Assembly: GCA_050732935.1 (NCBI GenBank)
Contig: JBOHRW010000217.1
Location: 398-64,397 of the forward strand
DNA from: Gemmatimonadota bacterium
Lineage (GTDB): Bacteria > Gemmatimonadota > Gemmatimonadetes > JACCXV01 > JAHWKZ01
Direction of reading: 5' to 3'
DNA: 64,000 nt
In this document: piece after piece, positions 1 to 64,000 of the stretch
How the letters are laid out: each line of letters opens with the position of its first letter
Position numbering within the stretch: the first letter of the stretch is position 1
Notes under the pieces: generated by a model
Seen by the model: the letters and a program-made list of their open reading frames with translations, nothing else
Told to the model about the DNA's origin: nothing
The model's database searches: none
Translations under genes and position numbers: made by a program

Positions 1-109
1 CTTGAGCGCCGAGAGATAGCCAGGCGTCATCTCGTCCATCGACTCGACCACGAAGCCGTTCGCGATGCGTTCCTTGAGGGCCTCGTCGTGGTTCGCTTCA
101 GGCATGAAT
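1..109 (-). CDS. hypothetical protein, 5' part only (gene continues beyond window start)
   Basis: ATG at 109-107 on minus strand reads MPEANHDEALKERIANGFVVESMDEMTPGYLSALK with no stop before the window edge. It starts 5 nt after the stop of the upstream minus-strand lipoprotein gene. Confidence 0.35.
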
Positions 110-113
110 CACC

Positions 114-614
114 TCACGGCAGAGTCTTCCAGATCTCGGCATACGTTTGTACCCAGCCGGCCCCCGGATGAGCCGGATGCGGCCCGGTCGCCAGATCGAG
201 GTACGCATCGCCCTTGGTCGCGTGAAGCACGTGGGAGGACGGTTCCGCCGCTCCGAGCTGCACCGTCCACCCCGCCTCCTCCAGGGCACCACGGTACCAG
301 CTGAAGACAGTGTCCGGCTCGCTGCGGGCGACGATCGTCACCGTGCTCCACGTGCCGGTCGACCCCCCGCGGGCCGTCGCGGCGACCACCGTGTTCTCGG
401 GCGCGATCGGGAAGTCGGCCGGGAAATCGCGTGGCAGCTCGACCGGCGTGAAGTCGGGCTCCTCGTCGTCGGTGCCTGTCTCGACCGTATCCCTCGACGC
501 GCCAGGGCGATTCTCGCTGGCCGGTCCGGCGTCCGCGGTCCTATCGTCTCGCTCTCCGCCGCAGGCGGAGAGAGAGCAGACCAGACCGAGCGCGGCGACC
601 GCACGCAGGGTCAT
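114..614 (-). CDS. lipoprotein, hypothetical (signal peptide with lipobox LSAC)
   Basis: Internal Met of the 114..1151 minus ORF gives MTLRAVAALGLVCSLSACGGERDD. The long upstream extension of that ORF is Arg/Pro-rich antisense of the DUF488 gene. Confidence 0.5.
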   Translation of the reverse strand: MTLRAVAALGLVCSLSACGGERDDRTADAGPASENRPGASRDTVETGTDDEEPDFTPVELPRDFPADFPIAPENTVVAATARGGSTGTWSTVTIVARSEPDTVFSWYRGALEEAGWTVQLGAAEPSSHVLHATKGDAYLDLATGPHPAHPGAGWVQTYAEIWKTLP

Positions 615-695
615 CGATGCCTCTCGGATGGCGACACGGACACGGAATCGAGGAGAGAGCGTACGGAGAGCCCGGAAGAGCGTCAAGGTGGACGG

Positions 696-1226
696 GTCTG
701 GACGATCGGCCACTCCAGTCAGTCGTTGGCCGACTTCCTGTCCCTCCTGAAGGGTCATCGGATCGAGCGCGTGGCCGACGTCCGGCGCTATCCGGCCTCG
801 CGACGGCACCCTCATTTCGACTCCGAGGCGCTGCAAACGGCGCTCGAAACGCACGGGATGTTTTACCGATGGTTCGAGGACCTGGGAGGGCGACGGAGCG
901 GGTCGGGTTCCGGCTCGCCGAACGAGGGAATCGAGAACGCGGGGTTCCGCGGCTACACCGATTACATGCGGACCCCACGATTCACTCACGCCTTCGAGGC
1001 CCTGGACAATGTGCTCGACCTCGGACGCACCGCACTCATGTGCGCGGAGGCTCTGTGGTGGAAATGTCATCGGCGTCTCCTGAGCGATCTCCTGGTACAC
1101 CGCGGGACGACGGTGATCCACATCCTCCCGGACGGTCGCACCGCCCGACATGAGGTCTGGGATCTCGCGCGTCCTACCCCGGACGGGTTAGTCTATCCCC
1201 CCATCCAATCCGGGCTCGAGATCTGA
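696..1226 (+). CDS. DUF488 family protein (start codon uncertain)
   Basis: VWTIGHSSQSLADFLSLLKGHRIERVADVRRYPASRRHPHFDSEALQTALETHGMFYRWFEDLGGRR matches the DUF488 N-terminal consensus (TIGHS...DVR..P.SR). No canonical start codon lies near the conserved N-terminus, so an indel or an unusual start is possible. Confidence 0.55.
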   Translation, partial: VWTIGHSSQSLADFLSLLKGHRIERVADVRRYPASRRHPHFDSEALQTALETHGMFYRWFEDLGGRRSGSGSGSPNEGIENAGFRGYTDYMRTPRFTHAFEALDNVLDLGRTALMCAEALWWKCHRRLLSDLLVHRGTTVIHILPDGRTARHEVWDLARPTPDGLVYPPIQSGLEI

Positions 1227-1254
1227 CGGCGCCGCGTCGCGAACGAGGCGGGAG

Positions 1255-1860
1255 ATGACGATGAGGGAGCTTGCAACCGGCGTTCACGGCTGGAGCGTAC
1301 ACTCCGAGCGTCTGGGATACGACCTGAACGGCTTCGCCTGGCGGGCCGACGGTCAGACCGTCGTCGTCGACCCACCGGAGCTCATCCCGGCCGCCGAGTC
1401 CTTTTTCGACAAAGTCGGCTGGCCTGGCCTCATCGTCGTCACCAACCGGACCCATTGGCGGGCCACCGACCAGCTCCGGGAGCGATCGGGAACAACGGTC
1501 GCCATGAGCGCCGTGGATGCGGACGCCGTGGAAGGGAAGGTAGACCGGATCCTGACACCGGACGAGGTTCTGCCCGGCGGCTGGCGCGTGCTCGACATGG
1601 CCGGCAAGACCCTCGGAGAGATCGGGCTGTTCAGGGAGGCGGGAGGAGGGGTCCTGCTCCTGGGAGACAGCCTGATCGGCGACCCGCCCGGCCGGCTGCG
1701 GCTCCTCCCAGACGCGAAGATCGACGACCGGAACCTGCTTCTCGCCTCGCTGTCCCGGATCGCGGCGCTCCAATTCGACGTCCTTCTCCTGGGTGACGGG
1801 AAGCCCGTCCTGAGCGACGCGGCCGACCGCGTGCGGGCTTTCCTGCGGTCGCTCCAGTGA
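1255..1860 (+). CDS. MBL-fold metallo-hydrolase-like protein
   Basis: 201 aa, clean ORF. Its topology and length fit the metallo-beta-lactamase fold (VVVDPP...LIVVTNRTHW...LLLGD), although the canonical HxHxDH motif is degenerate. Confidence 0.55.
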   Translation: MTMRELATGVHGWSVHSERLGYDLNGFAWRADGQTVVVDPPELIPAAESFFDKVGWPGLIVVTNRTHWRATDQLRERSGTTVAMSAVDADAVEGKVDRILTPDEVLPGGWRVLDMAGKTLGEIGLFREAGGGVLLLGDSLIGDPPGRLRLLPDAKIDDRNLLLASLSRIAALQFDVLLLGDGKPVLSDAADRVRAFLRSLQ

Positions 1861-1885
1861 CCCGGATTCCGGACGCTGACCCGTA

Positions 1886-2863
1886 GTGTCAGCCGGTCTC
1901 CAGATCCTGTTCGTCATCGACCCTCTCGAGGCCCTGATCCTCGAGACCGAGACGTCGCTCCTTCTGATGAGCGAGGCCGCGCGCCGCGGTCACGCGCCCT
2001 GGATCACCTATCTGCGGGAGCTCTACCTGCAGGACTCGATGGCCCGCACGCGGGCGCGGCCGATTGCCATCGACGAGAGCGTCCGTCCGTTCTATCGCCT
2101 GGGACTCGCCGAGGATCGCGCGGTCGACTCGTTCGACGTCGTGCTCATGCGCAAGGATCCGCCCGTCGACGTGGACTACCACAACGCGCTGGCGATCCTC
2201 GCGCGGGCGAGGGAGCGGGTGCCGGTCCTCAACGATCCAGTCGGAATGTGCCGGAGCAACGAGAAGCTCCTGCCCCTCGAGATTCCCGGCGCCGCTCCGC
2301 CTTCGGTGGTCACCGCCGATCCGGAGGTCGCCGCCGCGTTCGTCCGTGAGCACGGAGACGTGGTAGTTAAGCCGCTCAATGAGTACAGCGGTCATGGCAT
2401 CCGAAGGGTGCGCGTTCCGGAGAGCGCCTTCGACTCCGGCATTCTCGAGTCGCTGGCCGCTCAACCGGGCCGCCATGTGCTTCTCCAGCGCTTCCTCTCC
2501 GAGGTGGCGAAGGGAGACAAGCGGGTCCTGGTCCTCGATGGGGAGGCCCTGGGCTGGGTCAACCGGATCCCTCGCCCGGGGTCCTTCTACGCCAACATCC
2601 ACCAGGGCGCGGTGGTGGAGGCGACGGACCTGACCGAGCGCGAGCGGGAGCTCATCAGGGGCGCCGCTCCCCTGATGGCGGAGCGCGGTCTGGAGATGAC
2701 CGGGTTCGACTTCATCGGGGGCTGGCTCACGGAGATCAACTTCACGAGCCCCTCGGCCCTCCGGCAGATCGACCAGGTGATGAAGAACCGTCTCGAGACG
2801 CGGGTCGTCGACTATCTGGAGCGCCGCGCCGCGGAAGGCGTTCGGCGGACCCTGCCCGTTTGA
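1886..2863 (+). CDS. gshB: glutathione synthetase (prokaryotic ATP-grasp type)
   Basis: Contains the motifs LMRKDPP, CRSNEKL, VVKPLNEYSGHGI, KGDKRVLVLDGE and LTEINFTSPS, which are diagnostic of bacterial GshB. Confidence 0.85.
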   Translation: MSAGLQILFVIDPLEALILETETSLLLMSEAARRGHAPWITYLRELYLQDSMARTRARPIAIDESVRPFYRLGLAEDRAVDSFDVVLMRKDPPVDVDYHNALAILARARERVPVLNDPVGMCRSNEKLLPLEIPGAAPPSVVTADPEVAAAFVREHGDVVVKPLNEYSGHGIRRVRVPESAFDSGILESLAAQPGRHVLLQRFLSEVAKGDKRVLVLDGEALGWVNRIPRPGSFYANIHQGAVVEATDLTERERELIRGAAPLMAERGLEMTGFDFIGGWLTEINFTSPSALRQIDQVMKNRLETRVVDYLERRAAEGVRRTLPV

Positions 2864-2961
2864 GAATCCACTGGCCGCTGGCCGCGCGATGGAGAGGGGG
2901 CACCAAGGTGGAAGGACGCCAGCGAGAAGGCGAACCAGAGATAGAAACCCACCATAAAGAA

Positions 2962-2991
2962 GGGGGCGTCCGGATCGAACCGGACGCCCCC
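2962..2991 (-). terminator. rho-independent terminator-like hairpin downstream of minus-strand OMP gene
   Basis: Perfect 12-bp inverted repeat GGGGGCGTCCGG-ATCGAA-CCGGACGCCCCC. On the minus strand it is followed by TTCTTTATGG (T-rich), and it lies 23 nt after the stop of the 3014..3577 gene. Confidence 0.5.
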
Positions 2992-3013
2992 GGCACACTC
3001 AGCTCAGGCGCGA

Positions 3014-3577
3014 TCAGAAGATGAAGGAGATCCCGCCCGAGAACTCCAGGTTGTTCGTGGCCTCGCTGTCGTCCTCTCCGCTCTCCACGAAAATGATGTT
3101 GTCGCGGACCTCGCCGCGCAGCGCCCAGGTGGCCGTGCTCGGCGCGCCGTTGTACCACTTCACGCCGCCGCCCACCGGAATGAGGAGGTTCGTCTCGCTG
3201 TCCTCGATAGGCTCGGGCACGTCTGACACCTTGATCGTTGCCGCTCCCACTCCCGTGCCAACAAAGAATCGGGCCGGACCCGACGCAGGGAACATGTACT
3301 CGAGACCTATGCTGTAGAGATACATGTTCACGTCGAAGTCATCGCCCTCGAAGTCGGCGTTGGAAGGGATCCAGTCGAAGTTGCCGCCCCACGCTACGCC
3401 GTTGGCGTACTGGAGCATCATCCGGGCGCCGAGGATACCGTCCGTGTCATCCACGTTGTCAGCGCTGAAGGCACCGCCGTGGAGGTTCAGCTCGTACCAG
3501 TTCTGAGCCCGTGCAGGTTCCGCCGTGAGCAGAGCGACCAGCAGCCCCAGGGCCGCGACCAACGATAGCCGGTACAT
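3014..3577 (-). CDS. outer-membrane beta-barrel protein (paralog family 1 of 4)
   Basis: Signal peptide MYRLSLVAALGLLVALLTAEPARAQ. Alternating amphipathic strands. C-terminal ...NLEFSGGISFIF with a terminal Phe typical of OMP barrels. Homologous to the 3750, 5463 and 16710 genes (NLHGGA..., WA.R.D.RDNII...). Confidence 0.7.
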   Translation of the reverse strand: MYRLSLVAALGLLVALLTAEPARAQNWYELNLHGGAFSADNVDDTDGILGARMMLQYANGVAWGGNFDWIPSNADFEGDDFDVNMYLYSIGLEYMFPASGPARFFVGTGVGAATIKVSDVPEPIEDSETNLLIPVGGGVKWYNGAPSTATWALRGEVRDNIIFVESGEDDSEATNNLEFSGGISFIF

Positions 3578-3749
3578 CGGATCACCTCTCCGTTGAGGTC
3601 CATGATGACGAACTCGTGGATGCGTACCCGGCTCTCGACGGCCGTGTTCCGACCATCTCAGTAGTAATTATTGTCGGATCTGGTCGGATGAGGTCCATGC
3701 TACTAACGGGTGTCGTTTCCTGAGCGTAAACCACTCTTGGAAAGGGCCT

Positions 3750-4391
3750 CTAGCTACCGAAGAAGAAGGATATCCCACCCGAGAGCTCGAGGTTGTGGGT
3801 AGCCTCCGGATCGACGTCGCCCTCGTCCACATCGAAGCGGTCGCGCCAGATGATGTTGTCGCGAAAATCGGCGCGGAACGCCCAGCTCTGGCGGGTCGTC
3901 CGGCTGAACCACTTGAGGCCGACGACGAGCGGCACGAGGAAGTCCGTCTCGCTGTCGTCGATACCCGGCGGCGCGTCCTCGAGGCTGATCGTCGCGGCTC
4001 CGACGCCGCCCCCCACGAAGAGGTGGAGGCGGTTCGGCGACGGAAACGTGTAATCCACCTCGGCGCTATACAGGAACACGTTGATGTCGAGATCCTCGTC
4101 CTCCGCCGAAGAGCCCAGGTCGATCTGCGCGGCGGGGATCCAGTCCAGGTTCGCACCGAACCCCCATCCTGGAGCCGTGTTGTAGAGGAAGCGCAGGCCG
4201 ACCATCCCGTCGGTGTCGTCGGTCTCCCCGAGTGAGCTCGCGAACTCGTCGTCGAGAAATAGCGCTCCGCCATGGAGGTTGAACTCGTAGTTGTTGTCGT
4301 GGTAGTGGGAAGCCGGGGACTGGGCCTGGATGGTGGGTGCCGTGAGCCCGAGCGCGAGCAGCGCTCCGAGCACGAAGCCGGCGGTCTTCAT
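3750..4391 (-). CDS. outer-membrane beta-barrel protein (paralog 2)
   Basis: Starts at MKTAGFVLGALLALGLTAPTIQAQ (ATG at 4391). Ends ...NLELSGGISFFFGS. Clear paralog of 3014..3577. Confidence 0.7.
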   Translation of the reverse strand: MKTAGFVLGALLALGLTAPTIQAQSPASHYHDNNYEFNLHGGALFLDDEFASSLGETDDTDGMVGLRFLYNTAPGWGFGANLDWIPAAQIDLGSSAEDEDLDINVFLYSAEVDYTFPSPNRLHLFVGGGVGAATISLEDAPPGIDDSETDFLVPLVVGLKWFSRTTRQSWAFRADFRDNIIWRDRFDVDEGDVDPEATHNLELSGGISFFFGS

Positions 4392-4618
4392 CGATCGCTC
4401 CCTTCGCCTTGGTTTGCGGGATGGAGCCATGTCAGGATTCGAATGCGAACGGTGGGGTGATCGAAAAGATAGGCGCGGCGTTTCCAGGCCGGCAACGCGG
4501 CCCTACCATGCACGGTGTCGCCTCGGGGGTTTCTGACGCCCGGGAACACCCCCAGGCTCTCTGGCGTGTATAATGAATAAGGATGTTCCGGAATTCCCGA
4601 GCGAGGAGGTCGATCTCG

Positions 4619-5338
4619 ATGTTTTCCACAGCTATCTGGTCGCCGGTCCGCGTGTTGGCCCTCGCAGCCGGCCTGCTGCTGGTCGCCGGCCCGGTCCGGG
4701 CACAGGACCGGATCGGACCGGCGTCGTCCCTTCGCGTGGTCGAGCTCGTCGACACGTCGGGCGCGCGTCTCGAACGGACGATCCTCGAACCCATGCTCCC
4801 CGCTGAGGTCCTGCGACTCCAGATCGCGCTCACGCGGGCCGGGTTCGATCCCGGTGTCCGCTCGGGCGTCGTGGATATTGAGACGGAGACCGCCCTCCGG
4901 CAGTTCCAGCTCGCCCGTGGTCTCGAAGCGTGCGGCTGCCCCTCCTACGAGACCGTGCTCGCTCTCGGCGTACCGGTGCAGGTCGTGGGACGGGCCGAGA
5001 TACGCCGGGCATCCGGGGTCCGTGCCGCGGATGGCAGCCCGGTCTACGTCCTGGAAGGCGACGGCTTCGTATCCGGTATCCTGCTCCATGACGGCTTCTT
5101 CTTTCACAGTCACAAGGATCGCTTCCACCGGCCGTTCTTCGGGAGCGGCGTGGTGGTGGGAGGCGAGCCGGCGCTGGGAGCCGGACAGGTGGGGCGGATG
5201 ATTCCGCGCTCGTCGGTCGGTGTCCGGGAGATCGTGCGCCCTGCGCCGTCCGGTCGCGGCGGCACCATTCAGCCGGCGGTTCCCGATGCGGGCGGCGACG
5301 GGGGCTCCCGGCCGCCGAGGCCACAGCCGAATCAATAG
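4619..5338 (+). CDS. secreted protein with peptidoglycan-binding (PG_binding_1-like) domain
   Basis: GGAGG lies 10 nt upstream of ATG 4619. Signal peptide MFSTAIWSPVRVLALAAGLLLVAGPVRAQ. LRLQIALTRAGFDPGVRSGVVDIETETALRQFQLARGLEACG resembles the PGRP/PG_binding_1 helical repeat. An overlapping minus ORF 4388..5335 exists but has no recognisable features. Confidence 0.5.
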   Translation: MFSTAIWSPVRVLALAAGLLLVAGPVRAQDRIGPASSLRVVELVDTSGARLERTILEPMLPAEVLRLQIALTRAGFDPGVRSGVVDIETETALRQFQLARGLEACGCPSYETVLALGVPVQVVGRAEIRRASGVRAADGSPVYVLEGDGFVSGILLHDGFFFHSHKDRFHRPFFGSGVVVGGEPALGAGQVGRMIPRSSVGVREIVRPAPSGRGGTIQPAVPDAGGDGGSRPPRPQPNQ

Positions 5339-5462
5339 AGCGCCGACCGGCGGTTCCGGAGGCAGGCCCCGGATCGGCCGGACACGAGAATTCCCCGGAC
5401 AGACGAAGGCCCCCGCCCGACTCGGACGGGGGCCTTCGATCGTGGCCCGTCTGGCGCTGGCC

Positions 5463-6599
5463 CTATCCGGTCGTGCCGCGCACGCCCTGCTCGACCTGAT
5501 AGGGCTGATACGTATCGGCCGGCGCGCACAGCGGCAGGTAAGCCTCAGTATAGGGCTGACGCGCTTCGACTCGCACGTAGACCGGAACGCCGTCGTACTC
5601 GCCGATCTGGACGAGCTGATCCATCCCGATCGTGGTCGAGGACCCGAACTTCACCCAGTTCCGTCCGTCGACCGAGATCGTCTCGTTGAAGCGGTACCAG
5701 TCGCGCCCGTCCGCGCAGGCCGCCGCCGGCTCCGGCTCCACGACGATCGGGCAGCCTTCGCTGTCGACCTCCTCGCCGAACGGCGTCTCGGGGCACTGGT
5801 CGCGGTCATCGGGAACGCCGTCCCCGTCCGAGTCCACCGGGACCGGGCAGCCGAAGCTGTCGACGGGCGTGCCGAGCGGCGTATTGGGGCATTGGTCGCG
5901 GTCGTCGTAGACACCGTCGCCGTCAGCGTCGGTCGGGGGCGGTGGCGCCGCCGGCCCGCCACCGAAGAAGAAGGAGATCCCGCCCGAGAGCTCCCAGTTG
6001 TTCTTCCACTCTGTATCGTCCTCGAGCGGTGTGGGGTCCACAGCGTCGATGTCGTCGCGCCAGATCAGGTTGTCGCGCGCGTCGATCCGCAGGGCCCAGG
6101 TGGGATCCTCGGCGTCGTTGTGGACCTTGAGCCCGATGCCGACCGGGATGAGGAGATCGGTCTGGCTTTCATCCTCGTCGTTCACACCTACATCCCCGAG
6201 ACGGGTCGTCGCTCCACCCACACCGCCGGAGAGGAAGAAGTTGGTAATTCCCGCAGAAGGGAAGGTGTAGTCAATCGTTCCACTCCACAGGAAAAGACCG
6301 ATATCGATGTCGTCTGGCTCGGGGTTTGTATCTGTCGGTGGCCTCTCGATCTGATCGGCGAAGACCCAATCGCCGTTGACGCCGATCCCCAAGCCGTTCT
6401 CCCAGTGGCGGGCCAGGCGTAGGCCGGCGAGCACGTCGGTGTCCGTGTTGTCCTCGTCATCATCATCGTCGATGCCGAGGTCGTAGGCGAACGCGCCGCC
6501 GTGAACGTTGAATTCCCAATAGTTGTGCTGGGCCTGCGCCGCGTGTGGCGTGAGAAGCGCGACCAGGGCCCCCAACATGAGTGCCCAAGCGTGTCGCAT
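5463..6599 (-). CDS. outer-membrane beta-barrel protein with TSP type-3 (OmpA-like) Ca-binding repeats and an uncharacterised Cys-containing C-terminal domain (paralog 3)
   Basis: Starts at MRHAWALMLGALVALLTPHAAQA. Barrel ends GGISFFFGGG. It is followed by repeats DADGDGVYDDRDQCPNTPLGTPVDSFGCP and DSDGDGVPDDRDQCPETPFGEEVDSEGCP, then CADGRDWYRFNETISVDGRNWVKFG...GEYDGVPVYVRVEARQPYTEAYLPLC. No OmpA_C domain is present. Confidence 0.75.
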   Translation of the reverse strand: MRHAWALMLGALVALLTPHAAQAQHNYWEFNVHGGAFAYDLGIDDDDDEDNTDTDVLAGLRLARHWENGLGIGVNGDWVFADQIERPPTDTNPEPDDIDIGLFLWSGTIDYTFPSAGITNFFLSGGVGGATTRLGDVGVNDEDESQTDLLIPVGIGLKVHNDAEDPTWALRIDARDNLIWRDDIDAVDPTPLEDDTEWKNNWELSGGISFFFGGGPAAPPPPTDADGDGVYDDRDQCPNTPLGTPVDSFGCPVPVDSDGDGVPDDRDQCPETPFGEEVDSEGCPIVVEPEPAAACADGRDWYRFNETISVDGRNWVKFGSSTTIGMDQLVQIGEYDGVPVYVRVEARQPYTEAYLPLCAPADTYQPYQVEQGVRGTTG

Positions 6600-6726
6600 C
6601 GAAAGACTCCTTTGTGTCGGGAGAAGGGGTCCGCGATGGGGCGAAAGCAATATAGGAAGTATCTCGCTACCGGGGAACGGGGTCCGTCAGATGGATGACA
6701 TCGGACCGGTCACCGCCTGCAGGATC

Positions 6727-7626
6727 TCACGGCGAGTCCAGCGGCGTCAGCCACTCGCTCTCGGGCAGCGGTCGCTCACTCCGCAAACCGAGCACTCCCG
6801 AAAGGATGAACAGCCCGCCCAGGATCTGGACGAGTCCGATCCGCTCGTCCAGCACTACGGCTGCGGTCAGGACGGTCACCACGGGCTCGAGCGTGCTGTA
6901 GATCGCCGCCCGTCCGGCTTCGACGCGCTGGAGACCGACCACGAAGAGCGTGATCGGAATCGCGGTGCTCACGATTGCCAGCAGAGAGATCAGCGCGAGC
7001 CCCCGGGCGCCGCCTCCCAGCTCGACATCGCCGGCGACGATCGCAACCGCGAAAAGGATCGCCGCACACGCGGTGGTGATGACGGCCGCGCTCCCGTGGG
7101 CCGGCTCGCGGTCGAGAATCCGGCGGCCGGTCACGATGTACACCGAGAGCGCGGCCATCGAGAGGACCACGAGCACGATCCCGAGGACGCTTCCGCCACG
7201 CAGCGCGCCGCCGGCGGTGAGGGCGCACCCCAGCGTGGCGAGGCCGGTGGCGACGAGACGACGCTTGCCGAGCCCTTCGCCGAGGAAGGCCGCCGCGAGC
7301 AGCACGACCACCACCGGATAGGCGTAGAAGACGAGCGTGGCCGTCGAAGCCGTCACCCACTGGAGGGCGAGCGTGAACAGGAGCGCGTCCATCGAGTAGA
7401 GGCCGCCCAGCCACAGGAGCCGCGGAAGCGACGAGCGGGACGGCAGCGGGCGCCGACGGAGTCCGAGGAGCAGCCAGACCGCCAGCGAGGCGATCGCGAA
7501 CCGCCAGGCGACCAGAGGCAGGGGTCGAACACCGGCCTCCAGCGCGAGCTTGATGAGAACCGAGATGAAGCCGTAGCCGATGGCGGAGGCCACGATGGCC
7601 AGCACGCCGAGCCGATCCGGACGCAT
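6727..7626 (-). CDS. EamA/DMT-family transporter
   Basis: Starts at MRPDRLGVLAIVASAIGYGFISVLIKL. About 10 TM helices arranged as two EamA-like halves. Confidence 0.75.
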   Translation of the reverse strand: MRPDRLGVLAIVASAIGYGFISVLIKLALEAGVRPLPLVAWRFAIASLAVWLLLGLRRRPLPSRSSLPRLLWLGGLYSMDALLFTLALQWVTASTATLVFYAYPVVVVLLAAAFLGEGLGKRRLVATGLATLGCALTAGGALRGGSVLGIVLVVLSMAALSVYIVTGRRILDREPAHGSAAVITTACAAILFAVAIVAGDVELGGGARGLALISLLAIVSTAIPITLFVVGLQRVEAGRAAIYSTLEPVVTVLTAAVVLDERIGLVQILGGLFILSGVLGLRSERPLPESEWLTPLDSP

Positions 7627-7678
7627 GGCACGGCAATCTACGGGCGTGTGTAAAGGACCGCGATTAGGATAGTGGTCG

Positions 7679-8359
7679 ATGGAGATCGACCTCGAGCCTC
7701 GTGGCGACTTGGCCCTCGCGGATTCGGTCAAGCCGTACTTCCGCCACTTCCTCGTCTGCACGGGGACGACCAAGTGGCCGCCCAGGATCGAGGAGGCGGA
7801 GGGGCTCTTGGGACGGATGGCGCGGGATGTCCGGGCGCTCCGCGACCTCGTCGGGACGCCCCCCAAGCTGACCGCTACCGACGAGCCCAGCGAAGAGCAC
7901 GGTTTCGACCTGCTCGTCTATCCCGATGCGATCCGCTACCACGGCGTGGACGAGAGGGCCTGGCCCGTCATCCTGCGGGAGCACGTCGAGGGTGGGGCGG
8001 TCGCCCGAGGCGTCCGGACCTCGTCCCTCCAGCGGCGGGCGGTGCTCGTATGCGTTCACGGCGCCCGCGACGAGCGCTGCGGATGCCGCGGCCCGGCGAT
8101 CCTCCGCGAGCTGCGCGAGGCCGGCGCAGCCAAGGAACTGGACGTCGCCGTCCACGCCACGAGCCATGTCGGCGGGCACAAGTACGCCGCCAACGTAATC
8201 GTCTATCCGGAGGGGGTCTGGTACGGAACGGTGCGGCCCGAGGACGTTCCGATGATCGTCCGCGATCATCTCGTGGAGAACCGCTGGGTCGCGCCGCTCC
8301 TGCGCGGCCGCATGGCCGCCGGACGGTCCCGGACTCCGACCCGGGATAGCTCCGCGTGA
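7679..8359 (+). CDS. Sucrase/ferredoxin-like (thioredoxin-like [2Fe-2S] ferredoxin) family protein
   Basis: FLVCTGTTKW...VLVCVHGARDERCGCRGPAI Cys pattern is typical of the Suc_Fer-like family. Confidence 0.65.
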   Translation: MEIDLEPRGDLALADSVKPYFRHFLVCTGTTKWPPRIEEAEGLLGRMARDVRALRDLVGTPPKLTATDEPSEEHGFDLLVYPDAIRYHGVDERAWPVILREHVEGGAVARGVRTSSLQRRAVLVCVHGARDERCGCRGPAILRELREAGAAKELDVAVHATSHVGGHKYAANVIVYPEGVWYGTVRPEDVPMIVRDHLVENRWVAPLLRGRMAAGRSRTPTRDSSA

Positions 8360-9501
8360 GCGGGCCGCTCACCGTGCTCTCGGACGAGGAGACCCTCTTC
8401 GCCGAGACCGTGCGCCGCTTCGCCGAAGAGCAGATCCGTCCGCGGGTCGCCGCCATGGACGAGGCCGGCAGGCTCGATCCCGAGATCGTCGCGCCGTGCT
8501 TCGATCTCGGGCTCATGGGCGTGGAGATTCCCGAAGAGCACGGCGGAGCTGGGGCATCCTTCATGGTGGCCTGCCTGGCGGTGGAGGAGCTTTCGCGCGT
8601 CGACCCGTCCGTGGGTGTGTTCGTGGACGTCCAGAACACCCTCTTCAACAACTGCCTCTTGCGGTGGGGAACCGACGAGCAGATCGCCCACTATGCCCCG
8701 CGGATGGCCGCCGACACGGTGGGGGCCTACGCGCTCAGCGAAGCGTCCAGCGGCTCGGACGCCTTCGCCCTCAAGACCCGCGCCGAGAAGCGGGGCGATC
8801 GCTACGTCCTGAACGGCTCCAAGCTGTGGATCACCAACGGCGCCGAAGCGGAGGTCTACGTCCTGTTCGCCACCGTCGATCCCGACGCCGGATACAAGGG
8901 AATCACCGCCTTTTTCGTCGAGCGCGACTTCCCGGGCTTCATGGTGGGCAAGAAGGAGGACAAGCTCGGCATCCGGGCGTCGTCGACGACGGAGCTCCTG
9001 CTGGAGGAGTGCGAGGTACCGGAGGAGAACGTCCTCGGTGAGGTCGGCAAGGGCTACCGCGTCGCGATCGAGACCTTGAACGAGGGCCGGATCGGGATCG
9101 GGGCCCAGATGGTGGGATGCGCGAGGGGGGGGCTCGAGGCGTCCCTCGCGTACAGCCAGGAGCGGGAGGCCTTCGGCCGGCCGATCTTCGATTTCCAGGG
9201 CGTTCAGTTCGAGCTCGCCCGGATGGCCACCGAGCTCGAGGCGGCGCGACTCATGGTCTACAACGCGGCCCGGCTCAAGGACGCCGGACGGCCCTTCCTC
9301 AAGGAGGCGGCGATGGCCAAGCTGTTCTCCTCGCAGGTCGCGGAGCGGGTCACCGGCGCCGCCGTCGAGATCTTCGGCGGCTACGGCTACACCCGCGACT
9401 ATCCGGTCGAGAAGCTCTATCGCGACGCGAAGATCGGGAAGATCTACGAGGGCACCTCGAACATGCAGCTCGCCACGATCGCCAAGGCGCTCGCAGGTTG
9501 A
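8356..9501 (+). CDS. acyl-CoA dehydrogenase (short/branched-chain type)
   Basis: GTG start overlaps the previous stop (GTGA). Carries the ACAD N/M/C domain signatures (YALSEASSGSDAFALKT, LNGSKLWITNG, YEGTSNMQLATIAKAL). Confidence 0.9.
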   Translation: MSGPLTVLSDEETLFAETVRRFAEEQIRPRVAAMDEAGRLDPEIVAPCFDLGLMGVEIPEEHGGAGASFMVACLAVEELSRVDPSVGVFVDVQNTLFNNCLLRWGTDEQIAHYAPRMAADTVGAYALSEASSGSDAFALKTRAEKRGDRYVLNGSKLWITNGAEAEVYVLFATVDPDAGYKGITAFFVERDFPGFMVGKKEDKLGIRASSTTELLLEECEVPEENVLGEVGKGYRVAIETLNEGRIGIGAQMVGCARGGLEASLAYSQEREAFGRPIFDFQGVQFELARMATELEAARLMVYNAARLKDAGRPFLKEAAMAKLFSSQVAERVTGAAVEIFGGYGYTRDYPVEKLYRDAKIGKIYEGTSNMQLATIAKALAG

Positions 9502-9557
9502 GCGCGGGTCCGAACCCGCCGACCCGGTCGGTAACGATCTCCCTGGCACCCGGCCGG

Positions 9558-10187
9558 GTGGCCCTGCTCCTGGTGATCGGGATCCTCGCCCTGGCCGCCG
9601 CAAACGTCCTGGCCGGCTTCTACCAGGTCTTCACGGGCGCCGACGTTCCCACCCTCATCGACGTGTCGGAGGAGTGCAACATCCCGACCTGGTACAATTC
9701 GGCGCTGCTCGCGCTGGCGGGGGGCTTGGCGGCGCTTGTCGGTCGAGCGGATCGCGGTCGGGAGGGCGCCCGCCCGAAGTACTGGTGGGGGATGGCTCTG
9801 GCCATGTTCCTCGTGTCGATGGACGAGGTGGCCGCGGTCCACGAGCGGATCGACGCCCTGGTGCCGCCGCGGCTCGTCGAGCCTTTCGGCGAATGGATCA
9901 CCGTTCACCCATGGGTGATCTTCGGACTCCCGGCCGTCCTGCTTCTCGGGGCGCTGTACGTTCCCTTCCTGCGTGCGCTTCCAGATCGGACCCGGCGGTT
10001 CTTCCTTCTGGCGGCCGCCGCCTATGTGGGAGGGGCCATCGGGGCGGAGTCGCTGCACGGCGCCATCAACGTCTATTATGGCGGGGGCGTCTTCACGTCG
10101 CTCGCCATTCTCCTCGAGGAGTCTCTCGAGATGACGGGCGTGGTGATTTTCATCTACGGTCTCCTCGACCACCTGCGCCGGATCTAG
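9558..10187 (+). CDS. hypothetical integral membrane protein
   Basis: Hydrophobic helices (ALLLVIGILALAAANVLAGF..., WGMALAMFLVSM..., WVIFGLPAVLLLGALYVPF...). The start is ambiguous (GTG 9558 or TTG 9498) because the same frame runs through the ACAD 3' end. Confidence 0.45.
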   Translation: MALLLVIGILALAAANVLAGFYQVFTGADVPTLIDVSEECNIPTWYNSALLALAGGLAALVGRADRGREGARPKYWWGMALAMFLVSMDEVAAVHERIDALVPPRLVEPFGEWITVHPWVIFGLPAVLLLGALYVPFLRALPDRTRRFFLLAAAAYVGGAIGAESLHGAINVYYGGGVFTSLAILLEESLEMTGVVIFIYGLLDHLRRI

Positions 10188-10370
10188 GGTAGCGGAGCGA
10201 GATTCTGGGCCTGTGCTCCCACCGCGTCGGGACGCACGGCGGGTCGGGTGGGTGCGGTTGGCATCTCCGAGGATAGAAATGGTCGCCCGAGGTCGGTATA
10301 CTGTTCAGTACAGCAAAAACGAGTTCATTAACGTCCTTCAATCACCAGAAACAAAGGGGGATCGATTCGC

Positions 10371-11963
10371 ATGTCGCTGTTGAGCTTTTTCACGGCCGGG
10401 CTGATGGCGCTCTCCTCCGCGCCTGCCGACACCGTGCCGCTGTATGACGATCTGGGGGACCATCACTACGAGATCACCACCGACGTCGAGGCCACCCAAC
10501 GGTATTTCGATCAGGGCCTTCGGCTGGTGTGGGCGTTCAACCATGCCGAGGCGATCCGGGCCTTCGAGGAGGCCGCCCGGCTCGATCCCGAGTGTGCGAT
10601 GTGCTGGTGGGGGATCTCGTACGCCTACGGGCCCAACATCAACGCGCCGATGGACTCGACCAGCGGCGTGGCCGCCTGGGAGGCGATCCAGAAGGCGAGC
10701 TCTCTCAAATCGCATGCGAGCGAGAAGGAGGGGGCCTTCATCGACGCCCTGGCCCGGCGCTACGCCGAGGTCCCGCCCGTCGAGCGTGCGGCGCTCGACT
10801 CGGCTTGGGCCGAGGCCATGACGGAGGTGGCCGATCGTTTCCCCGACGACCTCGAGGCGGCGACGGTGGCGGCCGACGCGAGGATGAACCTGAGCCCCTG
10901 GAACTACTGGACGCCGGAGGGTGAGCTCCGGCCGGGACACGAGCGAACGCTGGCGCTGCTCGAGGGCGTGATCGCCGCGGACTCGACGCACCCCGGGGCG
11001 TGCCACCTCTACATCCACGCCGTCGAGGCCGCCCAGCCCGAGAGGGCGGTGGAATGCGCCGAGCGCTTGGCCGGCCTGATGCCGGGAGCGGGACACATCG
11101 TGCACATGCCGGCCCACATCTATATCCGCGTGGGGCGCTACAACGACGCGATCGAGTCCAACATTCACGCCGTCCATCAGGACGAGTCGTACATCATGGA
11201 CGTGGGGCCGTCGGGGATCTACCCGGCCTTCTACTATCCGCACAACTATCATTTCCTCTCCTTCGCGGCGACGTTTGCCGGCCGGGCTGACATGGCGATC
11301 GAGAACGCCCGCAAGGCGGCAGAGAACATGGATCCCGAGCTGGCGCGACAGTTCGGCCCCGAGGCGGGCCGGCTGCTCGCCCACCCGCAGTTGACGCTGG
11401 TGGCGTTCGGGCGTTGGGAGGAGACGCTGGCGGAGCCGATGGTGCCCGCCGACATTCGCTTTGCGTCCGGTCTCGTCCATTACGCGCGCGGCGTCGCGAA
11501 CGCCGCCCTGGATCGATGGGACGAGGCACAGGTCGAGCTCGACTCGGTGCGCCAGATCGCGACCGAGTTCACCGAGGATTGGCCGGCCACGGTCATGCAG
11601 GTCGCCGTCCACGCCCTGACGGGGGACATCGCCTACCGTCAGGGGAATTACGAGGAAGCCATCACCCACTACGAGGTGGCGATCGACCTGGAGGACGGCC
11701 TGCGCTACACGGAGCCCGCGTACTGGAACAGGCCGCTCCGACTCGATCTCGGCGCGGCGCTTCTGGCGGCCGGTCGGGCCGCGGACGCGGAGCGGGTCTA
11801 TCGGGAGAACCTGGCGCGCTTTCCGGAAAACGGCTGGGCGCTCCAGGGGCTGGCGGTGGCGCTCGAGGAGCAGGGCAAGGCCGAAGACGCCGAGGCTGTC
11901 CGGGCCCGGTTCCAGGAGGCCTGGGTGGAATCCGACGTGACGCTCACAACGTCGCGTCTGTAG
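10371..11963 (+). CDS. secreted TPR-repeat protein
   Basis: Signal peptide MSLLSFFTAGLMALSSAPA. Multiple TPR-like helical repeats (AEAIRAFEEAARLDPECAMCWWGISYAY, NYEEAITHYEVAIDLEDG, ...). Confidence 0.65.
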   Translation: MSLLSFFTAGLMALSSAPADTVPLYDDLGDHHYEITTDVEATQRYFDQGLRLVWAFNHAEAIRAFEEAARLDPECAMCWWGISYAYGPNINAPMDSTSGVAAWEAIQKASSLKSHASEKEGAFIDALARRYAEVPPVERAALDSAWAEAMTEVADRFPDDLEAATVAADARMNLSPWNYWTPEGELRPGHERTLALLEGVIAADSTHPGACHLYIHAVEAAQPERAVECAERLAGLMPGAGHIVHMPAHIYIRVGRYNDAIESNIHAVHQDESYIMDVGPSGIYPAFYYPHNYHFLSFAATFAGRADMAIENARKAAENMDPELARQFGPEAGRLLAHPQLTLVAFGRWEETLAEPMVPADIRFASGLVHYARGVANAALDRWDEAQVELDSVRQIATEFTEDWPATVMQVAVHALTGDIAYRQGNYEEAITHYEVAIDLEDGLRYTEPAYWNRPLRLDLGAALLAAGRAADAERVYRENLARFPENGWALQGLAVALEEQGKAEDAEAVRARFQEAWVESDVTLTTSRL

Positions 11964-12003
11964 CCTCGGTCCGTCGGGGAGGGCGCCGATCCGCCCTTCC
12001 CGG

Positions 12004-12462
12004 CTACCGTGCCTGGATCGTGATCGTGCTCACGACCTGGTTGTCCGACGGGTCCGGGTCGTTCTGATCGAGCGCGGTGACCTGGATCGTCATCTGGAGG
12101 GTCGCCGTCACCGTCACCGTGGCCGCGGCGGTCATCGCTTCCATTTCGGCGGTGATGGTGGCGGTTCCGTCACCGATCGCCGTCACCGTGCCGTCGCCAT
12201 CGACCGTGGCCACATCGGGATCGCTCGATCGCCAGGAGAGACCGTTTCCGGGCGCCAGAGGCGCGCCATCGCCATCGGTGACGGCGAGCTGCCGCTGACC
12301 GCCGATCGCCCCGAGGACGAAATCGGCCGGTGACAGGGAGATGGCGTCCGGGAGCTCTCCCCCTCGAGTCGCGTCGAAGGGTCCGACGCCGGAGCATGAT
12401 CCCAACAACACGCAGGCCGCGGTCGCCACGATCCCCCAGGCAGCCATTCCTCGATCGGACAT
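12004..12462 (-). CDS. Big_2 (bacterial Ig-like group 2) domain lipoprotein, cassette B
   Basis: MSDRGMAAWGIVATAACVLLGSCSG lipobox. LSWRSSDPDVATVDGDGTVTAIGDGTATITAE matches the Big_2 core. Sits 29 nt downstream of adhesin-like gene B on the same strand. Confidence 0.65.
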   Translation of the reverse strand: MSDRGMAAWGIVATAACVLLGSCSGVGPFDATRGGELPDAISLSPADFVLGAIGGQRQLAVTDGDGAPLAPGNGLSWRSSDPDVATVDGDGTVTAIGDGTATITAEMEAMTAAATVTVTATLQMTIQVTALDQNDPDPSDNQVVSTITIQAR

Positions 12463-12490
12463 CGCTATCTCTCCTCTCCGCCTGCGGCCC

Positions 12491-13849
12491 TCAATTCGAT
12501 TCCTCGTCCATGACCGTCAGGATCAGCGTGAGCGTCTCCCGCTCATCCGGGGCCAGGCTGCCCACGGACCACACACCGGTCGCCTGGTCGTAGGCCCCCT
12601 TGCTGGCGGTCGCCGAAGTCAACGCGAGCCGGGGCGGGATCCCCTGAACGAGCTGGACGCCGGTGGCGGTCACCGGTCCACCGTTCCGCACCGTCACGAC
12701 ATAGGCGACGTCGTCCCCGACGGTCGGGGAGTCGTCGCTCACCGAGACCTCGACCCCGAGGTCTGCGCTTTCGGCGGCGAAGGTGACGGTCGCCGTGTCG
12801 TCGATCGTCGCGCCGTTGACGGTCCCGGTGACCGTCGCCGTTCCGGGAGTCGTGATGGAAGTCAGGGTGGCCGTGTAGATGCCATTTCCACGGTCGCTGA
12901 CAGGACCGAGCGTCCCCAAGGTCGTCGACAGGGTGACCGCGTCGCCGCCCGATGCGAGCGGCTCCCCGTTAGGGTCGATCAGCAGGACCGTGATCGTCGA
13001 CGTGCTGGAGCCATTGGCGGGGATCGATGCCGGGTCGGCGGTGATCATGCTGTTCGCTGGCGAAGGGGCGCCCGCGGTGAACTCGACCGTCGCGGTATCG
13101 TCGATGCTCTCTCCATCGACCGTGCCGGTGACGGTGGCTGTGCCGCCCCTAGTCGGCGAGGTGAGGGTGGCGAGGTACGTGCCATCGCCTGCGTCCGAGA
13201 CGGAACCCAGGGTCCCTGAGTCGGTGGACAGGGTGACTGCATTCCCACCCGACGGGAGCGGGTTTCCGGATTCGTCGCGAAGCCGGACGGTGATCGTCGA
13301 CGTGCTCGATCCATCGGCCGGGATCGAGGTGGGGTCGGCGGTGATCTCAGAGGTCGCGCCCGAAGGCGGCCCCGGCTCGTCATCCTCATCGTCATCGTCG
13401 TCATCCTCATCGTCGTCATCCTCATCATCCTCATCGTCGTCATCCACGACGTCGAATGGGGCGCTGGTCGTGCTCGTGAGCCCGTCCGCCGTCGCCTCCA
13501 GAGTGTATCCCGCTCCAGGCTTGCTGACCGAGAGGTTGTCGAACGTGGCCAGGCCGCTCTCGGCGTCGTCATGCTTCCGTCCACCCAGCGTGGCTCCGCC
13601 GGGGTTGGAATGGAGCCCCACATCGATGCGTGCCGTGAATGATGCCACGCGGTTTCCGGATGCATCCACGGCTTCGACCGTGACCGCAGGATCGATGTGC
13701 TCGCCCGCGTCCACATCGGTGGGCTCCTCCACGAAGCGCAGGGCGGTCGCAGTCTGAGCGCGCAGGCCGGAAGCCGGAAGGAGCGCGGCGACGAGGCACC
13801 CGAGGACGAGCGCCGATCGCCCCGGGGGATGGGTCGCCGGGGAAATCAT
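12491..13849 (-). CDS. secreted adhesin-like protein: invasin/Big_1-like Ig repeats, poly-Asp/Glu linker, C-terminal DUF11 domain (cassette B)
   Basis: Signal MISPATHPPGRSALVLGCLVAALLPASGLRA. Two repeats of the form ITADP.SIPA(D/N)GSSTSTITV.L.D..GNPL..GG.AVTLST..GTLG.VSD.G.G.Y.ATLTS. Then DDDDEDDEDDDDEDDDDDDEDDE. C-terminal ...VTVRNGGPVTATGVQLVQGIPPRL...TGVWSVGSLAPDERETLTL (DUF11-like). Confidence 0.7.
   Translation of the reverse strand: MISPATHPPGRSALVLGCLVAALLPASGLRAQTATALRFVEEPTDVDAGEHIDPAVTVEAVDASGNRVASFTARIDVGLHSNPGGATLGGRKHDDAESGLATFDNLSVSKPGAGYTLEATADGLTSTTSAPFDVVDDDDEDDEDDDDEDDDDDDEDDEPGPPSGATSEITADPTSIPADGSSTSTITVRLRDESGNPLPSGGNAVTLSTDSGTLGSVSDAGDGTYLATLTSPTRGGTATVTGTVDGESIDDTATVEFTAGAPSPANSMITADPASIPANGSSTSTITVLLIDPNGEPLASGGDAVTLSTTLGTLGPVSDRGNGIYTATLTSITTPGTATVTGTVNGATIDDTATVTFAAESADLGVEVSVSDDSPTVGDDVAYVVTVRNGGPVTATGVQLVQGIPPRLALTSATASKGAYDQATGVWSVGSLAPDERETLTLILTVMDEESN
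13378..13447 (-). repeat. GAY/GAR trinucleotide simple-sequence tract encoding a 23-residue poly-acidic linker
   Basis: Plus strand reads tcatcctcatcgtcatcgtcgtcatcctcatcgtcgtcatcctcatcatcctcatcgtcgtcatc. It encodes DDDDEDDEDDDDEDDDDDDEDDE within the 12491..13849 gene. Confidence 0.7.
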
Positions 13850-13931
13850 GAGCCTGCGAAATATGGGACATCGCCCGGGACACGACACCCCCCGACTACT
13901 TCGTACGGGGTAGGCTCCGGTCGGGTGCCGT

Positions 13932-14420
13932 CTACGGAGCCACGACGGTGATCGTCGTCACGACTTGGTTGTCGGAGTCATCCGAGTCGGATTGATCCGT
14001 GGCCGTCACCTCGACCGTGGTCTCGATTGTCGCAGCGACGGTGACGAGGGCGGCGGCCTCCTGTCCAGCAAGGGTGGCGGTGATGGTGGCCTGCCCGTCG
14101 CCGGACGCGCTGACGATCCCCGATCCGTCCACGGATGCCACTGCCTGGTCGCTGCTGGCCCACGACACCCCGTTCCCCGGAGGAATGGGGATCCCCTCCC
14201 CATCGACGACGCCGAGCTGACGCCGCGCGCCGATGGCGCCGAGGGTGACCTGGTCGGGGTCGATGGAGATCTCTCCTGGCGAGATCCCTCCGTACGGGCC
14301 AACGCCCGAGCACGTGGCCCCGGTCAGCAAGACCGCCAGAACGACGAATCCCCTGCGCAATGTCGATCCCTCCTTCGGGACCGGCGCTCGCCGATCGAGC
14401 CGGGGGTCGGCCACTTCCAT
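13932..14420 (-). CDS. Big_2 domain lipoprotein, cassette A (paralog of 12004..12462)
   Basis: ...GFVVLAVLLTGATCSG lipobox. VSWASSDQAVASVDGSGIVSASGDGQATITAT is a Big_2 core. Alternative TTG start at 14360. Begins 4 nt after the stop of adhesin-like gene A. Confidence 0.6.
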   Translation of the reverse strand: MEVADPRLDRRAPVPKEGSTLRRGFVVLAVLLTGATCSGVGPYGGISPGEISIDPDQVTLGAIGARRQLGVVDGEGIPIPPGNGVSWASSDQAVASVDGSGIVSASGDGQATITATLAGQEAAALVTVAATIETTVEVTATDQSDSDDSDNQVVTTITVVAP

Positions 14421-14423
14421 CCG

Positions 14424-16619
14424 CTAATCCGAATCCGGGCCCAGGACGCGGGTCACGATGGTGAGCGTGGCCCGCTCGCCTTCGGCCAGCGCCCCCACGC
14501 TCCAGATCCCCGTTGTCGACACGTATTCTCCCTGACTGGTCGTGGCGGATACGAACTCCAGCCGCGCGGGCAAGGTCTGGGTGATTTCGACCCCCGTGGC
14601 ATGGTCGGGACCCTGGTTGCCGGCCGTCACGACGTAGACCACCTGGTCCCCGATCCCCGGCGTCTCGTCGCTCACCTCGACCACGACCTCCAGGTCCGCG
14701 CTCCCGGCCGCGAACGTCACGGTGGCGGTGTCGGAGATCGAGGCTCCATTGACGGTGCCGCTGATGGTGGCGGTTCCCGGCGCGATGGTGGAAAGAAGGG
14801 TCGCCGTGTACGTCCCGTCCCCGTTGTCCCGCACGGCACCCAGGGACCCGAGCGTGGTCGAGAGGTTCACGTTGTCGCCGCCTGTCGAGAGGAGCACTCC
14901 TTCCGCGTCGCGGAGCTGGACGACGATGCTGGACGTGCTGGCTCCATCCGCGAGGATCGAGACGGGATTGGCGCTGATCGTGCTCGTGGCCGGCGAGGCC
15001 GCGCCGGCGGTGACGGCGAACGTCGCGCTGGTCGCACCCGCCGCCCCCGAGACCGAGAACCCGAGCCGGTAGCCGCCCGCCGATCGGTCGATCCGCAGGT
15101 CGTCGAAAGTCGCGACACCGTTCAGGAGCGGCTCGTTGACATCTCCCTGGAGGTCGGCGCCGGCGGGATTGACCGCCAGTGTGGCCGCCACGTTGCCGGT
15201 GAAGCCGGTCAGGGTGTTGCCGAGGCCGTCCACGACGCGCACGACGACCGGAGGCGTGATGGGCTCGTCGACGGGCGTGTCGGTCGGCTGCTCGTCGACG
15301 ACCAGCGTGGGCTGGCCGACCAGCGCGAACGTGACGGACGCGGTATCCGTGATGTCCGCCCCGTTCACCGTGCCCGAGATGGTCGCCGTGCCGGCCGTGG
15401 TGGCGGAGGTCAGCGTGGCCGTGTACGTGCCGTCCCCGTTGTCGATGTCGGGGCCAAGGGTCCCCGACGTGGTAGAGAGCGAGACGTCGGCTCCGCCACC
15501 GGTCAGGGGGTTCCCGAACGCGTCCCGGAGCTGGACGGTGATCGTCGACGTGCTGCTCCCGTCGGCCGGGATCGTGGTCGGGTCGGCCGTGATCTCCGAC
15601 GTCGCTCCGGAGGGTGCGGCCGGGGTGATCTGGAAAGAGCTGCTCGTCGCTTCCGTGAGCGGCGCCGAAGCGGCCTGGAGCGTGTAGGTCCCAGCCTGCT
15701 GTATCGAGAGGTCGCCGAAGGTCGCCACGCCATCCACTGCGGCCTTGCTGGTCGTGCCCATGAGCGCTCCCCCGGCCGGGCCCGTGGCGATCGACAGCGT
15801 CACCAGGCCGGTGAAGTCCGGGTCCACGTTCCCACCGGCGTTCCTGGCCTCCACGGTCACCGCGGGGGTGATGGTCTGGCCGGCCGCCCTGCTGGTCGGT
15901 TGCTGAGCGAAAGCGAGCTGAGTGGCCGGGGCGACGGTGAACGTGACCGTGGCGTCGTCGTCGAGGACCAGGTTGTCGACCGCGGCGGTCACCGTCGCCG
16001 TCCCGGTAGCCGTCGAGGTGAGGGTGGCGGTGTACGTGCCGTCGCCCCCATCGTCCACCGTGCCCAGCGAGCCGAACGTGGTGGAAAGCACGACGTCGGC
16101 CCCGCCGGTCGTCAGGGGGTTTCCGAACTCATCCCGGAGGAGGACGGTAATCAGGGCGCTGCTCACCCCGTCGGCCGGGATCGAAGTCGGGTCGACCGTG
16201 ATCTCCGACTCCTCGGGGTCCGGGGGGCCGGGAGTGATCTGGAAGGAGGCGCTGGTAGCAGCCGTGAAGTTGTCAGCCGTAGCCAGGAGGGTGTAGGTGC
16301 CGGCCTCGTCGATGTTCAGGTCGCTGAAGGTGGCCGTCTCCAGGACTGTCTGTTGGGCCACGGTTCCGTCGAGCCCCCCGGGGCCCGAGGCGATGCTGAG
16401 CGTTACGGTCACGGGGAGAATGGCGCCCGGTGCGTGGACCACGACGTCCGGCATGATCTGCCCGGCTTCCGTATCGGTCGGCTGTTCATCGAATTCGAGC
16501 GCGATCTGCGCCCTCAGGTCCTTGACGAGCGGGGAGGCGAGCGACGTGATCAGGCAGGCCAGAAGGCCGATCGCGGCGAGGGTCCCCCGCCCCGGGGGTT
16601 GGGTCACCGGGGGAAACAT
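14424..16619 (-). CDS. secreted adhesin-like protein: six alternating Ig-like modules (invasin-like + Big_1-like) and C-terminal DUF11 domain (cassette A)
   Basis: Real start MFPPVTQPPGRGTLAAIGLLACLITSLASP at 16619; the listed 1360-aa ORF continues upstream only as antisense of the OMP gene. Modules of the type QPT...AG..I.P.V.V.A.D..GN...F.G.V.L...GP.G..L.G......GVATF.DL.I..AG.Y.L alternate with ITADP.SIPADGSSTS.ITV.LRD..GNPL.GGG..V.LSTT.G.LG. Ends ...VVYVVTAGNQGPDHATGVEITQTLPARLEF...TGIWSVGALAEGERATLTI. Confidence 0.7.
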   Translation of the reverse strand: MFPPVTQPPGRGTLAAIGLLACLITSLASPLVKDLRAQIALEFDEQPTDTEAGQIMPDVVVHAPGAILPVTVTLSIASGPGGLDGTVAQQTVLETATFSDLNIDEAGTYTLLATADNFTAATSASFQITPGPPDPEESEITVDPTSIPADGVSSALITVLLRDEFGNPLTTGGADVVLSTTFGSLGTVDDGGDGTYTATLTSTATGTATVTAAVDNLVLDDDATVTFTVAPATQLAFAQQPTSRAAGQTITPAVTVEARNAGGNVDPDFTGLVTLSIATGPAGGALMGTTSKAAVDGVATFGDLSIQQAGTYTLQAASAPLTEATSSSFQITPAAPSGATSEITADPTTIPADGSSTSTITVQLRDAFGNPLTGGGADVSLSTTSGTLGPDIDNGDGTYTATLTSATTAGTATISGTVNGADITDTASVTFALVGQPTLVVDEQPTDTPVDEPITPPVVVRVVDGLGNTLTGFTGNVAATLAVNPAGADLQGDVNEPLLNGVATFDDLRIDRSAGGYRLGFSVSGAAGATSATFAVTAGAASPATSTISANPVSILADGASTSSIVVQLRDAEGVLLSTGGDNVNLSTTLGSLGAVRDNGDGTYTATLLSTIAPGTATISGTVNGASISDTATVTFAAGSADLEVVVEVSDETPGIGDQVVYVVTAGNQGPDHATGVEITQTLPARLEFVSATTSQGEYVSTTGIWSVGALAEGERATLTIVTRVLGPDSD

Positions 16620-16709
16620 GACACAGGGAATATCGCGAGCCCGGGCCTCCCGCGCACGGGCCGCTGATTGACCGGCCTCGCCCGCGGGCGTACACTGCGG
16701 AACAGCCCC

Positions 16710-18128
16710 ATGACCCCTCGCACGGCCCTCGCTCTGGTGGCGCTCCTTTGCGTCCTGTCGGCGGCTCCGGACCAGGCGGTCGCCCAGACCGGCTGGGAGG
16801 CCAACGTCCACGCAGCGACCCTCGTCAACGATCTCTTCGAAGAGAGCGGGGACGGCGTCCAGGTGGGCGGCCGACTGGTCTACACGACCCCGTGGCGGGT
16901 CACGGTGGGCGGCAACTTCGATTGGGCACGGCTGACCGATGTCGGACTGGGTCTGGTGGACGGCGCGACGGCCGACCTCCTTCTCTACAGCGGCCAAGTC
17001 GGATACGCGGTGCCCGTCGCCTCGCGGGCGGATCTCATGCTGGCGGCGGGGATCGGCGGGGTCACCATCCGTCTGCGGGATGTGCCCTCCTCGACCGGGG
17101 TGCTGACCAGCAGTTCGGGCCAGCTCGTCCCGGTAGGGGTCGGGATCAGGCTCCGGAACCGGGCCGTCGACGCCTCGTGGGCGTTCCGCGCCGACGTTCG
17201 CGACGACATCATCTTCCTGGACGTCCAGGACCCGGCGAGCGGCGATGTCGACCAGGAGCCGCGGCACAACTGGGAGATCTCGGCGGGCGTCTCGTTCCTG
17301 TTCGGCGGCGGGGAGCCGACGCCGACCCCGACCGACACTCGACCCGTGGAGCGACGGCCCGTCGAGCCGCGCCCGGAGCCCGAGGCCGACCGTCCGGCCC
17401 AGCCGAGGCCGGTCGTCCAGGGCGACGCCGACCGAGACGGGGTCCCTGACCGCCTCGACCGCTGCGTCAGAACGCCGTCGGATCTGGCCGTCGGAGCGAC
17501 CGGATGCCCGATCGACATGGATCGTGACGGCGCGCCGGACCGCCGCGTGGCGCAGGTGCCGCCCGATCGGCCTCCCGCCGACGAAGGGCCCGAGCCCCCG
17601 GAGCCTTCGGACGAGGTCGAGCCGCCCCGGGTGGGTCCGGGCGACACCGATCGGGATGGCGTCGCGGACGCCGCCGACAGGTGCGTGAACACACCGATCG
17701 GCTCCGCCGTCGACGAGCGGGGCTGCCCGCCTCCTCCACCGGCGGCGGAGCCCGGCCCGGAGGTCGAGGCGCCTGCGGTGGAAGATGAGGCGAGACCCGC
17801 CGACGAGCCGCCCGTCGATGAACGGCCCCTGGACGAGGCGCCCCCAGACGAGGCGCCGGATGAAGGCGTGGAGGCCGCTCCGCCAACCGCGTGCCTGGAT
17901 GGACGGCCGTGGGATCGCCCAGGGGTCACGATCGCATTCGATGGTCGCCTTTGGGAGCAGCTGGGTCCACCCGAGCCGATCACGCTGAGCAACCTGAACC
18001 GGGTCGGCGAGTTCGACGGGGTCCCGATCTACGTGGGGTCGGTTGCCGAGGAGCCGTACACGGACCTGTGGGTGCCGCGCTGCAGCGGGGCCTATCAGCT
18101 CTACGTGGAGGAGGGGAGCGCGGAGTGA
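16710..18128 (+). CDS. outer-membrane beta-barrel protein with TSP3-like repeats and the same uncharacterised C-terminal Cys domain (paralog 4)
   Basis: Start MTPRTALALVALLCVLSAAPDQAVAQ. Barrel ends AGVSFLFGGG. Pro-rich linker. DADRDGVPDRLDRCVRTP...GCP and DTDRDGVADAADRCVNTPIGSAVDERGCP. C-terminus ACLDGRPWDRPGVTIAFDGRLWEQLG...GEFDGVPIYVGSVAEEPYTDLWVPRCSGAYQLYVEEG aligns with the C-terminus of 5463..6599. Confidence 0.75.
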   Translation: MTPRTALALVALLCVLSAAPDQAVAQTGWEANVHAATLVNDLFEESGDGVQVGGRLVYTTPWRVTVGGNFDWARLTDVGLGLVDGATADLLLYSGQVGYAVPVASRADLMLAAGIGGVTIRLRDVPSSTGVLTSSSGQLVPVGVGIRLRNRAVDASWAFRADVRDDIIFLDVQDPASGDVDQEPRHNWEISAGVSFLFGGGEPTPTPTDTRPVERRPVEPRPEPEADRPAQPRPVVQGDADRDGVPDRLDRCVRTPSDLAVGATGCPIDMDRDGAPDRRVAQVPPDRPPADEGPEPPEPSDEVEPPRVGPGDTDRDGVADAADRCVNTPIGSAVDERGCPPPPPAAEPGPEVEAPAVEDEARPADEPPVDERPLDEAPPDEAPDEGVEAAPPTACLDGRPWDRPGVTIAFDGRLWEQLGPPEPITLSNLNRVGEFDGVPIYVGSVAEEPYTDLWVPRCSGAYQLYVEEGSAE

Positions 18129-18570
18129 GGCGGATCGGGGCCGGGGTGGCGTCCAGGATCGCGGTCGCGGTGGTTCTCGGATGCGGAAGCGGGACGGTGG
18201 CGCCTGACGACATCCCCGTTTCCGAGAGGGATCTACGGATCGCGGTCGCGAGCGGGGACCATCAACTGGGAGAGGTCGGAACAACGCTGCCCGCCTTCCT
18301 GGTCGCGCGGGTGACCGACGGGGCACTCTTCCCGTAGAGGACGTCCGGGTGCGGTGGGAGGCCGTCGAAGGAGATGGGGAGCTCAGCCTGAAGGGGAGCC
18401 TCACGGACCGCACGGGCCTGGCCGCCGCGGTCCTCTTCCTGGGGGACGAGCCCGGCGAGCTCGTCGTCCGCGTGTTCCTCGAGAACAAAGAGGAGGCGCG
18501 GTTCACGGCCCGAGCCGTCGAGGTCGGCGCGCCAAGGCCTTCGGTTTCTCCTGCCTCCCGGGGACGTTAA
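18125..18570 (+). pseudogene. small lipoprotein gene split by a frameshift at about 18335 (pseudogene or assembly indel)
   Basis: GTG 18125 (GTGA overlap with the OMP stop) gives VRRIGAGVASRIAVAVVLGCGSG...LPAFLVARVTDGALFP, then stop. The +2 frame continues as ...RWEAVEGDGELSLKGSLTDRTGLAAAVLFLGDEPGELVVRVFLENKEEARFTARAVEV, which looks Ig-like and protein-like. Confidence 0.3.
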
Positions 18571-18906
18571 ACGCTGGCCGCCCGGCCGTTGTTCTTGAAC
18601 CAGTACGATACCTCTGTCGCCTGCCCGGTTCGACCTCCGCGCCGGGTGGGCGATCCATGCCCGAGCCGTGCACCGCGATCGGATGTTGGCTGGCGCCGAT
18701 GCGGGATCGGTGAGGGAGCCGGGCGGGTTTTCCCGCCCGGCCTGATTTCAGGGCTTCGGGCCTCTCGAATCTACGGTCTGGTGCGCGGGTTCGCCTCCCG
18801 GCTCGATAGCGCCGCCTCCAGGCCCCGCATAACTTCCTCAAGCGTTCCGCATTCCCACGTCGCGCTGGCGGCGGGCATCCCCCTCTCGTGGAAGGAACCG
18901 GATGGC

Positions 18907-20862
18907 ATGGGCCTCTGCTTGACCCGAAGAATCATCGACGAGCATCTCGTCGACGGCGATCCGTCGACGCCGGGTAACGAGATCGGCATCCGCATCGATC
19001 AGGTGCTGACCCCCGACGCCACCGGCGTTCTCTGCTACCTGCAGTTCGAGTCGATGGGGCTGGAGCGCGTGCGCGTGAAGCGCGCGGTGGCCTACGCCGA
19101 CCACGTCGTCTATCACTTCGACGAGAAGAACGCCGCCGACCACCGCTACCTGCAGACCGCCGCCAACCGTTACGGCTCCTGGTTCTCGCTGCCGGGCAAC
19201 GGCATCTGCCATCAGATCCACCAGGAGCGCTTCGCCGTGCCGGGGGAGACCCTGCTCGGCTCCGATTCCCACACGCCGACCCAGGGCGGGCTCGGCATGA
19301 TCGCGATCGGGGCCGGTGGGTTGGACGTCACCGTCGCGTTGGGGGGTGGAGCCTACTGGCTTCCCATGCCCGAGGTGGTCGAGGTGCGTCTGGAAGGCGA
19401 GCTGCCCGAATGGGTGACCGCCAAGGACGTCATCCTGGAGATGCTGCGCCGGATCTCGGTCAAGGGCGGAATCGGAAAGATCTTCGAGTACACGGGGCCC
19501 GGCGCGGCCTCGCTCTCTCCCTACGAGCGATGCACGATCGCCAACATGGGAACGGAGCTGGGGGCGACGACCTCGGTCTTCGCCACCGACGACCGGACGC
19601 GCGACTACTTCGAGCGGCTGGGCCGTCCCGAGGACTTCCGCGCCGTCGAGCCCGACCCCGACGCCGGATACGACGACCGGATTACGATCGACCTGGCTTC
19701 CTTGGAGCCCCTGGTCGCGTGTCCGACCATGCCCGACCACGTGGTGCCGGTGCGCGAGGTCGCGGGGACGCCGATCGACCAGGTGATCGTCGGATCGTGC
19801 ACCAACGGGGGCTACGAGGACCTGCGGGCGGTGGCCGAAATCCTGAAGGACCGGCGCGTCAGCCCCGGCACCAACTTCGTCATCGCGCCGTCGTCCAAGC
19901 AGGCCCTCGAGACGCTGGCCCGGGAGGGACTCGTGGCGGACATCCTGGCGAGCGGGGCCAACCTGAGCGAGTCCACCTGCGGGGCCTGTATCGGCGTCGG
20001 CCACGTGCCCGCGCCCGGCCAGCGGAGCCTCCGCTCCTTCAACCGCAACTTCCCGGGCCGGAGCGGCCTCAAGGGCGACCAGGTCTATCTGGCGAGCCCG
20101 GAGGTGTGCGCGGTCTCGGCGGTGACAGGTGTGCTCACCGATCCGCGCGACTGGGCGCGGGAGAGCGGAAACGGGCACGCCCCGGAGAAGCCGCTTCCCG
20201 AGCGGTTCACGGGCTCGACGGCCGGGCTCGTGCCGCCGGCCGGCGAGCCCTCACGGATCGTGGTCAGTCGGGCCTCCCACATCACCGATATTCCGCTGTC
20301 GCATCCCCCCGACGACACGCTCTCGGGCGAGGTCCTGATCGTCACCGGAGACGACATCACGACCGATGACATCGTCCCGGCTACGGCCGAGATGCTGGCC
20401 AACTGGGCCAACATCGACGCGGTCGCGAGCTTCATCTTCAAGCGCCTGGATCCCGAGTTCCCCGCGCGCGCGTTCGCGAAGAAGGGCGGCTGGATCGTCG
20501 GCGGCGCCAACTACGGCCAGGGCTCCTCCCGCGAACACGCCGCGATGGCTCCGATGTACATGGGCGTCAAAGGCGTGATCGCCAAGTCGTTCGCCCGTAT
20601 CCACAAGGCGAACCTCGTCAACTTCGGCCTGCTGCCGCTCACGTTCGTCGATGCGGCCGACTACGATGCGGTCGGGCAGGGAGACGAGCTCGTGATCGAG
20701 GGCGTCCACGCGGGCGTCGACCGCGGGCGGGTCGCCGTGCGGAACGTCACACAGGGGACGAGCTTCGACGCCGCGATCGAGCTGACCGAGCGCGAGCGCG
20801 CGCTCCTGAAGGCAGGTGGGGTGCTGCCCTACACGCGGGAGCACGGCGGCCTGGCGGCCTGA
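18907..20862 (+). CDS. aconitase-family protein (short, about 650 aa, AcnA-like domain order; putative aconitate hydratase)
   Basis: Start MGLCLTRRIIDEHLVDG. Aconitase motifs GSDSHT, VIVGSCTNGGYEDL, and the swivel domain GDDITTDDIVPA...GGANYGQGSSREHAA...NLVNFGLLPL. Confidence 0.8.
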   Translation: MGLCLTRRIIDEHLVDGDPSTPGNEIGIRIDQVLTPDATGVLCYLQFESMGLERVRVKRAVAYADHVVYHFDEKNAADHRYLQTAANRYGSWFSLPGNGICHQIHQERFAVPGETLLGSDSHTPTQGGLGMIAIGAGGLDVTVALGGGAYWLPMPEVVEVRLEGELPEWVTAKDVILEMLRRISVKGGIGKIFEYTGPGAASLSPYERCTIANMGTELGATTSVFATDDRTRDYFERLGRPEDFRAVEPDPDAGYDDRITIDLASLEPLVACPTMPDHVVPVREVAGTPIDQVIVGSCTNGGYEDLRAVAEILKDRRVSPGTNFVIAPSSKQALETLAREGLVADILASGANLSESTCGACIGVGHVPAPGQRSLRSFNRNFPGRSGLKGDQVYLASPEVCAVSAVTGVLTDPRDWARESGNGHAPEKPLPERFTGSTAGLVPPAGEPSRIVVSRASHITDIPLSHPPDDTLSGEVLIVTGDDITTDDIVPATAEMLANWANIDAVASFIFKRLDPEFPARAFAKKGGWIVGGANYGQGSSREHAAMAPMYMGVKGVIAKSFARIHKANLVNFGLLPLTFVDAADYDAVGQGDELVIEGVHAGVDRGRVAVRNVTQGTSFDAAIELTERERALLKAGGVLPYTREHGGLAA

Positions 20863-20887
20863 GCGCTCCTGGTCCCACCGGGTTCCG

Positions 20888-22619
20888 TCAGGGCGAGACG
20901 ACGCGGCCGGGCAACGCTCCGGTCGGCTCGCCATCCCTGACCACGACCCGGCCGTTCACCACGACGTGCGGGATGCCGATCGGATAGCGGTGCGGGTCCT
21001 CGAATGTCGCCGTGTCGGCCACACGGGCAGAATCGAACACGACGAGATCGGCGGCCCGACCGACGGCGATCGTTCCGCGATCGCTGAGGCCGACGATGGA
21101 AGCTGGGAGCGAGGTCATCTTCCGGACCGCCTCCTCGAGCGGGAGCGCACGCTCCTCGCGGACGTACTTAGCCAGCACGCGCGGATAGGTTCCGTACGCC
21201 CGCGGATGGGGGGTGCCCTCCGAGAGCGGTCCGGTCGAGCGCCGGGCGCCGGCGTCCGAGCAGATGGCACCCAGGGGGTGCACGACGAACCGGCGGGTGT
21301 TCTCCTCCGACATCCCGTGCCCGACGATCGAAACGCGGTTCCTGGAGTCTGCGAGGAGCTCCACGGTGACGTCGTAGGGATCCGCGTCCCGCCCGGCGGC
21401 GTACTCGCCGAGACGTCGGCCGACCGCGCCCTCGTCCGCTTCACCGGTCACACTCGCGATCTGGATCGCGTCCCAGTCGCCCATCATGGCGATCTTCTCC
21501 GCGACCGCCGCCCGGATCGTCGTTTCCTGCCCCGGATCTTCCAGCCGCGCCAGAAACGCCTCTGTCCCGCCCTCCCGGACCGCGGCTGGGAAGAGGGAGG
21601 CGAGGCCCGTGGAGTACGCCGTGTAGGGATAGCGGTCGAAGTGTACCCGACGGTCCGCGGCCGCGGCCTCCAGGGTCTCGATCAGCGACGTCGCCTTGGG
21701 CCAGTTGCGCCGGCCCTGGGCCTTCAGGTGGCTCGCCTGGAACGGCACCCCGGCCGTGCCGGCGATGGCCAGCCCCGCGGCGAGCGCCTCCTCGACACGG
21801 TCGGCCTCGTTCCGCAGGTGGCTGGCGTAGGGAAGCCCCGTCCCGACGAGAGGCCGCGCGAGCGCGACCAGCTCGTCCAGGTCGGCGAAGGCGTTGGGCG
21901 TGTACTCGAGCCCGCTCGAGACCCCCGCTGCTCCGGACACCCGTCCCCGCTCGATCTCGGCGACCATGCGCTCCAGCTCCGCAGGCGACGGCGGGCGGTC
22001 GTCATTGCCGATCACAGTCTCGCGGACGGTACCCGAGCCGATCATGGTGGCGAAGTTGGCGAGGTGACCGCGCTCGGAGAGGAGGCGGAACAGCTCGTCC
22101 CACGACGTGAAATCGATCTCCACGTCGTATCGCTCGAGGGTGTTCCGACGGCGCTCGTCCCGCATCGCGTCGCTCACCGGGGACGGAGGAGCCGTCCTGG
22201 CCAACGATCTCGGTCGTGACGCCCTGGCGGATCTTGGAATCGGCGAGATGATCGACGAAGATCCCGAGGTCGGTGTGGCCGTGAATGTCGACGAATCCCG
22301 GGGCGACCACGAGCCCGGTGACGTCGAGGACAAGCGCCGCTCCGGCCGCGGACAAGGTACCGAGCGCTTCGATCCGGCCGTCCCTCACGGCGACGTCGGC
22401 CGCGAAGGCCGGTCGGCCGGTCCCGTCCACGACCCGGCCGCCGCGCAGCACGAGGTCGAGGGGAGGACGGGCCTCGATCCGTCCGGTCGACCAGCCGCCA
22501 AAGGCGACCTGACCGGCGGCGACCGCGCCAAGCTGGAGGAAGCGGCGCCGATCGATCCCGCGCGCGGTCCCCGCGCTGTCGTGTCCCCCGGTCTCGCTCA
22601 TCGCGCGGCAATCTAGCAT
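20888..22619 (-). pseudogene. N-acyl-D-amino-acid deacylase (D-aminoacylase, amidohydrolase family) with TAT signal; frameshift at about 22185 (pseudogene or assembly indel)
   Basis: N-terminus (frame of 22002..22619) carries RRRFLQLGAVAAG twin-Arg signal, LVLRGGRVVDGTGRP...VAPGFVDIHGHTD and GVTTEIVGQDGSS. The remainder (frame of 20888..22333) continues ...PVSDAMRDERRRN... to the C-terminal VVFDSARVADTATFEDP. The join is in a C/G homopolymer at 22181-22190. Confidence 0.65.
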
Positions 22620-22673
22620 GGTCCGTGGCGAATCCGCGTGCGTGCTCCCGACATGAGATTATATTGCCGCGCG

Positions 22674-23111
22674 ATGAGAACGTTCGTCAGGGCTTCGATG
22701 CTCCTCGCTGGTCTTGCCGCCTGCTCGGGCGGCGAGTCCACGGGCGAGCCCGTCGGCGAGCTGGCGGTGTACGAGGAGGAGCGGGGCGTCCTCTTCGTGG
22801 AGCCGGAGAGCGTGCGCGACTACACGGAGGCGGCGAACGACGTCGTCTTCGTCGACAACCGGAACGCGTTCAGCTTCCAGCAGAGCCGTATCGCGGGCGC
22901 CCGCCTCATCCCGACCGGCGAGATGGCCCGCTCGGTCGGAAGCCTTCCCCTCAACAAGTGGATCGTCTTCTACTGCACCTGACCCGACGACGGCTTGAGC
23001 GTCCGGGCGGCGCAACTCGCGGAAGAGAACGGATACGAGAAGGTGGCGGTGCTGGAGGGCGGCTTGGGGGCGTGGACACGGGCGGGGTACCCGGTCGAGT
23101 CCGGCTCGTAG
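22674..23111 (+). CDS. rhodanese-like sulfurtransferase lipoprotein with in-frame TGA (22980-22982) at the catalytic Cys position; selenocysteine candidate or pseudogene
   Basis: MRTFVRASMLLAGLAACSGG lipobox. Rhodanese fold ...VVFVDNRNAFSFQQSRIAGARLIP...NKWIVFYCT-TGA-PDDGLSVRAAQLAEENGYEKVAVLEGGLGAWTRAGYPVE. Ungapped alignment to GlpE ([33 protein letters not shown]) puts the TGA exactly on the active-site Cys. Confidence 0.55.
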
Positions 23112-23129
23112 CCGGGCGCGGGCGCCAGC

Positions 23130-23541
23130 CTACGCCTTGGTCAGGACCATCGAGCCGACTCGCGCAACGGCCTCGAAATGATCGTCGTAGCTGAGAACGA
23201 TGGCTCCCGCCTGGGCGGCCGTGGCGGCGATCCAGATGTCGTTGGTCGGGATCGGGGTCCCGATCCGACGCAGGTCGACCACGATCTCGGCATAATGCCG
23301 GCTGACCTCGTGATCCACGCCCAGCTCCTCGACCGACGGGTTGGCGAGGAAAGCACGCAGCGTCTCTTCGTTCTCCTCGCGACGGCTGCCGAGCAGGAAT
23401 CCGACCCGGAGCTCGCCCAGCGCGATCGCCGGCATGCCGATCCACTCGGCCCGGTCGATGAGTTCCACCACGCGGGCCTCGCCGCGCTGGAAACGACTGT
23501 AAGCCGAGGTGTCGAGGCAATAGCGGCTCACCCCCAGAGTT
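23130..23541 (-). CDS. vapC: VapC-like PIN-domain toxin
   Basis: GTG start gives VSRYCLDTSAYSRF... (PIN N-terminal D). ...DIWIAATA...SYDDHF. The start overlaps the antitoxin 3' end by 14 nt. Confidence 0.7.
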
Positions 23542-23773
23542 CCTCGTCGACCTGTTCGAACGGCGCGGTCGCCTCCTCGAACTGCCGGAATTCCTCCTCG
23601 GTCCACTGCCCGGCCAGGCGCGCAAGGCCGTTGCTCCGTCTCGCACCGATACCGAGTCGCTGACTCAAGAGATCGATCACGATCGCGTTGATGGATTTCC
23701 CGCGGCGAGCTTTCTCGCGTTTCAGTGCGTCGTGCAGGTCCTCAGGCACGTTCCTGATCGTCAAGGTCTTCAT
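23528..23773 (-). CDS. vapB: ribbon-helix-helix (VapB/FitA-like) antitoxin
   Basis: MKTLTIRNVPEDLHDALKREKARRGKSINAIVIDLL is a typical RHH antitoxin N-terminus. Lies immediately upstream of, and overlapping, the PIN gene. Confidence 0.7.
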   Translation of the reverse strand: MKTLTIRNVPEDLHDALKREKARRGKSINAIVIDLLSQRLGIGARRSNGLARLAGQWTEEEFRQFEEATAPFEQVDEELWG

Positions 23774-23917
23774 CGGCTCGTCTGCCCTTGTCGTCATTGA
23801 GTGTAGTCTATGACTTCAGAAGAGTGCAGTCAACCGGCCGGCGGGCGTAAACGTCCTAAGGGTTAGCCCCTGGAGTCGGCGGGACGCGCCAAGGCGTCAA
23901 GACCTCAGCGCCGGGGG

Positions 23918-25702
23918 TTGGATTTCGAGCCCTCCAAAGGCACATTCCAGCCCCCGATGGCCGACCCGACCTCCGCCGAGCTCCCCTCCTTTTGCAAGTC
24001 GCTGTTCGGCGGCGTCATCGCCGACGAGCTGGTCTTCCCCTACCCACGGCTCCCGAGGCACGAGGCGGAGACGCTCGAGACCTACCTCGAGGACCTGCGC
24101 CGATTCTTCGACGCCAAGGTGGACGCCGCGGCATTCGACCGCGCCGCCGGGGTGCCGGAGGGGGTGATCGAAGGGCTCGCGGAGCGCGGCGTCTTCGGCC
24201 TCTACGTGGCGACGGCCTATGACGGTCTCGGCTTCAGCCAGACGCAGACGGCGCGCGTCATGGAGTTCGTGGCCTCGCGGGACGCCGGGATCGGCGTCCT
24301 GCTGGGCTCGCACCTCTCGATCGGGATCAAGGGGATCCACTTCTATGGGAACGAGGGGCAAAAGCGGCGCTGGCTCCCGCCCTGCGCCAAGGGCGAGACG
24401 CTGGCTTCCTTCGCCCTCACCGAGCCCGACCACGGCTCGGACGCCGCTCATATAGAGTCCCGCGCCGAGCGGGCCACCGACGGCGAGGGCTGGATTTTGA
24501 ACGGCCGCAAGATCTGGATCGGCAACGCCCAGCGCGCGGGCGTGATCTCGACCTTCGCGCAGACCCCCGTCGAAAAGGATGGCCGCACGGTCGACCGCGT
24601 AACCGCGTTCGTCGTCGAAGGCGATCAGGAGGGTCTCGCCAGGGGCCGCACCTGGACCGACGAGAAGCTCGGCATCCGCTCCTCGACCCAGGCCGAGCTG
24701 ATCTATCGCGATCTTCGGCTGGCGGACGACCAGGTTCTCGACCGTCCCGGGCATGGGTTCAAGGTCGCGATGAACGTGCTGAACGGAGGCCGGGTCGGTC
24801 TCGCTGCGAGCGCGGTGGGGGGCGCGCGCACCATCCTGGACGCGGCGATCGACTTCGCCACGACCCGCCGCCAGTTCGGCCGGCCGATCGCGGAGTTCGA
24901 CCTGATCGGCGGGAAGCTCGCCCGGATGCGTCTCGAGACCTTCGTGGCCGAGTCGATGGTGTACCTGACGCTTGGGCTCGTAGACCGCGGCGACGTCGAT
25001 TACAGCCTCGAGTCGGCGATCTGCAAGATCTACGCGTCGGAGATGATCTGGCGGGCGGCCGACGACGCCGTCCAGATCGCCGGGGGGCGGGGCTACATGA
25101 ACGACCGCCCGTTCGAGCGGTTCCTCCGGGACACCCGCATCATGCGGATCTTCGAGGGGACGAACGAGGTCCTGCGGGTCTTCGTCGCGCTGGCGGGAAT
25201 CGAGCGCCTCGGCGAGTACCTGGAGGGTGTGGGGAGGGCGCTCCGGGAGCCGATCAAGGAGCTGGGTGTCTTGACCGAGTTCGCCTTCCACCGGATCCAG
25301 GACGCCGTCGGCAGCCGCCGCTCGAAGGCCGTGGTGGCGGATCCCCTGGCCGGCTGCCTTAGGCAGGTCGAGCGCTTCACCGGCATCCTGCACGAGGGGG
25401 CAGAGTCGCTGATCCGGACCCATCGCGACCGCCTGGTCGAGGAGCAGTTTCAGCTCGAGCGGCTGGCCGACATCGCGATCGACGTCTACGCGCTGGTGGC
25501 ATCGATCGCCCGCGTCCAGGATCGGATCGAACGAGAGGGGGAAGCGGCCGCTCGCCCCGGGATCGACCTCGTCCGGCACTTCTGCCGGGAGGCCGGCGCG
25601 CGGATCGAGCGGAATCAGGCGCTCCTGTCGATAAACCGGGACGAGCGTGTCCGCCGGATCGCGGGCGAGGCGATCGCCGAGCGGAAAGGGGCACGGGGAT
25701 GA
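23918..25702 (+). CDS. acyl-CoA dehydrogenase, long (VLCAD/ACAD9-like, 594 aa)
   Basis: ACAD core (FALTEPDHGSDAA, LNGRKIWIGNA, IFEGTNEVLRVFVA) plus about 180-aa C-terminal helical extension, as in very-long-chain ACADs. Confidence 0.85.
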   Translation: MDFEPSKGTFQPPMADPTSAELPSFCKSLFGGVIADELVFPYPRLPRHEAETLETYLEDLRRFFDAKVDAAAFDRAAGVPEGVIEGLAERGVFGLYVATAYDGLGFSQTQTARVMEFVASRDAGIGVLLGSHLSIGIKGIHFYGNEGQKRRWLPPCAKGETLASFALTEPDHGSDAAHIESRAERATDGEGWILNGRKIWIGNAQRAGVISTFAQTPVEKDGRTVDRVTAFVVEGDQEGLARGRTWTDEKLGIRSSTQAELIYRDLRLADDQVLDRPGHGFKVAMNVLNGGRVGLAASAVGGARTILDAAIDFATTRRQFGRPIAEFDLIGGKLARMRLETFVAESMVYLTLGLVDRGDVDYSLESAICKIYASEMIWRAADDAVQIAGGRGYMNDRPFERFLRDTRIMRIFEGTNEVLRVFVALAGIERLGEYLEGVGRALREPIKELGVLTEFAFHRIQDAVGSRRSKAVVADPLAGCLRQVERFTGILHEGAESLIRTHRDRLVEEQFQLERLADIAIDVYALVASIARVQDRIEREGEAAARPGIDLVRHFCREAGARIERNQALLSINRDERVRRIAGEAIAERKGARG

Positions 25703-25778
25703 GCGAGTCGACCGACGCGCCCCCGCAACCCTTGCGTAGGTTTGCCGAACGATCGTCCATGCTGCTACCGTCCCCCCC

Positions 25779-26009
25779 ATGGCCATCCCAGCGGAAGATC
25801 CCATCGCGGCCGTCGACCACCTGGTCGACCGGTATCGCACCGAGTGCCTCTGGTTCCTGCGCGAGGACTACTACCCGCGCACGGATGCCGAGCGTCTGCG
25901 GATCCTCGGCTACATCGAGCGCTACGGAGACCGGGAGGCCTGGCGCACTGCCGCGGACTTGCGACGATGGCTCTCACGAGCTTCCAGCGTGACATCCTCC
26001 GGCTCCTAG
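25779..26009 (+). CDS. small hypothetical protein (76 aa), uncertain
   Basis: MAIPAEDPIAAVDHLVDRYRTECLWFLREDYYPRTDAERLRILGYIERYGDREAW has a protein-like composition. Overlaps the start of the downstream NTase-like gene. Confidence 0.3.
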   Translation: MAIPAEDPIAAVDHLVDRYRTECLWFLREDYYPRTDAERLRILGYIERYGDREAWRTAADLRRWLSRASSVTSSGS

Positions 26010-26382
26010 CCCGGGAGCGGATCGCCGCCGGCGAGCGCTACGTAGCGGGCGGGGTGGCCCTCGGCGAACTCCTCGCCTCGCTGAGGATCTCGCGTGAGAT
26101 CGACCTCTTCCATGACGCGGCGGAGGCGGTCGCAACCAGCTGGGAGGCCAACCGCGCGCGCCTGGTAGCAGCCGGCTGCGAAGTCGACCACTCCGTGAGC
26201 GCCCCGCCTACGTCGAGGCGCGTGTTACGCGCGACGGCCGGTCGGCGCGTTTGGAGTGGGCGCGGGACAGCGCGTTTCGCTTCTTTCCTCTGATCGAGCA
26301 CGAAACCCTGGGGCTCACCCTCCATCCGGTCGATCTCGCCACCATGCCCTCCGACGTGGCCGGGCCCGGCGGGCGACGATAA
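25967..26382 (+). pseudogene. minimal nucleotidyltransferase-fold protein, paralog a, frameshifted at about 26200
   Basis: MALTSFQRDILRLLARERIAAGERYVAGGVALGELLASLRISREIDLFHD carries the GG.A...R.S.DIDL NTase motif. After the frameshift the +1 frame reads ...DGRSARLEWARDSAFRFFPLIEHETLGLTLHPVDLATMPSDV, comparable to the C-termini of paralogs 31696 and 50729. Confidence 0.4.
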
Positions 26383-26428
26383 CCTTGCTCTCCGCGTGCT
26401 TTCGGAAGATCGCCGAACGGAGGTAAAC

Positions 26429-28257
26429 ATGACCCGCCGCATGGTCTTCGTCCTCACGCTGGTTCTTACGGTCGCCTGCGCGAGCGGTCCCCGCACCGAC
26501 GAGGTCGTCACCACCCGACAGGACGAGGAAGCGCCCCGGGCGCAGCCGGTCGCCACCGTCGTCGCCTCGACCGAAGGCGCGACCGATCTGCCGCCAGCCG
26601 CGCTCGCGCCCGATATCTCCCCCGAAGGGCTCGAGGCTCGCGTGGCGAAGTTCGCCCCGGTCGAGCTGGACTTCGACGACGCCCTCCTCGATCTCGATCA
26701 ACGGTTCGTGGTGAGGAAGCTGGTCGAGGCTTCCGACATCCTGGGAGAGATCTTCCGCGAGCAGGTCTGGCGCTCCAACCCGGAGTACGCGGCCGAGCTG
26801 GCGGCGGCGACCGGCCCCGGCCTGGACGCCGCCCGCGAGTACTACGCCATCATGGCCGGCCCGTGGGATCGTCTCGAGCACAACCAGCCCTTCCTCGACG
26901 TCGGCCCCAAGCCCCCCGGTGCGGGCTATTACCCTCCTGACCTCACGAAGGGGGAGATCGAGGCGTGGCTCGAGGAGCACCCGGCACAGCGGGACGCCTT
27001 CACCTCCTACTACACGGTGATCCGACGTGGTGTCGCCGGCCGCGCGGCTGACCCCGCGGAACGCACGGCCTTCGAAGGTCCCGTGCTGCTCGCCGTGCCC
27101 TACAGCACCGCCTACGCCGACGAGCTGGAGCGCGCCGCCGCTCTCCTCGACGAGGCGGCCGGCCGGGCCGGGAACGCATCGCTCGAGGACTTCCTGAGCA
27201 AGCGCGCACAAGCCTTTCGCACCAACGATTACTATGCCTCCGAGGTCGCGTGGATGAAGCTCGAGGGGAACCTGATCGAGCCCACGATCGGGCCCTACGA
27301 GGTCTACGAGGACGAGCTCATGGATGGAAGGCGGCGTTCGAGTCGTTCGTCACCCTCAAGGATCCCGAGGCGAGCACGGACCTGGAGACGCTGGTGAGCC
27401 ACCTCCCGGATCTCGAGGCCGCGCTTCCCATCGACGATCGATACAAGAGCCTCGACCGGTCGTTCGCGTCGCCGATCTCGGTGGTCGACGAGATCTACAC
27501 GTCCGGGGACACGCGAGCCGGGGTCCAGACGCTGGCCTACAACCTGCCCAACGACCCGCGCGTATCGAAGGAATACGGCACGAAGAAGGTGATGCTGAGA
27601 AACGTCATCGAGGCCAAGTTCGAGAAGATCCTGGCGCCGATCGCGGAGCGGCTGCTCGAGCGGTCCTTGTCCGACGGGATGGAGGCGCGACCGTTCTTCA
27701 TCTCGATCGTGATGCACGAGTTGGCTCACGGGCTCGGTCCGCGGGTCGTCCACGGAACCGAGACGCCGGTCTCGGTCGCGCTGGGGACCAGCTATTCGGC
27801 GATCGAGGAGGCGAAGGCCGACGTCGTCGGCTACCTCTCGCTCGAGAGGCTCGTGGACGAGGGGGTCTATCCGGAGGACTTCCGCCGCCAGGTCACGATC
27901 TCGACGGTCGCCGGGCTCTTCCGCTGCGTCCGCTTCGGGACCGGCGAGGCGCATGGCAAGGGCTGCGCGCTGCAGCTCGATCAGCTCGTCGAAGCGGGGG
28001 CCATCACCGTGGGGGAGGACGGGCGGTTCGGGATCGACTTCGAGAAGGTCCGGTCGGCCTACGAGGACCTCGCGCGAACGCTTCTGACCCTGGAGGCCAC
28101 CGGTGACGCTTCGGGCGCCGAGCGGCTGCTGGCCGAGCGCGGCACCGTACCCCAGGAGATGGAGGCCGCCCTGGGCGCGCTGTCAGACGTGCCGGTCGAC
28201 ATCCGGCCGCGCTACACGGTCGTGGACAAGATGCGGACATGGGAGGATACCCAGTGA
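26429..28257 (+). pseudogene. peptidase M49 (dipeptidyl-peptidase III)-like lipoprotein; frameshift at about 27322 (pseudogene or assembly indel)
   Basis: GGAGG RBS. MTRRMVFVLTLVLTVACASG lipobox. HELAHGLGP (HEXXH) and EEAKADVVG (the EEXRAE-like second M49 motif). The two ORFs 26396..27397 and 27250..28257 join at ...YEDELMDG|WKAAFESF. Confidence 0.6.
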
Positions 28258-28265
28258 GAAGCGCC

Positions 28266-28811
28266 ATGACGGTCGGCTTGACCCGGGATCTGCGCCCCCT
28301 GCGCCTAGCCGCCACTCTCCTGGTCGTGATTCTGGGCACGGGCTGCGGCGAGCAGCCCCCCGACGAGGACGCCTCCGCGCCCGGCAATCCGGCCCCGGGC
28401 GAGCTCGCTCAACCTCCGTCAGCCGGCGCACCTCGCGCGTCCCAGCCTGGCTTCTCGCCGGACACGATGCGTCCGGATGCGGCCGAGGAAGACACCCTGG
28501 CCATGCTCGACGCCGCCCCGGCGACGAGCGACCTGAGCGTCGACTCGATCGTCGGTCAGTATCGGAACCACTACGCCGCGGAGCTCGTCGAGATCCGGAC
28601 CGGGGACGCCGGGGCCGAGGAAGTGGACGCCGTGGAGGCGGCCCAGCGACGCACCGCCCTCGACTTCGGCTACGTGGAGATGACCGCCTGGTCGGACATG
28701 GTGGCCGACCTCACCGAAGCCCAGCGCACCGAGCTGGCGCGGCGAGTCGAGCAGGCGAACCGGGAGCTTGCGCAGGAGGTCCAGCGTGAAGATCCCGGCG
28801 GGGAGCCCTGA
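28266..28811 (+). CDS. lipoprotein, hypothetical
   Basis: MTVGLTRDLRPLRLAATLLVVILGTGCGEQ lipobox. Acidic and Ala-rich, 181 aa. Confidence 0.45.
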   Translation: MTVGLTRDLRPLRLAATLLVVILGTGCGEQPPDEDASAPGNPAPGELAQPPSAGAPRASQPGFSPDTMRPDAAEEDTLAMLDAAPATSDLSVDSIVGQYRNHYAAELVEIRTGDAGAEEVDAVEAAQRRTALDFGYVEMTAWSDMVADLTEAQRTELARRVEQANRELAQEVQREDPGGEP

Positions 28812-29700
28812 CGCCCTGACCACCCTCCCTCCCCGGGCCGGGGGCACCGACGTCGATCGGACAGGCCGGCTCCGGACCTGGGGCCGCTTCCTGCGCTTCG
28901 AGCACACGCTCTTCTCGCTCCCGATGCTGTTCGCCGGTGTCCTGCTGGGCGCCGGTCTCGACCCGCCGGGGCGGCTCCTGCTGCTGGTGCTGGTGGCCGG
29001 GATCGGCGCCCGTACGGCGGCGCTCGGGCTGAATCGCATCATCGACCGGCGGCTGGACGCCGAGAACCCGAGGACGGCCTCGCGCGAGCTCCCGAGCGGC
29101 GCGCTCGGGCTGGGCGAGGCGCGGGGACTCACGGCGGCCGGGATGGTGGTCTATCTGGGGGCGGCATGGCTCCTGGACCCCGTGTGCCTCGTCCTCGCGC
29201 CGATCCCGTTGGCCGTGTTCGTTGCGTATCCCTACCTCAAGCGCGTCACACCCTGGTGCCACCTGGGCGTCGGGTTGGGGCTCGCCATGGCGCCTCTCGG
29301 GGGATGGTTCGCCGCCCGGCTCTCGTTCGACGGTGTCGAGACGGCGCTTCTTCTGGCCGGCTTCACGCTGGCCTGGGTGGCCGGCTTCGACGTCATCTAC
29401 AGCACGCTCGACGAGGGTCACGACCGGGCCGCCGGCATCCGGTCGCTGCCCGCCCGCTACGGTCGCTCCGCCGCCCTCGGGATCTCGCGGTGGCTGCACG
29501 TGACGGCCTGGCTGCTGTTGGCCGCGCTCGTCTTCGGGTGGCTGGCCTGGCCTCCGGCGCTCCTGCCCCTCCTCGGCGTGGGCGTCCTGCTCGCCTGGGA
29601 GCAGAAGAAGGCCGACGACATCGATCTCGCCTTCTTCCGCATCAACGTGTGGGTCGGCTTTGTCGCCCTGGGGACGGTCGCGGCCGGGGCGTCGCTCTAG
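28786..29700 (+). CDS. mqnP: UbiA-family prenyltransferase (MqnP-like, futalosine-pathway menaquinone prenyltransferase)
   Basis: AGGAGG lies 6 nt before GTG 28786. NRIIDRRLDAENPRTASRELPSG (NxxxDxxxD) plus a second Asp-rich motif DVIYSTLDEGHD. Nine TM helices. Lies next to the ubiX/ubiD-like genes. Confidence 0.75.
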   Translation: MKIPAGSPDALTTLPPRAGGTDVDRTGRLRTWGRFLRFEHTLFSLPMLFAGVLLGAGLDPPGRLLLLVLVAGIGARTAALGLNRIIDRRLDAENPRTASRELPSGALGLGEARGLTAAGMVVYLGAAWLLDPVCLVLAPIPLAVFVAYPYLKRVTPWCHLGVGLGLAMAPLGGWFAARLSFDGVETALLLAGFTLAWVAGFDVIYSTLDEGHDRAAGIRSLPARYGRSAALGISRWLHVTAWLLLAALVFGWLAWPPALLPLLGVGVLLAWEQKKADDIDLAFFRINVWVGFVALGTVAAGASL

Positions 29701-29824
29701 GGTCCCGAGTCAGATCGCGCGACTTTTGACTCGCCACAAGTGTTTCCCCCCCCCAGAACCGAAGCGGGCGACGCCCGGTGTCGGGCACCGCCCGCTGGCG
29801 TCAAGGGAGGGTCCTGGGCTTTGC

Positions 29825-30667
29825 CTACTGCACCGTCACGCTGGTCGTGTCAGCCAATCCGCCGGACTCGGCCACGACCCCGGTCGAACCCGCCGCCACA
29901 CCGGTGACCAGGCCGGTCCCGTCCACCGTGGCCACCAGCGAATCCTGCGACGAGAAGGTCACCGACGGATCGGTGATCGCCGCCCCGGTCGTGTCCTGGA
30001 CCGTGACGGTCAGCCGCGAGGTGTCGGCCACCGCGAGGGTGAGGGAATCCGGAGCCAGCGTGACCAAGCCGACCGCCGCGCCCGCCTGCACCGTGACGCC
30101 GACCTGCGCGGTCAGCCCCTCCGTCTCGACGGTGATCACGGCGTCTCCTTCGGCCATGCCCGTGATCACGCCGCTCTCGTCCACGGTCGCGACCGTCTCG
30201 TCCGAGCTGGTGAAGGTGATCACGGGATTCACGACGGGAACATCGTCGCTATCAAGCACCGTAACGGTCACGTCCTGGGTCTCGTCGATCGCCAGCGTCA
30301 CGTCGCTCGGCTCGACGGAGAGAGCGGCCGCTTCGCGCACGAAGATCGTGGCCGTCGCGGTCTGAGGGCCCGCTTCGGCCGTGATGGTGGCCGTGCCCGG
30401 CCCCTGGGCGGTGACCAGACCGGTGCTGGATACCGTGACCACGCTCTCGGCGCTGCTCGTGAACGTCACGTCCGCGTCGAGCGTATCGCCGCCCGAGCCC
30501 ACGACGATCGCCTGCAGCTGGACGGTCTCGGACACCGACAGGCTGTCGGCGCTGGGCTCGAGGACGATCGAGCCAACGGGAGGACTCACGGGATCGTCCT
30601 CGCAGGCCACGGCGAGCATGGAGACGAGCGCGAGCGCCGCGGCTCCGATGGCGGTTCGGGATCGCAT
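29825..30667 (-). CDS. lipoprotein with three tandem Big_2 domains
   Basis: MRSRTAIGAAALALVSMLAVACEDD lipobox. Three repeats of the type TFTSS.E.VATVD..G.VT....G.A.ITVE. Confidence 0.65.
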   Translation of the reverse strand: MRSRTAIGAAALALVSMLAVACEDDPVSPPVGSIVLEPSADSLSVSETVQLQAIVVGSGGDTLDADVTFTSSAESVVTVSSTGLVTAQGPGTATITAEAGPQTATATIFVREAAALSVEPSDVTLAIDETQDVTVTVLDSDDVPVVNPVITFTSSDETVATVDESGVITGMAEGDAVITVETEGLTAQVGVTVQAGAAVGLVTLAPDSLTLAVADTSRLTVTVQDTTGAAITDPSVTFSSQDSLVATVDGTGLVTGVAAGSTGVVAESGGLADTTSVTVQ

Positions 30668-30884
30668 AGGGGCTTCCTTTCGAATGAGTGACTCGAAAAA
30701 TCGAAGATCGAAGGAGTCAGTATCCCTCCGTGACCGGCGTTCGTCTGTCATTCAGGCGACGACCCGACCCCTAGCGCGGTGACAACGGATGTGGAGATTG
30801 GGCAGTGGGTCAGCTAAACCGACCCACCAAGCGGAGACGGTCTCCCGTTGCTGCACCTCCGGCACGCCGATAGCTTGCCCTTCG

Positions 30885-31709
30885 ATGCGCACCGTCGTGG
30901 CGATGACCGGGGCGTCGGGGTCGATCTTCGGCCTCGAGCTCATGCGACGCCTGCCGGGCGAGGTATACGCGATCCTCTCCCGCTGGGGGCAGCACGTGCT
31001 CCGCGAGGAGATGAACTTGGGTCGCGAGGACGTGGAAGCGATCGCCACACGTCTCTTCTACGACGCGGATCTCTCCGCACCCCTGGCTTCCGGGTCCAAC
31101 CGGTGGGAGTCGATGATCGTCCTGCCGTGCTCGACGTCGACCGTCGGGAAGATCGCCTCGGGGATCGCCGATTCCCTGGTCACGCGGGCGGCCGCCGTGA
31201 CTCTCAAGGAAAGGCGACGCCTGGTCCTCTGTCCGCGCGAGACCCCGCTCTCCGCGGTGATCCTTCGTCAGCTCGCCGAGCTGGCCCGGGACGGGGTGAC
31301 GGTCATGCCCGTCTCCCCGGGATGGTACGGACATCCAGGGACGCTCGACGATCTGGTCCACGACTTCGTGGATCGCGTTCTCCAGATTCTCGGCGTCGAG
31401 GTGCCGGGAGGCTGGCGGGCGGAGGAACTGGAAGGTGCACGGCGGTCACCGCCAATCGAGAGCGTGCCCGGTGGCAAGGCCGGGACTCGGACTGGAGTGG
31501 CGGAGGGCGATGCATTCGATCTGCTCGATACCTCCATGGTACCGATCTACGCGGCGATGACTCCTTCGCGCCGATTGGCCACCGCATTCGGCGCCATCGA
31601 TTTCATGCGTAGACGGATTCGAACGCACCTGCGGCAGCGGAATCCCGACTGGACCGACGAGCAGATCGAAGCCGAGCTGGCCGCGAGGATCCGGCGTGGA
31701 GCTGGATGA
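30885..31709 (+). CDS. ubiX: UbiX-like flavin prenyltransferase with about 85-aa C-terminal extension
   Basis: MRTVVAMTGASGSIFGLELMRRL...MIVLPCSTSTVGKIASGIADSLVTRAA...LVLCPRETPLSAVILRQL matches UbiX/Pad1. The ORF continues about 250 nt past the usual UbiX end, so the extension may be a separate small gene. Confidence 0.75.
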   Translation: MRTVVAMTGASGSIFGLELMRRLPGEVYAILSRWGQHVLREEMNLGREDVEAIATRLFYDADLSAPLASGSNRWESMIVLPCSTSTVGKIASGIADSLVTRAAAVTLKERRRLVLCPRETPLSAVILRQLAELARDGVTVMPVSPGWYGHPGTLDDLVHDFVDRVLQILGVEVPGGWRAEELEGARRSPPIESVPGGKAGTRTGVAEGDAFDLLDTSMVPIYAAMTPSRRLATAFGAIDFMRRRIRTHLRQRNPDWTDEQIEAELAARIRRGAG

Positions 31710-32259
31710 GCTTCTGGAACATCTGGTCCGCGCGCTGGAGGATCTGAACCTACCTTACGCCTTGACAGGTTCGATCGCGTCGATGGCGTACGGGGAGCCA
31801 CGTACCACCCTCGATATCGATGCGGTGGTGGACGTCTCGCAGGAGAATCTCCCCGGTCTTCACCGGCGATTCCCCGAGCCGGACTTTTTCCTGGACGAGG
31901 TGGCGGCGCGTCGCTTGATCGCCGATCGGCAGCAGTTCCAGATCCTCTGTCCTGCGTCGGGCTTCAAGATCGATATATACATCCCCCGATCGGCACTGGA
32001 CTGGAGTCAGATCCGGGAGAGCAGACGGATCGAGGTGACGTCCGGTCTGGAGGCCAGGCTCTCGCCCCCGGAACAGGTGATCGTCAGCAAGCTGATCTTC
32101 TATCGGGAGGGTCGCTCGCCGAAGCACCCCCGGGACATCGCCTCGATGCTGCGGATCTCGGGCGACACGATTGATCTCGCTGTCATCGAAGACTGGGTGG
32201 AGGAGCTCGGACTCGCCGACACCTGGGCTACCCTACTGGAGCGCATGGAGGAAGCTTGA
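31696..32259 (+). CDS. minimal nucleotidyltransferase-fold protein, paralog b
   Basis: LPYALTGSIASMAYGEPRTTLDIDAVVDV (GS...G..R.T.DIDxxVD motif). 187 aa. Overlaps the ubiX ORF end by 14 nt. Inserted between ubiX-like and ubiD-like genes. Confidence 0.55.
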   Translation: MELDELLEHLVRALEDLNLPYALTGSIASMAYGEPRTTLDIDAVVDVSQENLPGLHRRFPEPDFFLDEVAARRLIADRQQFQILCPASGFKIDIYIPRSALDWSQIRESRRIEVTSGLEARLSPPEQVIVSKLIFYREGRSPKHPRDIASMLRISGDTIDLAVIEDWVEELGLADTWATLLERMEEA

Positions 32260-32266
32260 CCGACCG

Positions 32267-34183
32267 TTGACGTTTCCCGACCTCCAATCCTTTCTGTGGT
32301 TCTGCGAGTCCAAGGGCGATCTCTCCCGTGTCCGGGTCGAAGTCGATCCCCGCTTCGAGATCAGCGAGATCGTGACGCGGGTGGTGCACGCGGACGGCCC
32401 CGCACTCCTGTTCGAGCGGGTCAAGGGCTCGCGCTTCCCGGTGGCCGCGAATGTGCTCGGCAGCGACCGCCGTTGCGCCTGGGCGCTGGGCCGGGAGCCG
32501 GAGGCGATCGGGGCGGAGCTCCTGGCCGCCGCCGAGCGCCTCCTGCCGCCCCGACCGCGAGAGATCTGGGCGGCGCGGCAGGTGCTCTTCCGCGGAAGGC
32601 ACTTCCGGGTCCGACGGACCGCGAGCCCGCCATGGTCCACCGAGGGGGGCGGGCGGTTCCTTCGCGATGACGGTCGTCCGGTCACGCTCGACGATCTCCC
32701 GATCCTCACCTGCTGGCCGGGAGACGGCGGTCCGTTCATCACCTTCCCGCTCGTCGTCACCGAGCATCCGGTCACCGGGGCCCGGAACCTGGGCATCTAT
32801 CGGATGCACGTCTATGACTCCGCCCGCGCCGGGATGCACTGGCAGATCATGAAGGGGGGCGGGTACCACTACGCCGCCGCCGAGCGCCTCGCGCAGCCGC
32901 TCCCGGTGGCGGTCGCCCTGGGAGCGGACCCGATCACGCTGTTGGCGTCGGTGGCGCCGCTTCCCGAGGGCATCGACGAGCTCGCGTTCGCCGGCTTCCT
33001 GCGCGGGACGCCCACCGAGCTGGCGCGCTGCGGCTCGATCGACATCCAGGCGCCGGCGAGCGCGGAGTTCGTGCTCGAGGGCGAGGTCCCGCCGCGGGAG
33101 CGCGCCCCGGAAGGGCCGTTCGGCGATCACTTCGGCCACTACTCCCACGCGGCCCCGTTTCCAGTGTTCCACGTTCGACGGATCTCCCACCGGGAGCGCC
33201 CCATCCTCCCGGTCGCGGTGGTCGGGAAACCGCCCCAGGAGGACAAGGCCATGGGGGAGGCGGTGGCGGCCGTCGTGGGGCCCCTGATCCGCCTCGTCCA
33301 GCCCGAGGTGGCCGGACTACACGCCTGGTTCGAGGCGGGCTTCCACAACCTGCTGGTGGTGGCGGTCCGCGAGCGCTATCGGAAGGAGGGGGTGAAGACG
33401 GCGCTCTCTCTCCTTGGTCAGGGACAGCTCGCGCTCACCAAGGTGGTTGTCGTGGTCGACGACGACGTCGTGACGGACGATTGGGACGCGGTCCTCGAGG
33501 TTTTCCGGCGGTACTGGGCGGCTTCGGAGGACGCGCTGCTCCTGCCAGGCGTACCGCTGGACACGCTGGACTTCACGTCGTTCACCATGAACTTGGGTTC
33601 GAAGCTCGTCCTCGACTGCACGCGGGGCGCCGGTGGGATCTCGGGCGACGAGCCCTCCGCTTCGGTCGAAGGTGCGGCCGGGATCGACGAGCTGCCGGGA
33701 GGTGGGGCGGCGCCGTTCGTCGCCCCCGATGAGCAGGAGGGGCGGGTCGAATCGTGGCGCGCCTACGGAGGGTCGGCGGGTCCCGGATCTACCGATTCCC
33801 GCGAGGCGGCTGGCGCCGCTCTGCTCGTGGTCCAGGTCCGCGAGCGGGACGGCCGGAGCGGACGACGGGTCGCCGAGGCGCTGGCCGCGAGCCCCCGCCT
33901 GGGCCAGGTGAAGTGGGTGGCGGTCGTCTCCGAGGATGTCCCGCTCGACGACCGGACGCTCCTCCTGTGGGGGATCTTCACCCGTTTCGACGCCGCCCGG
34001 GACGTCGTGTTCAGCGAGATGCGGCTGGATGGCGCCTGGCTCCGCTACCGGGGCCGGATGGCCATCGATGCCACCTGGAAGCCGGGCTATCCCGAGCCGA
34101 TCGAGATGAACCCTGAGATCATCGCCCTCGTCGATCGGAGATGGGGGAAGTACGGGATCGGTCGCGGTGCCGGACGTAGCTGA
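32267..34183 (+). CDS. ubiD: UbiD-family decarboxylase (futalosine-pathway type) with long low-complexity insert
   Basis: VRVEVDPRFEISEIVTRVVHADGPALLFERVKGSRFPVAANVLGS..., ITFPLVVTEHPVTGARNLGIYRM. Start uncertain (TTG 32267 is the first in-frame start after the NTase stop). Gly/Ala/Ser-rich insert of about 70 aa near the C-terminus. Confidence 0.75.
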   Translation: MTFPDLQSFLWFCESKGDLSRVRVEVDPRFEISEIVTRVVHADGPALLFERVKGSRFPVAANVLGSDRRCAWALGREPEAIGAELLAAAERLLPPRPREIWAARQVLFRGRHFRVRRTASPPWSTEGGGRFLRDDGRPVTLDDLPILTCWPGDGGPFITFPLVVTEHPVTGARNLGIYRMHVYDSARAGMHWQIMKGGGYHYAAAERLAQPLPVAVALGADPITLLASVAPLPEGIDELAFAGFLRGTPTELARCGSIDIQAPASAEFVLEGEVPPRERAPEGPFGDHFGHYSHAAPFPVFHVRRISHRERPILPVAVVGKPPQEDKAMGEAVAAVVGPLIRLVQPEVAGLHAWFEAGFHNLLVVAVRERYRKEGVKTALSLLGQGQLALTKVVVVVDDDVVTDDWDAVLEVFRRYWAASEDALLLPGVPLDTLDFTSFTMNLGSKLVLDCTRGAGGISGDEPSASVEGAAGIDELPGGGAAPFVAPDEQEGRVESWRAYGGSAGPGSTDSREAAGAALLVVQVRERDGRSGRRVAEALAASPRLGQVKWVAVVSEDVPLDDRTLLLWGIFTRFDAARDVVFSEMRLDGAWLRYRGRMAIDATWKPGYPEPIEMNPEIIALVDRRWGKYGIGRGAGRS

Positions 34184-34301
34184 CGGTCGCACCGGACGCA
34201 GCGCGTGTAATTCCTCGTACGGACCCTTGGCGCCGAACTCCGTAACCTGTGAGCGTTTACCAGCGGACTCCGGGAGCCTGGAACAGACGTGAGGAGATGA
34301 C

Positions 34302-34586
34302 ATGGACATCGACATCAAGCACGACCCGAAGGGACAGCGCTTCTTCGCGGAGCTGGACGGCAAGGAAGCCAACCTCCAGTACAGCCAGTCGGACGAGAAG
34401 ACGCTCGATTACGAGAGCACGTTCGTGCCCGTCGAATACCGGCAGCAGGGAATCGGCGAGCGGATCGTGATCGAGGCTCTCGGCTTCGCCCGCGACAACG
34501 GGTACCAGGTGATCCCGAGCTGCCCGTTCGTCCGGCGGGTCCTGGAAGAGCACAGCGAGTACGACGACGTGATCGCGCGCAAGTAG
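34302..34586 (+). CDS. small GNAT-like N-acetyltransferase (about 94 aa, YjdJ/Acetyltransf_CG-like)
   Basis: QGIGERIVIEALGFARDNGYQVIPSCPFV is typical of the short single-domain GNAT-like family. Confidence 0.55.
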   Translation: MDIDIKHDPKGQRFFAELDGKEANLQYSQSDEKTLDYESTFVPVEYRQQGIGERIVIEALGFARDNGYQVIPSCPFVRRVLEEHSEYDDVIARK

Positions 34587-34642
34587 GCGCGACGCGTGAG
34601 CGTGTTGCCCTGCGACAGGACGCCGGCGAACTTCGGCGTCCC

Positions 34643-35797
34643 ATGAACCCGGCGAACGCCACCGCCCACCCGCATACCGCGGCGGTCCTCGACCCCGTGC
34701 GGGTCGAGGCCCCCGCGATCGACTTCCTGGACCCGGCTCTCGAGCGGATCTGGGACCGTGTTCTGGCCGGCGAGCGTCTCGACCACGCTGACGGGATGGC
34801 GTGCCTCGAGACATGGGATCTGCCGGCCCTCGGGATGATGGCCGACCATGCCGCGCGCCGCCGCCACGGCGACAGGGTCTATTTCGTCCTCAACCGCCAG
34901 CTCAATCCCACAAACATCTGCGTCCTGGACTGCGGCTTCTGCGACTTCGCCGCGCGGCCCCGGAACGATCCCAAGGCGTACGAGATGAGCTGGGACGAGA
35001 TCCTGGCCCACGTCACCGACGACATCCGCGAGATCCACATCGTGGGCGGGCTCCACCACCGCTGGCCCTACGAGAAGTACGTCGAGATCGTGCGCCGGAT
35101 CCGCGAGAAGAGCCCCACGATCACGATCAAGGCGTGGACCGCGGTCGAGATCGACTTCTTCGCCAAGATCGGGAAGCGCTCGATCGAGGGGGTGCTCGAG
35201 GACATGGTCGAGGCCGGCCTGGATGCCCTCCCGGGTGGCGGTGCGGAGGTCTTCAGCCAGCGGGTCAGGGAGGAGCTCTTCAAGCACAAGATCGGCGAGA
35301 AGGAGTGGTTCGCCGTCCACGACGTCGCCCACCGGATGGGGATTCCCACCAACTGCACGCTTTTGTATGGTCATATCGAGAGCTACGAGGAGCGGGTCGA
35401 CCACGTCCTCAAGCTACGTGCGCAGCAGGACAGGACGGGTGGCTTCCAGGCCTTCATCCCGCTCGAGTACCAGGTGGGCGAGACGCGGATCGTCGAGCGC
35501 CAGGCCTCGGCCATCGAGGACTTGAGGACGATCGCCATGAGCCGGCTCGTCTTCGACAACATCCCGCACGTCAAGTCGTACTGGGTGATGCTCGGGGAGC
35601 AGACCGCCGAGATGGCGCTGAACTTCGGGGCCACGGATCTCGACGGGACGATCGGGGTCGAGAAGATCGCCCACTACGCCCATGCGGAGAGCGCGGTCGG
35701 CCACACGGTCGAGCGGCTGGTGGCGATGATCCGGGCGGCGGGGAAGGTCCCGGTGGAGAGAGATGCGCTGTATAGGGAGATACGGGCACACGAGTAG
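34643..35797 (+). CDS. mqnE: radical SAM enzyme of the MqnC/MqnE family; by synteny with the mqnP/ubiX/ubiD-like genes most likely aminodeoxyfutalosine synthase
   Basis: NPTNICVLDCGFCDFA (CxxxCxFC radical SAM cluster motif), with a TIM-barrel-like remainder. The MqnC/MqnE assignment cannot be resolved by eye. Confidence 0.75.
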   Translation: MNPANATAHPHTAAVLDPVRVEAPAIDFLDPALERIWDRVLAGERLDHADGMACLETWDLPALGMMADHAARRRHGDRVYFVLNRQLNPTNICVLDCGFCDFAARPRNDPKAYEMSWDEILAHVTDDIREIHIVGGLHHRWPYEKYVEIVRRIREKSPTITIKAWTAVEIDFFAKIGKRSIEGVLEDMVEAGLDALPGGGAEVFSQRVREELFKHKIGEKEWFAVHDVAHRMGIPTNCTLLYGHIESYEERVDHVLKLRAQQDRTGGFQAFIPLEYQVGETRIVERQASAIEDLRTIAMSRLVFDNIPHVKSYWVMLGEQTAEMALNFGATDLDGTIGVEKIAHYAHAESAVGHTVERLVAMIRAAGKVPVERDALYREIRAHE

Positions 35798-35978
35798 GTG
35801 CGATAGGACCCGGGGGCAACCGCCAGGCCTGAGCCCTGTCACGAGTTCATGCGCTTGATCTGATGCGTTTGCAAAGTCAATGAGTTAGAGCTGCGATGAT
35901 ATGCAGCCGCCGTTGGCCCTTGTATGTGGATATACGGAACTAGATATCCTTAGTTAGACTGCGGAAGAGGAGGCTGAG

Positions 35979-36356
35979 ATGAGACGCTGGGTCGGTCGCT
36001 GGATCATCGGGGTCGGCATCATCCATGCTGGGGTCGGAGTCGTCATATTTCGAGAACGCCTGTTGGCGATCCTCCACGACGGTGTATGGAACGCCGTGGA
36101 CGGCCATCCTGGTCGACCGCTCGCGTTTTGGTTCGTATTCCTAGGTTTATTTACGATCGTGTTCGGGAGCCTCGTCGATTCGATGGAAAGCCGCGATCTT
36201 TCGCTTCCCCGCTTTGTGAGTTGGGCATTCTTCGTCTTGGTGGTTCTCGGAATCGTGACGATGCCCGTGGGCGGCGGATGGCTGCTCCTTCCGGCAGGGC
36301 TCGGTCTGGTCGTGCGTTCGTATCGACGAGGAACCAACGCCGCGCCCGCAGTCTAA
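35979..36356 (+). CDS. small hypothetical membrane protein (3-4 TM)
   Basis: GAGGAGG RBS. MRRWVGRWIIGVGIIHAGVGVVIF...LAFWFVFLGLFTIVFGSLV...WAFFVLVVLGIVTM. First gene of the low-GC island. Confidence 0.45.
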   Translation: MRRWVGRWIIGVGIIHAGVGVVIFRERLLAILHDGVWNAVDGHPGRPLAFWFVFLGLFTIVFGSLVDSMESRDLSLPRFVSWAFFVLVVLGIVTMPVGGGWLLLPAGLGLVVRSYRRGTNAAPAV

Positions 36357-36486
36357 CAACCGGTTGCAGCGGACGGTCCGCTCCGCGGCCCGCCGCTGAA
36401 CCGGAGCGTTAGGCCGATCAACTCCAAGGGTTGTCGGCTTCGCGCGATAGTTTCCTGCTTGGGCCTGAGATGCTAGGGGAGGGGAA

Positions 36487-37104
36487 GTGGCCGACAATCC
36501 GCCGTTCGTTACGGCCTACGGAAACATTACAAAGGCCCTGACCAAGATCCAGACAGCGGCTGTACCCCCTCGGTTTACGCAGGACTTCCTTGCCACAAAA
36601 CTGGACCTCAAAGGGGGATCGCCGAAACCGGTAATTCCTTTCCTTAAGCGGGTCGGGTTCTTGGGCACGGACGGGGTCCCTACCGAGTTGTACAAGCGGT
36701 TTCGGAACCCTAAGCAACGCGGACCGGCGGCGGCCGCCGCACTGAAGAAGGGGTACCGAACGCTTTACGAGATCAACGAGTACATCCACGAGGCGAAAGA
36801 TGATGAACTTAAGGGCGTCGTGGTTCAAATGACAGGTGGGGAGCCAGAGTCGAGCACCACAAAGGCAATCATCGGATCCTTCAAAGCGCTTCGGAAGTTC
36901 GCGGCCTTCGACGAGAACGAAGAGCCAGAAGAGCCGGAGGATGTTGAGGAGTCGGAAGAGGAATTGCCTGAAGGGCCCGATAACAAGATCACGACGACGA
37001 AACTTGGTTTGTCGTACGCGATCAATCTGAATCTTCCCGCAACCTCGGACGTAGCGGTGTTCGACGCAATCTTCAAGAGCCTGAAGGAGCACTTACTTAA
37101 GTGA
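36487..37104 (+). CDS. hypothetical protein, possibly DUF5343-like; upstream partner of a HEPN gene
   Basis: 205 aa. ...SPKPVIPFLKRVGFLGTDGVPTELYKRFRNPKQRGPAAAAALKKGYRTLYEIN resembles DUF5343 from memory (not verified). Acidic C-terminal tail. 4-nt GTGA overlap with the next gene. GC is about 52%, against about 69% for the flanks. Confidence 0.5.
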   Translation: MADNPPFVTAYGNITKALTKIQTAAVPPRFTQDFLATKLDLKGGSPKPVIPFLKRVGFLGTDGVPTELYKRFRNPKQRGPAAAAALKKGYRTLYEINEYIHEAKDDELKGVVVQMTGGEPESSTTKAIIGSFKALRKFAAFDENEEPEEPEDVEESEEELPEGPDNKITTTKLGLSYAINLNLPATSDVAVFDAIFKSLKEHLLK

Positions 37105-37700
37105 CCGATGACCACATGGCATTTCGTGACCGGCTCAAGCTCTTTGCAATGAACAATCAGTTACTTGAAAACGGCCTGGATGCGGTGGAGCAAGAGCATG
37201 CCATCGATCTCGGTCGAGGGCATCAGTGGACTGTGGGCCAGGACAAGGACTACTACCCACAACTTGACCAAGCGGTCCGCACGGAGGCGCGTGCAATGGC
37301 GCCGCACTACGAGATTTTCTACTCGCTCGAGAATTCGATTCGAAGTCTCATCTCGGAAACACTCGAAGTAGCCGAACCTGCGGGATGGTGGGAGAGCGGC
37401 CGCGTCCCGCCAACGATCAAAGCAGCCGCTGAGGAGACGCGAAGGCGAGAGATTGAATCTGGGATGACGCCACGGTCTGCAGAGCCCCTCGACTTCACGA
37501 CTTTCGGGCAGCTCGGGGAAATCATCAAAACCAACTGGGATGTCTTTGGGGGCATGTTCAACAGCCAGAGAGCCGTTGAGCGCGTAATGGCCAACTTGAA
37601 TACGCTTCGTGGTCCGATAGCTCACTGCAGCCCACTTGCTGAGGACGAAATCGTGAGGCTTCGTCTCAGTGTTCGAGACTGGTTCCGCTTAATGAGCTAA
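37101..37700 (+). CDS. HEPN-domain protein (Swt1-like HEPN, R-x4-H motif)
   Basis: C-terminal ...ANLNTLRGPIAHCSPLAEDEIVRLRLSVRDWFRL carries the R-x4-H HEPN signature followed by a conserved helix. 199 aa. Confidence 0.55.
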   Translation: MTDDHMAFRDRLKLFAMNNQLLENGLDAVEQEHAIDLGRGHQWTVGQDKDYYPQLDQAVRTEARAMAPHYEIFYSLENSIRSLISETLEVAEPAGWWESGRVPPTIKAAAEETRRREIESGMTPRSAEPLDFTTFGQLGEIIKTNWDVFGGMFNSQRAVERVMANLNTLRGPIAHCSPLAEDEIVRLRLSVRDWFRLMS

Positions 37701-37817
37701 TGGCCGGACGCTTACGGCCTAACTCGCTTCAGGAGCCGACCGAGGGCTCGCTGTCGCTCGGCACTCGGCGGGTCAGCAGCAAGATTCGTTGCGCCTTGCG
37801 ATCAGGAGGCACGTCGC

Positions 37818-39071
37818 ATGTTCAAGCTCGTCGATAGGCGCAAAGGCTACCTTTTCGCGAGCAGCGACCTACGCCAGATCATCGAGACTGCGCTCTCCAG
37901 AATGCATTTAGAGGTTGAAGGGCTTGAGGCCGATCGATTCTTGAACACGGCACCAGCAGATCTGGCCTCATACCTAGTCGAGAAGTCCACGATTACCGCA
38001 CCAGTCTTACTCCGAGAGCAGTGGACGGTCTCGGAGGCAGAGACAAAGGTAGACGTCCGCTACGACAGTCGCCGTTGGATCGATGACCGGTCTCGCCCAG
38101 TCTTGGTGCCCGGCCAACGGATTGAAATCGAGGTGCCCGTTGAAGGCTCCATCGACCTGTTGTATGCGCGGGCAAGCACCTTCAGTTCTTCCCCGCCGCG
38201 CGCTGAAATACGAGGGAACGCCGTCGTTCTTGTCTTTGAGATCCCACACGACAGTGGTGACCGAGACATCAAGCAACAGGCAGAGCGAACTCTAAATGAG
38301 ATCGAGCAACATCTCACCTGGATCCGGAACGATCTAGCGGGTTACAACTCCAGCCTTCCCGGCGCCGCCGACGCAGCCATCTCCGGCCGTCGGGAACGCC
38401 TCCTTGCGAATCGAGGTCGAGTCGCGGCTCTAGGCATCCCCCTTAAGCGACGCGAGAACGCCCCAGCTACGTATGCTCCACCAGAGGTGCGCCGCAAGGT
38501 ACTGTCTTCACCGCCACCTGCGAGTTCAGCGCCCTTCGCCCCGGAACCGGCGATGGACGGGCCCACCTACGAGCACATTCTGAACGTCATTCAGAACATG
38601 GCCCATGTTATGGAGCGCAGCCCAAGCGCGTTTCGGAATATGGCCGAGGAGGATATACGCCAGCACTTTCTGGTACAGCTCAACGGTCAGTTCGAAGGCA
38701 GCGCCACCGGAGAGACTTTCAACGTCTCAGGCAAGACAGACATTCTCCTGCGTGTGAACGGGCGCAACGTCTTTATCGGCGAATGCAAGTTCTGGAAGGG
38801 ACCGAAGCAATTCGGCGAGACTATCGGCCAACTGCTTTCCTATACCGCATGGCGCGACACAAAGACCGCGATTCTCGTCTTCAATCGGGACACCTCTCTC
38901 AGCACGGTCCTCGGCGGTGTTGACGCAGAGGTCAAGAAGCACGAGCAGTTCAAGCGGATCGTTCAATGGTCGCATGAGTCCGGATTCCGGTACGTGCTTC
39001 ATCAGACAAACGACTCCAACCGGGAACTGGTCTTGACCGTACTTGTGTTCGATGTGCCTAAGCCAGAGTAG
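37818..39071 (+). CDS. hypothetical protein with C-terminal PD-(D/E)xK (restriction-endonuclease-fold) nuclease-like domain
   Basis: 417 aa. C-terminus ...FNVSGKTDILLRVNGRNVFIGECKFWKGPKQF shows the D...(E)CK core triad spacing of PD-(D/E)xK nucleases. The N-terminal 300 aa is unrecognised. Confidence 0.5.
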   Translation: MFKLVDRRKGYLFASSDLRQIIETALSRMHLEVEGLEADRFLNTAPADLASYLVEKSTITAPVLLREQWTVSEAETKVDVRYDSRRWIDDRSRPVLVPGQRIEIEVPVEGSIDLLYARASTFSSSPPRAEIRGNAVVLVFEIPHDSGDRDIKQQAERTLNEIEQHLTWIRNDLAGYNSSLPGAADAAISGRRERLLANRGRVAALGIPLKRRENAPATYAPPEVRRKVLSSPPPASSAPFAPEPAMDGPTYEHILNVIQNMAHVMERSPSAFRNMAEEDIRQHFLVQLNGQFEGSATGETFNVSGKTDILLRVNGRNVFIGECKFWKGPKQFGETIGQLLSYTAWRDTKTAILVFNRDTSLSTVLGGVDAEVKKHEQFKRIVQWSHESGFRYVLHQTNDSNRELVLTVLVFDVPKPE

Positions 39072-39145
39072 TCTGAACCGAGCGAGGCCCTGATCCTAGT
39101 TAGAACGCCTCGTTTGCCGCAGGGGCGGGGCGACCGCAGAATGGG

Positions 39146-39772
39146 ATGAGGCAAGGCATGCAAAGGATCGAAATTGAGATTCCCGTTATTCGGCCTGGCG
39201 GAACGATGTTTCGGGTCGACAGCGACTGGCAGCACAACGCTGTAATCCAGACCTATCATCCCTCGTGGTACGTCTACGCCCACGCTTATCGCATGGGTGC
39301 CGATCGCCTAGTTGCCTCGGCCATGCAGGACCGCCGTGACATAGACTATCTCGTCTTCCCCATTGCTTTTATGTACCGGCAGTATCTCGAGCTTGGTCTA
39401 AAGGCGCTGATCCTTGATGCGGAGGAGTTGGCCAACACCTCATCGGCGGATCCCTACGGACACCGCCTGGACGTGCTATGGAACCGCTGCGAGCGGGCAT
39501 TGCTAAATCTGGAGAATCCACCATCTCTCGTGGAACGAGACGTGATCGGGAAATCTATCGATCAGTTCGGCACCATAGACGCGTCTTCGGTGGCGTTTCG
39601 GTATCCAGTTACGAAGGACGGTCATCCAGTACAACTCCCGACGACGCATATCAATCTCCGCGTACTCCGGGACGAGATGAAGAACGTCGGGAATGTCATC
39701 GAGTCCCTTTTGAACGGCCTGAGCGCCATGGTTGACCTAAAGCGTGAGTTCGAGGGTGAATGCGGGATGTAA
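39146..39772 (+). CDS. hypothetical protein (alpha-helical, about 190-208 aa)
   Basis: Clean ORF in the island, with an alternative start at MFRVDSD (39206). No recognisable family. Confidence 0.4.
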   Translation: MRQGMQRIEIEIPVIRPGGTMFRVDSDWQHNAVIQTYHPSWYVYAHAYRMGADRLVASAMQDRRDIDYLVFPIAFMYRQYLELGLKALILDAEELANTSSADPYGHRLDVLWNRCERALLNLENPPSLVERDVIGKSIDQFGTIDASSVAFRYPVTKDGHPVQLPTTHINLRVLRDEMKNVGNVIESLLNGLSAMVDLKREFEGECGM

Positions 39773-40151
39773 CCTCGCCGTTCAGACCGCGGCGGCCGCA
39801 TGCGGAGCCCGGTGTTCTAATGTGAGGAGGACGGACTCGAGTGCCCGTCCCTGTCGCGCGGGCAGAAAACTTGCTGCAACGGCCTCGAAGCAAGAAGGCT
39901 TCGAGCTCAGTGTTGAGGCGACACAAGGCGAACGAGACTCGAATCTCGTTGAAGGTCAGACTTTCCGCGGTCTCGACAATGTCACAGCAAGGGTGTCATA
40001 GAGGTCACGACCCGCCGTCTAACGAGTGAATGGACCTGACGGTGCGGCTGGCTCCTCAACCGGGAATGTTTGACATGGGGGAGGGCGTCGGTGATTTGAG
40101 AGGAACTCAGGTGGCCGCGCGGCAGGCGATTCGTGAATCCGTTAGGCGATC

Positions 40152-40850
40152 ATGGGAGAAGAGATGGCTCGTAGGAAGGTGACCGTCATTCCGAATCAGG
40201 TTTTTGTGGGCCTGCCCTGGCGAAACGTGCGCCCTCGGTACGAGAAGTGCATCGACAAGCTCGAGCAAAGGTACCCTCTGCATTTCACCATCGTGGGTCG
40301 AAAGGACGCACAGGACGCCGAGGACCTGCTCCAGGTCATCACCGCTCGTATCGACGCGTCGAGCTATGCTATCTTTGATGCCACTGGCGGGAATGCTAAC
40401 GTGTCGCTTGAGTACGGATACGCCGAAGCTGTAAACCTTCCGCGTGCCCTGTACCTCAGCACCCACAAGGCCGCCGGGGGAGGCAGCAGAGGTACGATCA
40501 TCTCTGATCTTGGCGGTAAGCGACGTGTGGAGTATAAGAATGAGCAGAGTCTTCGGACCCGCCTCGACACCTTCTGCAAGGATCACGATTACACGAAGCG
40601 CTTCGAATCCTTCTTGCAGAAGCGCGTCCGTCCGACGAAGCCCGGAGAGAAGAAGAGACAGCGGACGCTCGCACTGAAGTTGATACACCACCTGGACGAC
40701 AAAGCAAAATTACGACGAGCCGATATAGCGCAATCACTCCAAGCAAGTGGCTACTCCGAGAAGGAGATCTCCGATATGCTGACCAAATTGCACAAAGAAG
40801 GACTACTGAACGTAAGTCGCGGGCGGTTCTCGGACGTGCGGGTCGCGTAA
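40152..40850 (+). CDS. hypothetical protein: N-terminal nucleoside-2-deoxyribosyltransferase/SLOG(TIR-like) Rossmannoid domain + C-terminal winged-HTH
   Basis: KVTVIPNQVFVGLPWRN...SSYAIFDATGGNANVSLEYGYAEAVNLP resembles the D.T..N.NV..E.GyA motif of NDT/SLOG-like domains. C-terminus ...EKEISDMLTKLHKEGLLNVSRGRFSDVRV is wHTH-like. Confidence 0.5.
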   Translation: MGEEMARRKVTVIPNQVFVGLPWRNVRPRYEKCIDKLEQRYPLHFTIVGRKDAQDAEDLLQVITARIDASSYAIFDATGGNANVSLEYGYAEAVNLPRALYLSTHKAAGGGSRGTIISDLGGKRRVEYKNEQSLRTRLDTFCKDHDYTKRFESFLQKRVRPTKPGEKKRQRTLALKLIHHLDDKAKLRRADIAQSLQASGYSEKEISDMLTKLHKEGLLNVSRGRFSDVRVA

Positions 40851-40944
40851 CACGACCTACAGCGGATCGGCTACATTGGCCGTTAATCGCCGAACTGTTG
40901 GACACTACGCCAAATCCGAAATCCCCGCCGGGGACCAGGACCTC

Positions 40945-43050
40945 ATGAACCACAGCCAGATAGTCAGCTTCATCTGGGGTGTCGCGGATCTCATCCGCGA
41001 CACCTTCAAACGCGGCAAGTACCAGGACGTGATCCTCCCGCTCACCGTGCTGCGGCGGCTCGACTGCGTGCTGGCTCCCAACAAGTCGAAGGTCCTAGAG
41101 GTCCAGGCTAAGTACAAGGGCAAGATCGAGAACCTCGACCAGCTGCTCCGGCGCGCCTCGGGCTTCGCCTTCTACAACACCTCCCGCTACGACTTCGAGA
41201 AGCTCCTGGGCGACGCGCCGCACATCGCGCAGAACCTCCGCAACTACATCGCCAGCTTCAGCCCCAACATGCGGGAAGTACTTGAGAAATTCGACTTCAA
41301 CAACACCATCAGCAAGCTCGACGAGGCGGGACTGCTCTTCCTTGTCGTGCAGAAATTCGGCGAGGTGAATCTCCACCCGGACGTCATCGACAACCCGACG
41401 ATGGGCACCATCTTCGAGGAGCTGATCCGCAAGTTCAACGAGGCCTTGAACGAGAACCCGGGCGAGCACTTCACTCCTCGCGACGTGGTCCACCTGATGG
41501 TGGATCTTCTGATCGCAGGAGACGAGCAACGGCTACGCAAAAAGGGCGTGATCCTAACGGTATACGATCCGTGCTGCGGCTCGGGAGGGATGCTGACGAT
41601 CACGAAGGAGCACATCAAGGCAGGCGAGTGGTGCGGGCGAGACCTCCGGAAGCCGCCCGTAAACCCGGGGGCTGACGTCCATCTCTTCGGGCAGGAAGTG
41701 AACCCAGAGACCTGGGCGGTCAGCAAGTCCGATCTCTACATGAAATCGGTCGACGGCCGCGACGCGGAGAATATCGCGTACGGGAGCACCCTCTCGAACG
41801 ATCGTCATGCGGGCACGGCCTTCGACTACCTGATCGCCAACCCGCCCTACGGCAAGGACTGGAAACGCGACGAGGTCGCCGTACGGGCCGAGCATGAGCG
41901 GGGCGCCGCGGGACGCTTTGCCCCAGGGCTCCCACGGATCAGCGACGGCCAGCTCCTGTTCCTCCTGCACATGCTGGCGCACATGAAGGAGCCCAAGCAG
42001 GGCGGTTCGCGCGTCGCCATCATCATGAACGGCTCTCCGCTCTTCACCGGAGACGCCGGGAGCGGCGAGAGCGAGATCCGCCGCTGGATCCTCGAGAACG
42101 ACCGCCTCGAGGCGCTGATCGCGCTTCCCGAGCAGCTCTTCTACAACACGGGGATCGCCACGTATGTCTGGGTGCTCACCAACCGGAAGCCTCCCGAGCG
42201 GCGCGGCAAGGTCCAACTCATCGACGCCACCCGCTTCTGGACTTTGCTCCGAAAGAGCCTAGGGGCCAAACGGAGGGAGATCCCATTTGAGAAGAAGGAG
42301 GACATCCTCGCGCTGCTCCAGAACTTCGCGGACGGCGAGACCCGCAAGATCGCGGAGGACGGCGAGGAGCGCGAGCTCGTGGTGAGCCGGATCTATCGCA
42401 CGACCCACTTCGGCTTCCGCAAGATCACGGTCGAGCGACCGCTCAAGCTGGACTTCCAGGCGACGCCCGAACGGATCGCGCGACTCGATGAGGAACGCCC
42501 CTTCAAGAATCTCGCCGTCTCGCGCAAGAAAGGGGCGGCCAAGGCCAAGGAGGAGGAGGAAGGGCGCGCCCAGCAAGCCGCCATTCGCGAGCTCCTGGCG
42601 AACCTTCCGGGCGAACTCTACCTGGATCGAACCGAGTTCGAGGCGGTCCTCGGGAAGGCGGCCCGGAAGGCCAACCTGAAGCTCGCCGCTCCGATCAAGA
42701 GGACCATTCTCTCGGCACTCTCCGAGCGCAACGAGAGCGCCGAGATCTGCCGCGACAAGGACGGAAATCCGGAGTCCGACACTGAGCTTCGGGACACCGA
42801 GAGCGTTCCCCTCTCCGAGAGCGTTGAGGCCTTTTTCGAGCGCGAGGTAAGGCCCCACGTCCAGGACGCGTGGATCGACATCAGCCGGCGCGACCCGCAG
42901 GACGGAGAAGTCGGCATCGTGGGTTACGAGATCAACTTTAACCGCTACTTCTACGAGTACCGCCCACCGCGGTCGCTGGAGGAGATCGAGGCCGACATCC
43001 AGCACGTGGAGAGAGAGATCGTCTCGATGCTGCGGGAGGTCGCGGGGTAG
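40945..43050 (+). CDS. hsdM: type I restriction-modification system, DNA methyltransferase subunit M (long form)
   Basis: HsdM N-terminal domain, FTPRDVVHLMVDLL, VYDPCCGSGGML, LIANPPYGKDW (NPPY). Confidence 0.9.
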   Translation: MNHSQIVSFIWGVADLIRDTFKRGKYQDVILPLTVLRRLDCVLAPNKSKVLEVQAKYKGKIENLDQLLRRASGFAFYNTSRYDFEKLLGDAPHIAQNLRNYIASFSPNMREVLEKFDFNNTISKLDEAGLLFLVVQKFGEVNLHPDVIDNPTMGTIFEELIRKFNEALNENPGEHFTPRDVVHLMVDLLIAGDEQRLRKKGVILTVYDPCCGSGGMLTITKEHIKAGEWCGRDLRKPPVNPGADVHLFGQEVNPETWAVSKSDLYMKSVDGRDAENIAYGSTLSNDRHAGTAFDYLIANPPYGKDWKRDEVAVRAEHERGAAGRFAPGLPRISDGQLLFLLHMLAHMKEPKQGGSRVAIIMNGSPLFTGDAGSGESEIRRWILENDRLEALIALPEQLFYNTGIATYVWVLTNRKPPERRGKVQLIDATRFWTLLRKSLGAKRREIPFEKKEDILALLQNFADGETRKIAEDGEERELVVSRIYRTTHFGFRKITVERPLKLDFQATPERIARLDEERPFKNLAVSRKKGAAKAKEEEEGRAQQAAIRELLANLPGELYLDRTEFEAVLGKAARKANLKLAAPIKRTILSALSERNESAEICRDKDGNPESDTELRDTESVPLSESVEAFFEREVRPHVQDAWIDISRRDPQDGEVGIVGYEINFNRYFYEYRPPRSLEEIEADIQHVEREIVSMLREVAG

Positions 43051-43177
43051 CTCGTACCGAAACCTCTGCACCACCAGCGCCGGTGTCTGCGTGTGTTCCC
43101 CCTCCACGGGTCCGTGCCAGTGGACACAAAATGTAGGGGATTGCGCCTAACCCCCGACGCTTTGTATCATCCACCCC

Positions 43178-43774
43178 GTGAACAAGCGGGATCAAGCCCT
43201 GGCGATCATCGAGGAAAGGGGCCTCGTCCGCCCAAAAGAGCTCGAGGCCCGGGGTGTGTCGCGCGCGCTGCTCTATCGTCTGGTTCGCGAGGGGCTCGTC
43301 GAGAGGCAGACGCGGGGCGTGTACGCTCTGGCGCGCCACACACCTACAGCGGAGCATACACTAGCGCAGGTGGCGAAGCGCGTTCCGGCGGGCGTGTTCT
43401 GCCTACTCACCGCTCTACGCTTCCACGGCCTCACCACCCAGGCGCCCGCCGAGGTGTGGATCGCGCTACCCGAGAAGGCGCGGATCCCCCGACTCGACTA
43501 CCCCCGGCTGCGGGTCGCGCGCTTCTCGGGGGCCTCGCTCACGGAAGGGGTCGAGACGCACCAGGTCGAGGGCGTCGAGGTGCGCGTCTACTCGCCGGCG
43601 AAGACCGTGGCCGACTGTTTCAAGTACCGCAAGAAGATCGGCATCGATGTGGCCGTCGAGGCGCTTCGCGACTTCACCCGACTGTATCGCGGGGGCGCGA
43701 CCGATCTGGCTCGGTTCGCTCGCATCTGCCGGGTCACCCGCGTGATGCAGCCCTACCTGGACGCCATCGCATGA
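43178..43774 (+). CDS. abiEi: AbiEi-family antitoxin (type IV TA, N-terminal wHTH)
   Basis: GTG start. MNKRDQALAIIEERGLVRPKELEARGVSRALLYRLVREGLVERQTRGVYAL is an AbiEi_4-like N-terminus. 4-nt ATGA overlap with the following NTase gene. Confidence 0.75.
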   Translation: MNKRDQALAIIEERGLVRPKELEARGVSRALLYRLVREGLVERQTRGVYALARHTPTAEHTLAQVAKRVPAGVFCLLTALRFHGLTTQAPAEVWIALPEKARIPRLDYPRLRVARFSGASLTEGVETHQVEGVEVRVYSPAKTVADCFKYRKKIGIDVAVEALRDFTRLYRGGATDLARFARICRVTRVMQPYLDAIA

Positions 43775-44724
43775 ATCCCACCAAGCGGAACATCGCCGCT
43801 TCGGTCGCTGCGCGCCTGCTCAACGAGGCCCGACGTACTGGTGACGATTACCAGACCCTGCTCACAGCGTACGCGTTCGAGCGGTTCCTGTACCGCTTGG
43901 GCCTCTGCGAACTGCGCGATCGTTTCGTGCTCAAGGGCGCCATGCTCCTCCGCCTGTGGTCGGACAATCCGTACCGTGCAACCCGCGACCTGGACCTCCT
44001 GCGGACAGGCGACGGATCGTTTGATGCCATCCGGGCAGACCTCCGGACCATCTGCACGGTTCCGGTGGACCCCGACGGCATCGCCTTCGAAGTCGATTCC
44101 ATTCGTGTCGAGGCTATTCGGGCCGAGGACGAGTTTGCCGGTACCCGCGCGACGCTGCTTGCGCGTTGTGGCTCCGCGCGCTTGTCCCTGCAGGTGGACA
44201 TGGGCCTCGGCGATGCCGTTTGGCCGCCTCCCCAGCCCATCGTCTATCCCTCGCTGCTCGACTTTCCGGCACCCGAGGTGCTTGCGTACCCGCGCGAGGC
44301 GGTCGTGGCGGAGAAGCTGGAGGCGCTGGTGGTCCTCGGCGACCGCAACAGCCGGATCAAGGATTTCTTCGACCTGCACCACCTCGCGAACCACTTCGCC
44401 TTCGATCGAGGGACGTTGGCCGATGCTGTGCGTCGAACCTTTGCCAGACGCGCCACACCCATTCCGGCCGAAGCGCCGATTGGTCTCACTCGCGCATACT
44501 GGGAGAACCCCTCACGCCCAGCTCAGGTGCGCGCCTTCGCTCGGCGTTCAGGTCTAGAGATACCGGAGGACCCCGGTCACGAGCTGGCAGACCTCGTCGG
44601 CGCGTTCCTCCTGCCGATACTGGACGATCTCCGACGGGGCGCCGAGGAGACTGGATCGTGGGCTGCCGGGGGACCCTGGCGGCTGATCACGCATGCCAGG
44701 CAAGAAAGCCAAGCCGATGTCTGA
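43771..44724 (+). CDS. abiEii: AbiEii/AbiGii-family nucleotidyltransferase toxin (DUF1814)
   Basis: FVLKGAMLLRLWSDNPYRATRDLDLL (NTase motif of DUF1814). 318 aa. Lies directly after abiEi. Confidence 0.75.
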   Translation: MNPTKRNIAASVAARLLNEARRTGDDYQTLLTAYAFERFLYRLGLCELRDRFVLKGAMLLRLWSDNPYRATRDLDLLRTGDGSFDAIRADLRTICTVPVDPDGIAFEVDSIRVEAIRAEDEFAGTRATLLARCGSARLSLQVDMGLGDAVWPPPQPIVYPSLLDFPAPEVLAYPREAVVAEKLEALVVLGDRNSRIKDFFDLHHLANHFAFDRGTLADAVRRTFARRATPIPAEAPIGLTRAYWENPSRPAQVRAFARRSGLEIPEDPGHELADLVGAFLLPILDDLRRGAEETGSWAAGGPWRLITHARQESQADV

Positions 44725-46054
44725 GGCGCTCGCGCAGATCAGGGGGGCGCGACCCCGGCGCTACCGTCCGTACACGAGGTGCAAAGATTCCGGCGTCGAT
44801 TGGCTTGGGCAGATCCCGGTGCATTGGGAAGTGAAGCGGCTCAAGTTTATTGCGCCAGCAACCATGGGTAAGGTAGACGTCAAGCCGGATGACGCGGTCT
44901 ATATCGGCCTCGAGCATGTCGAGTCATGGACGGGTCGCCTGCTACTCGATAACCAACCCGATGTCGTAGACAGCGTCGTGACATCGTTCAAGGCAGGCGA
45001 CGTGCTCTTCGGTAAACTTCGTCCCTATCTGGCTAAGGCGGCTCGACCAGACTTTGACGGAGTCTGTACAAGCGAGATTCTACCGCTTCGGCCGGCAGCC
45101 CGGTGCTCTCAAAGCTACTTGATGTACTGCCTTCTGAGTGCACCGCACATTCGGTTCCTCGACTCCCTTACCTATGGCACCAAGATGCCGCGACTCAGCC
45201 CCGCGCAGATCGGAAACAGCTTCGTGCCAGTTCCCCCCCTTGAGGAGCAGCACGCTGTTGCCGGTATCCTCGACCGCGAAACATCTAGGATCGACGGGCT
45301 CGTGGCGAGGAAGGAGCGGCTGATCGAGCTGCTCCAGGAGAAGCGGACTGCCCTCATCACCCACGCCGTCACCCGCGGCCTCGACCCGAGCGTCCAGCTT
45401 ATGGACTCCGGCATTGAGTGGGTGGGGGAGATTCCGGAGCATTGGGAGGTAAGCCGCATCAAATGGGTTGCTCGGATGGAAAGCGGGCATACACCGGACA
45501 AGAAGATCGAAGCTTACTGGCGTGATGGAGATGTGCCGTGGCTCTCACTCAATGACACTGGATTCCTGAAGGATCACGACTACATATCTGAGACGGCTCA
45601 CTATACGAATGAGCTGGGGCTGAGGAATTCCTCCGCGCGCCTCCTTCCTGCGGGAGCCGTAGTCTTCTCGCGCGACGCAACGATCGGACTGTGCGCGATT
45701 ACTGAACGGCCAATCGCGGTATCGCAGCACTTTATTGCCTGGCTATGCGGGGGGAGGCTTCTGCCGGAGTACCTGCTGCGAGTCTTTGATGCAATGCAGG
45801 GTGAGCTTGAGAGGCTAACGATGGGCGCGACTCTACGAACGATTGGAATGCCTCATGTAAAGGAGCTAGCAACTCCAATCCCGCCCGTGTCAGAGCAAGA
45901 GCAGATCGTCGCTGTCATCCGCACCGAAACCGCCAAGATCGATGCCCTCATCGTCAAGGTCCGCAAAGCCATCGACCTTCTCAAGGAGTTCCGCACCGCC
46001 CTGATTTCCGCAGCCGTCACAGGCAAGATCGACGTCCGCGATGGGGTACCGTGA
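44693..46054 (+). CDS. hsdS: type I restriction-modification system specificity subunit S (two target-recognition domains)
   Basis: Two TRD halves, each followed by a conserved coiled-coil region ([39 protein letters not shown]...; [38 protein letters not shown]). Confidence 0.85.
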
Positions 46055-47097
46055 CCTTCTCCCCGCGCTTCTCGATCTCCAACGCCAGCGCCGAAGCGCT
46101 GACGCAAATCGAGCGGGCGCGGGGGTTTCTCGAGGCAGCGAGGCTCTCGGAGGATTGGCTCGCCTCCATGCGCTCGCGCGCCTTCGTCCTCGAAGCTCAC
46201 CACACGACCCACATCGAGGGGACCCGGCTGACCCTCGAGCAGTCCGAGCAGCTCCTCGCGGGCCATGAGGTGCCGGAAACCGATCCAGAGGATGCGCGCG
46301 AGCTCCTCAACTACCGTGAGGCCTTCGAGTTCGTGAGCGACTGGCTCAAGGATGGCGAGGCCATCACGGAGGGTCTGATCCGAGAGATCCACAGACGTCT
46401 TGTCGCCGGCGTACGTGGGGGGTCGGCGGCTCCCGGAGAGTATCGCCGCGTGCAGAACTACATCGTGAACATGGCCGCGGGCGAGACGGTCTACGAGCCG
46501 CCTCCCGCCCACGACGTACCGATCCTGATGCGGGAGCTGGTCACCTGGCTGAACGATCCGGGTCAGGTCCACCCGGTGCTTGCCAGCGGGATGGCGCAGT
46601 TCCAGCTCGTCCACATCCATCCGTTCCTCGATGGAAATGGCCGGACTTCGCGGCTCCTCTCCACGATCTGTCTCTATCGAAGCGGCTACGACTTCAAACG
46701 GCTCTTCACGATCAGCGAGTACTACGACCGCGATCGCGCCGCGTTCTATCGCGCTCTCCAGGGCGTGCGAGAGGCCGGCATGGATCTGACAGGCTGGCTC
46801 GACTTCTATACCCAGGGGCAGGCCACGCAGCTCGACGAGGTCAAGGCGCTTGGCGAGCGTGCGATTCGGCGGGACGTGCTCGTCCGCGAGCATGGGCTCT
46901 CGGAGCGCCAAGGGCTAGCCCTTGGGCACGTGATGGAGAACGGGTCGCTGACGATCAAGGACTACGAGGCGCTCTGTCCGGGCGTCAGCCGGCGTACTTT
47001 GCAGAGAGATTTGAAAGGGCTTGTGCAACGGGCTCTCTTGAAGACCAAGGGCGCCACAGACCGTCTTCAATACGTTGGAGGCAAGTCACTTACGTGA
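46051..47097 (+). CDS. fic: Fic/DOC-family protein (AMPylator-like)
   Basis: [16 protein letters not shown] (HPFx[D/E]GNGR). GTGA overlap with the hsdS stop. Confidence 0.85.
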
Positions 47098-47155
47098 ACT
47101 TGCGACAAACTTGCGGCAGAACTTGCGACAGACTCGCGACGGGACTTGCGACATG
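47098..47155 (+). repeat. tandem direct repeat array, five copies of ACTTGCGACA with 11-12 bp period, filling the fic-hsdR intergenic space and ending on the hsdR ATG
   Basis: acttgcgacaa / acttgcggcaga / acttgcgacag / actcgcgacggg / acttgcgacATG. Confidence 0.7.
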
Positions 47156-50100
47156 ACCCAAAGAGTCTCAGAGCGCGCCTTTGAGGAGGCGATCGAGTGC
47201 GCCCTCCTCGAGCACGGGCCCGACGCCTGTCCAGGCGACGCCACGGCGGTCCGGGAGCCACCGCCGACCTTCGACGGCGATCCTCTGCCGGGGGGCTACC
47301 GGAAGCAAAGGCCCGAGTACTACGACCGCGCGCTCTGCCTGATCACGAAGGACGTGATCGACTTCCTCCTGGCCACCCAGCCGAAAGAGTGGGAGAGGCT
47401 CCGCCAGCATCACGGTTCGGAGGTTAAGGACCGCTTTCTGTCGCGCCTCTCGCGCGAGATCGGCCGGCGGGGCGCGCTCGATGTTCTGCGGAACGGCGTC
47501 AAGGACTCGGGCTGCAAGTTCCGCCTGGCGTTCTTCCGCCCAGCGAGCGGCCTGAACGAGGAGACGCGGCGGCTCTACGCCGCCAACCTCTTCTCGATCG
47601 TCCGTCAGCTCCGCTACAGCGAGCGGGGAGAACCGAGCCTCGACCTCGTGCTCTTCCTGAACGGGATCCCCCTCTTCACGGCCGAGCTCAAGAACCCGCT
47701 GTCGGGCCAGGACGTCGAGGACGCGATCCGGCAGTACCGGACCGATCGCGACCCGCGCGAGCCGCTCTTCGCCTACGGCCGCTGCCTCGCCCACTTCGCG
47801 GTGGATCCGGAGCTGGTCTTCGTGACCACCCATCTCCGGGGATCCGCGACCCGCTTCCTGCCCTTCAACCAGGGGCGCTTCGGCGGCGCCGGAAATCCCC
47901 CCGTGCCGCCGACACGAAAAGGGTACGCGACCGCGTACCTCTGGGAGCGGACCTGGGCGCGTGACAGCGTCCTCGACCTCGTCCGCCAGTTCATCCACGA
48001 GGTCGAGGAGGAGGACAAGCGCTCGCTGATCTTCCCGCGCTACCAGCAGCTGGACTGCGTCCGTCGGCTCGTGCGTCACGCCCGGAATCACGGCACCGGG
48101 CAGCGCTACCTGATCCAGCACTCGGCCGGGAGCGGGAAGAGCTTCACGATCGCCTGGCTCGCTCACCAGCTCTCGACCCTCCACGACGCCGAGGACCGGC
48201 GCGTCTTCGACTCGATCGTGGTGGTGACGGACCGCCTGGTCCTCGACCGCCAGCTCCAGCGGACGGTGCGCCAGTTCGAGCAGACCCTGGGGGTGGTCGA
48301 GAACATCGACCAGACCTCGCGCCAGCTCAAGGAGGCCCTGGAGTCGGGCCGGACGATCATCGTGACGACACTACAGAAGTTCCCGGTGATCGCCGAGCAG
48401 ATCGAGCAGCTCCGGGGCCAGCGCTTCGCAGTGGTCCTGGACGAGGCGCACTCCTCGCAGACTGGGGAGAGCTCGAAGAGCCTGAAGCAGGCGCTGACCG
48501 CCGGCAGCCTCGAGGAGGCGGAAGCGGAGGAGGCCGGTGCCGGGACGCCCGAGGAGGAGATCGAGGACGCGGTTCACGAGGAGATCCGAAGGCGCGGGCC
48601 CCAGCCCAACCTCTCGACCTTCGCGTTCACGGCGACCCCCAAGCCGAAGACCCTGGAGCTCTTCGGCCGCAAGCGCCCGGACGGGCAGTTCGAGCCCTTC
48701 CATCTCTACTCGATGCGTCAGGCCATCGAGGAGGGCTTCATTCTGGACGTCCTCGCGAACTACACCACCTATAAGACCTATTGGCGGCTCCTCAAGAAGA
48801 TCGAGGACGACCCCCGCTACGACCGGCGGAAGGCCCAGTACCTGCTCAAGTCGTTCGTCGACCTCCATCCCCACGCCATCCAGGAGAAGATCCGCATCAT
48901 GGTGGATCATTTCGCCGGAAAGGTGCAGGGGGAGATCAGCGGGAGGGCCAAGGCGATGATCGTGACGCGGTCTCGGCTCCACGCGGTTCGCTACAAGCGG
49001 GCGCTGGACCGCTATCTGAAGGAGAAGGGCCACATGTGGAAGAGCCTGGTGGCGTTCTCGGGGACGGTCGAGGACGGGGGGAAGAGATACACGGAATCGG
49101 GCATGAACTCCGCCGGCGAGGATCACGTGATCGGCGAGCGCCAGACGGCCCTCGAGTTCGGAAAACCCGAGTGCCGGTTCCTGGTGGTCGCTAACAAGTT
49201 CCAGACGGGCTTCGACCAGCCGCTCCTCCACACGATGTACGTGGACAAGAAGCTGGGCGGGGTGAACGCGGTCCAGACCCTCTCGCGCCTCAACCGGACG
49301 CACCCGGGCAAGACGGGCACCATGGTGCTCGACGTCGCCAACGAGGCCGAGGAGATCCGGAAGGCCTTCGAGCCGTACTACGAGACGACGCTGCTGTCCG
49401 AGGAGACGGATCCGAACCTGCTCTACGAGGTCCAGGGGCGGCTCCTGGGGTTCGGCGTGTACACCGAGGTCGATGTCGCGGCGTTTGCGCGGGTGTACTT
49501 CGACTCTAAGACCACCCAGGACCAGATCTACGCGGCGCTGGAGTCGATCCGCGAGCGGTTCGGAGAGATCACCCCGGAGGAACAGGCCGGCTTCTGGGGC
49601 CAGGTCACCGACTACGTCCGGCTCTACGCCTTTCTTTCCCAGGTCCTGACCTTCGCCGACCCTGACCTCGAGAAGCTCTACGTCTTCGCCCGTTATCTCC
49701 GGCGGCTCCTGCCGGCCGACCCTGAGGAACTCCCCCGTGAGGTGCAGCAGAACATCGACATGGAGTCCTACCGCATCCAGGAGATGAGCCGCGGCAGGAT
49801 CAAGCTCGAACGCCAGGCCGGGAAGCTGGGTCCCATGCGCAGCAAGCCGGGCCACGGGCGCGGGGAGGAAGAACTCGAGCCCCTTTCCCAGATCATCGCC
49901 GAGCTGAACGAGCGGTTTGGGCTGAACCTCGGGCCCGAGCACCGCATCGCCCTGGAGCGGATTCGCGATGCTCTTGACGAGGACGCCGGCCTCGACGCCA
50001 GTGCGCGGGTCAACACGCGGGAGAACGTGCGTCTCACGTTCGACCCCAAGGTCGAAGACAAGATCCAGGAGATCGTCGACACCAACTTCGAGCTCTACAA

Positions 50101-50719
50101 GCGGATCACCGACGACCAGGCCTTCGGCCGGGCGCTCAAGAACCTCCTCTTCGACGACTACATCCGCCGCCATCGTCGTGTGGAGGAGTTGCTGAAGCTC
50201 CAGGAGTCCAAGACGCTGGAGTTCAAGTCGAGCCTGCGCTGGAACCTGAAGGAGGACTGCAAGGACGACCGCCACGTCACCCACGCGGCCCTCAAGACGA
50301 TCGCCGCCTTTCTGAACACTGAGGGCGGTGACCTCGTGATCGGTGTGGCCGATGACCGCACCGTCGTTGGCATCGAGCCCGACCGGCTCGAGAACGACGA
50401 CAAGTTCATGCGCCACCTGGCCCAGGTGGTCAGGAACGGTCTCGGGGTTCGCGCCGGGACCTGCATCGATCCCAAGACTCAGATCGTGGATGGGAAGACG
50501 GTCTGCCTGGTGAGCTGTCAGCGGAGCCCGGAGCCTGTATTCCTGAAGTGGAAGGGGCTGGAGAAGTCCAAGAGCGGGGACCTCTTCGTGCGCAGCGGCC
50601 CCAGCACAATCCCGCTGGAAGGCGATGACGTCGAGGAGTTCATCACTACGAGATTTCGTGCGACGGTCGGGCCAGGCGCAGGGATAGCACCAGTTGACGA
50701 ACCTCGGACACCAGCATAG
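47153..50719 (+). CDS. hsdR: type I restriction enzyme R subunit with C-terminal AlbA_2 (Schlafen-like) domain
   Basis: HsdR N-terminal nuclease and SF2 helicase motifs (QHSAGSGKSFT, DEAHSSQ, ...). The C-terminal 170 aa, ESKTLEFKSSL...HAALKTIAAFLNTEGGDLVIGVADDRTVVGI, matches the AlbA_2 core. Confidence 0.9.
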   Translation: MTQRVSERAFEEAIECALLEHGPDACPGDATAVREPPPTFDGDPLPGGYRKQRPEYYDRALCLITKDVIDFLLATQPKEWERLRQHHGSEVKDRFLSRLSREIGRRGALDVLRNGVKDSGCKFRLAFFRPASGLNEETRRLYAANLFSIVRQLRYSERGEPSLDLVLFLNGIPLFTAELKNPLSGQDVEDAIRQYRTDRDPREPLFAYGRCLAHFAVDPELVFVTTHLRGSATRFLPFNQGRFGGAGNPPVPPTRKGYATAYLWERTWARDSVLDLVRQFIHEVEEEDKRSLIFPRYQQLDCVRRLVRHARNHGTGQRYLIQHSAGSGKSFTIAWLAHQLSTLHDAEDRRVFDSIVVVTDRLVLDRQLQRTVRQFEQTLGVVENIDQTSRQLKEALESGRTIIVTTLQKFPVIAEQIEQLRGQRFAVVLDEAHSSQTGESSKSLKQALTAGSLEEAEAEEAGAGTPEEEIEDAVHEEIRRRGPQPNLSTFAFTATPKPKTLELFGRKRPDGQFEPFHLYSMRQAIEEGFILDVLANYTTYKTYWRLLKKIEDDPRYDRRKAQYLLKSFVDLHPHAIQEKIRIMVDHFAGKVQGEISGRAKAMIVTRSRLHAVRYKRALDRYLKEKGHMWKSLVAFSGTVEDGGKRYTESGMNSAGEDHVIGERQTALEFGKPECRFLVVANKFQTGFDQPLLHTMYVDKKLGGVNAVQTLSRLNRTHPGKTGTMVLDVANEAEEIRKAFEPYYETTLLSEETDPNLLYEVQGRLLGFGVYTEVDVAAFARVYFDSKTTQDQIYAALESIRERFGEITPEEQAGFWGQVTDYVRLYAFLSQVLTFADPDLEKLYVFARYLRRLLPADPEELPREVQQNIDMESYRIQEMSRGRIKLERQAGKLGPMRSKPGHGRGEEELEPLSQIIAELNERFGLNLGPEHRIALERIRDALDEDAGLDASARVNTRENVRLTFDPKVEDKIQEIVDTNFELYKRITDDQAFGRALKNLLFDDYIRRHRRVEELLKLQESKTLEFKSSLRWNLKEDCKDDRHVTHAALKTIAAFLNTEGGDLVIGVADDRTVVGIEPDRLENDDKFMRHLAQVVRNGLGVRAGTCIDPKTQIVDGKTVCLVSCQRSPEPVFLKWKGLEKSKSGDLFVRSGPSTIPLEGDDVEEFITTRFRATVGPGAGIAPVDEPRTPA

Positions 50720-50728
50720 ACGGAGAGA

Positions 50729-51415
50729 ATGCCAAAACTACGCAGTCTCGAAGCCATCTTCCGAGAGCTCAACGCTGAAGGGATCCGCTACCTGGTGGCC
50801 GGGGGAGTCGCCGTCAACGTCCACGGCTATCAGCGAATGACACAGGACCTTGATCTCATCGTGGATCTCGCACGGGAGAACGTGCTGGGTGCCCTAAGGG
50901 CGCTTGGAAAGCTGGGGTACCGGCCGGTGTTACCGGTCGAGGCGGAGGATTTCGCGGATCCCGCAAAGCGGCGAGCTTGGGTGGAAACGAAGAATCTGCA
51001 GGTCTTCTCGCTGACCAGCGAGGAGCACCAGGACACGACCGTCGACCTGTTTGCAGGCGATCCCTTCTCAGGTCGGGACGAGTACGCCCGCGCCGTCCTG
51101 GTGGAGATTGCTCCTGCCCTCGAGGTGCCCTTCGTGCACTTGGCCACCCTCATCGCCATGAAGGAGGGGACGGGACGCGCCAGAGATTCGGATGACGTCG
51201 AGCACCTTCGTGAAATCCAGACGGATTTGGAAGCTGGACCGGACAGGGTCAGGGAGACGGGGGGCTGGGTAGCCGCCACCTGGGGGGGAAGCCGCCGCGA
51301 GCAACTGCGGAGAGCGCTTCGGCTGAGTGCATCCGAGCGGCTCGAGGGGCTGGAGGCCCTGACGGAGACGAGCGAGCGGCTGAAAGGAATCGCCAGGCCG
51401 GATGGCGGCCCATGA
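50729..51415 (+). CDS. minimal nucleotidyltransferase-fold protein, paralog c
   Basis: IRYLVAGGVAVNVHGYQRMTQDLDLIVD. 228 aa. Begins 10 nt after hsdR stop. 14-nt overlap with the downstream deaminase gene. Confidence 0.55.
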   Translation: MPKLRSLEAIFRELNAEGIRYLVAGGVAVNVHGYQRMTQDLDLIVDLARENVLGALRALGKLGYRPVLPVEAEDFADPAKRRAWVETKNLQVFSLTSEEHQDTTVDLFAGDPFSGRDEYARAVLVEIAPALEVPFVHLATLIAMKEGTGRARDSDDVEHLREIQTDLEAGPDRVRETGGWVAATWGGSRREQLRRALRLSASERLEGLEALTETSERLKGIARPDGGP

Positions 51416-51950
51416 AACCGTCGGGAGGGCCGTGACCAGCAGCGCTCAACATCGTGAACGGCTACGGGAGCTCGTCGAATTCACGGCGTCCTCGTTGGAC
51501 ACCGACTTCCCCTCACCGTTCGGATCCGCGGTCTACGACGAGCGAAGTGGCGGACTGATAGCTCAGGCCTACGACACCGTCATCGAAGCGCGCGACCCCA
51601 CGAACCACGCGGAGATCAACGCCATTCGCGAAGCCACGAAGAAGCTCCGATCGCTGTCGCTTCGGGGATGCATCCTGTACAGCACCTGCGAACCATGCCC
51701 CATGTGCATGTCCGCCAGCATCTGGGCCGAGATCGATACGGTGGTCTTCGGCGCGTCGACATTGGAAGACGCCGATCGGTACTGGCCGCAGGCATCGGAC
51801 ATGTCACCGCTCGATCTCGTGGCCCGCATGCGCCGGGAGCCGCGATGCGGGCTCGTACCTCACGTCGAACGCCGCCTCTGTCAGGACCTCTTCCGGCGAT
51901 GCGACGAGGCGCGAAGGGAACGCGGCCTGGAGCTTCCTCCCCACCGCTGA
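51402..51950 (+). CDS. CMP/dCMP-type zinc deaminase (TadA/nucleoside deaminase-like)
   Basis: HAEINAIREA...CEPCPMC zinc-binding signature. Confidence 0.75.
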   Translation: MAAHETVGRAVTSSAQHRERLRELVEFTASSLDTDFPSPFGSAVYDERSGGLIAQAYDTVIEARDPTNHAEINAIREATKKLRSLSLRGCILYSTCEPCPMCMSASIWAEIDTVVFGASTLEDADRYWPQASDMSPLDLVARMRREPRCGLVPHVERRLCQDLFRRCDEARRERGLELPPHR

Positions 51951-51964
51951 GCGAAGCCCTTTGT

Positions 51965-53188
51965 CTAGCGCCCCATCTGCCGCAGCCAGCTCTGATAGAC
52001 CTCGTCGGCGAGATTCTTGGCCAGCACGCCAATCCGCTCGCGGGTCAGATCGAAGGCGCGCGCCTGAACGAGCCGGTGGAGGTCCTCGAGTGGCGCGGCG
52101 ATCCCATTGCAGTGGCCGCGGCCGAGCTGGAGACCGACATCCCGGGCGATCTCCTCGAGCTGGGCCTGGCTCTCGAGATCCGCGATGTCGAGCGCCTGAT
52201 AGCCGAAGTCCCAGGAGTGGACCCACCACTGGCTCTCGTCTCCGGCGCCTTCCTCCCATGGGAGATAGCCCAGGACCTGGGGTTTGATCCTTCCCAGCCT
52301 CGCGGTGGGCAGCAGGATCCGCAGCATGCCACCGGCGGGTGCCTGGAGCAGGCAGGGCGCCGCGACCTCGCCCATGGGCTTGATCTCGACGATCACGTCG
52401 TCCTCCGACGCCTCGGTCGCGCCGCGGATCCGCAACAGGAACTTCGTGTCCAGGGCGCTTCCGACCCCGATGTCGATGGAGCCGAGACGTTCGATGCCGT
52501 AGAAATCGTCGAGGGCCGCGGGCTGAAGCCGCAGCATCAGGTGCGCGAACAGCGTCCAGCGATCCACGATCCGCGTGCGGGTCTCGGGATCGGGGGCTTC
52601 CATCAGAGATTCCGCCCATTCCAGGTAGGTTGTCCGATCGAGCGGCGCACGGCTCCGCGCCCGCTCGACCCAAGCCGGTGGTGGAACCGGGGAATCCGGG
52701 TGTGTGAGTCCGGTGGCGTAGGCACCGAGAAAGGCCTCCACCGCCGCGTCGGGCTCGCAATCGAAGCCCGTGCTGCGGCAAGCGAAATGGATCGAGGACG
52801 CGAACCGCACGAGATCCACGACGGCCGGGCCGATGCCCGCCTCGTCGAAGTCATCGAGCCCGTGCGCGGTCGGAGTGATCGCGTACTGCTCGATGTGGGC
52901 GTCTCCATGGAGGTTCACGAGCGGCATCTCGCCGGCCAGAGCCGCGAACTCGGCGCACACCCGCTGCGAGAAGGAATTCGTCAGCAATCGGTAATACGTG
53001 TAGGGATCCGACCGCACGCGCTCGAGCAGGTCGGCACGCTCGGAGAGGATGTCGAGCTCGGCCCGGGTCAGGCTGAGTGAGGAGCCGGGCACGGCCAGCT
53101 CCGAACCGCTCCCGGCGCCGGAACGTGACGCCGAGCACCCCGTCAGGGCGATCGCCGTCGTCAGGCAGAGCACGACCTGTCTGCTCAT
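51965..53188 (-). CDS. lipoprotein, DUF2252-like (uncharacterised)
   Basis: MSRQVVLCLTTAIALTGCSAS lipobox. VNLHGDAHIEQY resembles the HGD.H..N motif recalled for DUF2252. 407 aa. Confidence 0.45.
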   Translation of the reverse strand: MSRQVVLCLTTAIALTGCSASRSGAGSGSELAVPGSSLSLTRAELDILSERADLLERVRSDPYTYYRLLTNSFSQRVCAEFAALAGEMPLVNLHGDAHIEQYAITPTAHGLDDFDEAGIGPAVVDLVRFASSIHFACRSTGFDCEPDAAVEAFLGAYATGLTHPDSPVPPPAWVERARSRAPLDRTTYLEWAESLMEAPDPETRTRIVDRWTLFAHLMLRLQPAALDDFYGIERLGSIDIGVGSALDTKFLLRIRGATEASEDDVIVEIKPMGEVAAPCLLQAPAGGMLRILLPTARLGRIKPQVLGYLPWEEGAGDESQWWVHSWDFGYQALDIADLESQAQLEEIARDVGLQLGRGHCNGIAAPLEDLHRLVQARAFDLTRERIGVLAKNLADEVYQSWLRQMGR

Positions 53189-53262
53189 CCATCCTCCGGT
53201 CGCACGATTCGTCGTCGCGGCTCGGTCCTGTAGATTAGCACGCTTTCCGGAGGAGCGTCCTT

Positions 53263-54060
53263 CTGAAGGTCGCCAAGATCCCCTATCTGAACGCCCAGCC
53301 GTTCTATTACGGCTGGGGCGACGAGCCGCCCTTCGAAGTCGTCTCGATGGTGCCGAGCGAGCTCGGGCGCGCCGCCTCGGAGGGCTCGATCGACGCCGGC
53401 CTGATGGCGGTCGCCGACTACATCGGTCAGGAAGGGACTTTCGAGCTCACGTCGCCGCCGATGGGGATCGCCGTGCGCGACCATGTTCGCTCGGTCGTCC
53501 TCCTCTCGCGACGTCGGGCGCGGGGCCTCGACGGCCGGAGAGTCGGCGTCACGCGGGAGAGCTCGACCTCCCGCCGGCTCCTCGAGCTCCTGGCCCGGGC
53601 GCGGTGGGAGGTCGAACCGGAATGGGTCCGCGAAGACGACATCGACGGCGATCCCGGCGAAGCCGTCGACGCCCTGCTGCTCATCGGTGATCGAGCGCTG
53701 GAGGCCGTGGCGGATTCGAAGCGCCGCGGATGGGAAAGAGTGATCGATCTCGCGACCGAGTGGCGGGAGTGGCAGAAGCTCCCCTTCGTCTTTGCGGTGT
53801 GGGCGGTGCGGACGACCCTTCCACGTCGCGAGCGCGAACGGTTCGCCGGATTCCTCACGGGTTCGCTCGCCGTGGGCAGCGAGCACCTCCTGGAGATCGC
53901 CACCGCTGCCGCGGGAGAGCTCGGCACGAAAGAGGATCTGGCGGCCTACCTGGGGAACTTCGTCTATCGGCTGGGCGCCGAGGAGCGCGCGGGCCTGCGG
54001 CGCTTCCGCGACCTCCTCGCCGATCACGACATTCTGGAGTATCGGCAAACGCCGGTATGA
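53263..54060 (+). CDS. mqnA: chorismate dehydratase MqnA (futalosine pathway); apparent non-ATG start
   Basis: KVAKIPYLNAQPFYYGW... (the MqnA N-terminal hallmark IPYLN..P) and the VitK2_biosynth fold. The conserved N-terminus precedes the first ATG (53347). GGAGGAG lies 7 nt before an in-frame CTG at 53263, so the start is either unusual or affected by an indel. Confidence 0.65.
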   Translation: MKVAKIPYLNAQPFYYGWGDEPPFEVVSMVPSELGRAASEGSIDAGLMAVADYIGQEGTFELTSPPMGIAVRDHVRSVVLLSRRRARGLDGRRVGVTRESSTSRRLLELLARARWEVEPEWVREDDIDGDPGEAVDALLLIGDRALEAVADSKRRGWERVIDLATEWREWQKLPFVFAVWAVRTTLPRRERERFAGFLTGSLAVGSEHLLEIATAAAGELGTKEDLAAYLGNFVYRLGAEERAGLRRFRDLLADHDILEYRQTPV

Positions 54061-54079
54061 CAGGCCCGATCCCTGCCGG

Positions 54080-54763
54080 TCAGGTCCCGGCGAGTCGCCT
54101 GTCCCCGTAGTCGCGGAAGACCCACACCAAGAGCAGCCCGGCCACGAAGCCGCCGATGTGGGCCGCGTACGCGACGCCCCCGGTCTGCTCGGTCCGGGCC
54201 ATCTGCCCGATCCCGTTGATGAACTGCAGCACGATCCACATGCCGATGACGAAGATCGCGGGCATGTGGGTGATCGCCCGGAAGACGAGCACCCGGACCC
54301 GTTGCCGGGGGAACAGGATGAGGTAGGCGCCGAGGACGCCCGAGATCGCACCGCTCGCTCCCAGGCTCGGGATCTGGCTGTCGATGTCCATGAAGATCTG
54401 GGCCAGCGCCGCCGCTACCCCGCAGATCAGGTAGAACACCAGATACTTCACGTGGCCCATGGCCTCCTCGACGTTGTCCCCGAAGATCCACAGGAACAGC
54501 ATGTTGCCGCCGATATGCATGAAGCCGCCGTGCATGAACATCGAGCTGAACAACGTGGTCCAGAAGGGCCCCGGATGAGTCGGCGGCAGATCCGTCTGCT
54601 GGCCGTACTCCACCGGCACCACCGACCACTTCATGAAGAAGCTCTCGATGTCGCCGTGCATCAGCTGGATCAGAAAGACCAGGACGTTGATGCCGATGAG
54701 GGCGAAGGTGACGATCGGGGTGATGTGCATGCCCGAATCGTCGTCGCCGAGCGGCATGACCAT
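54080..54763 (-). CDS. rhomboid-family intramembrane serine protease
   Basis: GASGAISGVLGAY (GxSG), AHIGGFVAGLL (catalytic His). Six TM helices. Confidence 0.85.
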   Translation of the reverse strand: MVMPLGDDDSGMHITPIVTFALIGINVLVFLIQLMHGDIESFFMKWSVVPVEYGQQTDLPPTHPGPFWTTLFSSMFMHGGFMHIGGNMLFLWIFGDNVEEAMGHVKYLVFYLICGVAAALAQIFMDIDSQIPSLGASGAISGVLGAYLILFPRQRVRVLVFRAITHMPAIFVIGMWIVLQFINGIGQMARTEQTGGVAYAAHIGGFVAGLLLVWVFRDYGDRRLAGT

Positions 54764-54945
54764 GGCGTTTACCTCCGTCCGGGTGAAGGCCGTGCGTCCG
54801 TGGGGGAGCGTCTCGACTCGAGCGGAGTCATTCTAACACGCGGGCCATAAACCGTGCCGGCGGGAACCGTGTTTTTCTCGGACGGGACGTTAGAATCGAT
54901 GCATAGCTTCCCGCTCACCTGGATGTGTCTCGTCGGGGAGGTATC

Positions 54946-56157
54946 ATGCGAAAAGCCTTCTGGACGCTCGGCTTCGTGCTGGTGCTGGTCTCCTGCGACG
55001 AGACACCCGCCGGGCCCGAGCCCATCGCAGAGCTGCCGCGTCAGCTCACGGCGGAGGAGGTAGCGGCGGTCCGGGCGGGCAACGACTTCGCCTTCCGCCT
55101 CTTCCGAAGTCTCACCCGCGCCGCTCCCGACTCCAACGTCCTCATCTCGCCGATCAGCATCTCCTTCGCGCTCGGAATGGCGCTGAACGGGGCGGACGGG
55201 AGCACACTCGAGCAGATGAAGGTCGCGCTCGGCCTCTCACCCCTCACGGTGGAAGAGATCAATCGCTCCTACAGCGGGCTGATGGCCCTTCTCCTGGGTC
55301 TCGATCGTTCCGTCGACATGCGGATCGCGAACTCGATGTGGTTTCGGGAAGGCTTCCCGGTGGGACCCGAGTTCGTCGCGACCAACCGCGAGGTCTTCGA
55401 CGCCGAGGTCGCGACCCTCGATTTCGCGAGCCCCGAAGCGGTGAAAGCCATCAACGACTGGGTCCGGGAGAACACGAACGGACGGATCGAGAAGATCATC
55501 GAATCGATCCCCCCGGACTACGTATTCTATCTCATCAACGCGATCTATTTCCGGGGACTGTGGACGTATCCTTTCGATCCGGAGAGGACACGCGAGGCGC
55601 CGTTCCACAGGCTCGACGGAACGACCGAGCCCGTGCCGCTCATGGGACGGGATTCGCTCTACGTGTACCTCGAGACCCATCGCTACAGGGCGGTCGAGGT
55701 GCCGTACGGCGGAGAGGCCTTCGCGATGACCGTCGTGCTGCCCGCCGAGGGGACTACGCCGGCCGAGCTGATGTCGGACTTCGACGCGGCGGACTGGGAG
55801 ATCCTCGTCACCGGGCTGACGAGCGAGCGCCTCGTTCTCTCTCTGCCCCGCTTCGAGCTCGAGTACGAAAGGAAGCTGAACGAGATCCTGGCCGAGCTGG
55901 GGATGCCGGAGGCCTTCACGCCTGCCGCCGACTTCAGCCGTCTCTCCCCTGTGGGGGTATGGATCGACGAGGTCCGGCACAAGACCTTCGTCCGGGTGGA
56001 CGAGGAGGGCACCGAGGCGGCGGCGGTGACCTCGGTCGCAGGGCCGACCTCCGCCCCGCCCGCCTTCCGCGCCGATCGACCGTTCGTCTTCGTTATCCGG
56101 GAGCGGTTCAGCGGTACTATCCTGTTCATTGGACAGCTCGTCGATCCGGAGGGGTGA
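54946..56157 (+). CDS. serpin (serine protease inhibitor) lipoprotein
   Basis: GGGGAGG RBS. MRKAFWTLGFVLVLVSCDE lipobox. Serpin core, with hinge and reactive-centre-loop region ...EEGTEAAAVTSVAG... and C-terminal FVFVIRE...ILFIGQ. Confidence 0.85.
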   Translation: MRKAFWTLGFVLVLVSCDETPAGPEPIAELPRQLTAEEVAAVRAGNDFAFRLFRSLTRAAPDSNVLISPISISFALGMALNGADGSTLEQMKVALGLSPLTVEEINRSYSGLMALLLGLDRSVDMRIANSMWFREGFPVGPEFVATNREVFDAEVATLDFASPEAVKAINDWVRENTNGRIEKIIESIPPDYVFYLINAIYFRGLWTYPFDPERTREAPFHRLDGTTEPVPLMGRDSLYVYLETHRYRAVEVPYGGEAFAMTVVLPAEGTTPAELMSDFDAADWEILVTGLTSERLVLSLPRFELEYERKLNEILAELGMPEAFTPAADFSRLSPVGVWIDEVRHKTFVRVDEEGTEAAAVTSVAGPTSAPPAFRADRPFVFVIRERFSGTILFIGQLVDPEG

Positions 56158-56158
56158 C

Positions 56159-57052
56159 CTAGACCCCGAGCCGCTCCCGCGTTCGCCGACCCCACTCGAG
56201 AAGGACGGCATAGTCTTCGGCCAGGGTGTCCTCCGTGAGCCAGCCGACGCCCGTCTTCTCGCCGATCTTGCGCGCGGCCTCGATATCGGCCCACCCGTCG
56301 AGCATCGGCTCCGGCGGCGGGCCCACCGCTTCGCCCGAGAGATCGACGAGCTCGAGGTTGAGCCGGAGCTGCTCGCGGCTCTCCTCCAGGGTCCGCTTGA
56401 CGCGCGCGTCGACCCGCAAGTCGCGGTCGATCCAGTCGCGCACGTGCCCGCGGCTCTCGATGAGCCGCCGCGCCATCGACGGCGTGACGATCTTCGGGAT
56501 TCCGTCCGCCGTGTCCCCCGACAGGGCCAGGAAATCCGCCACGTAGGCCGGCGTCACGCCCAGGATTCCCCGGACGTCCGAGAAGCGCACCGTCCCGCGG
56601 ACCCGGCCCTCCATCCTGGTCGAGCCCGAGAGGAGTTGCATGAAGTCTTTGTCGTCCGAGCGGATAACGAGCTCCTCGTCTCCCTCGAGCCTGTGGGCCA
56701 CCGCGGCCAGCAGCTCGTCGGCTTCGCGCCCGTCGGTGCGGAACTGCACGGCGCCGAGCGCCGAGAGCACGGCGAGGAGTGACTCGTAGTCCGCCCGCCC
56801 CGCGTGGTCCCAGATCTCGGGACGGTTCCGGTACGCGGGCCAGCGATCCCGTTTCCACTGTCGCTCCGCGTTCCAGAAGAGCGCATAGGTGTCGTCCGCC
56901 TCCCTCACGAGAGGGCGTAGCATCCTCGGCACCTGGAAGGTGAGCGGGAAGTCGATCCTGCCCTTCAGGGCGTGCCAGGCGGAAAAGGCGATCATGCCGG
57001 CGTCGATGAGCTGCACGAAGCGATGCCTATCCCGGACGCCGCGGGAGTGCAA
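56159..57052 (-). CDS. 5'-3' exonuclease / flap-endonuclease-like protein (Xni/ExoIX family)
   Basis: FVQLIDAGMIAFSAWHAL (PIN-like 5'-3' exonuclease N-terminus), GVTPAYVADFLALSGDTADGIPKI (H3TH). Confidence 0.7.
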   Translation of the reverse strand: MHSRGVRDRHRFVQLIDAGMIAFSAWHALKGRIDFPLTFQVPRMLRPLVREADDTYALFWNAERQWKRDRWPAYRNRPEIWDHAGRADYESLLAVLSALGAVQFRTDGREADELLAAVAHRLEGDEELVIRSDDKDFMQLLSGSTRMEGRVRGTVRFSDVRGILGVTPAYVADFLALSGDTADGIPKIVTPSMARRLIESRGHVRDWIDRDLRVDARVKRTLEESREQLRLNLELVDLSGEAVGPPPEPMLDGWADIEAARKIGEKTGVGWLTEDTLAEDYAVLLEWGRRTRERLGV

Positions 57053-57058
57053 GGGGCG

Positions 57059-57703
57059 CTAGGACTTCTCCCCCCAGATCTGCTCGAGCCGTTGCGCACG
57101 CCGACAGTTCCACTTGTAGAGCTTGTAGCGGATCGGATTCTTGTCGTAGTAGTCCTGGTGATAATCCTCGGCCGGATAGAACTCGCCCGCCGGCACGATC
57201 TCGGTGGCGATCGGCTCGTCGAACCTGCCGGATCTCTCCAGGGCCTGCTTCGAGACCTCCGCGAGGCGCCTTTGCTCCGACCCGTGGTAGAAGATTGCCG
57301 AGCGGTAGGAGTCTCCACGATCGCAGAACTGCCCGCCGGAGTCGGTGGGGTCGATGTTGTGCCAGAACGCGTTCAGCAGCGCCTCGTAGGTCGTCCGGGA
57401 CGGGTCGTAGACGACGCGCACGGCCTCCGCATGCCCGGTGCCGCCGGAGGACACTTGCTCGTAGCTCGGGTCGGGCGTGTCACCGCCTGTGTAGCCGGAC
57501 GTCGTCGAGACCACGCCCGGCACGTGATCGAACGCCTCCTCCACGCACCAGAAGCATCCGCCCGCGAAGGTGGCCTCGGCCGTCTGCGGATGATCGAGGT
57601 CGGCGGGTGTGCGCCGGGGAGAATTCCCGGATCGGTCCAGGACGGCCGCGAGGCCGAGACCGGCCAGGGCCAGGGAGAGAACGATTAAGCCCGCCGAGCG
57701 CAT
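57059..57703 (-). CDS. msrA: peptide-methionine (S)-S-oxide reductase
   Basis: [15 protein letters not shown] (GCFWC). Signal peptide [20 protein letters not shown]. Confidence 0.85.
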
Positions 57704-57839
57704 GGGTTTCCGCCTTTCTTCAAGTGATTCGTCCATGGAATACATACGATGTCCGGGTTCGTTTCAACCCTCGACCCGAAACGCCATACACGCTACCGTG
57801 ATTCCCGAGGCGGAATTCTTTCGACGAGAGAGGCAAGCG

Positions 57840-58430
57840 ATGAAGAGGCTGTTCCGATCGGCGATGCTGCACCGGGCGCTCCTGACCACGCTCGCCGTCG
57901 GTCTTGGCGCCAGTGCCGCGTGTGCGCAGAGCCAGGCCGATGCTTCCGGGGACATCGGGGACCGGAAGCCGAGCGAGGAGGTGCTCAGAAGGACGCTCAC
58001 CCCGCTCCAGTACGAGGTCACCCAGGAGGAGGGGACCGAGCCCGCCTTCCGCAACGAGTACAACGACAACAAGCGGGCCGGGATCTACGTGGACATCGTG
58101 TCGGGGGAGCCCCTCTTCAGCTCGCTCGACAAGTACGATTCGGGCACCGGCTGGCCCAGCTTCACACGGCCCCTGGAGCCCGACAACATCGTCTACCGGG
58201 AGGACTGGAAGCTGATCTTCAAGCGCACCGAGGTCCGTTCGCGGCACGCGGATTCCCATCTCGGTCACGTCTTCAACGACGGGCCGCCGCCGACGGGACG
58301 CAGGTTCTGCATGAACTCGGCGGCCCTGCGCTTCGTGCCGCTCGAGAAGCTCGTCGAGGGGGGCTACGAAGAGTATCTGCCGCTCTTCGAGAAGGGCGGG
58401 AAGACGGAAGGGCCGAGCCCAAGGAGCTGA
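57840..58430 (+). CDS. msrB: peptide-methionine (R)-S-oxide reductase
   Basis: [33 protein letters not shown]. Signal peptide [29 protein letters not shown]. Divergent from msrA. Confidence 0.85.
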
Positions 58431-58484
58431 GCGGCCGCCCCCGTCGGTGGACATGCGTGGGTCCGGCGCGGAGATTCCTTCGCC

Positions 58485-59705
58485 ATGCTCAAGATCATCC
58501 GTACGAAGCTGGCCGCCGGCGAGCGGCTGACGTCCGCCGAGGGGGAATGGCTGCTGACCGTCGCGCCGCTCACCGCATTGGGGGCCCTCGCCAACGCCGA
58601 GCGCTTCCGGCGCCATCCGGAGCGCGAGGTCACTTACGTCATCGACTCGAACCCCAACTACACCAACGTCTGCAACGTCGACTGCGTGTTCTGCGCCTTC
58701 TATCGCCACGCGGACCATGCGGATGCCTACACGCATTCGGTCGAGGAGGTGCTCGAGAAGGTGGCCTGGGCGGCCGAGCAGGGGGCCACGACCGTGCTCC
58801 TCCAGGGCGGGGTCAACCCCGATCTCCCGTACGCGTACTACCTGGATCTGGTCCGCGAGACGGTGGCGCGGTTCCCGGCGGTCACGCCGCACTACTGGAG
58901 CGCGGTCGAGATCCAGGGGATGGCCGAGGTCGCCGGGAAGACGCTCCAGGCGGTGCTCGAGGACCTCTGGGAGGCGGGCCAGCGTACGATCCCTGGCGGT
59001 GGCGCCGAGATCCTGGCGCCGCGCGTCAGGAAGAAGCTCGGGATCAGGAAGGGCGGACCCGAGGCGTGGCTCGAGGTCCACGAAGTCGCCCACCGGGTCG
59101 GCTTCCGGACCACCGCGACCATGATGTACGGCTCGATTGAGACGCCGACCGAGGCCATCGAGCACCTGGAGGGCGTGCGGGCGCTTCAGGACCGCTCGCT
59201 GGCGCTCACGAAGGCCACGCGCGCCGACCGGCCGGGGTCCTTTACCGCTTTCATCCCGTGGTCGTTCAAGCCCGGCAATACCCCGCTCGAGAAGGTGAAG
59301 CGAGAGCCCGAGGGACCCGCCGCCTACCTCCGCATGATCGCCACGAGCCGCCTCTTCCTCGACAACGTGGATCACGTCCAGGCCTCCTGGTTCAGCGAGG
59401 GCAAGAAGGCGGGGCAGGTCGCGCTCCACTGGGGGGCCGACGACTTCGGCGGGACCTTGTTCGAGGAGTCGGTCCACGCCGAGGCGGCCTTCGTCAACAC
59501 GACGACGGTGGAGGAGATCCGCACCCTGATCCGCGAGGCGGGGTTCGCCCCCGTTCAGCGGACGACTCTCTACGAGCGGCTGCCCGAGACCCGGCTCGAG
59601 GACATTGTGCAGCATGCCCCGCGCCGCGCGGGTCACGGCGGGCCGTCGGGACCCCGTGACGCGGAGGGCGGCCTCGATCCCTACGCCCTCCCGGTCATCG
59701 CCTGA
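58485..59705 (+). CDS. mqnC: radical SAM enzyme of the MqnC/MqnE family (second copy; by elimination cyclic dehypoxanthinyl futalosine synthase)
   Basis: NPNYTNVCNVDCVFCAF radical SAM motif. Paralogous to 34643..35797. Confidence 0.75.
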   Translation: MLKIIRTKLAAGERLTSAEGEWLLTVAPLTALGALANAERFRRHPEREVTYVIDSNPNYTNVCNVDCVFCAFYRHADHADAYTHSVEEVLEKVAWAAEQGATTVLLQGGVNPDLPYAYYLDLVRETVARFPAVTPHYWSAVEIQGMAEVAGKTLQAVLEDLWEAGQRTIPGGGAEILAPRVRKKLGIRKGGPEAWLEVHEVAHRVGFRTTATMMYGSIETPTEAIEHLEGVRALQDRSLALTKATRADRPGSFTAFIPWSFKPGNTPLEKVKREPEGPAAYLRMIATSRLFLDNVDHVQASWFSEGKKAGQVALHWGADDFGGTLFEESVHAEAAFVNTTTVEEIRTLIREAGFAPVQRTTLYERLPETRLEDIVQHAPRRAGHGGPSGPRDAEGGLDPYALPVIA

Positions 59706-59754
59706 GCCCCCGGGGCCCGGCGATCCGTCTTCCACCATTCGGCGCCAGGCTGCT

Positions 59755-60268
59755 GTGAGCGCCACCCCCGTCGTCTCGTGCGCCAACTGCGGTCGCCGGT
59801 TCGCGGGCCGCTGGTGCCCGAGGTGCGGCCAAGAAGCCTCCGAAGTCCGGCGCCCGTTCTCGCAGATCGTGGTCGAGTTCCTGGGTGATTTTCTGGCCTT
59901 CGACGCCCGCATCCGGCGCACGGCGGTCCCGCTCTTCCTGCGCCCGGGCTACCTCACCCGGCAGTACGTGACCGGACATCGGGCGCCTTACGTGCCGCCT
60001 CTCCGGCTCTACGTCTTTCTTCGCGGTCTTCGCTTTCTTCGCGGTCTTCGCTTTGGCGAACGGGGGCCCGATCCGCATCGTGGCGGGCGGGCAGTCCGGC
60101 GACGGCATCGTGAGCTTCGACTACGGTTCAGGGGCGGAGGTCTCCCCGGTCTACGAGGAACGCTGGTGGAAGCTGGCGCTGAAGTTCGTGGCGCTGGGCC
60201 TTCTGTACATCGTCCTAGGGGGGGTGGTTGTGGGCAGCGTTGCCTTCCTCTCGGTCCTCTTCCTCTGA
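59755..60268 (+). pseudogene. DUF3667-like zinc-ribbon membrane protein; frameshift at about 60015-60020 (pseudogene or assembly indel)
   Basis: VSCANCGRRFAGRWCPRCGQEA zinc ribbon, ...TGHRAPYVPPLRLYVF. The continuation in the +2 frame is hydrophobic: FFAVFAFFAVFALANGG...WWKLALKFVALGLLYIVLGGVVVGSVAF. The shift lies next to an 18-bp tandem duplication TTTCTTCGCGGTCTTCGC x2. Confidence 0.45.
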
Positions 60269-60409
60269 CCGTGGGGGGCTGCTCAGCCTCCGGGGCTTCG
60301 AACTGCCGTTTCTGATCGGCGCGGCGCTGGCCCTCGCGGCAGCTGGGGTCGAGTGGCGCTGGGTGCCGGAGACCGTGAAGAGGGGACCCTGACGAAGCCC
60401 ACCGGGGTG

Positions 60410-60919
60410 CTACCCGCAGTCGCGGGTCTCCTGCCGCTCGACGTAGACCGGGTGACCGGCGTGCCGTTCGAGGGAGACCGCCGTCACGGGTGCGGTCAGC
60501 GCCTGGGTCGTGAGGCAGCCGGCACCGGGGGAGACCTCGACCACAGTGACGTACAGGCTGTCGGCGGCGGCCCGCACGCTCTCGATCCGAATCGCGTAGC
60601 CGCCGGTCGATCGCCGGCCCATCGCCGCCACGATGACCATCCGACGCTCGAAGTCGATGGCGGGCGGCTCGGGCGGGGGGATCCGGCCCGCAGCCAGCTC
60701 GCTCCACAGCTGGCGCCACTCCGATTCCGAACGAACGACCTCGCGGCGGCGGTCCTGGATCCCGCTGCGGGCGGCCTCGGCGACCGCTTCGATCGGCTGG
60801 ACTCGCAGGGTGTCGGCCGTGGCGGCTGGCTCGGGGAGCGGCGGATTCTGCGCGTTCGTGCAGCCGGACAGGAGAACGGCCCCCAGGACGCCGACGATGC
60901 GCCAGCCAGCCGCGAGCAT
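60410..60919 (-). CDS. lipoprotein with PrcB_C-like domain
   Basis: MLAAGWRIVGVLGAVLLSGCT lipobox. ...MVIVAAMGRRSTGGYAIRIESV...VTVVEVSPG resembles the PrcB C-terminal domain. Confidence 0.45.
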   Translation of the reverse strand: MLAAGWRIVGVLGAVLLSGCTNAQNPPLPEPAATADTLRVQPIEAVAEAARSGIQDRRREVVRSESEWRQLWSELAAGRIPPPEPPAIDFERRMVIVAAMGRRSTGGYAIRIESVRAAADSLYVTVVEVSPGAGCLTTQALTAPVTAVSLERHAGHPVYVERQETRDCG

Positions 60920-60942
60920 CCCGGGTGCCTCGCTGCGAGGCA

Positions 60943-61806
60943 CTACACCAGCTCCCCGATCTCGACCGGCGGGACGAGCTCCGCGGCGGCCGCGCGTTCG
61001 TAGAGGGTCTCTAGGGCCCGCCGGCCCTCGTCGCCCATGTTCCGGGTGTACTCGTTCACGTACATGCGCACGAAGCGGCGGGTCCTATCCGGATCCAGGC
61101 CACGGCCGTAGTCGAGCGCGTACGCGACGGCCTCGTCCTCGTGCTCGAAGGCGTAGTCGATCGAGGCCGCGAGCGCCTCGGCGATCTCGCCCGCCAGCTC
61201 GCGTCCCAGGTCGCGGCGTACGACGTCGAGACCGAGCGGAAGGGGCAGCCCCGTGTCCTCCAGCCAGACGGCGCCGAGATCGCCCAGCCTGGCGAGCCCC
61301 TGGTCGGCGTAGGTGACCTGACCCTCGTGGATGACGAGACCGGCGTCCACCTCGCCCGCCAGCACGGCGTCGGGGATGCGGTCGAAGGCCATCGGCACCG
61401 CGTCGAATCTGGGCAGGTACAGTCGGGCCACGAGGTAGGCGGTGGTGAGCACCCCGGGGATCGCCACCGCTCGGCCGCCCAAGTCGGCCATTGAGCCGGG
61501 CCCGTCCGGGCGCGCCACCACGACCGGCCCGTAACCGCGTCCCATCGAGGCTCCACAGTGCATGATCCAGTAACGATCGGCGACCCTGGGATAGGCATGG
61601 GCGCTGATCGCTGTGACCTCGATGGCGCCCTTCAGCGCCTTTTCGTTCAGGCTCTGGATGTCCTCCAGGACGTGCTCGACCCGGAAGTCCCGGATCGTGA
61701 CCGCACCCCGCGCGAGACCAAAGAACATGAACGCGTCGTCGGGGTCGGGGCTGTGCCCGAACCTGAGCGTCCGCGTGTCGCTCGTCGTGGTCGACTCGTC
61801 TGGCAT
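60943..61806 (-). CDS. mqnD: 1,4-dihydroxy-6-naphthoate synthase MqnD (futalosine pathway)
   Basis: LRFGHSPDPDDAFMFFGL...AISAHAYPRVADRYWIMHCGASMGRGYGPVVVAR, which is the MqnD-type VitK2_biosynth signature. Confidence 0.8.
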   Translation of the reverse strand: MPDESTTTSDTRTLRFGHSPDPDDAFMFFGLARGAVTIRDFRVEHVLEDIQSLNEKALKGAIEVTAISAHAYPRVADRYWIMHCGASMGRGYGPVVVARPDGPGSMADLGGRAVAIPGVLTTAYLVARLYLPRFDAVPMAFDRIPDAVLAGEVDAGLVIHEGQVTYADQGLARLGDLGAVWLEDTGLPLPLGLDVVRRDLGRELAGEIAEALAASIDYAFEHEDEAVAYALDYGRGLDPDRTRRFVRMYVNEYTRNMGDEGRRALETLYERAAAAELVPPVEIGELV

Positions 61807-61917
61807 GGGAGGACGGGAACGTACCGGCCGCATACGGGGCTGGCAACGAAGGGGCGACGGGCCTACGATACCTCGTCCTTCCGTTCACCCGCACCCCAAC
61901 CCGTCGGGGGGAACTGC

Positions 61918-62607
61918 GTGCCGCGCGTCCGCTATATAGCGATCGATGGGGTGATAGGGGTTGGAAAGACCTCGCTCGTCCATCGGTTCCAGGCCGAGTG
62001 GGGCGGGAGACGCTTTCTGGAGCTGGTCGAGGAGAACCCGTTCCTCACCGGCGGCTTCTACCGGGACATGGAGCGTCTGGCCTTCGACACCGAGCTGTTC
62101 TTCCTGCTGGCCCGCTTCCGCCAGCAGCGCGAGCTGGCGAGCGCGCTTGGCATCGGTGACGGGCCGGTACTGAGCGACTACCTGTTTGCCAAGAACCGGA
62201 TCTTCGCGCGCATCACCCTGTCGCCCACGGATTACTCGATCTGGAAACGCGTGTACGACTCGCTGGAGCCCGAGACCCCCCGCCCGGACCTGGCCATCTA
62301 CCTGCGCTCGCCGACCGATCGTCTCCTGGACCGCATCCAGCTCCGCAACCGACCGTTCGAGCGGGACATCACCGCCGACTACCTCGATCGCGTGAACGCC
62401 GGATACGATCGCTTCTTCGCGAAGTACCCGGGCGAGCTGCTGACGATCGATCTCAGGTGGCTGGACTTCGTCGGCAGCGAGGCGGACTTCGCGGCGATCC
62501 GGGCCATGGTCGAGCACAAGATCGGCACGATCGAAGCCGGGCAGGGGGAGCTCGATCTGCTCGCCGGTCGGGACCCTGCCGGCGTGACCGGCGAGGGGCG
62601 CGCGTGA
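61918..62607 (+). CDS. deoxynucleoside kinase (dCK/dGK family), copy 1
   Basis: GTG start. IAIDGVIGVGKTSL P-loop. dNK fold motifs (FERSI-like ELFF..., DR.. lid). Confidence 0.8.
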   Translation: MPRVRYIAIDGVIGVGKTSLVHRFQAEWGGRRFLELVEENPFLTGGFYRDMERLAFDTELFFLLARFRQQRELASALGIGDGPVLSDYLFAKNRIFARITLSPTDYSIWKRVYDSLEPETPRPDLAIYLRSPTDRLLDRIQLRNRPFERDITADYLDRVNAGYDRFFAKYPGELLTIDLRWLDFVGSEADFAAIRAMVEHKIGTIEAGQGELDLLAGRDPAGVTGEGRA

Positions 62608-63242
62608 AGGTGTTCTGCGCCGTCGCCGGGAACATCGGCTCGGGCAAGTCGACCCTGACCCGGCTCCTGGCGGAGAGGTTCGCCTGGCGCGCCTACTACG
62701 AGCACGTCGAGGGCAATCCCTATCTGTCCGACTTTTACGCCCGGATGCAGCGCTGGTCGTTCCACCTGCAGATCTACTTCCTGTCGAAGCGATTCCAGCA
62801 TCACCAGGAGATCCTGGCCGCCCCGGACTCGGTCATCCAGGATCGGACGATCTACGAGGATGCGGAGATCTTCGCCCGTAACCTCCACGACATGGGCCAC
62901 CTGGACGACCGCGACTTCGAGAACTACCGGGAGCTGTTCGCCGTCATGACGCAGTTCCTGAGGCCCCCCGATCTGCTGATCTACCTGCGCACGTCGGTGC
63001 CGGTGCTCCTCGAGCGCATTCGATTGCGGGGACGCGATTTCGAGCGCGAGATCCCGGCCGACTATCTGGAGCGGCTGAACGCGTATTACGAGGATTGGAT
63101 CGCGGGCTTCGATCTCGCTCCACTGCTGGTCGTCGAGACCGACGCGCGTAACCTGGTGGAAGAGCGGCAGGAGCAGGAGATCGTGGCGCGGCAGGTACAG
63201 CGGAAGATCGAGGCGACCCGCGGCTTCGCGCTCCCGCTGTAG
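62604..63242 (+). CDS. deoxynucleoside kinase (dCK/dGK family), copy 2
   Basis: GTGA overlap with copy 1. VAGNIGSGKSTL P-loop. YEHVEGNPYL, DRTIYEDAEIFA. Confidence 0.8.
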   Translation: MKVFCAVAGNIGSGKSTLTRLLAERFAWRAYYEHVEGNPYLSDFYARMQRWSFHLQIYFLSKRFQHHQEILAAPDSVIQDRTIYEDAEIFARNLHDMGHLDDRDFENYRELFAVMTQFLRPPDLLIYLRTSVPVLLERIRLRGRDFEREIPADYLERLNAYYEDWIAGFDLAPLLVVETDARNLVEERQEQEIVARQVQRKIEATRGFALPL

Positions 63243-63364
63243 CACGAGGACCGCTGTGCCACGCGCGTGCCCGTGTTCCTCGCCCAAGTTCGTGGTAGCA
63301 TGAGAGGGCAGGGTTCCGGAACGGACCGTTCACGAGGCGGGTAAGGCATCCAGGGAGGGACCTT

Positions 63365-64000
63365 CATGAGGCGTGCGGTTTTCGACGTTCCGATCCTCGC
63401 CGGAACGGCCCTCCTCCTCTGGGTGGCCCCGAGCGCCGCTCAGCAGGATCCGGCCCGGCTTGCCGAGAGCCGCGGCGACAGCCTGATGCGGGCCTTCGAG
63501 ACCGCCGCCGCGGTCGACGCCTACCGGTCCGGGCTCGCCACGGTGCCCGGCGATCCGATCCTCCTCCGGAAAGCCTCGCGTGCCCTCCTCAACCTGGCCG
63601 AAGAGCGGCCGGGAGAGGACGGTGACGAGGGCGCGTACCGCGAGGCGGTGGAGCTGGCGCGACAGGCGGTGCGAGTGGCTCCCGACGGGGCCCGCGCCCA
63701 TGCCACGCTGGCCGCCGCGCTCGGCAAGCTGGCCCTCTTTCAGGGGGGGAAGCGGAAGGTGGAGCTGGCTCGCGAGGTCCAGACCGAGGCCGAACAGGCG
63801 CTGCGGCTCGATGCCTCCGATTTCGCGGCCTACGTCGTGCTCGGGATCCTGAACCGCGAGCTGGACACGCTGAACCCGTTCCTGAAGGCGTTCGCCCGGA
63901 CCTTCTTCGGTCGCTTGCCCGAGGCCTCGGTCGAGAACAGTGCCGCGTACCTGGAGCGGGCCGTCTCCCTCGCTCCCGACTACGTGACGCCGCGCGTGGA
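63365..64000 (+). CDS. secreted TPR-like helical-repeat protein, 5' part (continues beyond window end)
   Basis: ATG 63365. MRRAVFDVPILAGTALLLWVAPSAAQ signal. The open frame runs to the window edge without a stop. Confidence 0.5.

Follow-up and report, generated by a model that had tools for sequence, protein, structure and literature searches.

HEPN nucleases encoded beside a small partner are known from HEPN-MNT toxin-antitoxin pairs and from type IX retrons, and in one of the latter, Retron-Kva2, the winged-helix (WH) protein alone mitigates the toxicity of the HEPN RNase, an enzyme that works through an H/R site without an Rx4-6H motif (bioRxiv 10.64898/2026.07.14.738597). Effectors of type II retrons carry NDT-like and DNA-binding domains (PMC7736814, Table 1), and defence by Retron-Eco1 proceeds by NAD+ hydrolysis (PMC12405507). 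The PDC sets of PADLOC comprise 145 phage-defence candidates, for which embedding in defence loci is the basis of the catalogue; PDC-M34 and PDC-S54 come from the underlying guilt-by-embedding survey by Payne et al. (bioRxiv 10.1101/2024.01.29.577857). Here we compare these systems with a segment (35798-40944) of a 64-kb stretch of Gemmatimonadota DNA, referred to as the window, in which five genes lie immediately upstream of a type I restriction-modification (R-M) operon.

A low-GC segment between mqnE and a type I R-M operon

The GC content across 35798-40944 was 0.574 (z = -8.9 versus 5.1-kb windows outside 30-53 kb; mean 0.684, sd 0.012), and the lowest-GC 5.1-kb window of the whole 64 kb begins at 35801, essentially where the original prediction had placed the start of a GC drop. 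The drop itself is real; the range of 52-58% given for it is not matched by the per-gene values of 0.55-0.60. GC3 was 0.635-0.684 in the segment's genes, as compared to 0.87-0.92 in the ubiD-like gene, mqnE, hsdM and hsdR. Because of this z-score and the GC3 gap to neighbouring core genes, the segment is foreign DNA, part of a bacterial defence island and gained by horizontal transfer. Its borders are not marked by a tRNA, by flanking repeats or by any Rfam match.

Five co-directional genes had been predicted, and the NCBI and Logan gene calls agree on five plus-strand genes at 36487-37104, 37101-37700, 37818-39071, 39146-39772 and 40164-40850, here called gA to gE. For gD, the start at 39146 was used, while NCBI places it at 39158 and one Logan call at 39206. 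Searches of the PDB found no sequence relative of any of the five proteins. The segment also contains a sixth low-GC3 gene (35979-36356, plus strand; GC3 0.667, a foreign codon composition), left out of the predicted five, which encodes a small membrane protein of 125 aa (Pfam DUF6463, 1.4e-30; named "DUF6463 family protein" by NCBI).

The left flank is mqnE (TIGR03700, 5.6e-136). To the right, on the plus strand, lies the type I R-M operon (40945-50719), delineated by Pfam and PADLOC matches and by the gene calls of an independent Logan assembly (L144), and consisting of hsdM (40945-43050), AbiEi (43178-43774), AbiEii (43771-44724), hsdS (44693-46054), SoFic (46051-47097) and hsdR (47153-50719). 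The expectation of a foreign island beside a type I R-M/AbiE locus was therefore borne out, with both AbiE and SoFic embedded in the R-M operon itself.

The gA-gB pair and gC

The first two genes form a close pair whose reading frames share 4 nt. gA (36487-37104, plus strand, 205 aa) encodes a DUF5343 protein (Pfam DUF5343, 1.7e-42) that matches PDC-M34A (PADLOC, 4.7e-48), and gB (37101-37700, plus strand, 199 aa) a Swt1-like HEPN protein (Pfam HEPN_Swt1, 1e-10) that matches PDC-M34B (PADLOC, 5.4e-35). Both models are matched over their full length, and gene order and orientation are those of the PADLOC candidate PDC-M34 (cassette CAS_00130, FAM_01148>>FAM_01657); here, the pair sits beside the type I R-M operon and not inside it. 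None of the paper texts searched mentions PDC-M34. The predicted HEPN protein with an Rx4H motif was confirmed, since gB scored 42.3 bits against HEPN_Swt1 (gathering cutoff, 27.5) and R170 and H175, within LNTLRGPIAHC, were invariant across 41 sequences. Linkage of the two genes is strict: of 80 gB loci, five are cut by a contig end, and the remaining 75, all the informative ones, have gA immediately before gB; in 52 loci, the gB start is projected to lie -20 to +7 nt from the gA stop. In the alignment of gA, the N-terminal domain is conserved, the linker after it is acidic and variable, and a C-terminal peptide of ~35 aa is invariant. Neighbours of M34 relatives include AbiE, DISARM, type IIG R-M, Fic, NYN and TIR genes.

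We infer that gB is an RNase effector or toxin with an intact Rx4H site and gA its partner or antitoxin. PDC-M34 may thus be a translationally coupled pair in which gA keeps the gB RNase inactive via the invariant C-terminal peptide until infection, whereupon the freed RNase would cleave RNA and stop growth (abortive infection). With overlapping genes for a HEPN nuclease and its small partner, gA-gB resembles HEPN-MNT toxin-antitoxin pairs and the HEPN and WH effectors of type IX retrons; however, it is devoid of an MNT nucleotidyltransferase, a reverse transcriptase (RT) or an ncRNA. In addition, the partner comes first in gA-gB, whereas the HEPN gene comes first in the type IX retron, and the partner is classed as DUF5343 here and as a winged helix in the retron.

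gC (37818-39071, plus strand, 417 aa) matched the PADLOC single-gene candidate PDC-S54 end to end (residues 9-415; 1.2e-155) and had no Pfam or NCBIfam match. The original prediction held that none of the genes belonged to a nameable system, but three of the five match PADLOC candidates (PDC-M34A, PDC-M34B and PDC-S54); gA-gB and gC are already catalogued, and the suggestion of undescribed modules holds for gD and gE, which are not. The family of gC numbers at least 5679 relatives, and alignment showed C-terminal invariants (E277/E278, D308, E322-C-K324 and Q338) that make up a D...ExK...Q signature. The PD-(D/E)xK-like C-terminus that had been predicted is thus present as a motif, although profile matches were not significant: Mrr_cat and HSDR_N matches were weak and confined to a few relatives, and hhalign of gC against the window's own HsdR nuclease motif aligned the D...ExK residues with E = 0.038. 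By its motif, the C-terminal domain is a predicted PD-(D/E)xK nuclease and gC a predicted DNase, in which the N-terminal ~240 aa may gate or target the nuclease. With an N-terminal region of unassigned role ahead of its C-terminal D...ExK core, gC resembles the single-gene PD-(D/E)xK nucleases of defence whose N-terminal domains vary (Shedu SduA and Mrr-type type IV restriction enzymes), but it gave no significant PADLOC match besides PDC-S54 and none to Pfam Mrr_cat. As with PDC-S54, gC is a single gene whose defence neighbours differ from locus to locus; the D...ExK...Q signature is read here from the alignment. Genes near its relatives include HsdR+EAD1, PLDc_2/SocA, MmeI-type MTase, HNH and McrBC-like genes, an 84%-identical relative adjoins VapBC and STAND genes, and plasmids (23) and viral contigs (8) also carry members of the family.

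The uncatalogued genes gD and gE

gD (39146-39772, plus strand, 208 aa) is a solo protein whose family has no entry in Pfam, NCBIfam or PADLOC. The original prediction left it without interpretation; its predicted structure is a confident HEPN fold, which would make it the second, non-canonical HEPN-fold protein of the segment. Although gD has no Rx4-6H motif, R58, H86, D125 and R132 (numbered from the start at 39206) are invariant, and the Retron-Kva2 HEPN protein, too, has a widely spaced conserved His and Arg (H64/R122) in place of Rx4-6H. gD may therefore be an RNase with a non-canonical H...R site; unlike the Retron-Kva2 protein, it has no partner. Members of its family lie on 20 viral contigs amid phage structural genes and methylases, and the best-scoring relative from the first search is surrounded by Ymh, Rce1-like and HigB genes.

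gE (40164-40850, plus strand, 228 aa) is likewise a solo protein of an uncatalogued family. Its predicted structure begins with an NDT/TIR-like domain of flavodoxin fold, in which the motif FDATGGNxNVSLEYGYAE is invariant, and ends in a winged helix. The predicted SLOG/NDT-like Rossmannoid domain with wHTH was accordingly right as to the NDT/TIR-like and winged-helix parts, while neither a SLOG structure nor a retron effector was among the fold matches listed (MilB, DNPH1, NDT and TIR). These matches indicate a probable resemblance to the N-glycosidases MilB, DNPH1/Rcl and NDT and to TIR NADases (TIR-STING, SPARTA TIR-APAZ and bacterial TIR), in a model that has low confidence (pLDDT <50) over precisely the stretches that contain the invariant motifs (residues 76-91 and 102-118). 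Sequence searches gave no significant match to the Pfam NDT or TIR families, and only weak TIR and CARF models in PADLOC (CARF-wHTH, 0.008-0.012). Since D72 and E83, acidic residues of an NDT/TIR-type motif, do not vary across 42 sequences that are 55-92% identical to gE, gE is probably catalytic, and it may degrade NAD+ or (deoxy)nucleotides in response to a nucleic-acid cue recognised by the winged helix. An N-terminal NDT-like and a C-terminal DNA-binding domain are also the layout of type II-A retron effectors (Retron-Eco1/Ec86 and Retron-Sen2); however, no RT or msr/msd adjoins gE in the window, and none appeared among the neighbour families listed for 24 loci of gE relatives.

Upstream of gE is a non-coding gap of 391 nt (39773-40163) with no credible ORF, no Rfam match and a fold z of -0.82. 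Direct reading of the gap revealed TTGACA-N16-TGATTT, while a consensus promoter scan found nothing; the gap probably holds gE's own promoter. Neighbourhoods of gE relatives are mixed, with housekeeping genes and a small number of phage, transposase and defence genes, and viral contigs and plasmids gave no match to the family. The association of gE with defence rests mainly on this single island.

Four modules rather than one system

The likely explanation, taken as a whole, is that four separately mobile modules (gA-gB, gC, gD and gE) make up a mosaic in front of the type I R-M operon, and that the segment is the latest-acquired part of a ~16-kb defence island (35.8-52 kb). This island would have been inserted after the menaquinone genes (ubiD-like and mqnE) of a Gemmatimonadota genome, its youngest part being the four self-contained modules set before the R-M operon. 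The modules are independent of one another. Recurrence of the five-gene set near hsdM had been proposed as a test, but among the relatives examined (80 gB loci, 25 gE loci, the nearest gC relative and the gD relatives) the five were never found together, and the other modules and hsdMSR were never nearby. tblastn found no window protein besides gA in the 80 gB loci and no other window protein in the 25 gE loci, and gE relatives of 92% and 83% identity sit elsewhere; most gB contigs are only 1-8 kb, so that failure to find R-M or other modules on them is weak evidence.

A single cooperating five-gene defence system would fit genes that are co-directional, tightly packed and equally low in GC3, but this reading is exceedingly improbable and already largely refuted: co-occurrence was found nowhere, the gB loci (n = 80) had gA alone as partner, the closest gC and gE relatives and the best-scoring first-search gD relative lie in unrelated contexts, and the units are 74-391 nt apart, with overlap between gA and gB only. 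There is just as slight a chance that the low-GC block arose by chimeric assembly, as might happen in a contig derived from a MAG, or is a set of housekeeping genes of odd composition. The order gC-gD-gE-hsdM-AbiE-hsdS-Fic-hsdR is repeated in the independent Logan assembly, hsdS and the DUF6463 gene are also low in GC3 between otherwise host-like flanks, and Pfam and NCBIfam placed none of the five proteins in a housekeeping family.

The function of the modules admits two further alternatives. They could be selfish cargo of toxin-antitoxin or addiction type, which keeps the island stable but brings no benefit against phage; in particular, gA-gB would then be a plain type II pair, and gD an orphaned relic resembling a toxin. 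The small upstream partner, the 4-nt overlap and the HEPN toxin do give gA-gB such a layout, and relatives' neighbourhoods are rich in VapBC, HigB and RelE modules; nevertheless we consider this unlikely, since toxin-antitoxin function and abortive-infection defence are not mutually exclusive, defence by partner-held HEPN toxins is known from the type IX retron (bioRxiv 10.64898/2026.07.14.738597), and relatives of gC and M34 lie within or beside R-M, DISARM and McrBC-like loci. Still less probable is that gE acts not as an effector but as a transcription factor that senses a ligand through its Rossmannoid domain, carries a wHTH in the way of Csa3 or a C-protein, and controls the downstream type I R-M operon. 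Its position 94 nt upstream of hsdM, its C-terminal wHTH and the weak CARF-wHTH matches noted above would suit a regulator, but no type I R-M system was near the 25 relative loci or near the relatives of 92% and 83% identity, enzymes head the fold matches, and the invariant D72/E83 point to catalysis.

With the mosaic of modules as the preferred reading, the effectors would be of toxin type, namely RNases, a DNase and a nucleotide or NAD+ glycosidase; we infer these biochemical activities, all triggers and the anti-phage role itself. The locus is of an ordinary kind, and what it offers is two fresh candidates, gD and gE.

Composition and surroundings of the low-GC segment

The segment at 35798-40944, between mqnE and hsdM, has a GC content of 0.574, against a mean of 0.684 (sd 0.012) in 5.1-kb windows outside 30-53 kb (z = -8.9), and the lowest GC among all 5.1-kb windows of the 64 kb is found in the one that starts at 35801; the low-GC island of the original prediction was thus borne out. 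GC3 was 0.87-0.92 in the ubiD-like gene, mqnE, hsdM, and hsdR and 0.635-0.684 in the DUF6463 gene and the five plus-strand genes of the segment, here called gA to gE from left to right. Since the GC3 of the segment is far below that of hsdM and hsdR, it was acquired more recently than the adjoining restriction-modification (R-M) core. The GC3 of hsdS (44693-46054) is 0.689, vs. 0.87-0.90 in hsdM and hsdR, which is consistent with a later replacement of the specificity subunit, and GC is back at background near 52 kb. Directly after mqnE lies a gene for a small membrane protein (DUF6463; 35979-36356; GC3 0.667) and, since its GC3 is foreign, the island begins with this gene and not with gA. At the island borders we found no tRNA, no integrase among the genes scanned, and no att-like repeats, flanking direct or inverted repeats being not above chance. 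No Rfam family matched in 35-52 kb, and a consensus scan gave no sigma-70-like sites and terminator-like sites no commoner than chance. The genes gA-gE agree with the NCBI calls for the contig, which belongs to a Gemmatimonadota MAG (proteins MGH7558892-96), and an independent Logan assembly gives the same genes from gC onward.

The left flank consists of menaquinone genes, a UbiD-like gene followed by mqnE (TIGR03700, 5.6e-136). The right flank is a type I R-M operon of hsdM, AbiEi/AbiEii, hsdS, SoFic, and hsdR, in which the only genes between the hsd genes are two embedded systems, AbiEi/AbiEii and SoFic. HsdR (47153-50719, with an ORF from 47075) has the HSDR_N, helicase, and T1R_D3 domains usual for this subunit and, at its C-terminus, an additional Schlafen AlbA_2 domain (PF04326, 7.6e-19, residues 1044-1181). 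The right island edge holds genes for a 228-aa nucleotidyltransferase with a weak AbiEii/NTP_transf_5-like match (50729-51415) and a 182-aa protein of cytidine/dCMP-deaminase fold (51402-51950; MafB19-like, 8.4e-15); their reading frames overlap by 14 nt, their GC3 is intermediate (0.74-0.77), and the pair may constitute a further module. The deaminase scores only 56 bits vs. a TadA cutoff of 150 and matches an anti-phage dCTP deaminase model at 2e-5. Serpins are not known to be common in bacteria, and a gene for a full-length serpin (54925-56157; Pfam Serpin, 1e-105) is located ~3 kb past the island.

Catalogued defence candidates: gA-gB and gC

The original prediction held that no gene of the segment belonged to a nameable defence system; in fact, three of the five match PADLOC candidates, gA and gB as PDC-M34A and PDC-M34B and gC as PDC-S54. 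The PDC catalogue lists 145 "phage defence candidates," all of them untested, that were recognized through the embedding of their genes in BREX, DISARM, or type I R-M loci; PDC-M34 is its cassette CAS_00130 (bioRxiv 10.1101/2024.01.29.577857). According to a later survey, the majority of PDCs still await validation. Embedding was the criterion of PDC discovery; gA-gE lie upstream of hsdM and are not embedded among the hsd genes. Our search of the literature text found no mention of PDC-M34, PDC-S54, or DUF5343, and no paper joining Swt1, HEPN, and anti-phage.

The product of gA (36487-37104) matches Pfam DUF5343 (1.7e-42) and PDC-M34A (4.7e-48, residues 1-203 of 205), and gB (37101-37700) matches PDC-M34B (5.4e-35, residues 10-197 of 199) and Pfam HEPN_Swt1 (42.3 bits vs. 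a gathering cutoff of 27.5, residues 73-198). The two genes overlap by 4 nt in the window and show the arrangement catalogued for PDC-M34, i.e., adjacent, co-directional, A then B. A metagenome scan with gB yielded 253 relatives. In the 80 loci retrieved, gA lay directly upstream of gB in 75 and the remaining five are truncated within 205 nt of a contig edge, so the order was the same in all 75 informative loci. In 52 loci the gB start lay -20 to +7 nt from the gA stop, overlapping or abutting, and all-against-all clustering of neighbours revealed no conserved third gene. Elsewhere the pair adjoins AbiE, DISARM, type IIG R-M, Fic, NYN, and TIR genes, an integrase, and an IS element, and housekeeping genes too. 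The Rx4H motif of gB (R170-GPIA-H175) was invariant in 41 sequences. In gA, a variable acidic linker separates the conserved N-terminal domain from a C-terminal peptide of ~35 residues that is invariant. We infer that gA and gB form a toxin-antitoxin-like abortive-infection pair, in which gB would be the predicted RNase and gA would restrain it, most plausibly via the C-terminal peptide. As a precedent, the HEPN nuclease of the type IX retron is restrained by a protein partner, the WH protein being sufficient by itself to mitigate its toxicity (bioRxiv 10.64898/2026.07.14.738597). On a reading of its sequence, DUF5343 might itself contain a winged helix.

The third catalogued gene, gC (37818-39071), matches PDC-S54 end to end (1.2e-155, residues 9-415 vs. 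model positions 4-408 of 410) and has no Pfam or NCBIfam match. Its family comprises at least 5679 proteins and is well conserved; relatives occur on eight viral contigs and on plasmids of Thauera, Rhizobium, Streptomyces, and haloarchaea, where their annotation is always "hypothetical." Among 36 sequences, the C-terminal 170 residues contained invariant E277/E278, D308 (GKTDILLR), E322-C-K324 (FIxECKFW), and Q338, the motif layout of a PD-(D/E)xK nuclease. Comparisons with known nucleases gave faint signals: matches to Mrr_cat were weak (3 of 36 relatives, best 0.03), as were those to HSDR_N (2 of 36, 0.046), and hhalign against the nuclease domain of the window's HsdR aligned the D and ExK residues at E = 0.038 with a probability of only 1.35%. 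The gC profile matched no PDB sequence. Relatives of gC occur beside HsdR and an EAD1 protein, beside PLDc_2 and SocA, and beside a SNF2/MmeI-type methylase/HNH block followed by McrBC-like genes. The neighbours of an 84%-identical relative are VapBC and a STAND NTPase, and no other gene of the window occurs there. As a working model, gC would act as a single-gene DNase gated or targeted by its N-terminal ~240 residues.

Two uncatalogued families: gD and gE

No match to gD (39146-39772) was found in Pfam, NCBIfam, or PADLOC. Its start most probably lies at 39146 or 39158: the residues upstream of the ATG at 39206 (IPVIRPGGTMF) can be aligned with the N-terminal sequence conserved among homologues. 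An indexed k-mer search returned only four relatives; an exhaustive search returned 2651 representative clusters (1014 at E<=1e-10), which excludes the possibility that gD is nearly unique. The predicted fold is a four-helix up-down HEPN, and 8 of 64 aligned relatives touch Pfam HEPN. The family contains no Rx4-6H motif; the invariant residues, numbered from the ATG at 39206, are instead R58, H86, D125, and R132, the last within FRYP. The HEPN protein of the type IX retron likewise lacks Rx4-6H and has distant catalytic His and Arg residues that meet at the dimer interface (bioRxiv 10.64898/2026.07.14.738597); gD resembles it in its conserved His and Arg, and by analogy H86 and R132 may be equivalent. 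Some gD relatives sit among Ymh, Rce1-like, and HigB genes, and others, on prophage-like contigs, have structural genes and methylases as neighbours; none was found in isolated phage genomes. Neither HEPN gene of the segment has the adjacent MNT nucleotidyltransferase of HEPN-MNT toxin-antitoxin systems: the partner of gB is DUF5343, and all-against-all clustering of neighbours revealed no conserved partner of gD relatives.

The last gene, gE (40164-40850), belongs to a family of at least 748 relatives, most of ~228 residues and 55-92% identical among the matches listed, so far known solely from uncultured bacteria of soil and groundwater, which belong to many phyla. The 22 GTDB species representatives that carry it are all MAGs and include Acidobacteriota, Verrucomicrobiota, Gemmatimonadota, Proteobacteria, and others; no relatives were found on viral contigs or plasmids. 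It has no Pfam domain, is absent from NCBIfam, and has no PADLOC match beyond weak TIR and CARF models. The motifs NQ.F.GLPW, GR.D, and FD.T.G..NVSLE.GYAE are invariant. The structural model (pLDDT 78; < 50 at residues 76-91 and 102-118) comprises a flavodoxin-like domain (residues 9-123) and a C-terminal winged helix (wHTH; 162-227), and Foldseek matched it to MilB (3.3e-4), DNPH1 (17-19% identity), SPARTA TIR-APAZ, TIR-STING, and NDTs. The N-domain of this predicted model matches the NDT/DNPH1/MilB N-glycosidase superfamily in fold; the isolated domain had no Pfam NDT match even at E<=10. As for TIR, SPARTA TIR-APAZ and TIR-STING are among the fold matches and the PADLOC TIR matches are weak. 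Upstream, the 391-nt gap between gD and gE (39773-40163) has no credible ORF and contains several short hairpins (e.g., CTCGAAGC-AAGAAG-GCTTCGAG); it has no Rfam match, and its predicted folding is no stronger than that of shuffled sequences (z = -0.82). A promoter-like TTGACA-N16-TGATTT occurs ~85 nt before the gE start.

The effectors of type II-A retrons also consist of an N-terminal NDT-like and a C-terminal DNA-binding domain (PMC7736814, Table 1), and defence by Retron-Eco1 operates through NAD+ hydrolysis (PMC12405507). Although gE shares this architecture, its neighbours in the window are gD and hsdM, with no adjacent reverse transcriptase (RT) or msr/msd ncRNA, and no retron RT occurred in lists of up to 25 neighbour families from 24 gE loci; with no RT or ncRNA alongside, membership of a retron was rejected. 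A role as controller of the R-M operon was considered unlikely, and no type I R-M system was found near gE relatives in 25 loci. With low confidence, we propose that gE would be an N-glycosidase acting on NAD+ or nucleotides under the control of nucleic-acid binding by the winged helix. All-against-all clustering identified no conserved neighbour of gE; neighbour families include phage terminase, portal, IS110, methylases, MADS, AriA, and DRT, and also citrate synthase, EPSP synthase, and PhaC, and the 92%- and 83%-identical relatives lie in other contexts. Two gE homologues of 88% identity are each preceded, at a distance of 137 nt, by a co-directional gene for a 625-aa protein without a Pfam domain (L005, 583-2460; L006, 7987-9864), and no such gene was found beside other gE relatives. 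In an Acidobacteriaceae locus (L023), an MqnE/CofH-like radical SAM gene (3011-3997; 34% identical to the window's mqnE) is situated ~6 kb upstream of the gE homologue, which is probably a coincidence.

A mosaic island and its implications

The original prediction suggested a test of whether the five-gene set co-occurs next to hsdM in other genomes. We searched 25 gE, 80 gB, and 3 gD loci by tblastn with every protein of the window and found no co-occurrence beyond gA-gB. The locus represents a defence island of the usual mosaic type rather than a new five-gene system. The domain assignments of the original prediction were largely right, with HEPN in gB, a PD-(D/E)xK motif in gC, and NDT-like plus winged helix in gE; the SLOG alternative for gE was not upheld, there being no SLOG member among the matches listed in either fold list. 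A PDB sequence search with profiles of all five families gave nothing significant.

With gA, gB, and gC already catalogued as candidates, what is new are gD and gE: a non-canonical solo HEPN family of ~2650 representative clusters and a retron-less NDT/TIR-like plus winged-helix family. A defence role for the two families is suggested by their context here and by analogy. A joint reading, which we offer tentatively and consider rather unlikely to hold, is that the gE family is a new stand-alone immune effector and the gD family a new solo HEPN RNase using an H...R site. In that reading, gE would resemble retron effectors and consist of an NDT/TIR-fold N-glycosidase with a Z-alpha/MCM-like winged helix fused to it; it would respond directly to a nucleic-acid cue, needing neither reverse transcriptase nor msDNA, and its activity would deplete NAD+ or (modified) nucleotides.

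No concept is altered by this locus, since islands beside R-M systems are expected to be rich in HEPN, PD-(D/E)xK, and TIR-like genes. It is a natural instance of two catalogued PADLOC candidates, with specific predicted catalytic residues, and adds two families present in no defence catalogue. To our knowledge, Gemmatimonadota have hardly been studied for phage defence; if the predictions hold, these 5 kb would supply four separately clonable anti-phage candidates from this phylum. The most useful of these is gE which, if the proposal is true, would indicate that the type II retron effector architecture can work without a retron and would extend the range of single-gene effectors by a nucleotide or NAD+ glycosidase.

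Follow-up and report, generated by a model that had tools for sequence, protein, structure and literature searches.

A PDC-S54 family gene beside a type I restriction-modification operon in a Gemmatimonadota bacterium: a candidate single-gene anti-phage system with a predicted PD-(D/E)xK nuclease domain

The 417-aa protein encoded next to a type I restriction-modification (R-M) operon of a Gemmatimonadota bacterium is, as judged from its sequence, a real member of the large catalogued candidate family PDC-S54, and it probably works on its own as a gated nuclease, forming a single-gene candidate anti-phage system that is self-contained and horizontally mobile. The window, i.e., the whole stretch of DNA analyzed here, comprises 64,000 nucleotides, and the features discussed below are listed in Table 1.

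Table 1. Features of the PDC-S54 gene and its surroundings in the window
Feature	Coordinates	Strand	Basis
Low-GC3 block (DUF6463, PDC-M34A/B, PDC-S54, 208-aa ORF, 232-aa ORF)	35979..40850	+	GC3, composition profile, domain assignments
Shine-Dalgarno AGGAGG	37805..37810	+	Read from sequence; ATG of the 417-aa gene 7 nt on
417-aa gene, PADLOC single-gene phage-defence-candidate family PDC-S54	37818..39071	+	ORF, PADLOC match
N-terminal domain, aa 1-204	37818..38429	+	AlphaFold, conservation
Linker, aa 205-245, Pro/Arg/Lys-rich, predicted disordered	38430..38552	+	AlphaFold, homologue alignment
C-terminal domain, aa 246-417, predicted PD-(D/E)xK nuclease, RecB/HsdR type	38553..39068	+	AlphaFold, hhalign, Foldseek
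Candidate catalytic motif GKTDILLRVNGRNVFIGECKFWKG, aa 305-328	38730..38801	+	Translation, conservation, AlphaFold strands
Q338-x-x-x-Y342 motif, helix after the ExK strand	38829..38843	+	Conservation, HsdR alignment
208-aa ORF, independent orphan gene, weakly HEPN-like	39146..39772	+	ORF, database matches, co-occurrence

Family assignment and distribution

The 417-aa ORF is present as described in an earlier sequence-only reading of this DNA. Its protein matched PADLOC model PDLC05036 (PDC-S54) with an E-value of 1.2e-155 (517 bits) over the full length, with residues 9-415 aligned to positions 4-408 of the 410-position profile, and this was the sole PADLOC match at E-values up to 0.1. The start codon is backed by the homologue alignment, in which most sequences open with MFxLxxKxxGYLF at the same position. 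Since a GenBank hypothetical protein from a Gemmatimonadota MAG is 100% identical to the 417-aa protein and more than 5,600 homologues were found among 5.8 billion proteins, in addition to 4,254 cluster representatives, the gene is real. Pfam scans gave nothing above threshold for either the 417-aa or the 208-aa protein, and the same was observed in NCBIfam and PHROGs scans of the 417-aa protein, whose only match in these three collections was phrog_9664 (function not assigned) with an E-value of 9e-5. The label of unknown family does not apply to the 417-aa protein, which falls into PDC-S54 in PADLOC.

As a single-gene candidate for phage defense, PDC-S54 was predicted by guilt-by-embedding, based on its location within BREX, DISARM or type I R-M systems, and it was chosen after exclusion of mobilome and non-defence functions (Payne, Hughes, Fineran & Jackson, bioRxiv 2024, 10.1101/2024.01.29.577857). 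It is absent from the PDCs validated in PMC12881386, and our literature search returned no paper mentioning PDC-S54, hence no published phenotype, domain annotation or mechanism. The 417-aa gene shares with the family the full-length model match, the single-gene layout and the association with type I R-M.

The family was detected in 266 of 185,579 species genomes, which span many bacterial phyla and also archaea, and homologues are found on 23 plasmids (6 conjugative) and in 2 phage records. This spread, together with the low-GC3 block that surrounds the copy in the window, argues for horizontal mobility of PDC-S54. The architecture of about 410 aa is kept in 150/150 of the best cluster representatives, and six longer members gave no Pfam match at E-values up to 0.01 and hence no sign of fusion with any known domain. 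The annotation was 'hypothetical protein' in every annotated record examined, i.e., the 23 plasmids, one phage genome, the GenBank MAG entry and JGI entries.

The predicted C-terminal nuclease domain

The C-terminal domain is predicted to be a PD-(D/E)xK nuclease of the RecB/HsdR type. The domain-only AlphaFold model was confident (pLDDT 86, pTM 0.84), and both this and the full-length model display the order alpha-beta-beta-beta-alpha-beta, which is the order of the PD-(D/E)xK core; the restriction-endonuclease-like fold for which AlphaFold had been proposed as a check is therefore present in the models as regards core order. The motif GKTDILLRVNGRNVFIGECKFWKG with its D...E-x-K spacing, noticed by the sequence-only reading, was located at residues 305-328. 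D308 belongs to the second core strand, being at the start of E306-313 in the full-length model and immediately preceding E64-68 in the domain-only one; E322-C-K324 is on the third strand. Across 132 sequences with 35-56% identity, D308 is conserved in 100%, E322 in 99% and K324 in 96%, which indicates that the D/ExK motif is under selection and did not arise by chance. In the same 132 sequences, E277 on an upstream helix is 100% conserved, and Q338 and Y342, on the helix that follows the ExK strand, are conserved in 100% and 99%, respectively. A QxxxY motif marks RecB-family nucleases, type I HsdR included. We infer that E277, D308, E322 and K324 together with Q338xxxY342 are the metal-binding and catalytic residues.

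Among known nucleases, HsdR (Pfam HSDR_N) and the RecB family carry D...ExK...Q..Y in the same order and spacing as the 417-aa protein. Alignment of the C-terminal domain with the HsdR_N profile by hhalign yielded P of about 0.004-0.02 with the motifs in register and a probability below 10%, and 2/150 column shuffles reached the observed score. In the alignment with the window's own HsdR, D308, E322, K324 and Q338 fall on the D, E, K and Q of 'DLVLFLNGIPLFTAELK...AIRQ'. Sub-threshold Pfam matches to HSDR_N, Mrr_cat or McrBC were obtained for 8/40 PDC-S54 members, with 4/40 for HSDR_N and 4/40 for Mrr_cat and McrBC; Mrr_cat itself was seen in 3/40 members with a best E-value of 0.03 and not in the 417-aa protein. 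The similarity of the 417-aa protein to HsdR is thus weak, both by hhalign P and by the 4/40 members with a sub-threshold HSDR_N match.

Structure comparison gave weak matches to nucleases. The nuclease matches in Foldseek were McrC 6ut7_G (prob 0.85), OkrAI 3odh (TMq 0.44) and the restriction-endonuclease-like protein 3ijm for the domain-only model, and McrC 7vsr_M and EcoT38I for the full-length model, all with E >0.01 and TM <0.5; the nuclease matches of the domain-only model have an RMSD of 5.6-8.1 Å and a query TM of 0.32-0.44. Nothing at E <1e-3 was detected in the PDB with either model or in BFVD with the full-length model. PDB sequence searches with the single sequence and with profiles of 40 and 132 sequences gave only coiled-coil or chance matches, and HMMs of the PDC-S54 domains showed no cross-match to other nucleases when run against all window ORFs and 84 loci. 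No match to a known nuclease therefore reaches conventional significance, with Foldseek E above 0.01 and hhalign probability below 10%. The earlier proposal of a C-terminal PD-(D/E)xK core is nevertheless upheld by three lines of evidence: the AlphaFold topology, the conservation of D, ExK and QxxxY, and the match to HsdR, which is in register but weak.

The lack of a significant nuclease match would also suit a polymerase-beta-like nucleotidyltransferase or another alpha/beta fold in which the D...ExK spacing is coincidental, and the lowest Foldseek E-values (0.005-0.2) indeed belonged to the nucleotidyltransferase domains of TUT7, polymerase lambda/mu/beta and NF90. However, the top-ranked TUT7 alignments have an RMSD of about 17 Å and a query TM of 0.17-0.26, and those of polymerase beta/lambda (63-107 columns) reach a TMq of only about 0.30-0.32, as compared to 0.32-0.44 for the nucleases. 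Moreover, the G[GS]...Dx[DE] signature is absent, as GKTDILL holds the single acidic residue D308, and hhalign against the window's two AbiEii nucleotidyltransferases gave P of 0.2-0.3 as compared to 0.005 for HsdR_N. The PD-(D/E)xK core accounts for both the strand order and the placement of D, ExK and QxxxY, and we regard a fold other than a nuclease as very unlikely.

The N-terminal domain and the linker

The N-terminal domain was modeled by AlphaFold with a pLDDT of mostly 84-95 and consists of three helices, a beta-sheet region and a 54-residue helix (aa 151-204). Pfam and PDB sequence searches gave no match for it and Foldseek no attributable one; in particular, no winged-helix, SRA or other known modified-DNA reader was recognized by Pfam or Foldseek. 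Comparison of the N-terminal with the C-terminal domain by hhalign showed no similarity and hence no internal duplication. The earlier statement that the N-terminal 300 aa hold no recognizable domain stands as far as recognition is concerned, but the region is shorter than was assumed: about 200 aa precede a linker, and the nuclease-like domain begins near residue 246. This linker has a pLDDT below 50 at residues 206-244, yet G206, I207, P208, R212, P222, P233, E243 and P244 are invariant in the homologue alignment, and its mean conservation of 0.48 is above that of the folded N-terminal domain.

Mean column conservation of the N-terminal domain is 0.34-0.39 as compared to 0.72 in the nuclease core. 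The N-terminus thus changes faster than the nuclease domain, a pattern expected of a sensor and in line with the earlier suggestion that it could be one. Roles in sensing or oligomerization of the N-terminal domain and the linker are pure inference on our part.

The locus in the window and the downstream ORF

The block that contains the 417-aa gene immediately precedes a type I R-M operon in which AbiE and Fic are also encoded. It has a GC3 of 0.64-0.68, the same across all six of its genes, as compared to 0.86-0.92 in the flanking hsdM, hsdR and radical-SAM genes, and represents a compositionally distinct insertion beside the operon. No tRNA, flanking repeats or Rfam families were found around the block, and a promoter and terminator scan gave nothing above shuffle expectation. 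The 417-aa gene is flanked by PDC-M34B upstream and by the 208-aa ORF downstream. The defense context expected for it was borne out, with PDC-M34, type I R-M, AbiE and Fic nearby in the window. PDC-S54 was predicted from copies embedded among R-M genes, whereas the copy in the window is located two ORFs upstream of hsdM, where it adjoins the R-M operon and is not embedded between R-M genes. For the 232-aa ORF upstream of hsdM, identity as RptR was considered and rejected, RptR being a 79-aa four-helix protein.

In the sequence-only reading, the 208-aa ORF was taken as a partner of the nuclease-like protein, 74 nt downstream on the same strand. The ORF exists as described, but the gene caller starts it at Met21 (nt 39206), which gives a protein of 188 aa and a gap of 134 nt to the 417-aa gene. 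Only 4 database matches were obtained for its family among 5.8 billion proteins. The Pfam HEPN model PF05168 was found below threshold (E 0.12-0.16) in 3/5 family members, and the motifs LVFPIxFLYRQYLEL and AFRYPVxK are conserved.

A two-gene system would pair the 417-aa nuclease with the putatively alpha-helical 208-aa protein, be it as sensor with effector, toxin with antitoxin or nuclease with regulator. Such a pairing would be consistent with their common strand, the gap of 74-134 nt with no predicted terminator in between, and their similar GC3 (0.67 and 0.665). However, all six genes of the block share this GC3, so that the likeness of the pair is not specific. Moreover, tblastn with the 208-aa protein detected no relative in any of 83 PDC-S54 loci, including the locus of the 84%-identical homologue, which is followed by VapBC instead of a relative of the 208-aa protein. 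Conversely, P0122, a 45%-identical relative of the 208-aa protein, is encoded in a locus without a PDC-S54 gene, and the families differ in size (4 versus more than 5,600 matches). Nor was any neighbor family conserved in the 83 loci with a homologue of the 417-aa gene: the largest non-overlapping neighbor cluster was present in 8/83 loci, on both sides and about 2.5 kb away, and the immediate neighbors are heterogeneous. The 208-aa ORF was rejected as partner or antitoxin on this co-occurrence evidence, and the two-gene reading, which we consider highly improbable, is largely refuted by the lack of co-occurrence. The 208-aa ORF is a rare cargo gene in the same insertion and unrelated to the PDC-S54 unit, which itself is a single-gene cassette with no obligatory partner.

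Discussion

In the preferred reading of PDC-S54 as a single-gene gated nuclease, the N-terminal alpha/beta domain with its 54-residue helix would detect a cue of infection or a feature of the DNA, promote oligomerization, or do both, and the Pro/Arg-rich linker may serve as a tether, as an autoinhibitory segment or as a segment for interaction in trans. The protein would be inactive until the N-terminal module is engaged, upon which the nuclease may cut DNA, either that of the phage directly or indiscriminately, leading to abortive infection.

Known immune nucleases offer several points of comparison. Shedu (SduA, DUF4263) is a stand-alone polypeptide in which a variable N-terminal module precedes a conserved C-terminal PD-(D/E)xK nuclease. 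This logic of architecture is common to the 417-aa protein, and the likeness is one of layout and not of membership: no PADLOC Shedu match was obtained, and DUF4263 was detected neither in the 417-aa protein nor in 40 members at E-values up to 5. Similarly, Hachiman HamA (DUF1837) is a PD-(D/E)xK effector found in a defense context, as is the predicted nuclease described here, but PADLOC gave no HamA match for the 417-aa protein and no helicase gene (HamB) is adjacent. The earlier impression of something reminiscent of Shedu or Hachiman that matches neither is thus borne out, with no PADLOC or Pfam match to either; the two-gene architecture fails. In contrast to HsdR, the 417-aa protein carries no helicase or translocase motor, and its C-terminal nuclease is fused to an unrelated N-terminal domain.

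Two alternatives concern the function of such a nuclease. Mrr combines a non-catalytic N-terminal domain and a C-terminal nuclease in one protein, and the single polypeptide of PDC-S54 is laid out in the same way. PDC-S54 might accordingly be a type IV enzyme that restricts constitutively in a modification-dependent, Mrr/McrC-like manner, with an N-terminal domain that binds modified phage DNA and with no abortive trigger. The presence of Mrr_cat and McrBC among the sub-threshold Pfam matches would support this, as would the fact that McrC chains are the best structural nuclease matches and that GmrSD and R-M genes lie beside homologues: one neighborhood holds an MmeI-like methylase, HNH and GmrSD, and the homologue on the Thauera plasmid pTX1 has an hsdS gene on one side and a restriction endonuclease gene on the other, with type I R-M genes and RelE/HigA as neighbors. 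By contrast, neither Mrr_cat nor any of the type IV models in PADLOC scored above threshold, and the N-terminal domain holds no known modified-DNA reader by Pfam or Foldseek. The active-site strand with ExK followed by QxxxY points to a RecB/HsdR-type core and not to the Mrr-type QxK, and, unlike McrC, the 417-aa gene has neither an McrB partner nor a GTPase, and its match to McrC is not significant. Taken together, constitutive type IV restriction appears unlikely.

We consider it somewhat less likely still that PDC-S54 serves no immune function and is a nuclease for mobile elements or DNA metabolism, i.e., for plasmid or ICE maintenance, homing, recombination or repair, which hitch-hikes in variable regions. 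Many recombination proteins contain RecB-type nuclease domains, the family occurs on the plasmids and phages mentioned above, transposases or resolvases lie near the homologue in some loci, and some copies are found among housekeeping genes without a defense or R-M neighbor. However, no integrase, transposase, relaxase or replication gene is conserved beside PDC-S54 in the 83 loci, and R-M, Gabija (GajA/OLD near homologues in 4 loci), GmrSD and toxin-antitoxin genes are repeatedly adjacent. Moreover, a fast-evolving N-terminus joined to a conserved effector, as seen here, is a typical pattern for immune proteins, and the selection of the family had excluded mobilome and non-defense functions (Payne et al., 2024, 10.1101/2024.01.29.577857).

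More tentatively, and with some doubt prevailing, PDC-S54 may represent a mechanistically new class of single-protein immune nuclease of bacteria and archaea, in which an unprecedented sensor fold and a conserved, disordered Pro/Arg-rich linker would gate a RecB/HsdR-type nuclease without a helicase motor or a nucleotide second messenger. For the window, the outcome is mostly a clarification: the gene is a catalogued candidate in a defense island and not part of a new two-gene system. The family as a whole comprises thousands of sequences without a Pfam model or a solved relative. The domain map, the candidate catalytic residues (E277, D308, E322, K324, Q338 and Y342) and the finding that the gene acts alone are new here and make PDC-S54 directly testable. 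If validated, PDC-S54 would be a widespread single-gene nuclease defense with an uncharacterized sensing domain.

Assignment to PDC-S54

The 417-aa protein is, judged by its sequence, a further member of a known, predicted kind of defence gene, the PADLOC phage defence candidate (PDC) PDC-S54. Both ORFs described in the sequence-only reading are present, separated by 74 nt, and the string GKTDILLRVNGRNVFIGECKFWKG is placed within the longer product (see table). The start position of the 417-aa gene is the same as in its aligned homologues, and another pipeline starts the downstream gene at Met21, which yields a protein of 188 aa and a gap of 134 nt. Searches of Pfam, NCBIfam and PDB sequences gave no match for either protein. 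The PDC-S54 model covers the full 417-aa protein (E 1.2e-155; residues 9-415 align with profile positions 4-408 of 410), and no other PADLOC model matched up to E 0.1. Since PDC-S54 was the sole match, Shedu and Hachiman, of whose effectors the architecture had seemed reminiscent, are excluded, as the comparison by eye had already suggested; membership tests placed the protein in PDC-S54 and outside Shedu, Hachiman and Mrr. The impression of an unnamed kind has to be given up, as the family is already known and stands in a public defence database. The PDC models originate from Payne, Hughes, Fineran and Jackson (bioRxiv 10.1101/2024.01.29.577857), who gathered genes lying inside BREX, DISARM and type I R-M systems, filtered out mobilome, known-defence and housekeeping functions and entered the resulting 145 single- and multi-gene candidates into PADLOC as predictions. 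A cold-seep study tested some PDCs, PDC-S54 not among them (PMC12881386), and neither a mention nor a published characterisation of PDC-S54 was found in the searchable literature.

In GenBank, a hypothetical protein encoded by a Gemmatimonadota MAG is 100% identical to the 417-aa protein. Of 8,000 candidates scored, more than 5,600 reached significance, and many of these homologues show 60-84% identity along the full length. When 50%-identity representatives were searched exhaustively with HMMER, 4,254 matches were returned (1,473 below 1e-30), and nearly all of the best 150 of these share the length of ~410 aa and align end to end. Scanning one genome per species detected 266 relatives in Beta- and Gammaproteobacteria, Chlorobi, Zixibacteria, Planctomycetota, Bacteroidota, Cyanobacteria, Chloroflexota, Desulfobacteria and Nitrospira as well as in the archaeal Promethearchaeota and Bathyarchaeia. 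Moreover, the family occurs on 23 plasmids, among them haloarchaeal, Streptomyces and Spiroplasma plasmids, and in two phage records, one of them without annotation; every annotated plasmid or phage record labels the gene 'hypothetical protein'. This patchy spread across phyla is as expected for a horizontally mobile accessory gene.

Coordinates of features in the window and in the 417-aa protein
Feature	Window position	Strand	Residues	Remarks
Block of six genes	35979-40850			DUF6463, DUF5343 (PDC-M34A), Swt1-like HEPN (PDC-M34B), PDC-S54, 208-aa ORF, 232-aa ORF
PDC-M34A/B pair	36487-37700	+		Overlapping genes, 205-aa DUF5343 (E 5e-48) and 199-aa Swt1-like HEPN (E 5e-35)
Ribosome-binding site of 417-aa gene				AGGAGG, 7 nt 5' of ATG, read from sequence
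417-aa gene (PDC-S54)	37818-39071	+
N-terminal domain			1-204	Confident model; three helices, beta region, then 54-residue helix at 151-204
Linker	38430-38552		205-245	pLDDT below 50
C-terminal domain			246-417	Confident model
GKTDILLRVNGRNVFIGECKFWKG			305-328
208-aa ORF	39146-39772	+
Intergenic region	39773-40151			379 nt; short inverted repeats, e.g. GCAAGAAGGCTTCGA at 39890-39904
232-aa ORF	40152-40850	+		Stops 25 nt before hsdM
Type I R-M operon	40876-50719	+
hsdM		+
AbiEi/AbiEii pair	43178-44724	+		Embedded between hsdM and hsdS
hsdS		+
Fic/DOC gene	46051-47097	+		Embedded between hsdS and hsdR
hsdR		+		1,214 aa; C-terminal Schlafen/AlbA_2 domain at residues 1044-1181 (E 8e-19)
AbiEii-like and deaminase genes	50729-51950	+		228 aa (E 2e-6), overlapped by 182-aa dCMP/cytidine deaminase-family protein (E 1.5e-20)

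Single-Gene Organisation

The proposal that the 208-aa ORF encodes a partner of the nuclease did not withstand comparison of loci: tblastn with the 208-aa query found relatives in none of the 83 loci carrying a 417-aa homologue, all-against-all ORF clustering revealed no conserved neighbour on either side in these loci, and a 45%-identical relative, P0122, sits without PDC-S54 among unrelated genes, close to genes for Hypoth_Ymh and an Rce1-like protease and to a HigB/HTH pair. The largest neighbour cluster was present in 8/83 loci, on both sides of PDC-S54 and ~2.5 kb off. Immediate neighbours were mixed, comprising Gabija GajA/OLD (4 loci), GmrSD, HerA, Abi_C, NYN and HTH proteins alongside numerous housekeeping enzymes, and a VapB/PIN pair follows the 84%-identical homologue. 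The lack of both co-occurrence and conserved neighbours shows that the PDC-S54 unit is a single gene, matching the 'S' in its PADLOC label. The two-gene idea, from which the apparent unusualness of the locus arose, was therefore wrong; the size of the 208-aa family also speaks against a two-gene system, as it has only four matches among 5.8 billion proteins, one of which is a raw-read assembly of this very locus. Members of this family share the strongly conserved motifs LVFPIxFLYRQYLEL, HxLxxLW and AFRYPVxK, and three of five matched Pfam HEPN (PF05168) at sub-threshold level only (E 0.12-0.16); we take the 208-aa ORF to be an orphan cargo gene that is possibly HEPN-like.

Domain Architecture and Predicted Nuclease Activity

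The full-length AlphaFold model, based on a 40-sequence alignment, reached a mean pLDDT of 79.6 and showed a three-part domain layout. The Pro/Arg/Lys-rich linker is unusual in that it is predicted to be disordered and yet G206, I207, P208, R212, P222, P233, E243 and P244 are invariant in the family alignment. Its conservation is 0.48, compared to 0.34-0.39 in the folded N-terminal domain and 0.72 in the nuclease core, the most conserved part; the linker may thus serve a functional interaction and not simply be a passive tether. The combination of a conserved effector with an N-terminal module that evolves fast would fit an immune sensor-effector protein, in line with the earlier suggestion of an N-terminal sensor. 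Longer PDC-S54 members showed no fusion to known domains, and no duplication was detected between the N- and C-terminal domains.

The C-terminal domain is probably a PD-(D/E)xK nuclease. Its domain-only model (pLDDT 86, pTM 0.84) has the canonical core order of helix, strand, strand, strand, helix, strand, in which E322-C-K324 lies on the third strand and Q338xxxY342 on the next helix; D308 opens the second core strand of the full-length model, and in the domain-only model it immediately precedes that strand. Among 132 sequences 35-56% identical to the query, E277, D308, Q338 and D347 are 100% conserved, E322 and Y342 99% and K324 96%, which shows conservation of a putative nuclease-type active site in the family. 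RecB-family nucleases, including the type I HsdR nuclease domain, carry the motif set D...ExK...QxxxY. Against a profile of HsdR N-terminal domains, built from the HsdR of the window and 98 homologues (150 aa or longer, out of 120 listed), hhalign paired D308, E322, K324 and Q338 with D, E, K and Q of 'DLVLFLNGIPLFTAELK...AIRQ' (P 0.004-0.017), a score reached by 2/150 column-shuffled profiles. HsdR_N was also the best of eleven window proteins used as single-sequence targets, with two AbiEii nucleotidyltransferases at P 0.2-0.3. Furthermore, family members gave sub-threshold Pfam matches to HSDR_N (4), Mrr_cat (3) and McrBC (1), all PD-(D/E)xK families, and Foldseek matched in the PDB two McrC chains (6ut7_G, prob 0.85; 7vsr_M, prob 0.77), OkrAI (TMq 0.44), EcoT38I and 3ijm, a restriction-endonuclease-like protein, each of these HsdR_N, Pfam and Foldseek matches being below significance on its own. 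The lowest Foldseek E-values belonged to TUT7 and polymerases lambda, mu and beta, as would be expected if the domain had a nucleotidyltransferase fold instead; however, the top-ranked TUT7 alignments had an RMSD of ~17 A and TMq of 0.17-0.26, the shorter polymerase beta/lambda alignments peaked at TMq ~0.32, the DxD/E signature is absent from the sequence, and the test for this fold was negative. The PD-(D/E)xK-like core recognised in the sequence-only reading is thus supported by predicted topology, motif conservation and the weak in-register HsdR match.

We propose that the 417-aa protein acts as an anti-phage nuclease, in which the N-terminal domain would detect a phage cue or DNA feature, the 54-residue helix would drive oligomerisation, which is usual among PD-(D/E)xK enzymes, and the conserved linker would tether or gate the nuclease. 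Once activated, the protein would cleave DNA, and the outcome could be either direct restriction of phage DNA, resembling the type IV behaviour of Mrr, or killing of the infected cell.

Genomic Context

GC3 of 0.64-0.68 across six consecutive genes, as compared to 0.86-0.92 in the flanking hsdM, hsdR and radical-SAM genes, indicates a foreign block of ~5 kb; no tRNA, integrase, flanking repeat or Rfam element was found at its edges. The block abuts the type I R-M operon; PDC-S54 adjoins this operon and is not embedded in it. Immediately after hsdR comes a second AbiEii-like nucleotidyltransferase, and the deaminase-family protein that overlaps it also matches MafB19-like deaminase; the two may form another defence or toxin module. 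The region around PDC-S54 is a defence island. Elsewhere, homologues on Thauera plasmid pTX1 adjoin type I R-M genes and RelE/HigA, those in other loci adjoin an MmeI-like methylase, an HNH gene and GmrSD, and one copy stands alone among housekeeping genes. The context of PDC-S54 is mobile and often defence-linked.

The PDC-M34A/B pair, a PADLOC two-gene candidate, lies immediately upstream of PDC-S54 in the window; one further locus, L063 (Desulfobacteraceae MAG), has the same pair ~3 kb upstream of its PDC-S54 homologue. In one homologue clade (L088 6198-8248, L089 6197-8251 and L005 5219-7242), an HNH_2 gene lies upstream of PDC-S54 and overlaps or abuts it, the two genes being preceded by a ~1,500-aa MmeI/Eco57I-like methylase and a ~665-aa protein, and in L088 followed by a GmrSD gene; this is a different defence island with the same PDC-S54 cassette. 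The 232-aa ORF gave weak N-terminal TIR-like and phrog_3634 matches at residues 37-98 (E 1e-3 and 4e-4) and, towards the C-terminus, a weak match to a winged helix (Fe_dep_repress, E 0.0035), and its relatives are absent from the 83 PDC-S54 loci; it could have a regulatory role or be one more defence cargo gene. Its identification as RptR was ruled out, RptR having 79 aa. Neither an Rfam match nor a predicted promoter or terminator was found in the intergenic region upstream of it.

Like Shedu and Mrr, the 417-aa protein would carry a non-catalytic module at its N-terminus and a PD-(D/E)xK nuclease at its C-terminus within a single polypeptide, and its predicted active site resembles those of HsdR/RecB nucleases. 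The PDC-S54 family is large yet has neither a Pfam model nor a solved relative, and the residue-level predictions put it within reach of experiment.

Follow-up and report, generated by a model that had tools for sequence, protein, structure and literature searches.

The window, i.e. the whole stretch of 64,000 nucleotides analysed here, comes from a Gemmatimonadota bacterium and contains a type I restriction-modification (R-M) operon with hsdM, AbiEi/AbiEii, hsdS, fic and hsdR as neighbours (Table 1). The fic gene starts with GTG and overlaps the stop codon of hsdS by 4 nt, so that fic and the repeats that follow it lie seamlessly inside the operon. An array of five direct copies of a 10-mer (47098-47153) takes up all of the 55 nt that separate the fic stop codon, TGA (47095-47097), from the hsdR ATG (47153-47155). 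Three copies are exact ACTTGCGACA, one (ACTTGCGGCA) has one mismatch and one (ACTCGCGACG) has two. They follow each other at the near-helical spacing of 11/12/11/12 bp, which gives a super-period of 23 bp, and Tandem Repeats Finder (TRF) returned periods of 11, 12 and 23 with scores of 61-81. The first-pass annotation had described five tandem copies at 11-12 bp filling the fic-hsdR gap and overlapping the hsdR start, and both the coordinates and TRF confirmed it. A weak copy 0 may precede them; relatives show similar endings, CTTACGTGA or CTTGCGTAA.

Table 1. Features of the hsdS-fic-hsdR segment (positions in the window)
Feature	Positions	Strand	Basis
hsdS; stop overlaps fic start	44693..46054	+	ORF overlap, Pfam
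fic, SoFic-type class II Fic AMPylase, 348 aa	46051..47097	+	Pfam Fic + Fic_N; PADLOC SoFic
C-terminal winged helix of Fic	46903..47079	+	AlphaFold2 model; alignment to 7xux C-terminal DNA-binding domain
Recognition helix, residues 314-326	46990..47028	+	Alignment, AlphaFold2 model
Wing loop GATDRL, residues 334-339; class co-varies with repeat class	47050..47067	+	Alignment, AlphaFold2 model
Possible degenerate copy 0, ACTTACGTGA (7/10), including the fic stop codon	47088..47097	+	Sequence reading; weak
Repeat copy 1, ACTTGCGACA	47098..47107	+	Sequence, TRF, motif scan
Repeat copy 2, ACTTGCGGCA	47109..47118	+	Sequence, motif scan, 37-locus comparison
Repeat copy 3, ACTTGCGACA	47121..47130	+	Sequence, motif scan, 37-locus comparison
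Repeat copy 4, ACTCGCGACG	47132..47141	+	Sequence, 37-locus comparison
Putative Shine-Dalgarno (SD)-like GGGA of hsdR, 8 nt ahead of its ATG, in the spacer preceding copy 5	47141..47144	+	Sequence; inference
Repeat copy 5, ACTTGCGACA; final base is the A of the hsdR ATG	47144..47153	+	Sequence, motif scan
hsdR, type I restriction subunit with an extra C-terminal Schlafen/AlbA_2 domain	47153..50719	+	Pfam, NCBIfam hsdR

The identical array is present in an independent Logan assembly that covers this locus (L001); it is therefore not an assembly artefact, which disposes of the assembly-derived duplication that the first-pass annotation had envisaged as a refutation. At one mismatch or less, the motif was found five times in the whole 64-kb window (2.9 expected), four of the matches being in the array stretch. 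When at least 8 of 10 matching bases were required, on both strands, the array was the sole cluster, save for an adjacent +/- pair at 15101/15108 that we took for chance. There was thus no further cluster in the window that could be a second operator, and in the 80 related loci considered below only a few relic arrays were found elsewhere.

The window Fic matched the PADLOC SoFic model with an E-value of 4.7e-62 and scored 52.7 bits against the NCBIfam SoFic equivalog, the cut-off of which is 550. Judged from these matches, it is a member of a broad SoFic-like group and not an orthologue of the Shewanella oneidensis SoFic, and its role as an anti-phage AMPylase is a putative one, assigned by family. 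The active-site motif HxFx(D/E)GNGRxxR (H190 to residue 201) is present and invariant in 42 aligned homologues; so is, in the aligned homologues, the N-terminal inhibitory motif (S/T)xxxE(G/N), here T52-T-H-I-E56-G57. The best PDB match was the Fido protein 7xux, with full-length similarity that includes the C-terminal domain. The AlphaFold2 model is poor outside that domain (mean pLDDT 62). Residues ~280-348 were modelled at a pLDDT of 90-95 as three helices (285-297, 302-308 and 314-326) and a β-hairpin (strands 330-333 and 340-343), and within the predicted recognition helix R314, R315, L317, Q318, R319 and D320 never vary within the family, whichever of the repeat classes defined below is considered.

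Similarity to the Fic protein, without any use of the motif, was the sole criterion by which 80 loci were collected (at least 571 relatives were detected). They span Planctomycetota, Chloroflexota, Acidobacteriota, Spirochaetota, Desulfobacterota, Nitrospinota, Bacillota, one archaeal MAG and others. All but a handful possess 3-7 boxes, which begin 0-13 nt after the fic stop codon or overlap it. TRF detected a repeat with a period of 10-13 or 21-25 at the fic stop in 68 of the 80 loci, against 1 of 76 at 300 nt further downstream and none of 80 upstream of fic; the best period was 23 bp in 40 of the 68 positive loci. The hsdS-fic-hsdR arrangement exists in only ~30 of the 80; elsewhere the gene after the array is often convergent and unrelated (MgtE, E2 acyltransferase, histidine kinase, aminotransferase, IS1634 transposase). 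As the array follows fic where hsdR is absent, it belongs with fic, and the idea of a control element of hsdR as such is not supported. It is also confined to one Fic subfamily: no 3' array was seen in five inspected plasmid genes coding for distant SoFic-like proteins (29-35% identity), and the second Fic paralogues (~35% identity) present in L007 and L029 have no array of their own. Conversely, among 120 metagenome loci found by DNA pattern, 51 had Fic, 22 had Fic remnants or pseudogenes and 44 had no trace of it. Since arrays occur without intact Fic, they can persist, and perhaps act, without a neighbouring fic.

The above distribution bears directly on the suggestion of the first-pass annotation that the array controls hsdR expression. 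In its specific form, this would make the array an hsdR operator or attenuator bound by Fic, AbiEi or another island regulator, and we consider it unlikely. The window lineage offers arguments for it: the window and seven other loci (L008, L010, L011, L212, L213, L215 and L216; six distinct relatives, with 74-83% Fic identity) all have exactly 55 nt filled by five copies, the last of which keeps its register with the ATG behind a purine-rich, SD-like spacer. That register is fixed despite saturated synonymous sites, which suggests a constraint involving hsdR, and the same place is purine-rich (GGAG, AGGGA, AGGA) only in relatives with hsdR next. Direct repeats of ~11-12 bp also abut a start codon at the locus of a distant Fic, L204. 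However, in ~50 of the 80 Fic loci the array occurs without hsdR, often beside convergent housekeeping genes, and where hsdR does follow in class B loci (those with a PTDPT wing, see below), 40-130 nt and a separate SD lie between it and the array. Moreover, no second motif copy exists upstream of hsdM, and a promoter and terminator scan of 46500-47500 on both strands yielded no sites, whether in or near the array or, for an antisense promoter, inside it. As for AbiEi, which had been put forward as binder or regulator, it is missing from most array-bearing loci.

The first-pass annotation had also seen the array as lying in frame and able to add or remove NLRQ-like units upon changes in copy number. 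That the repeat is a phase-variable simple sequence, or codes for units at the N-terminus of HsdR, is in our opinion hardly credible. The hsdR frame is indeed open through the array, back to a TTG at 47075, and distant loci have anywhere between 3 and 7 copies. But the motif is stop-free in every frame, so that the open frame is meaningless; the copies are imperfect; and the window and the seven loci of its close relatives all keep five copies in 55 nt, with an identical independent assembly. In all relatives hsdR begins at the ATG after the array, and the HsdR N-terminus aligns from this ATG in loci with unrelated upstream sequence: the segment M-x-x-x-VSERAFEEAIE is common to homologues that differ in what precedes it. 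The array therefore lies outside the hsdR frame, and it contains no promoter-like site on which a repeat of this kind might act.

The extent to which the array is conserved was assessed on 630 locus pairs. Identity was 0.75 for the Fic amino acid sequence and 0.41 for four-fold third positions; it was 0.75 for array positions +1 to +33 and 0.27 for the flank, from +61 to +100. These values indicate that the array is conserved above the neutral level and is under strong purifying selection. In 37 genome loci, which were selected by the first copy, the information content of that copy is 0.8 bits at the first base and 1.4-2.0 bits at each of the others, and the even-numbered copies are more degenerate throughout the family. 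The super-period of ~23 bp is constant across repeat classes and only its inner split varies, a pattern more in keeping with a protein unit than with drifting sequence.

When wings and boxes were compared, TN-type wings were found with ACTTGCGACA boxes at 11/12 spacing, the PTDPT wing (class B) with AGCTGTGACA boxes at 10/13 spacing (29 of 29) and the G-x-TH wing (class D) with TTT(G/A)CGACA boxes (4 of 4); the distinction between classes A and C is not clean. The physical linkage of wing and array, which are less than 70 nt apart, could by itself yield a perfect association. The classes are interleaved on the Fic core. Thus, the core of L036 (class B) is 96% identical to that of L037 (class A) and 86% identical to that of the nearest class B locus, and the same mismatch between core and class is seen for L007, L065 and L052. 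Wing and array are, as these sequences read, exchanged together between near-identical Fic cores. In the hybrid arrays that were inspected (L007, L012, L013, L026 and L028), it is the boxes closest to the gene that match the wing. A finer correspondence, a Glu-to-Arg change in the wing tracking a GACA-to-GCCA change in the boxes, was considered and dropped, for it is not clean: the RRGSTN wing accompanies mixed arrays.

Such exchanges could mean that the repeats are a recombination or mobility site, a border along which fic cassettes and adjacent defence genes are swapped, and that they serve exchange and not regulation. Besides the swapped wing-plus-array modules and the hybrid arrays, one can cite relic 3' tails of displaced fic alleles downstream of the current ones (L012, L013 and L007), many 5'-truncated fic remnants that retain the array, five internal deletions with a common 3' junction immediately before the wing residues EGATN, and arrays that border variable defence genes in digester metagenomes. 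Yet the swaps are explained by ordinary homologous recombination within the conserved DNA that codes for helix 3, no recombinase, transposase or integrase is consistently close by, and a simple breakpoint has no need of 3-5 phased boxes conserved base by base. The codons at the deletion junction are also free of constraint at the DNA level: a box concealed in the codons of the wing (GCGAC in G-A-T-N) was thought of as the cause of the shared junction, but the Ala codons are unbiased (14 GCG, 12 GCC, 10 GCA and 10 GCT). Altogether, a site made for exchange seems very unlikely.

The array might also act as RNA, either as a platform for a protein that occludes the SD and AUG of hsdR or as a type III-like RNA antitoxin of the Fic toxin. 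ToxI units, 36 nt long and situated upstream of their toxin gene, form pseudoknots and are processed by the toxin, the RNase ToxN. The array resembles them in being made of short tandem repeats directly adjoining a toxin gene; it is transcribed with fic in constant orientation from the stop codon on, and in the window lineage it contains the hsdR SD and AUG. Unlike ToxI, it lies downstream, and its 10-12 nt units are too short for pseudoknots of that type; the toxin is an AMPylase and not an RNase. Folding of 47080-47175 gave a z-score of -0.79, i.e. no stable or unusual structure, and the array has no Rfam match: up to an E-value of 10 the window region gave three chance-level matches only, and none reached the gathering level in eight related loci. 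Finally, in every characterised relative the winged helix acts on double-stranded DNA. An RNA element thus appears quite improbable. A lead in its favour is that AS1, located downstream, neutralises the Escherichia coli Sofic and that its 47-aa product could not be purified (PMC12249575). A Citrobacter plasmid Fic, tried as a route to the E. coli Sofic/AS1 pair, proved to be a different protein of 383 aa.

We favour another explanation, namely that the array is probably the cognate multi-site DNA element of the winged helix of the Fic encoded just upstream, a proposal built on sequence comparison. The first-pass annotation had likened the repeats to iterons or operators bound cooperatively by protein; purifying selection, the fixed 23-bp super-period and wing co-variation all speak for such binding, and among the candidate binders that it named they point to Fic, through its C-terminal winged helix. 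Gene and 3' array would then be the two halves, protein and cis DNA, of one module that is transferred and recombined as a whole. YGACA, the invariant part of the box, would be read by the recognition helix (RRTLQRDL), itself invariant, and the variable wing loop would read the variable 5' part and set the spacing within a pair. Box pairs would make up the ~23-bp unit, and several Fic molecules would line up on the DNA just behind the gene that encodes them. A symmetric Fic dimer is expected to favour inverted repeats, as CccR does, and those of the array are direct; this is a point against such docking.

What Fic binding would do can be proposed by analogy. In related enzymes with Fic and winged-helix domains, published work shows that DNA binding and dimerisation control AMPylation, and on this ground the most likely consequence, put forward tentatively, is that the array holds or conditions the toxic enzyme at its own locus. 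In the window lineage, where the module lies between hsdS and hsdR and its last box holds the SD-like element and ATG of hsdR, bound Fic could in addition be a roadblock hindering transcription into hsdR. A more elaborate version, which we regard as unlikely, is that the array is a cis DNA cofactor trapping newly made Fic beside its gene, tethered or allosterically silenced, until phage-induced DNA loss, damage or titration frees it and translation is shut down. Wing and array classes would then be specificity groups akin to immunity or incompatibility groups, and the relic arrays that lie behind present-day alleles would be comparable to orphan immunity modules.

Other Fic proteins are among the closest known systems. 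SoFic and EcSofic, members of a single-gene defence whose PADLOC model the window Fic matches, AMPylate EF-Tu, require dimerisation, bind DNA (SoFic only as a dimer) and need their C-terminal domain for toxicity (PMC12249575; bioRxiv 10.64898/2026.07.09.737422); a neutralising element was reported directly downstream of EcSofic (PMC12249575), and the activity of CbFic2 is stimulated by DNA (PMC10628234). The class II Fic protein CccR of Yersinia pseudotuberculosis recognises specific 10-bp boxes via its C-terminal domain and represses itself by binding two inverted boxes, 26 bp apart, in its own promoter (PMC9755527). [quoted passage not shown] Its boxes differ in being 3-7 in number, direct and never inverted, at 11/12-bp spacing and 3' of fic; none lies upstream in the 80 loci, nor in a promoter of its own, fic overlapping hsdS. 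The published DNA tests on SoFic covered only the sequence upstream of its gene, unlike the 3' array described here. Our search of the literature on the motif, and on SoFic with direct repeats, returned nothing relevant; no description of a 3' array at SoFic-type fic genes was found.

Tandem direct repeats beside the gene of a protein that coats them are familiar from plasmids: sopB-sopC of F, parC/ParR of R1, tubC/TubR of pBtoxis (TubR being a winged-helix protein) and the ~22-bp iterons of Rep proteins. Their period is about one or two helical turns, and protein and site fall into discrete specificity groups. The window array likewise consists of tandem direct repeats next to the gene of its putative binder; in contrast to these plasmid arrays, there is no adjacent Rep, ParA/ParB, ParM/ParR or TubZ in the window, the putative binder is an enzyme toxin and the context is that of chromosomal defence islands. 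The array also differs from the palindromic C-boxes by which C proteins control R-M genes: its repeats are direct and come after a 348-aa enzyme, with no small Xre-type controller gene.

How a toxic SoFic AMPylase stays silent and then switches on has been stated to be an open question (PMC12249575; bioRxiv 10.64898/2026.07.09.737422). SoFic-type Fic is counted among the single-gene anti-phage systems, and our data suggest that fic has a conserved DNA partner in cis at its 3' end, matched to the DNA-binding wing of the enzyme. If this is true, catalogues built on genes have missed a second, non-coding part of this 'single-gene' system. A comparable position inside a type I R-M operon is held by PrrC of the prr locus, an anticodon nuclease silenced by protein contact with EcoprrI; it is not known to have a cis DNA repeat array. 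By analogy with PrrC, the window Fic may be a latent toxin directed at translation, encoded between hsdS and hsdR to serve as a back-up defence; unlike PrrC, about half of the Fic modules studied here stand outside R-M operons. Within them, in one lineage, the start signals of hsdR are built into the array of the embedded toxin, and this is a possible route of cross-talk between the two defences.

Five direct copies of a 10-bp box, starting at positions 47098, 47109, 47121, 47132 and 47144, take up the whole of the 55 nt between the TGA of fic and the ATG of hsdR, the A of which is the final base of copy 5. Three copies match ACTTGCGACA exactly, and the other two differ from it at one and two bases, respectively; their 11/12/11/12 spacing creates a 23-bp super-period, present as 2.5 units (Tandem Repeats Finder, or TRF, score of 61-81). 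The sequence is identical in an independent assembly of the locus. The first-pass annotation is confirmed as to the five copies filling the gap. Four of the five matches with at most one mismatch found in the window lie inside the array, for 2.9 expected across 64 kb. At 8 or more matching bases out of 10 the array is the sole real cluster, another pair at 15101/15108 (one hit on each strand) being taken for chance. The array is real and far from chance. A scan for promoter- or terminator-like sites found none there. An element acting at the RNA level is quite improbable: no structure was seen (fold z = -0.79) and Rfam gave no match. The genes around the array, on a contig that stems from a Gemmatimonadota MAG, are listed below, together with two further tandem repeats. 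Toxin-like modules crowd this type I R-M operon, and the HsdR-Schlafen/AlbA_2 fusion is conserved, since relatives at 74-80% identity align over all 1188 aa.

Features of the fic-hsdR region and other repeats of the window
Feature	Position	Remark
TCATCC/TCGTCA-type tandem repeat	13377-13445	periods 6-24, score up to 100
hsdM	40876-43050	first in operon
AbiEi/AbiEii pair	43093-44724	between hsdM and hsdS
hsdS	44693-46054	3' end overlaps fic start
fic	46051-47097	start overlaps hsdS stop
Array	47098-47153	between fic and hsdR
hsdR	47153-50719	extra C-terminal Schlafen/AlbA_2 domain
Schlafen/AlbA_2 domain of HsdR	50204-50617	residues 1018-1155, Pfam E 7e-19
AbiEii-like nucleotidyltransferase, then cytidine/dCMP deaminase-family protein	50729-51950	3' of hsdR
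Perfect 18-bp tandem repeat, CTTTCTTCGCGGTCTTCG	60015-60054	2.2 copies, score 80

A protein-only search with one genome per species gave at least 571 relatives of this Fic, of which the best 80 loci were kept. At 67-78% Fic identity, they belong to Planctomycetota, Chloroflexota, Acidobacteriota, Spirochaetota, Desulfobacterota, Nitrospinota, Bacillota, an archaeal MAG and others. When the DNA 3' of their fic stop was read, nearly all displayed 3-7 boxes, either ACTTGCGACA or variants of it, beginning 0-13 nt past the stop or overlapping it. In a motif-free test counting TRF repeats with periods of 10-13 or 21-25, a repeat was present at the fic stop in 68 of the 80 loci; the controls had one in 1/76 (300 nt farther downstream) and in 0/80 (upstream of fic). 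In 40 loci the period with the best score was 23, and most of the 12 misses still had boxes by motif scan. Elsewhere in the 80 loci motif matches were at background level (about 1 per 8 kb per strand), and the scan revealed no cluster upstream of fic. The order hsdS-fic-hsdR is limited to some 30 of the 80. In the remaining loci fic is often followed by a convergent and evidently unrelated gene (MgtE, dihydrolipoamide acyltransferase, histidine kinase, aminotransferase or IS1634 transposase). The array is tied to fic, not to hsdR; in this Fic subfamily, which reaches down to at least 57% identity, it marks the 3' end of the gene across phyla. The initial view of an hsdR control element is not supported, and an operator specific to hsdR is unlikely; the iteron- or operator-like character was largely well seen, with Fic as the partner in place of hsdR or AbiEi. 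One of only four relatives on viral contigs (L210, from IMG/VR; L numbers are our handles for related loci) is AT-rich, as is its array, TTTTACGACA three times, where only the ACGACA core is kept.

Selection was assessed on the 630 pairs formed by 36 genome loci. Mean Fic amino-acid identity was 0.75 and that of four-fold degenerate third positions 0.41, i.e. near saturation; the array (+1 to +33) was at 0.75 and the flank (+61 to +100) at 0.27. Information content was 1-2 bits per base in copies 1-3, about 0.5-0.8 in copies 4-5 and about 0.1 past +57; copies 2 and 3 are unbiased, because only copy 1 served to select the loci. The odd-numbered copies are better conserved than the even ones, so that the array has the look of a series of units of about 23 bp in which a strong box is paired with a weaker one. 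Purifying selection acts on it, and its 23-bp phasing is fixed.

The Fic protein has a canonical active-site motif, and its inhibitory motif, T-THIEG, is N-terminal, which places it in class II. It matches the PADLOC model for SoFic anti-phage proteins (E 4.7e-62); according to NCBIfam it is not an orthologue of the S. oneidensis SoFic. The closest solved structure, 7xux, aligns over residues 11-340, C-terminal DNA-binding domain included. The AlphaFold2 model, poor overall, is confident for residues 280-348 (pLDDT 90-95), predicted to form a winged helix-turn-helix (wHTH): three helices, the third being R314-326, then a beta-hairpin with the loop G334-ATDRL-339. Among relatives the recognition helix is invariant, and the wing loop falls into discrete classes, each with its own class of box.

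Classes of wing loop and box
Class	Wing loop	Box	Spacing
A	..EG-x-TN-x-L-x-Y	ACTTGCGACA	11/12
B	..RGTGPTDPTRHY	AGCTGTGACA	10/13
C	not cleanly defined	CTTGCGCCA	about 11/12
D	G-x-TH	TTT(G/A)CGACA	

Wing and box agreed in 29 of 29 class B loci, where the fic frame enters the first box and stops at its TGA, and in 4 of 4 class D loci; classes C and A were not cleanly separated. On the Fic core (residues 1-280) the classes are interleaved. The core of L036 (B) is 96% identical to that of L037 (A) and 86% to that of the nearest class B locus; similar values link L007 (B) to L011 (A), 93%, L065 (B) to L003 (A), 92%, and L052 (D) to L041 (A), 96%. For 19 of 80 loci the nearest core relative is in a different class. 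Wing, tail and array have therefore been exchanged as one module several times. The motif scan uncovered hybrid arrays in nine loci; in those inspected (L012, L013, L007, L026 and L028) the gene-proximal boxes fit the wing, and the distal ones, sometimes with a relic C-terminal tail, are from a displaced allele. Such matching is what would be expected of a protein-DNA specificity pair. It is supportive, not decisive, because fewer than 70 nt separate the wing from the array and linkage alone could yield the same.

The junction with hsdR was compared in seven further loci, from six distinct relatives (L212/L213, L215 and L216, 78-83% identity; L008, L010 and L011, 74-75%). Each of them has exactly five boxes, the last containing the ATG, in a gap of exactly 55 nt. 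The copy-number change envisaged at first is not borne out, as the absence of variation at this evolutionary distance argues against slippage. Nor are NLRQ units added to HsdR: the frame is open through the array because the motif has no stop codon in any frame, and in class B loci, where the upstream sequence is unrelated, the HsdR N-terminus (M-x-x-x-VSERAFEEAIE) aligns from the window ATG, so the array is not translated as such units. The chance that it is a phase-variable or coding repeat is thus close to nil. The spacer ahead of the last box is GGGA, GGAG, AGGGA or AGGA in these hsdR loci, 8-9 nt from the ATG, and is not purine-rich in loci without hsdR; it is a plausible Shine-Dalgarno element of hsdR. 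In L214 (83% identity), five boxes and a relic of the hsdR start, ATGACC, are followed by a FitA/PIN pair, so the module can leave the R-M operon with its array. In class B (PTDPT-wing) loci with hsdR, a CTCCTC-GAA-GAGGAG hairpin occupies the post-array spacer, some 15-45 nt before the hsdR ATG, and would pair the Shine-Dalgarno of hsdR with an anti-SD; L021 and L061 have it in perfect form, L062 and L019 in a weaker one. Beside the main Fic, some R-M operons encode another Fic-wHTH protein, a paralogue of about 409 aa at about 35% identity (L007 7381-8610, L029 3579-4808), which has no array of its own in these two loci.

A metagenome scan for the exact pattern ACTTGCGACA-N13-ACTTGCGACA gave at least 120 loci. 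Among the 120 listed, Fic lies immediately upstream in 51, is present as remnants in 22 (genes cut at the 5' end down to their last 30-180 codons, frameshifts, internal deletions) and is untraceable in 44. Five independent internal deletions (L163, L125, L201, L082 and L101) leave a short ORF and the array; their 5' end points differ and their 3' junction is common, just before the wing (E)GATN. Codon usage gave no sign of a hidden DNA motif at this junction. About 25 of the 44 Fic-less loci are near-identical digester sequences in which the array, whole or cut to copies 3-5, precedes a block of conserved sequence, about 210 nt long, that includes a terminator-like hairpin. Upstream are varied defence genes, including a type III CRISPR module and an HNH protein followed by one of 1563 aa which, to guess from its first 60 residues, might be Cas12-like. 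The block also lies 3' of intact Fic and array in L041, L056, L063 and L097. An array can thus outlive its gene. This persistence at variable defence loci would suit a recombination site, which we hold to be very unlikely; we read the Fic-less arrays as what allele turnover has left behind at defence hot spots. The block itself, in digester and Desulfobacterota-like contigs (L095, L096, L088, L105, L119, L122, L132, L138, L140, L155, L187 and L200, plus the four loci just cited and L052), reads ..GGGAAATCGACATTGACGCCGCTTCCGGTCCGCCGGGAACGG.. with the hairpin, then ..GGTTAACGGCGGGAGA..ATGAAGAGGGTTGCCCATGGGGAACC; its identity ends abruptly past MKRVAHGEP, both flanks are variable, and no Rfam family matches. 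Two arrays have other neighbours: in L109 (array at 6415) a protein resembling a PIN/VapC toxin ends 2 nt before three boxes, and in L091 (3601) the gene that stops 12 nt ahead of the array encodes a member of another Fic-wHTH subfamily (33% identity, 411 aa, MarR-like C-terminus), and the box recurs in inverted orientation after that array.

Three studied class II enzymes, CccR, CbFic2 and SoFic, share the C-terminal domain type of the window Fic. Through this domain CccR, which AMPylates FtsZ, recognises a pair of inverted 10-bp boxes (N26) within its promoter, and it is its own repressor (PMC9755527). CbFic2 binds DNA, which stimulates AMPylation and, via dimerisation, deAMPylation (PMC10628234). 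SoFic AMPylates EF-Tu and has to dimerise; the dimer binds a fragment upstream of its own gene (bioRxiv 10.64898/2026.07.09.737422). Toxicity of the E. coli Sofic requires interaction of its C-terminal and catalytic domains and is neutralised by 'AS1', 47 codons just downstream, from which no protein could be purified (PMC12249575). None of these four reports describes a 3' array of direct repeats. Literature searches on the motif and on SoFic with direct repeats returned nothing relevant, and we found no published description of a putative Fic-wHTH binding site forming a tandem direct array at the gene 3' end and co-varying with the wing. The winged helix of Fic probably binds the array, several molecules side by side. 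We favour the view that binding would control or tether a toxic enzyme at its own locus, because of the adjacency to the stop codon, the published dependence of the relatives on DNA and dimerisation, and the lack of a conserved downstream target. In R-M operons that contain the module, Fic on the array would lie within the transcription unit, immediately ahead of hsdR, and could, secondarily, act on it as a roadblock. The array offers a direct experimental handle on the control of SoFic-type defence enzymes. Five distant SoFic-like plasmid genes (29-35% identity) were inspected and have no 3' array. In one of them, on Thioflavicoccus mobilis plasmid pTHIMO01 (L204), at least six TGGGTG(T) direct repeats, about 11-12 bp apart, run through a region of about 100 nt upstream of Fic and into its ATG, and in two cyanobacterial plasmids (L202 and L205) TATTAACGAAA occurs twice upstream of a distant Fic. 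Direct or repeated boxes therefore seem common in this protein class, the 3' position being a speciality of the window Fic subfamily.
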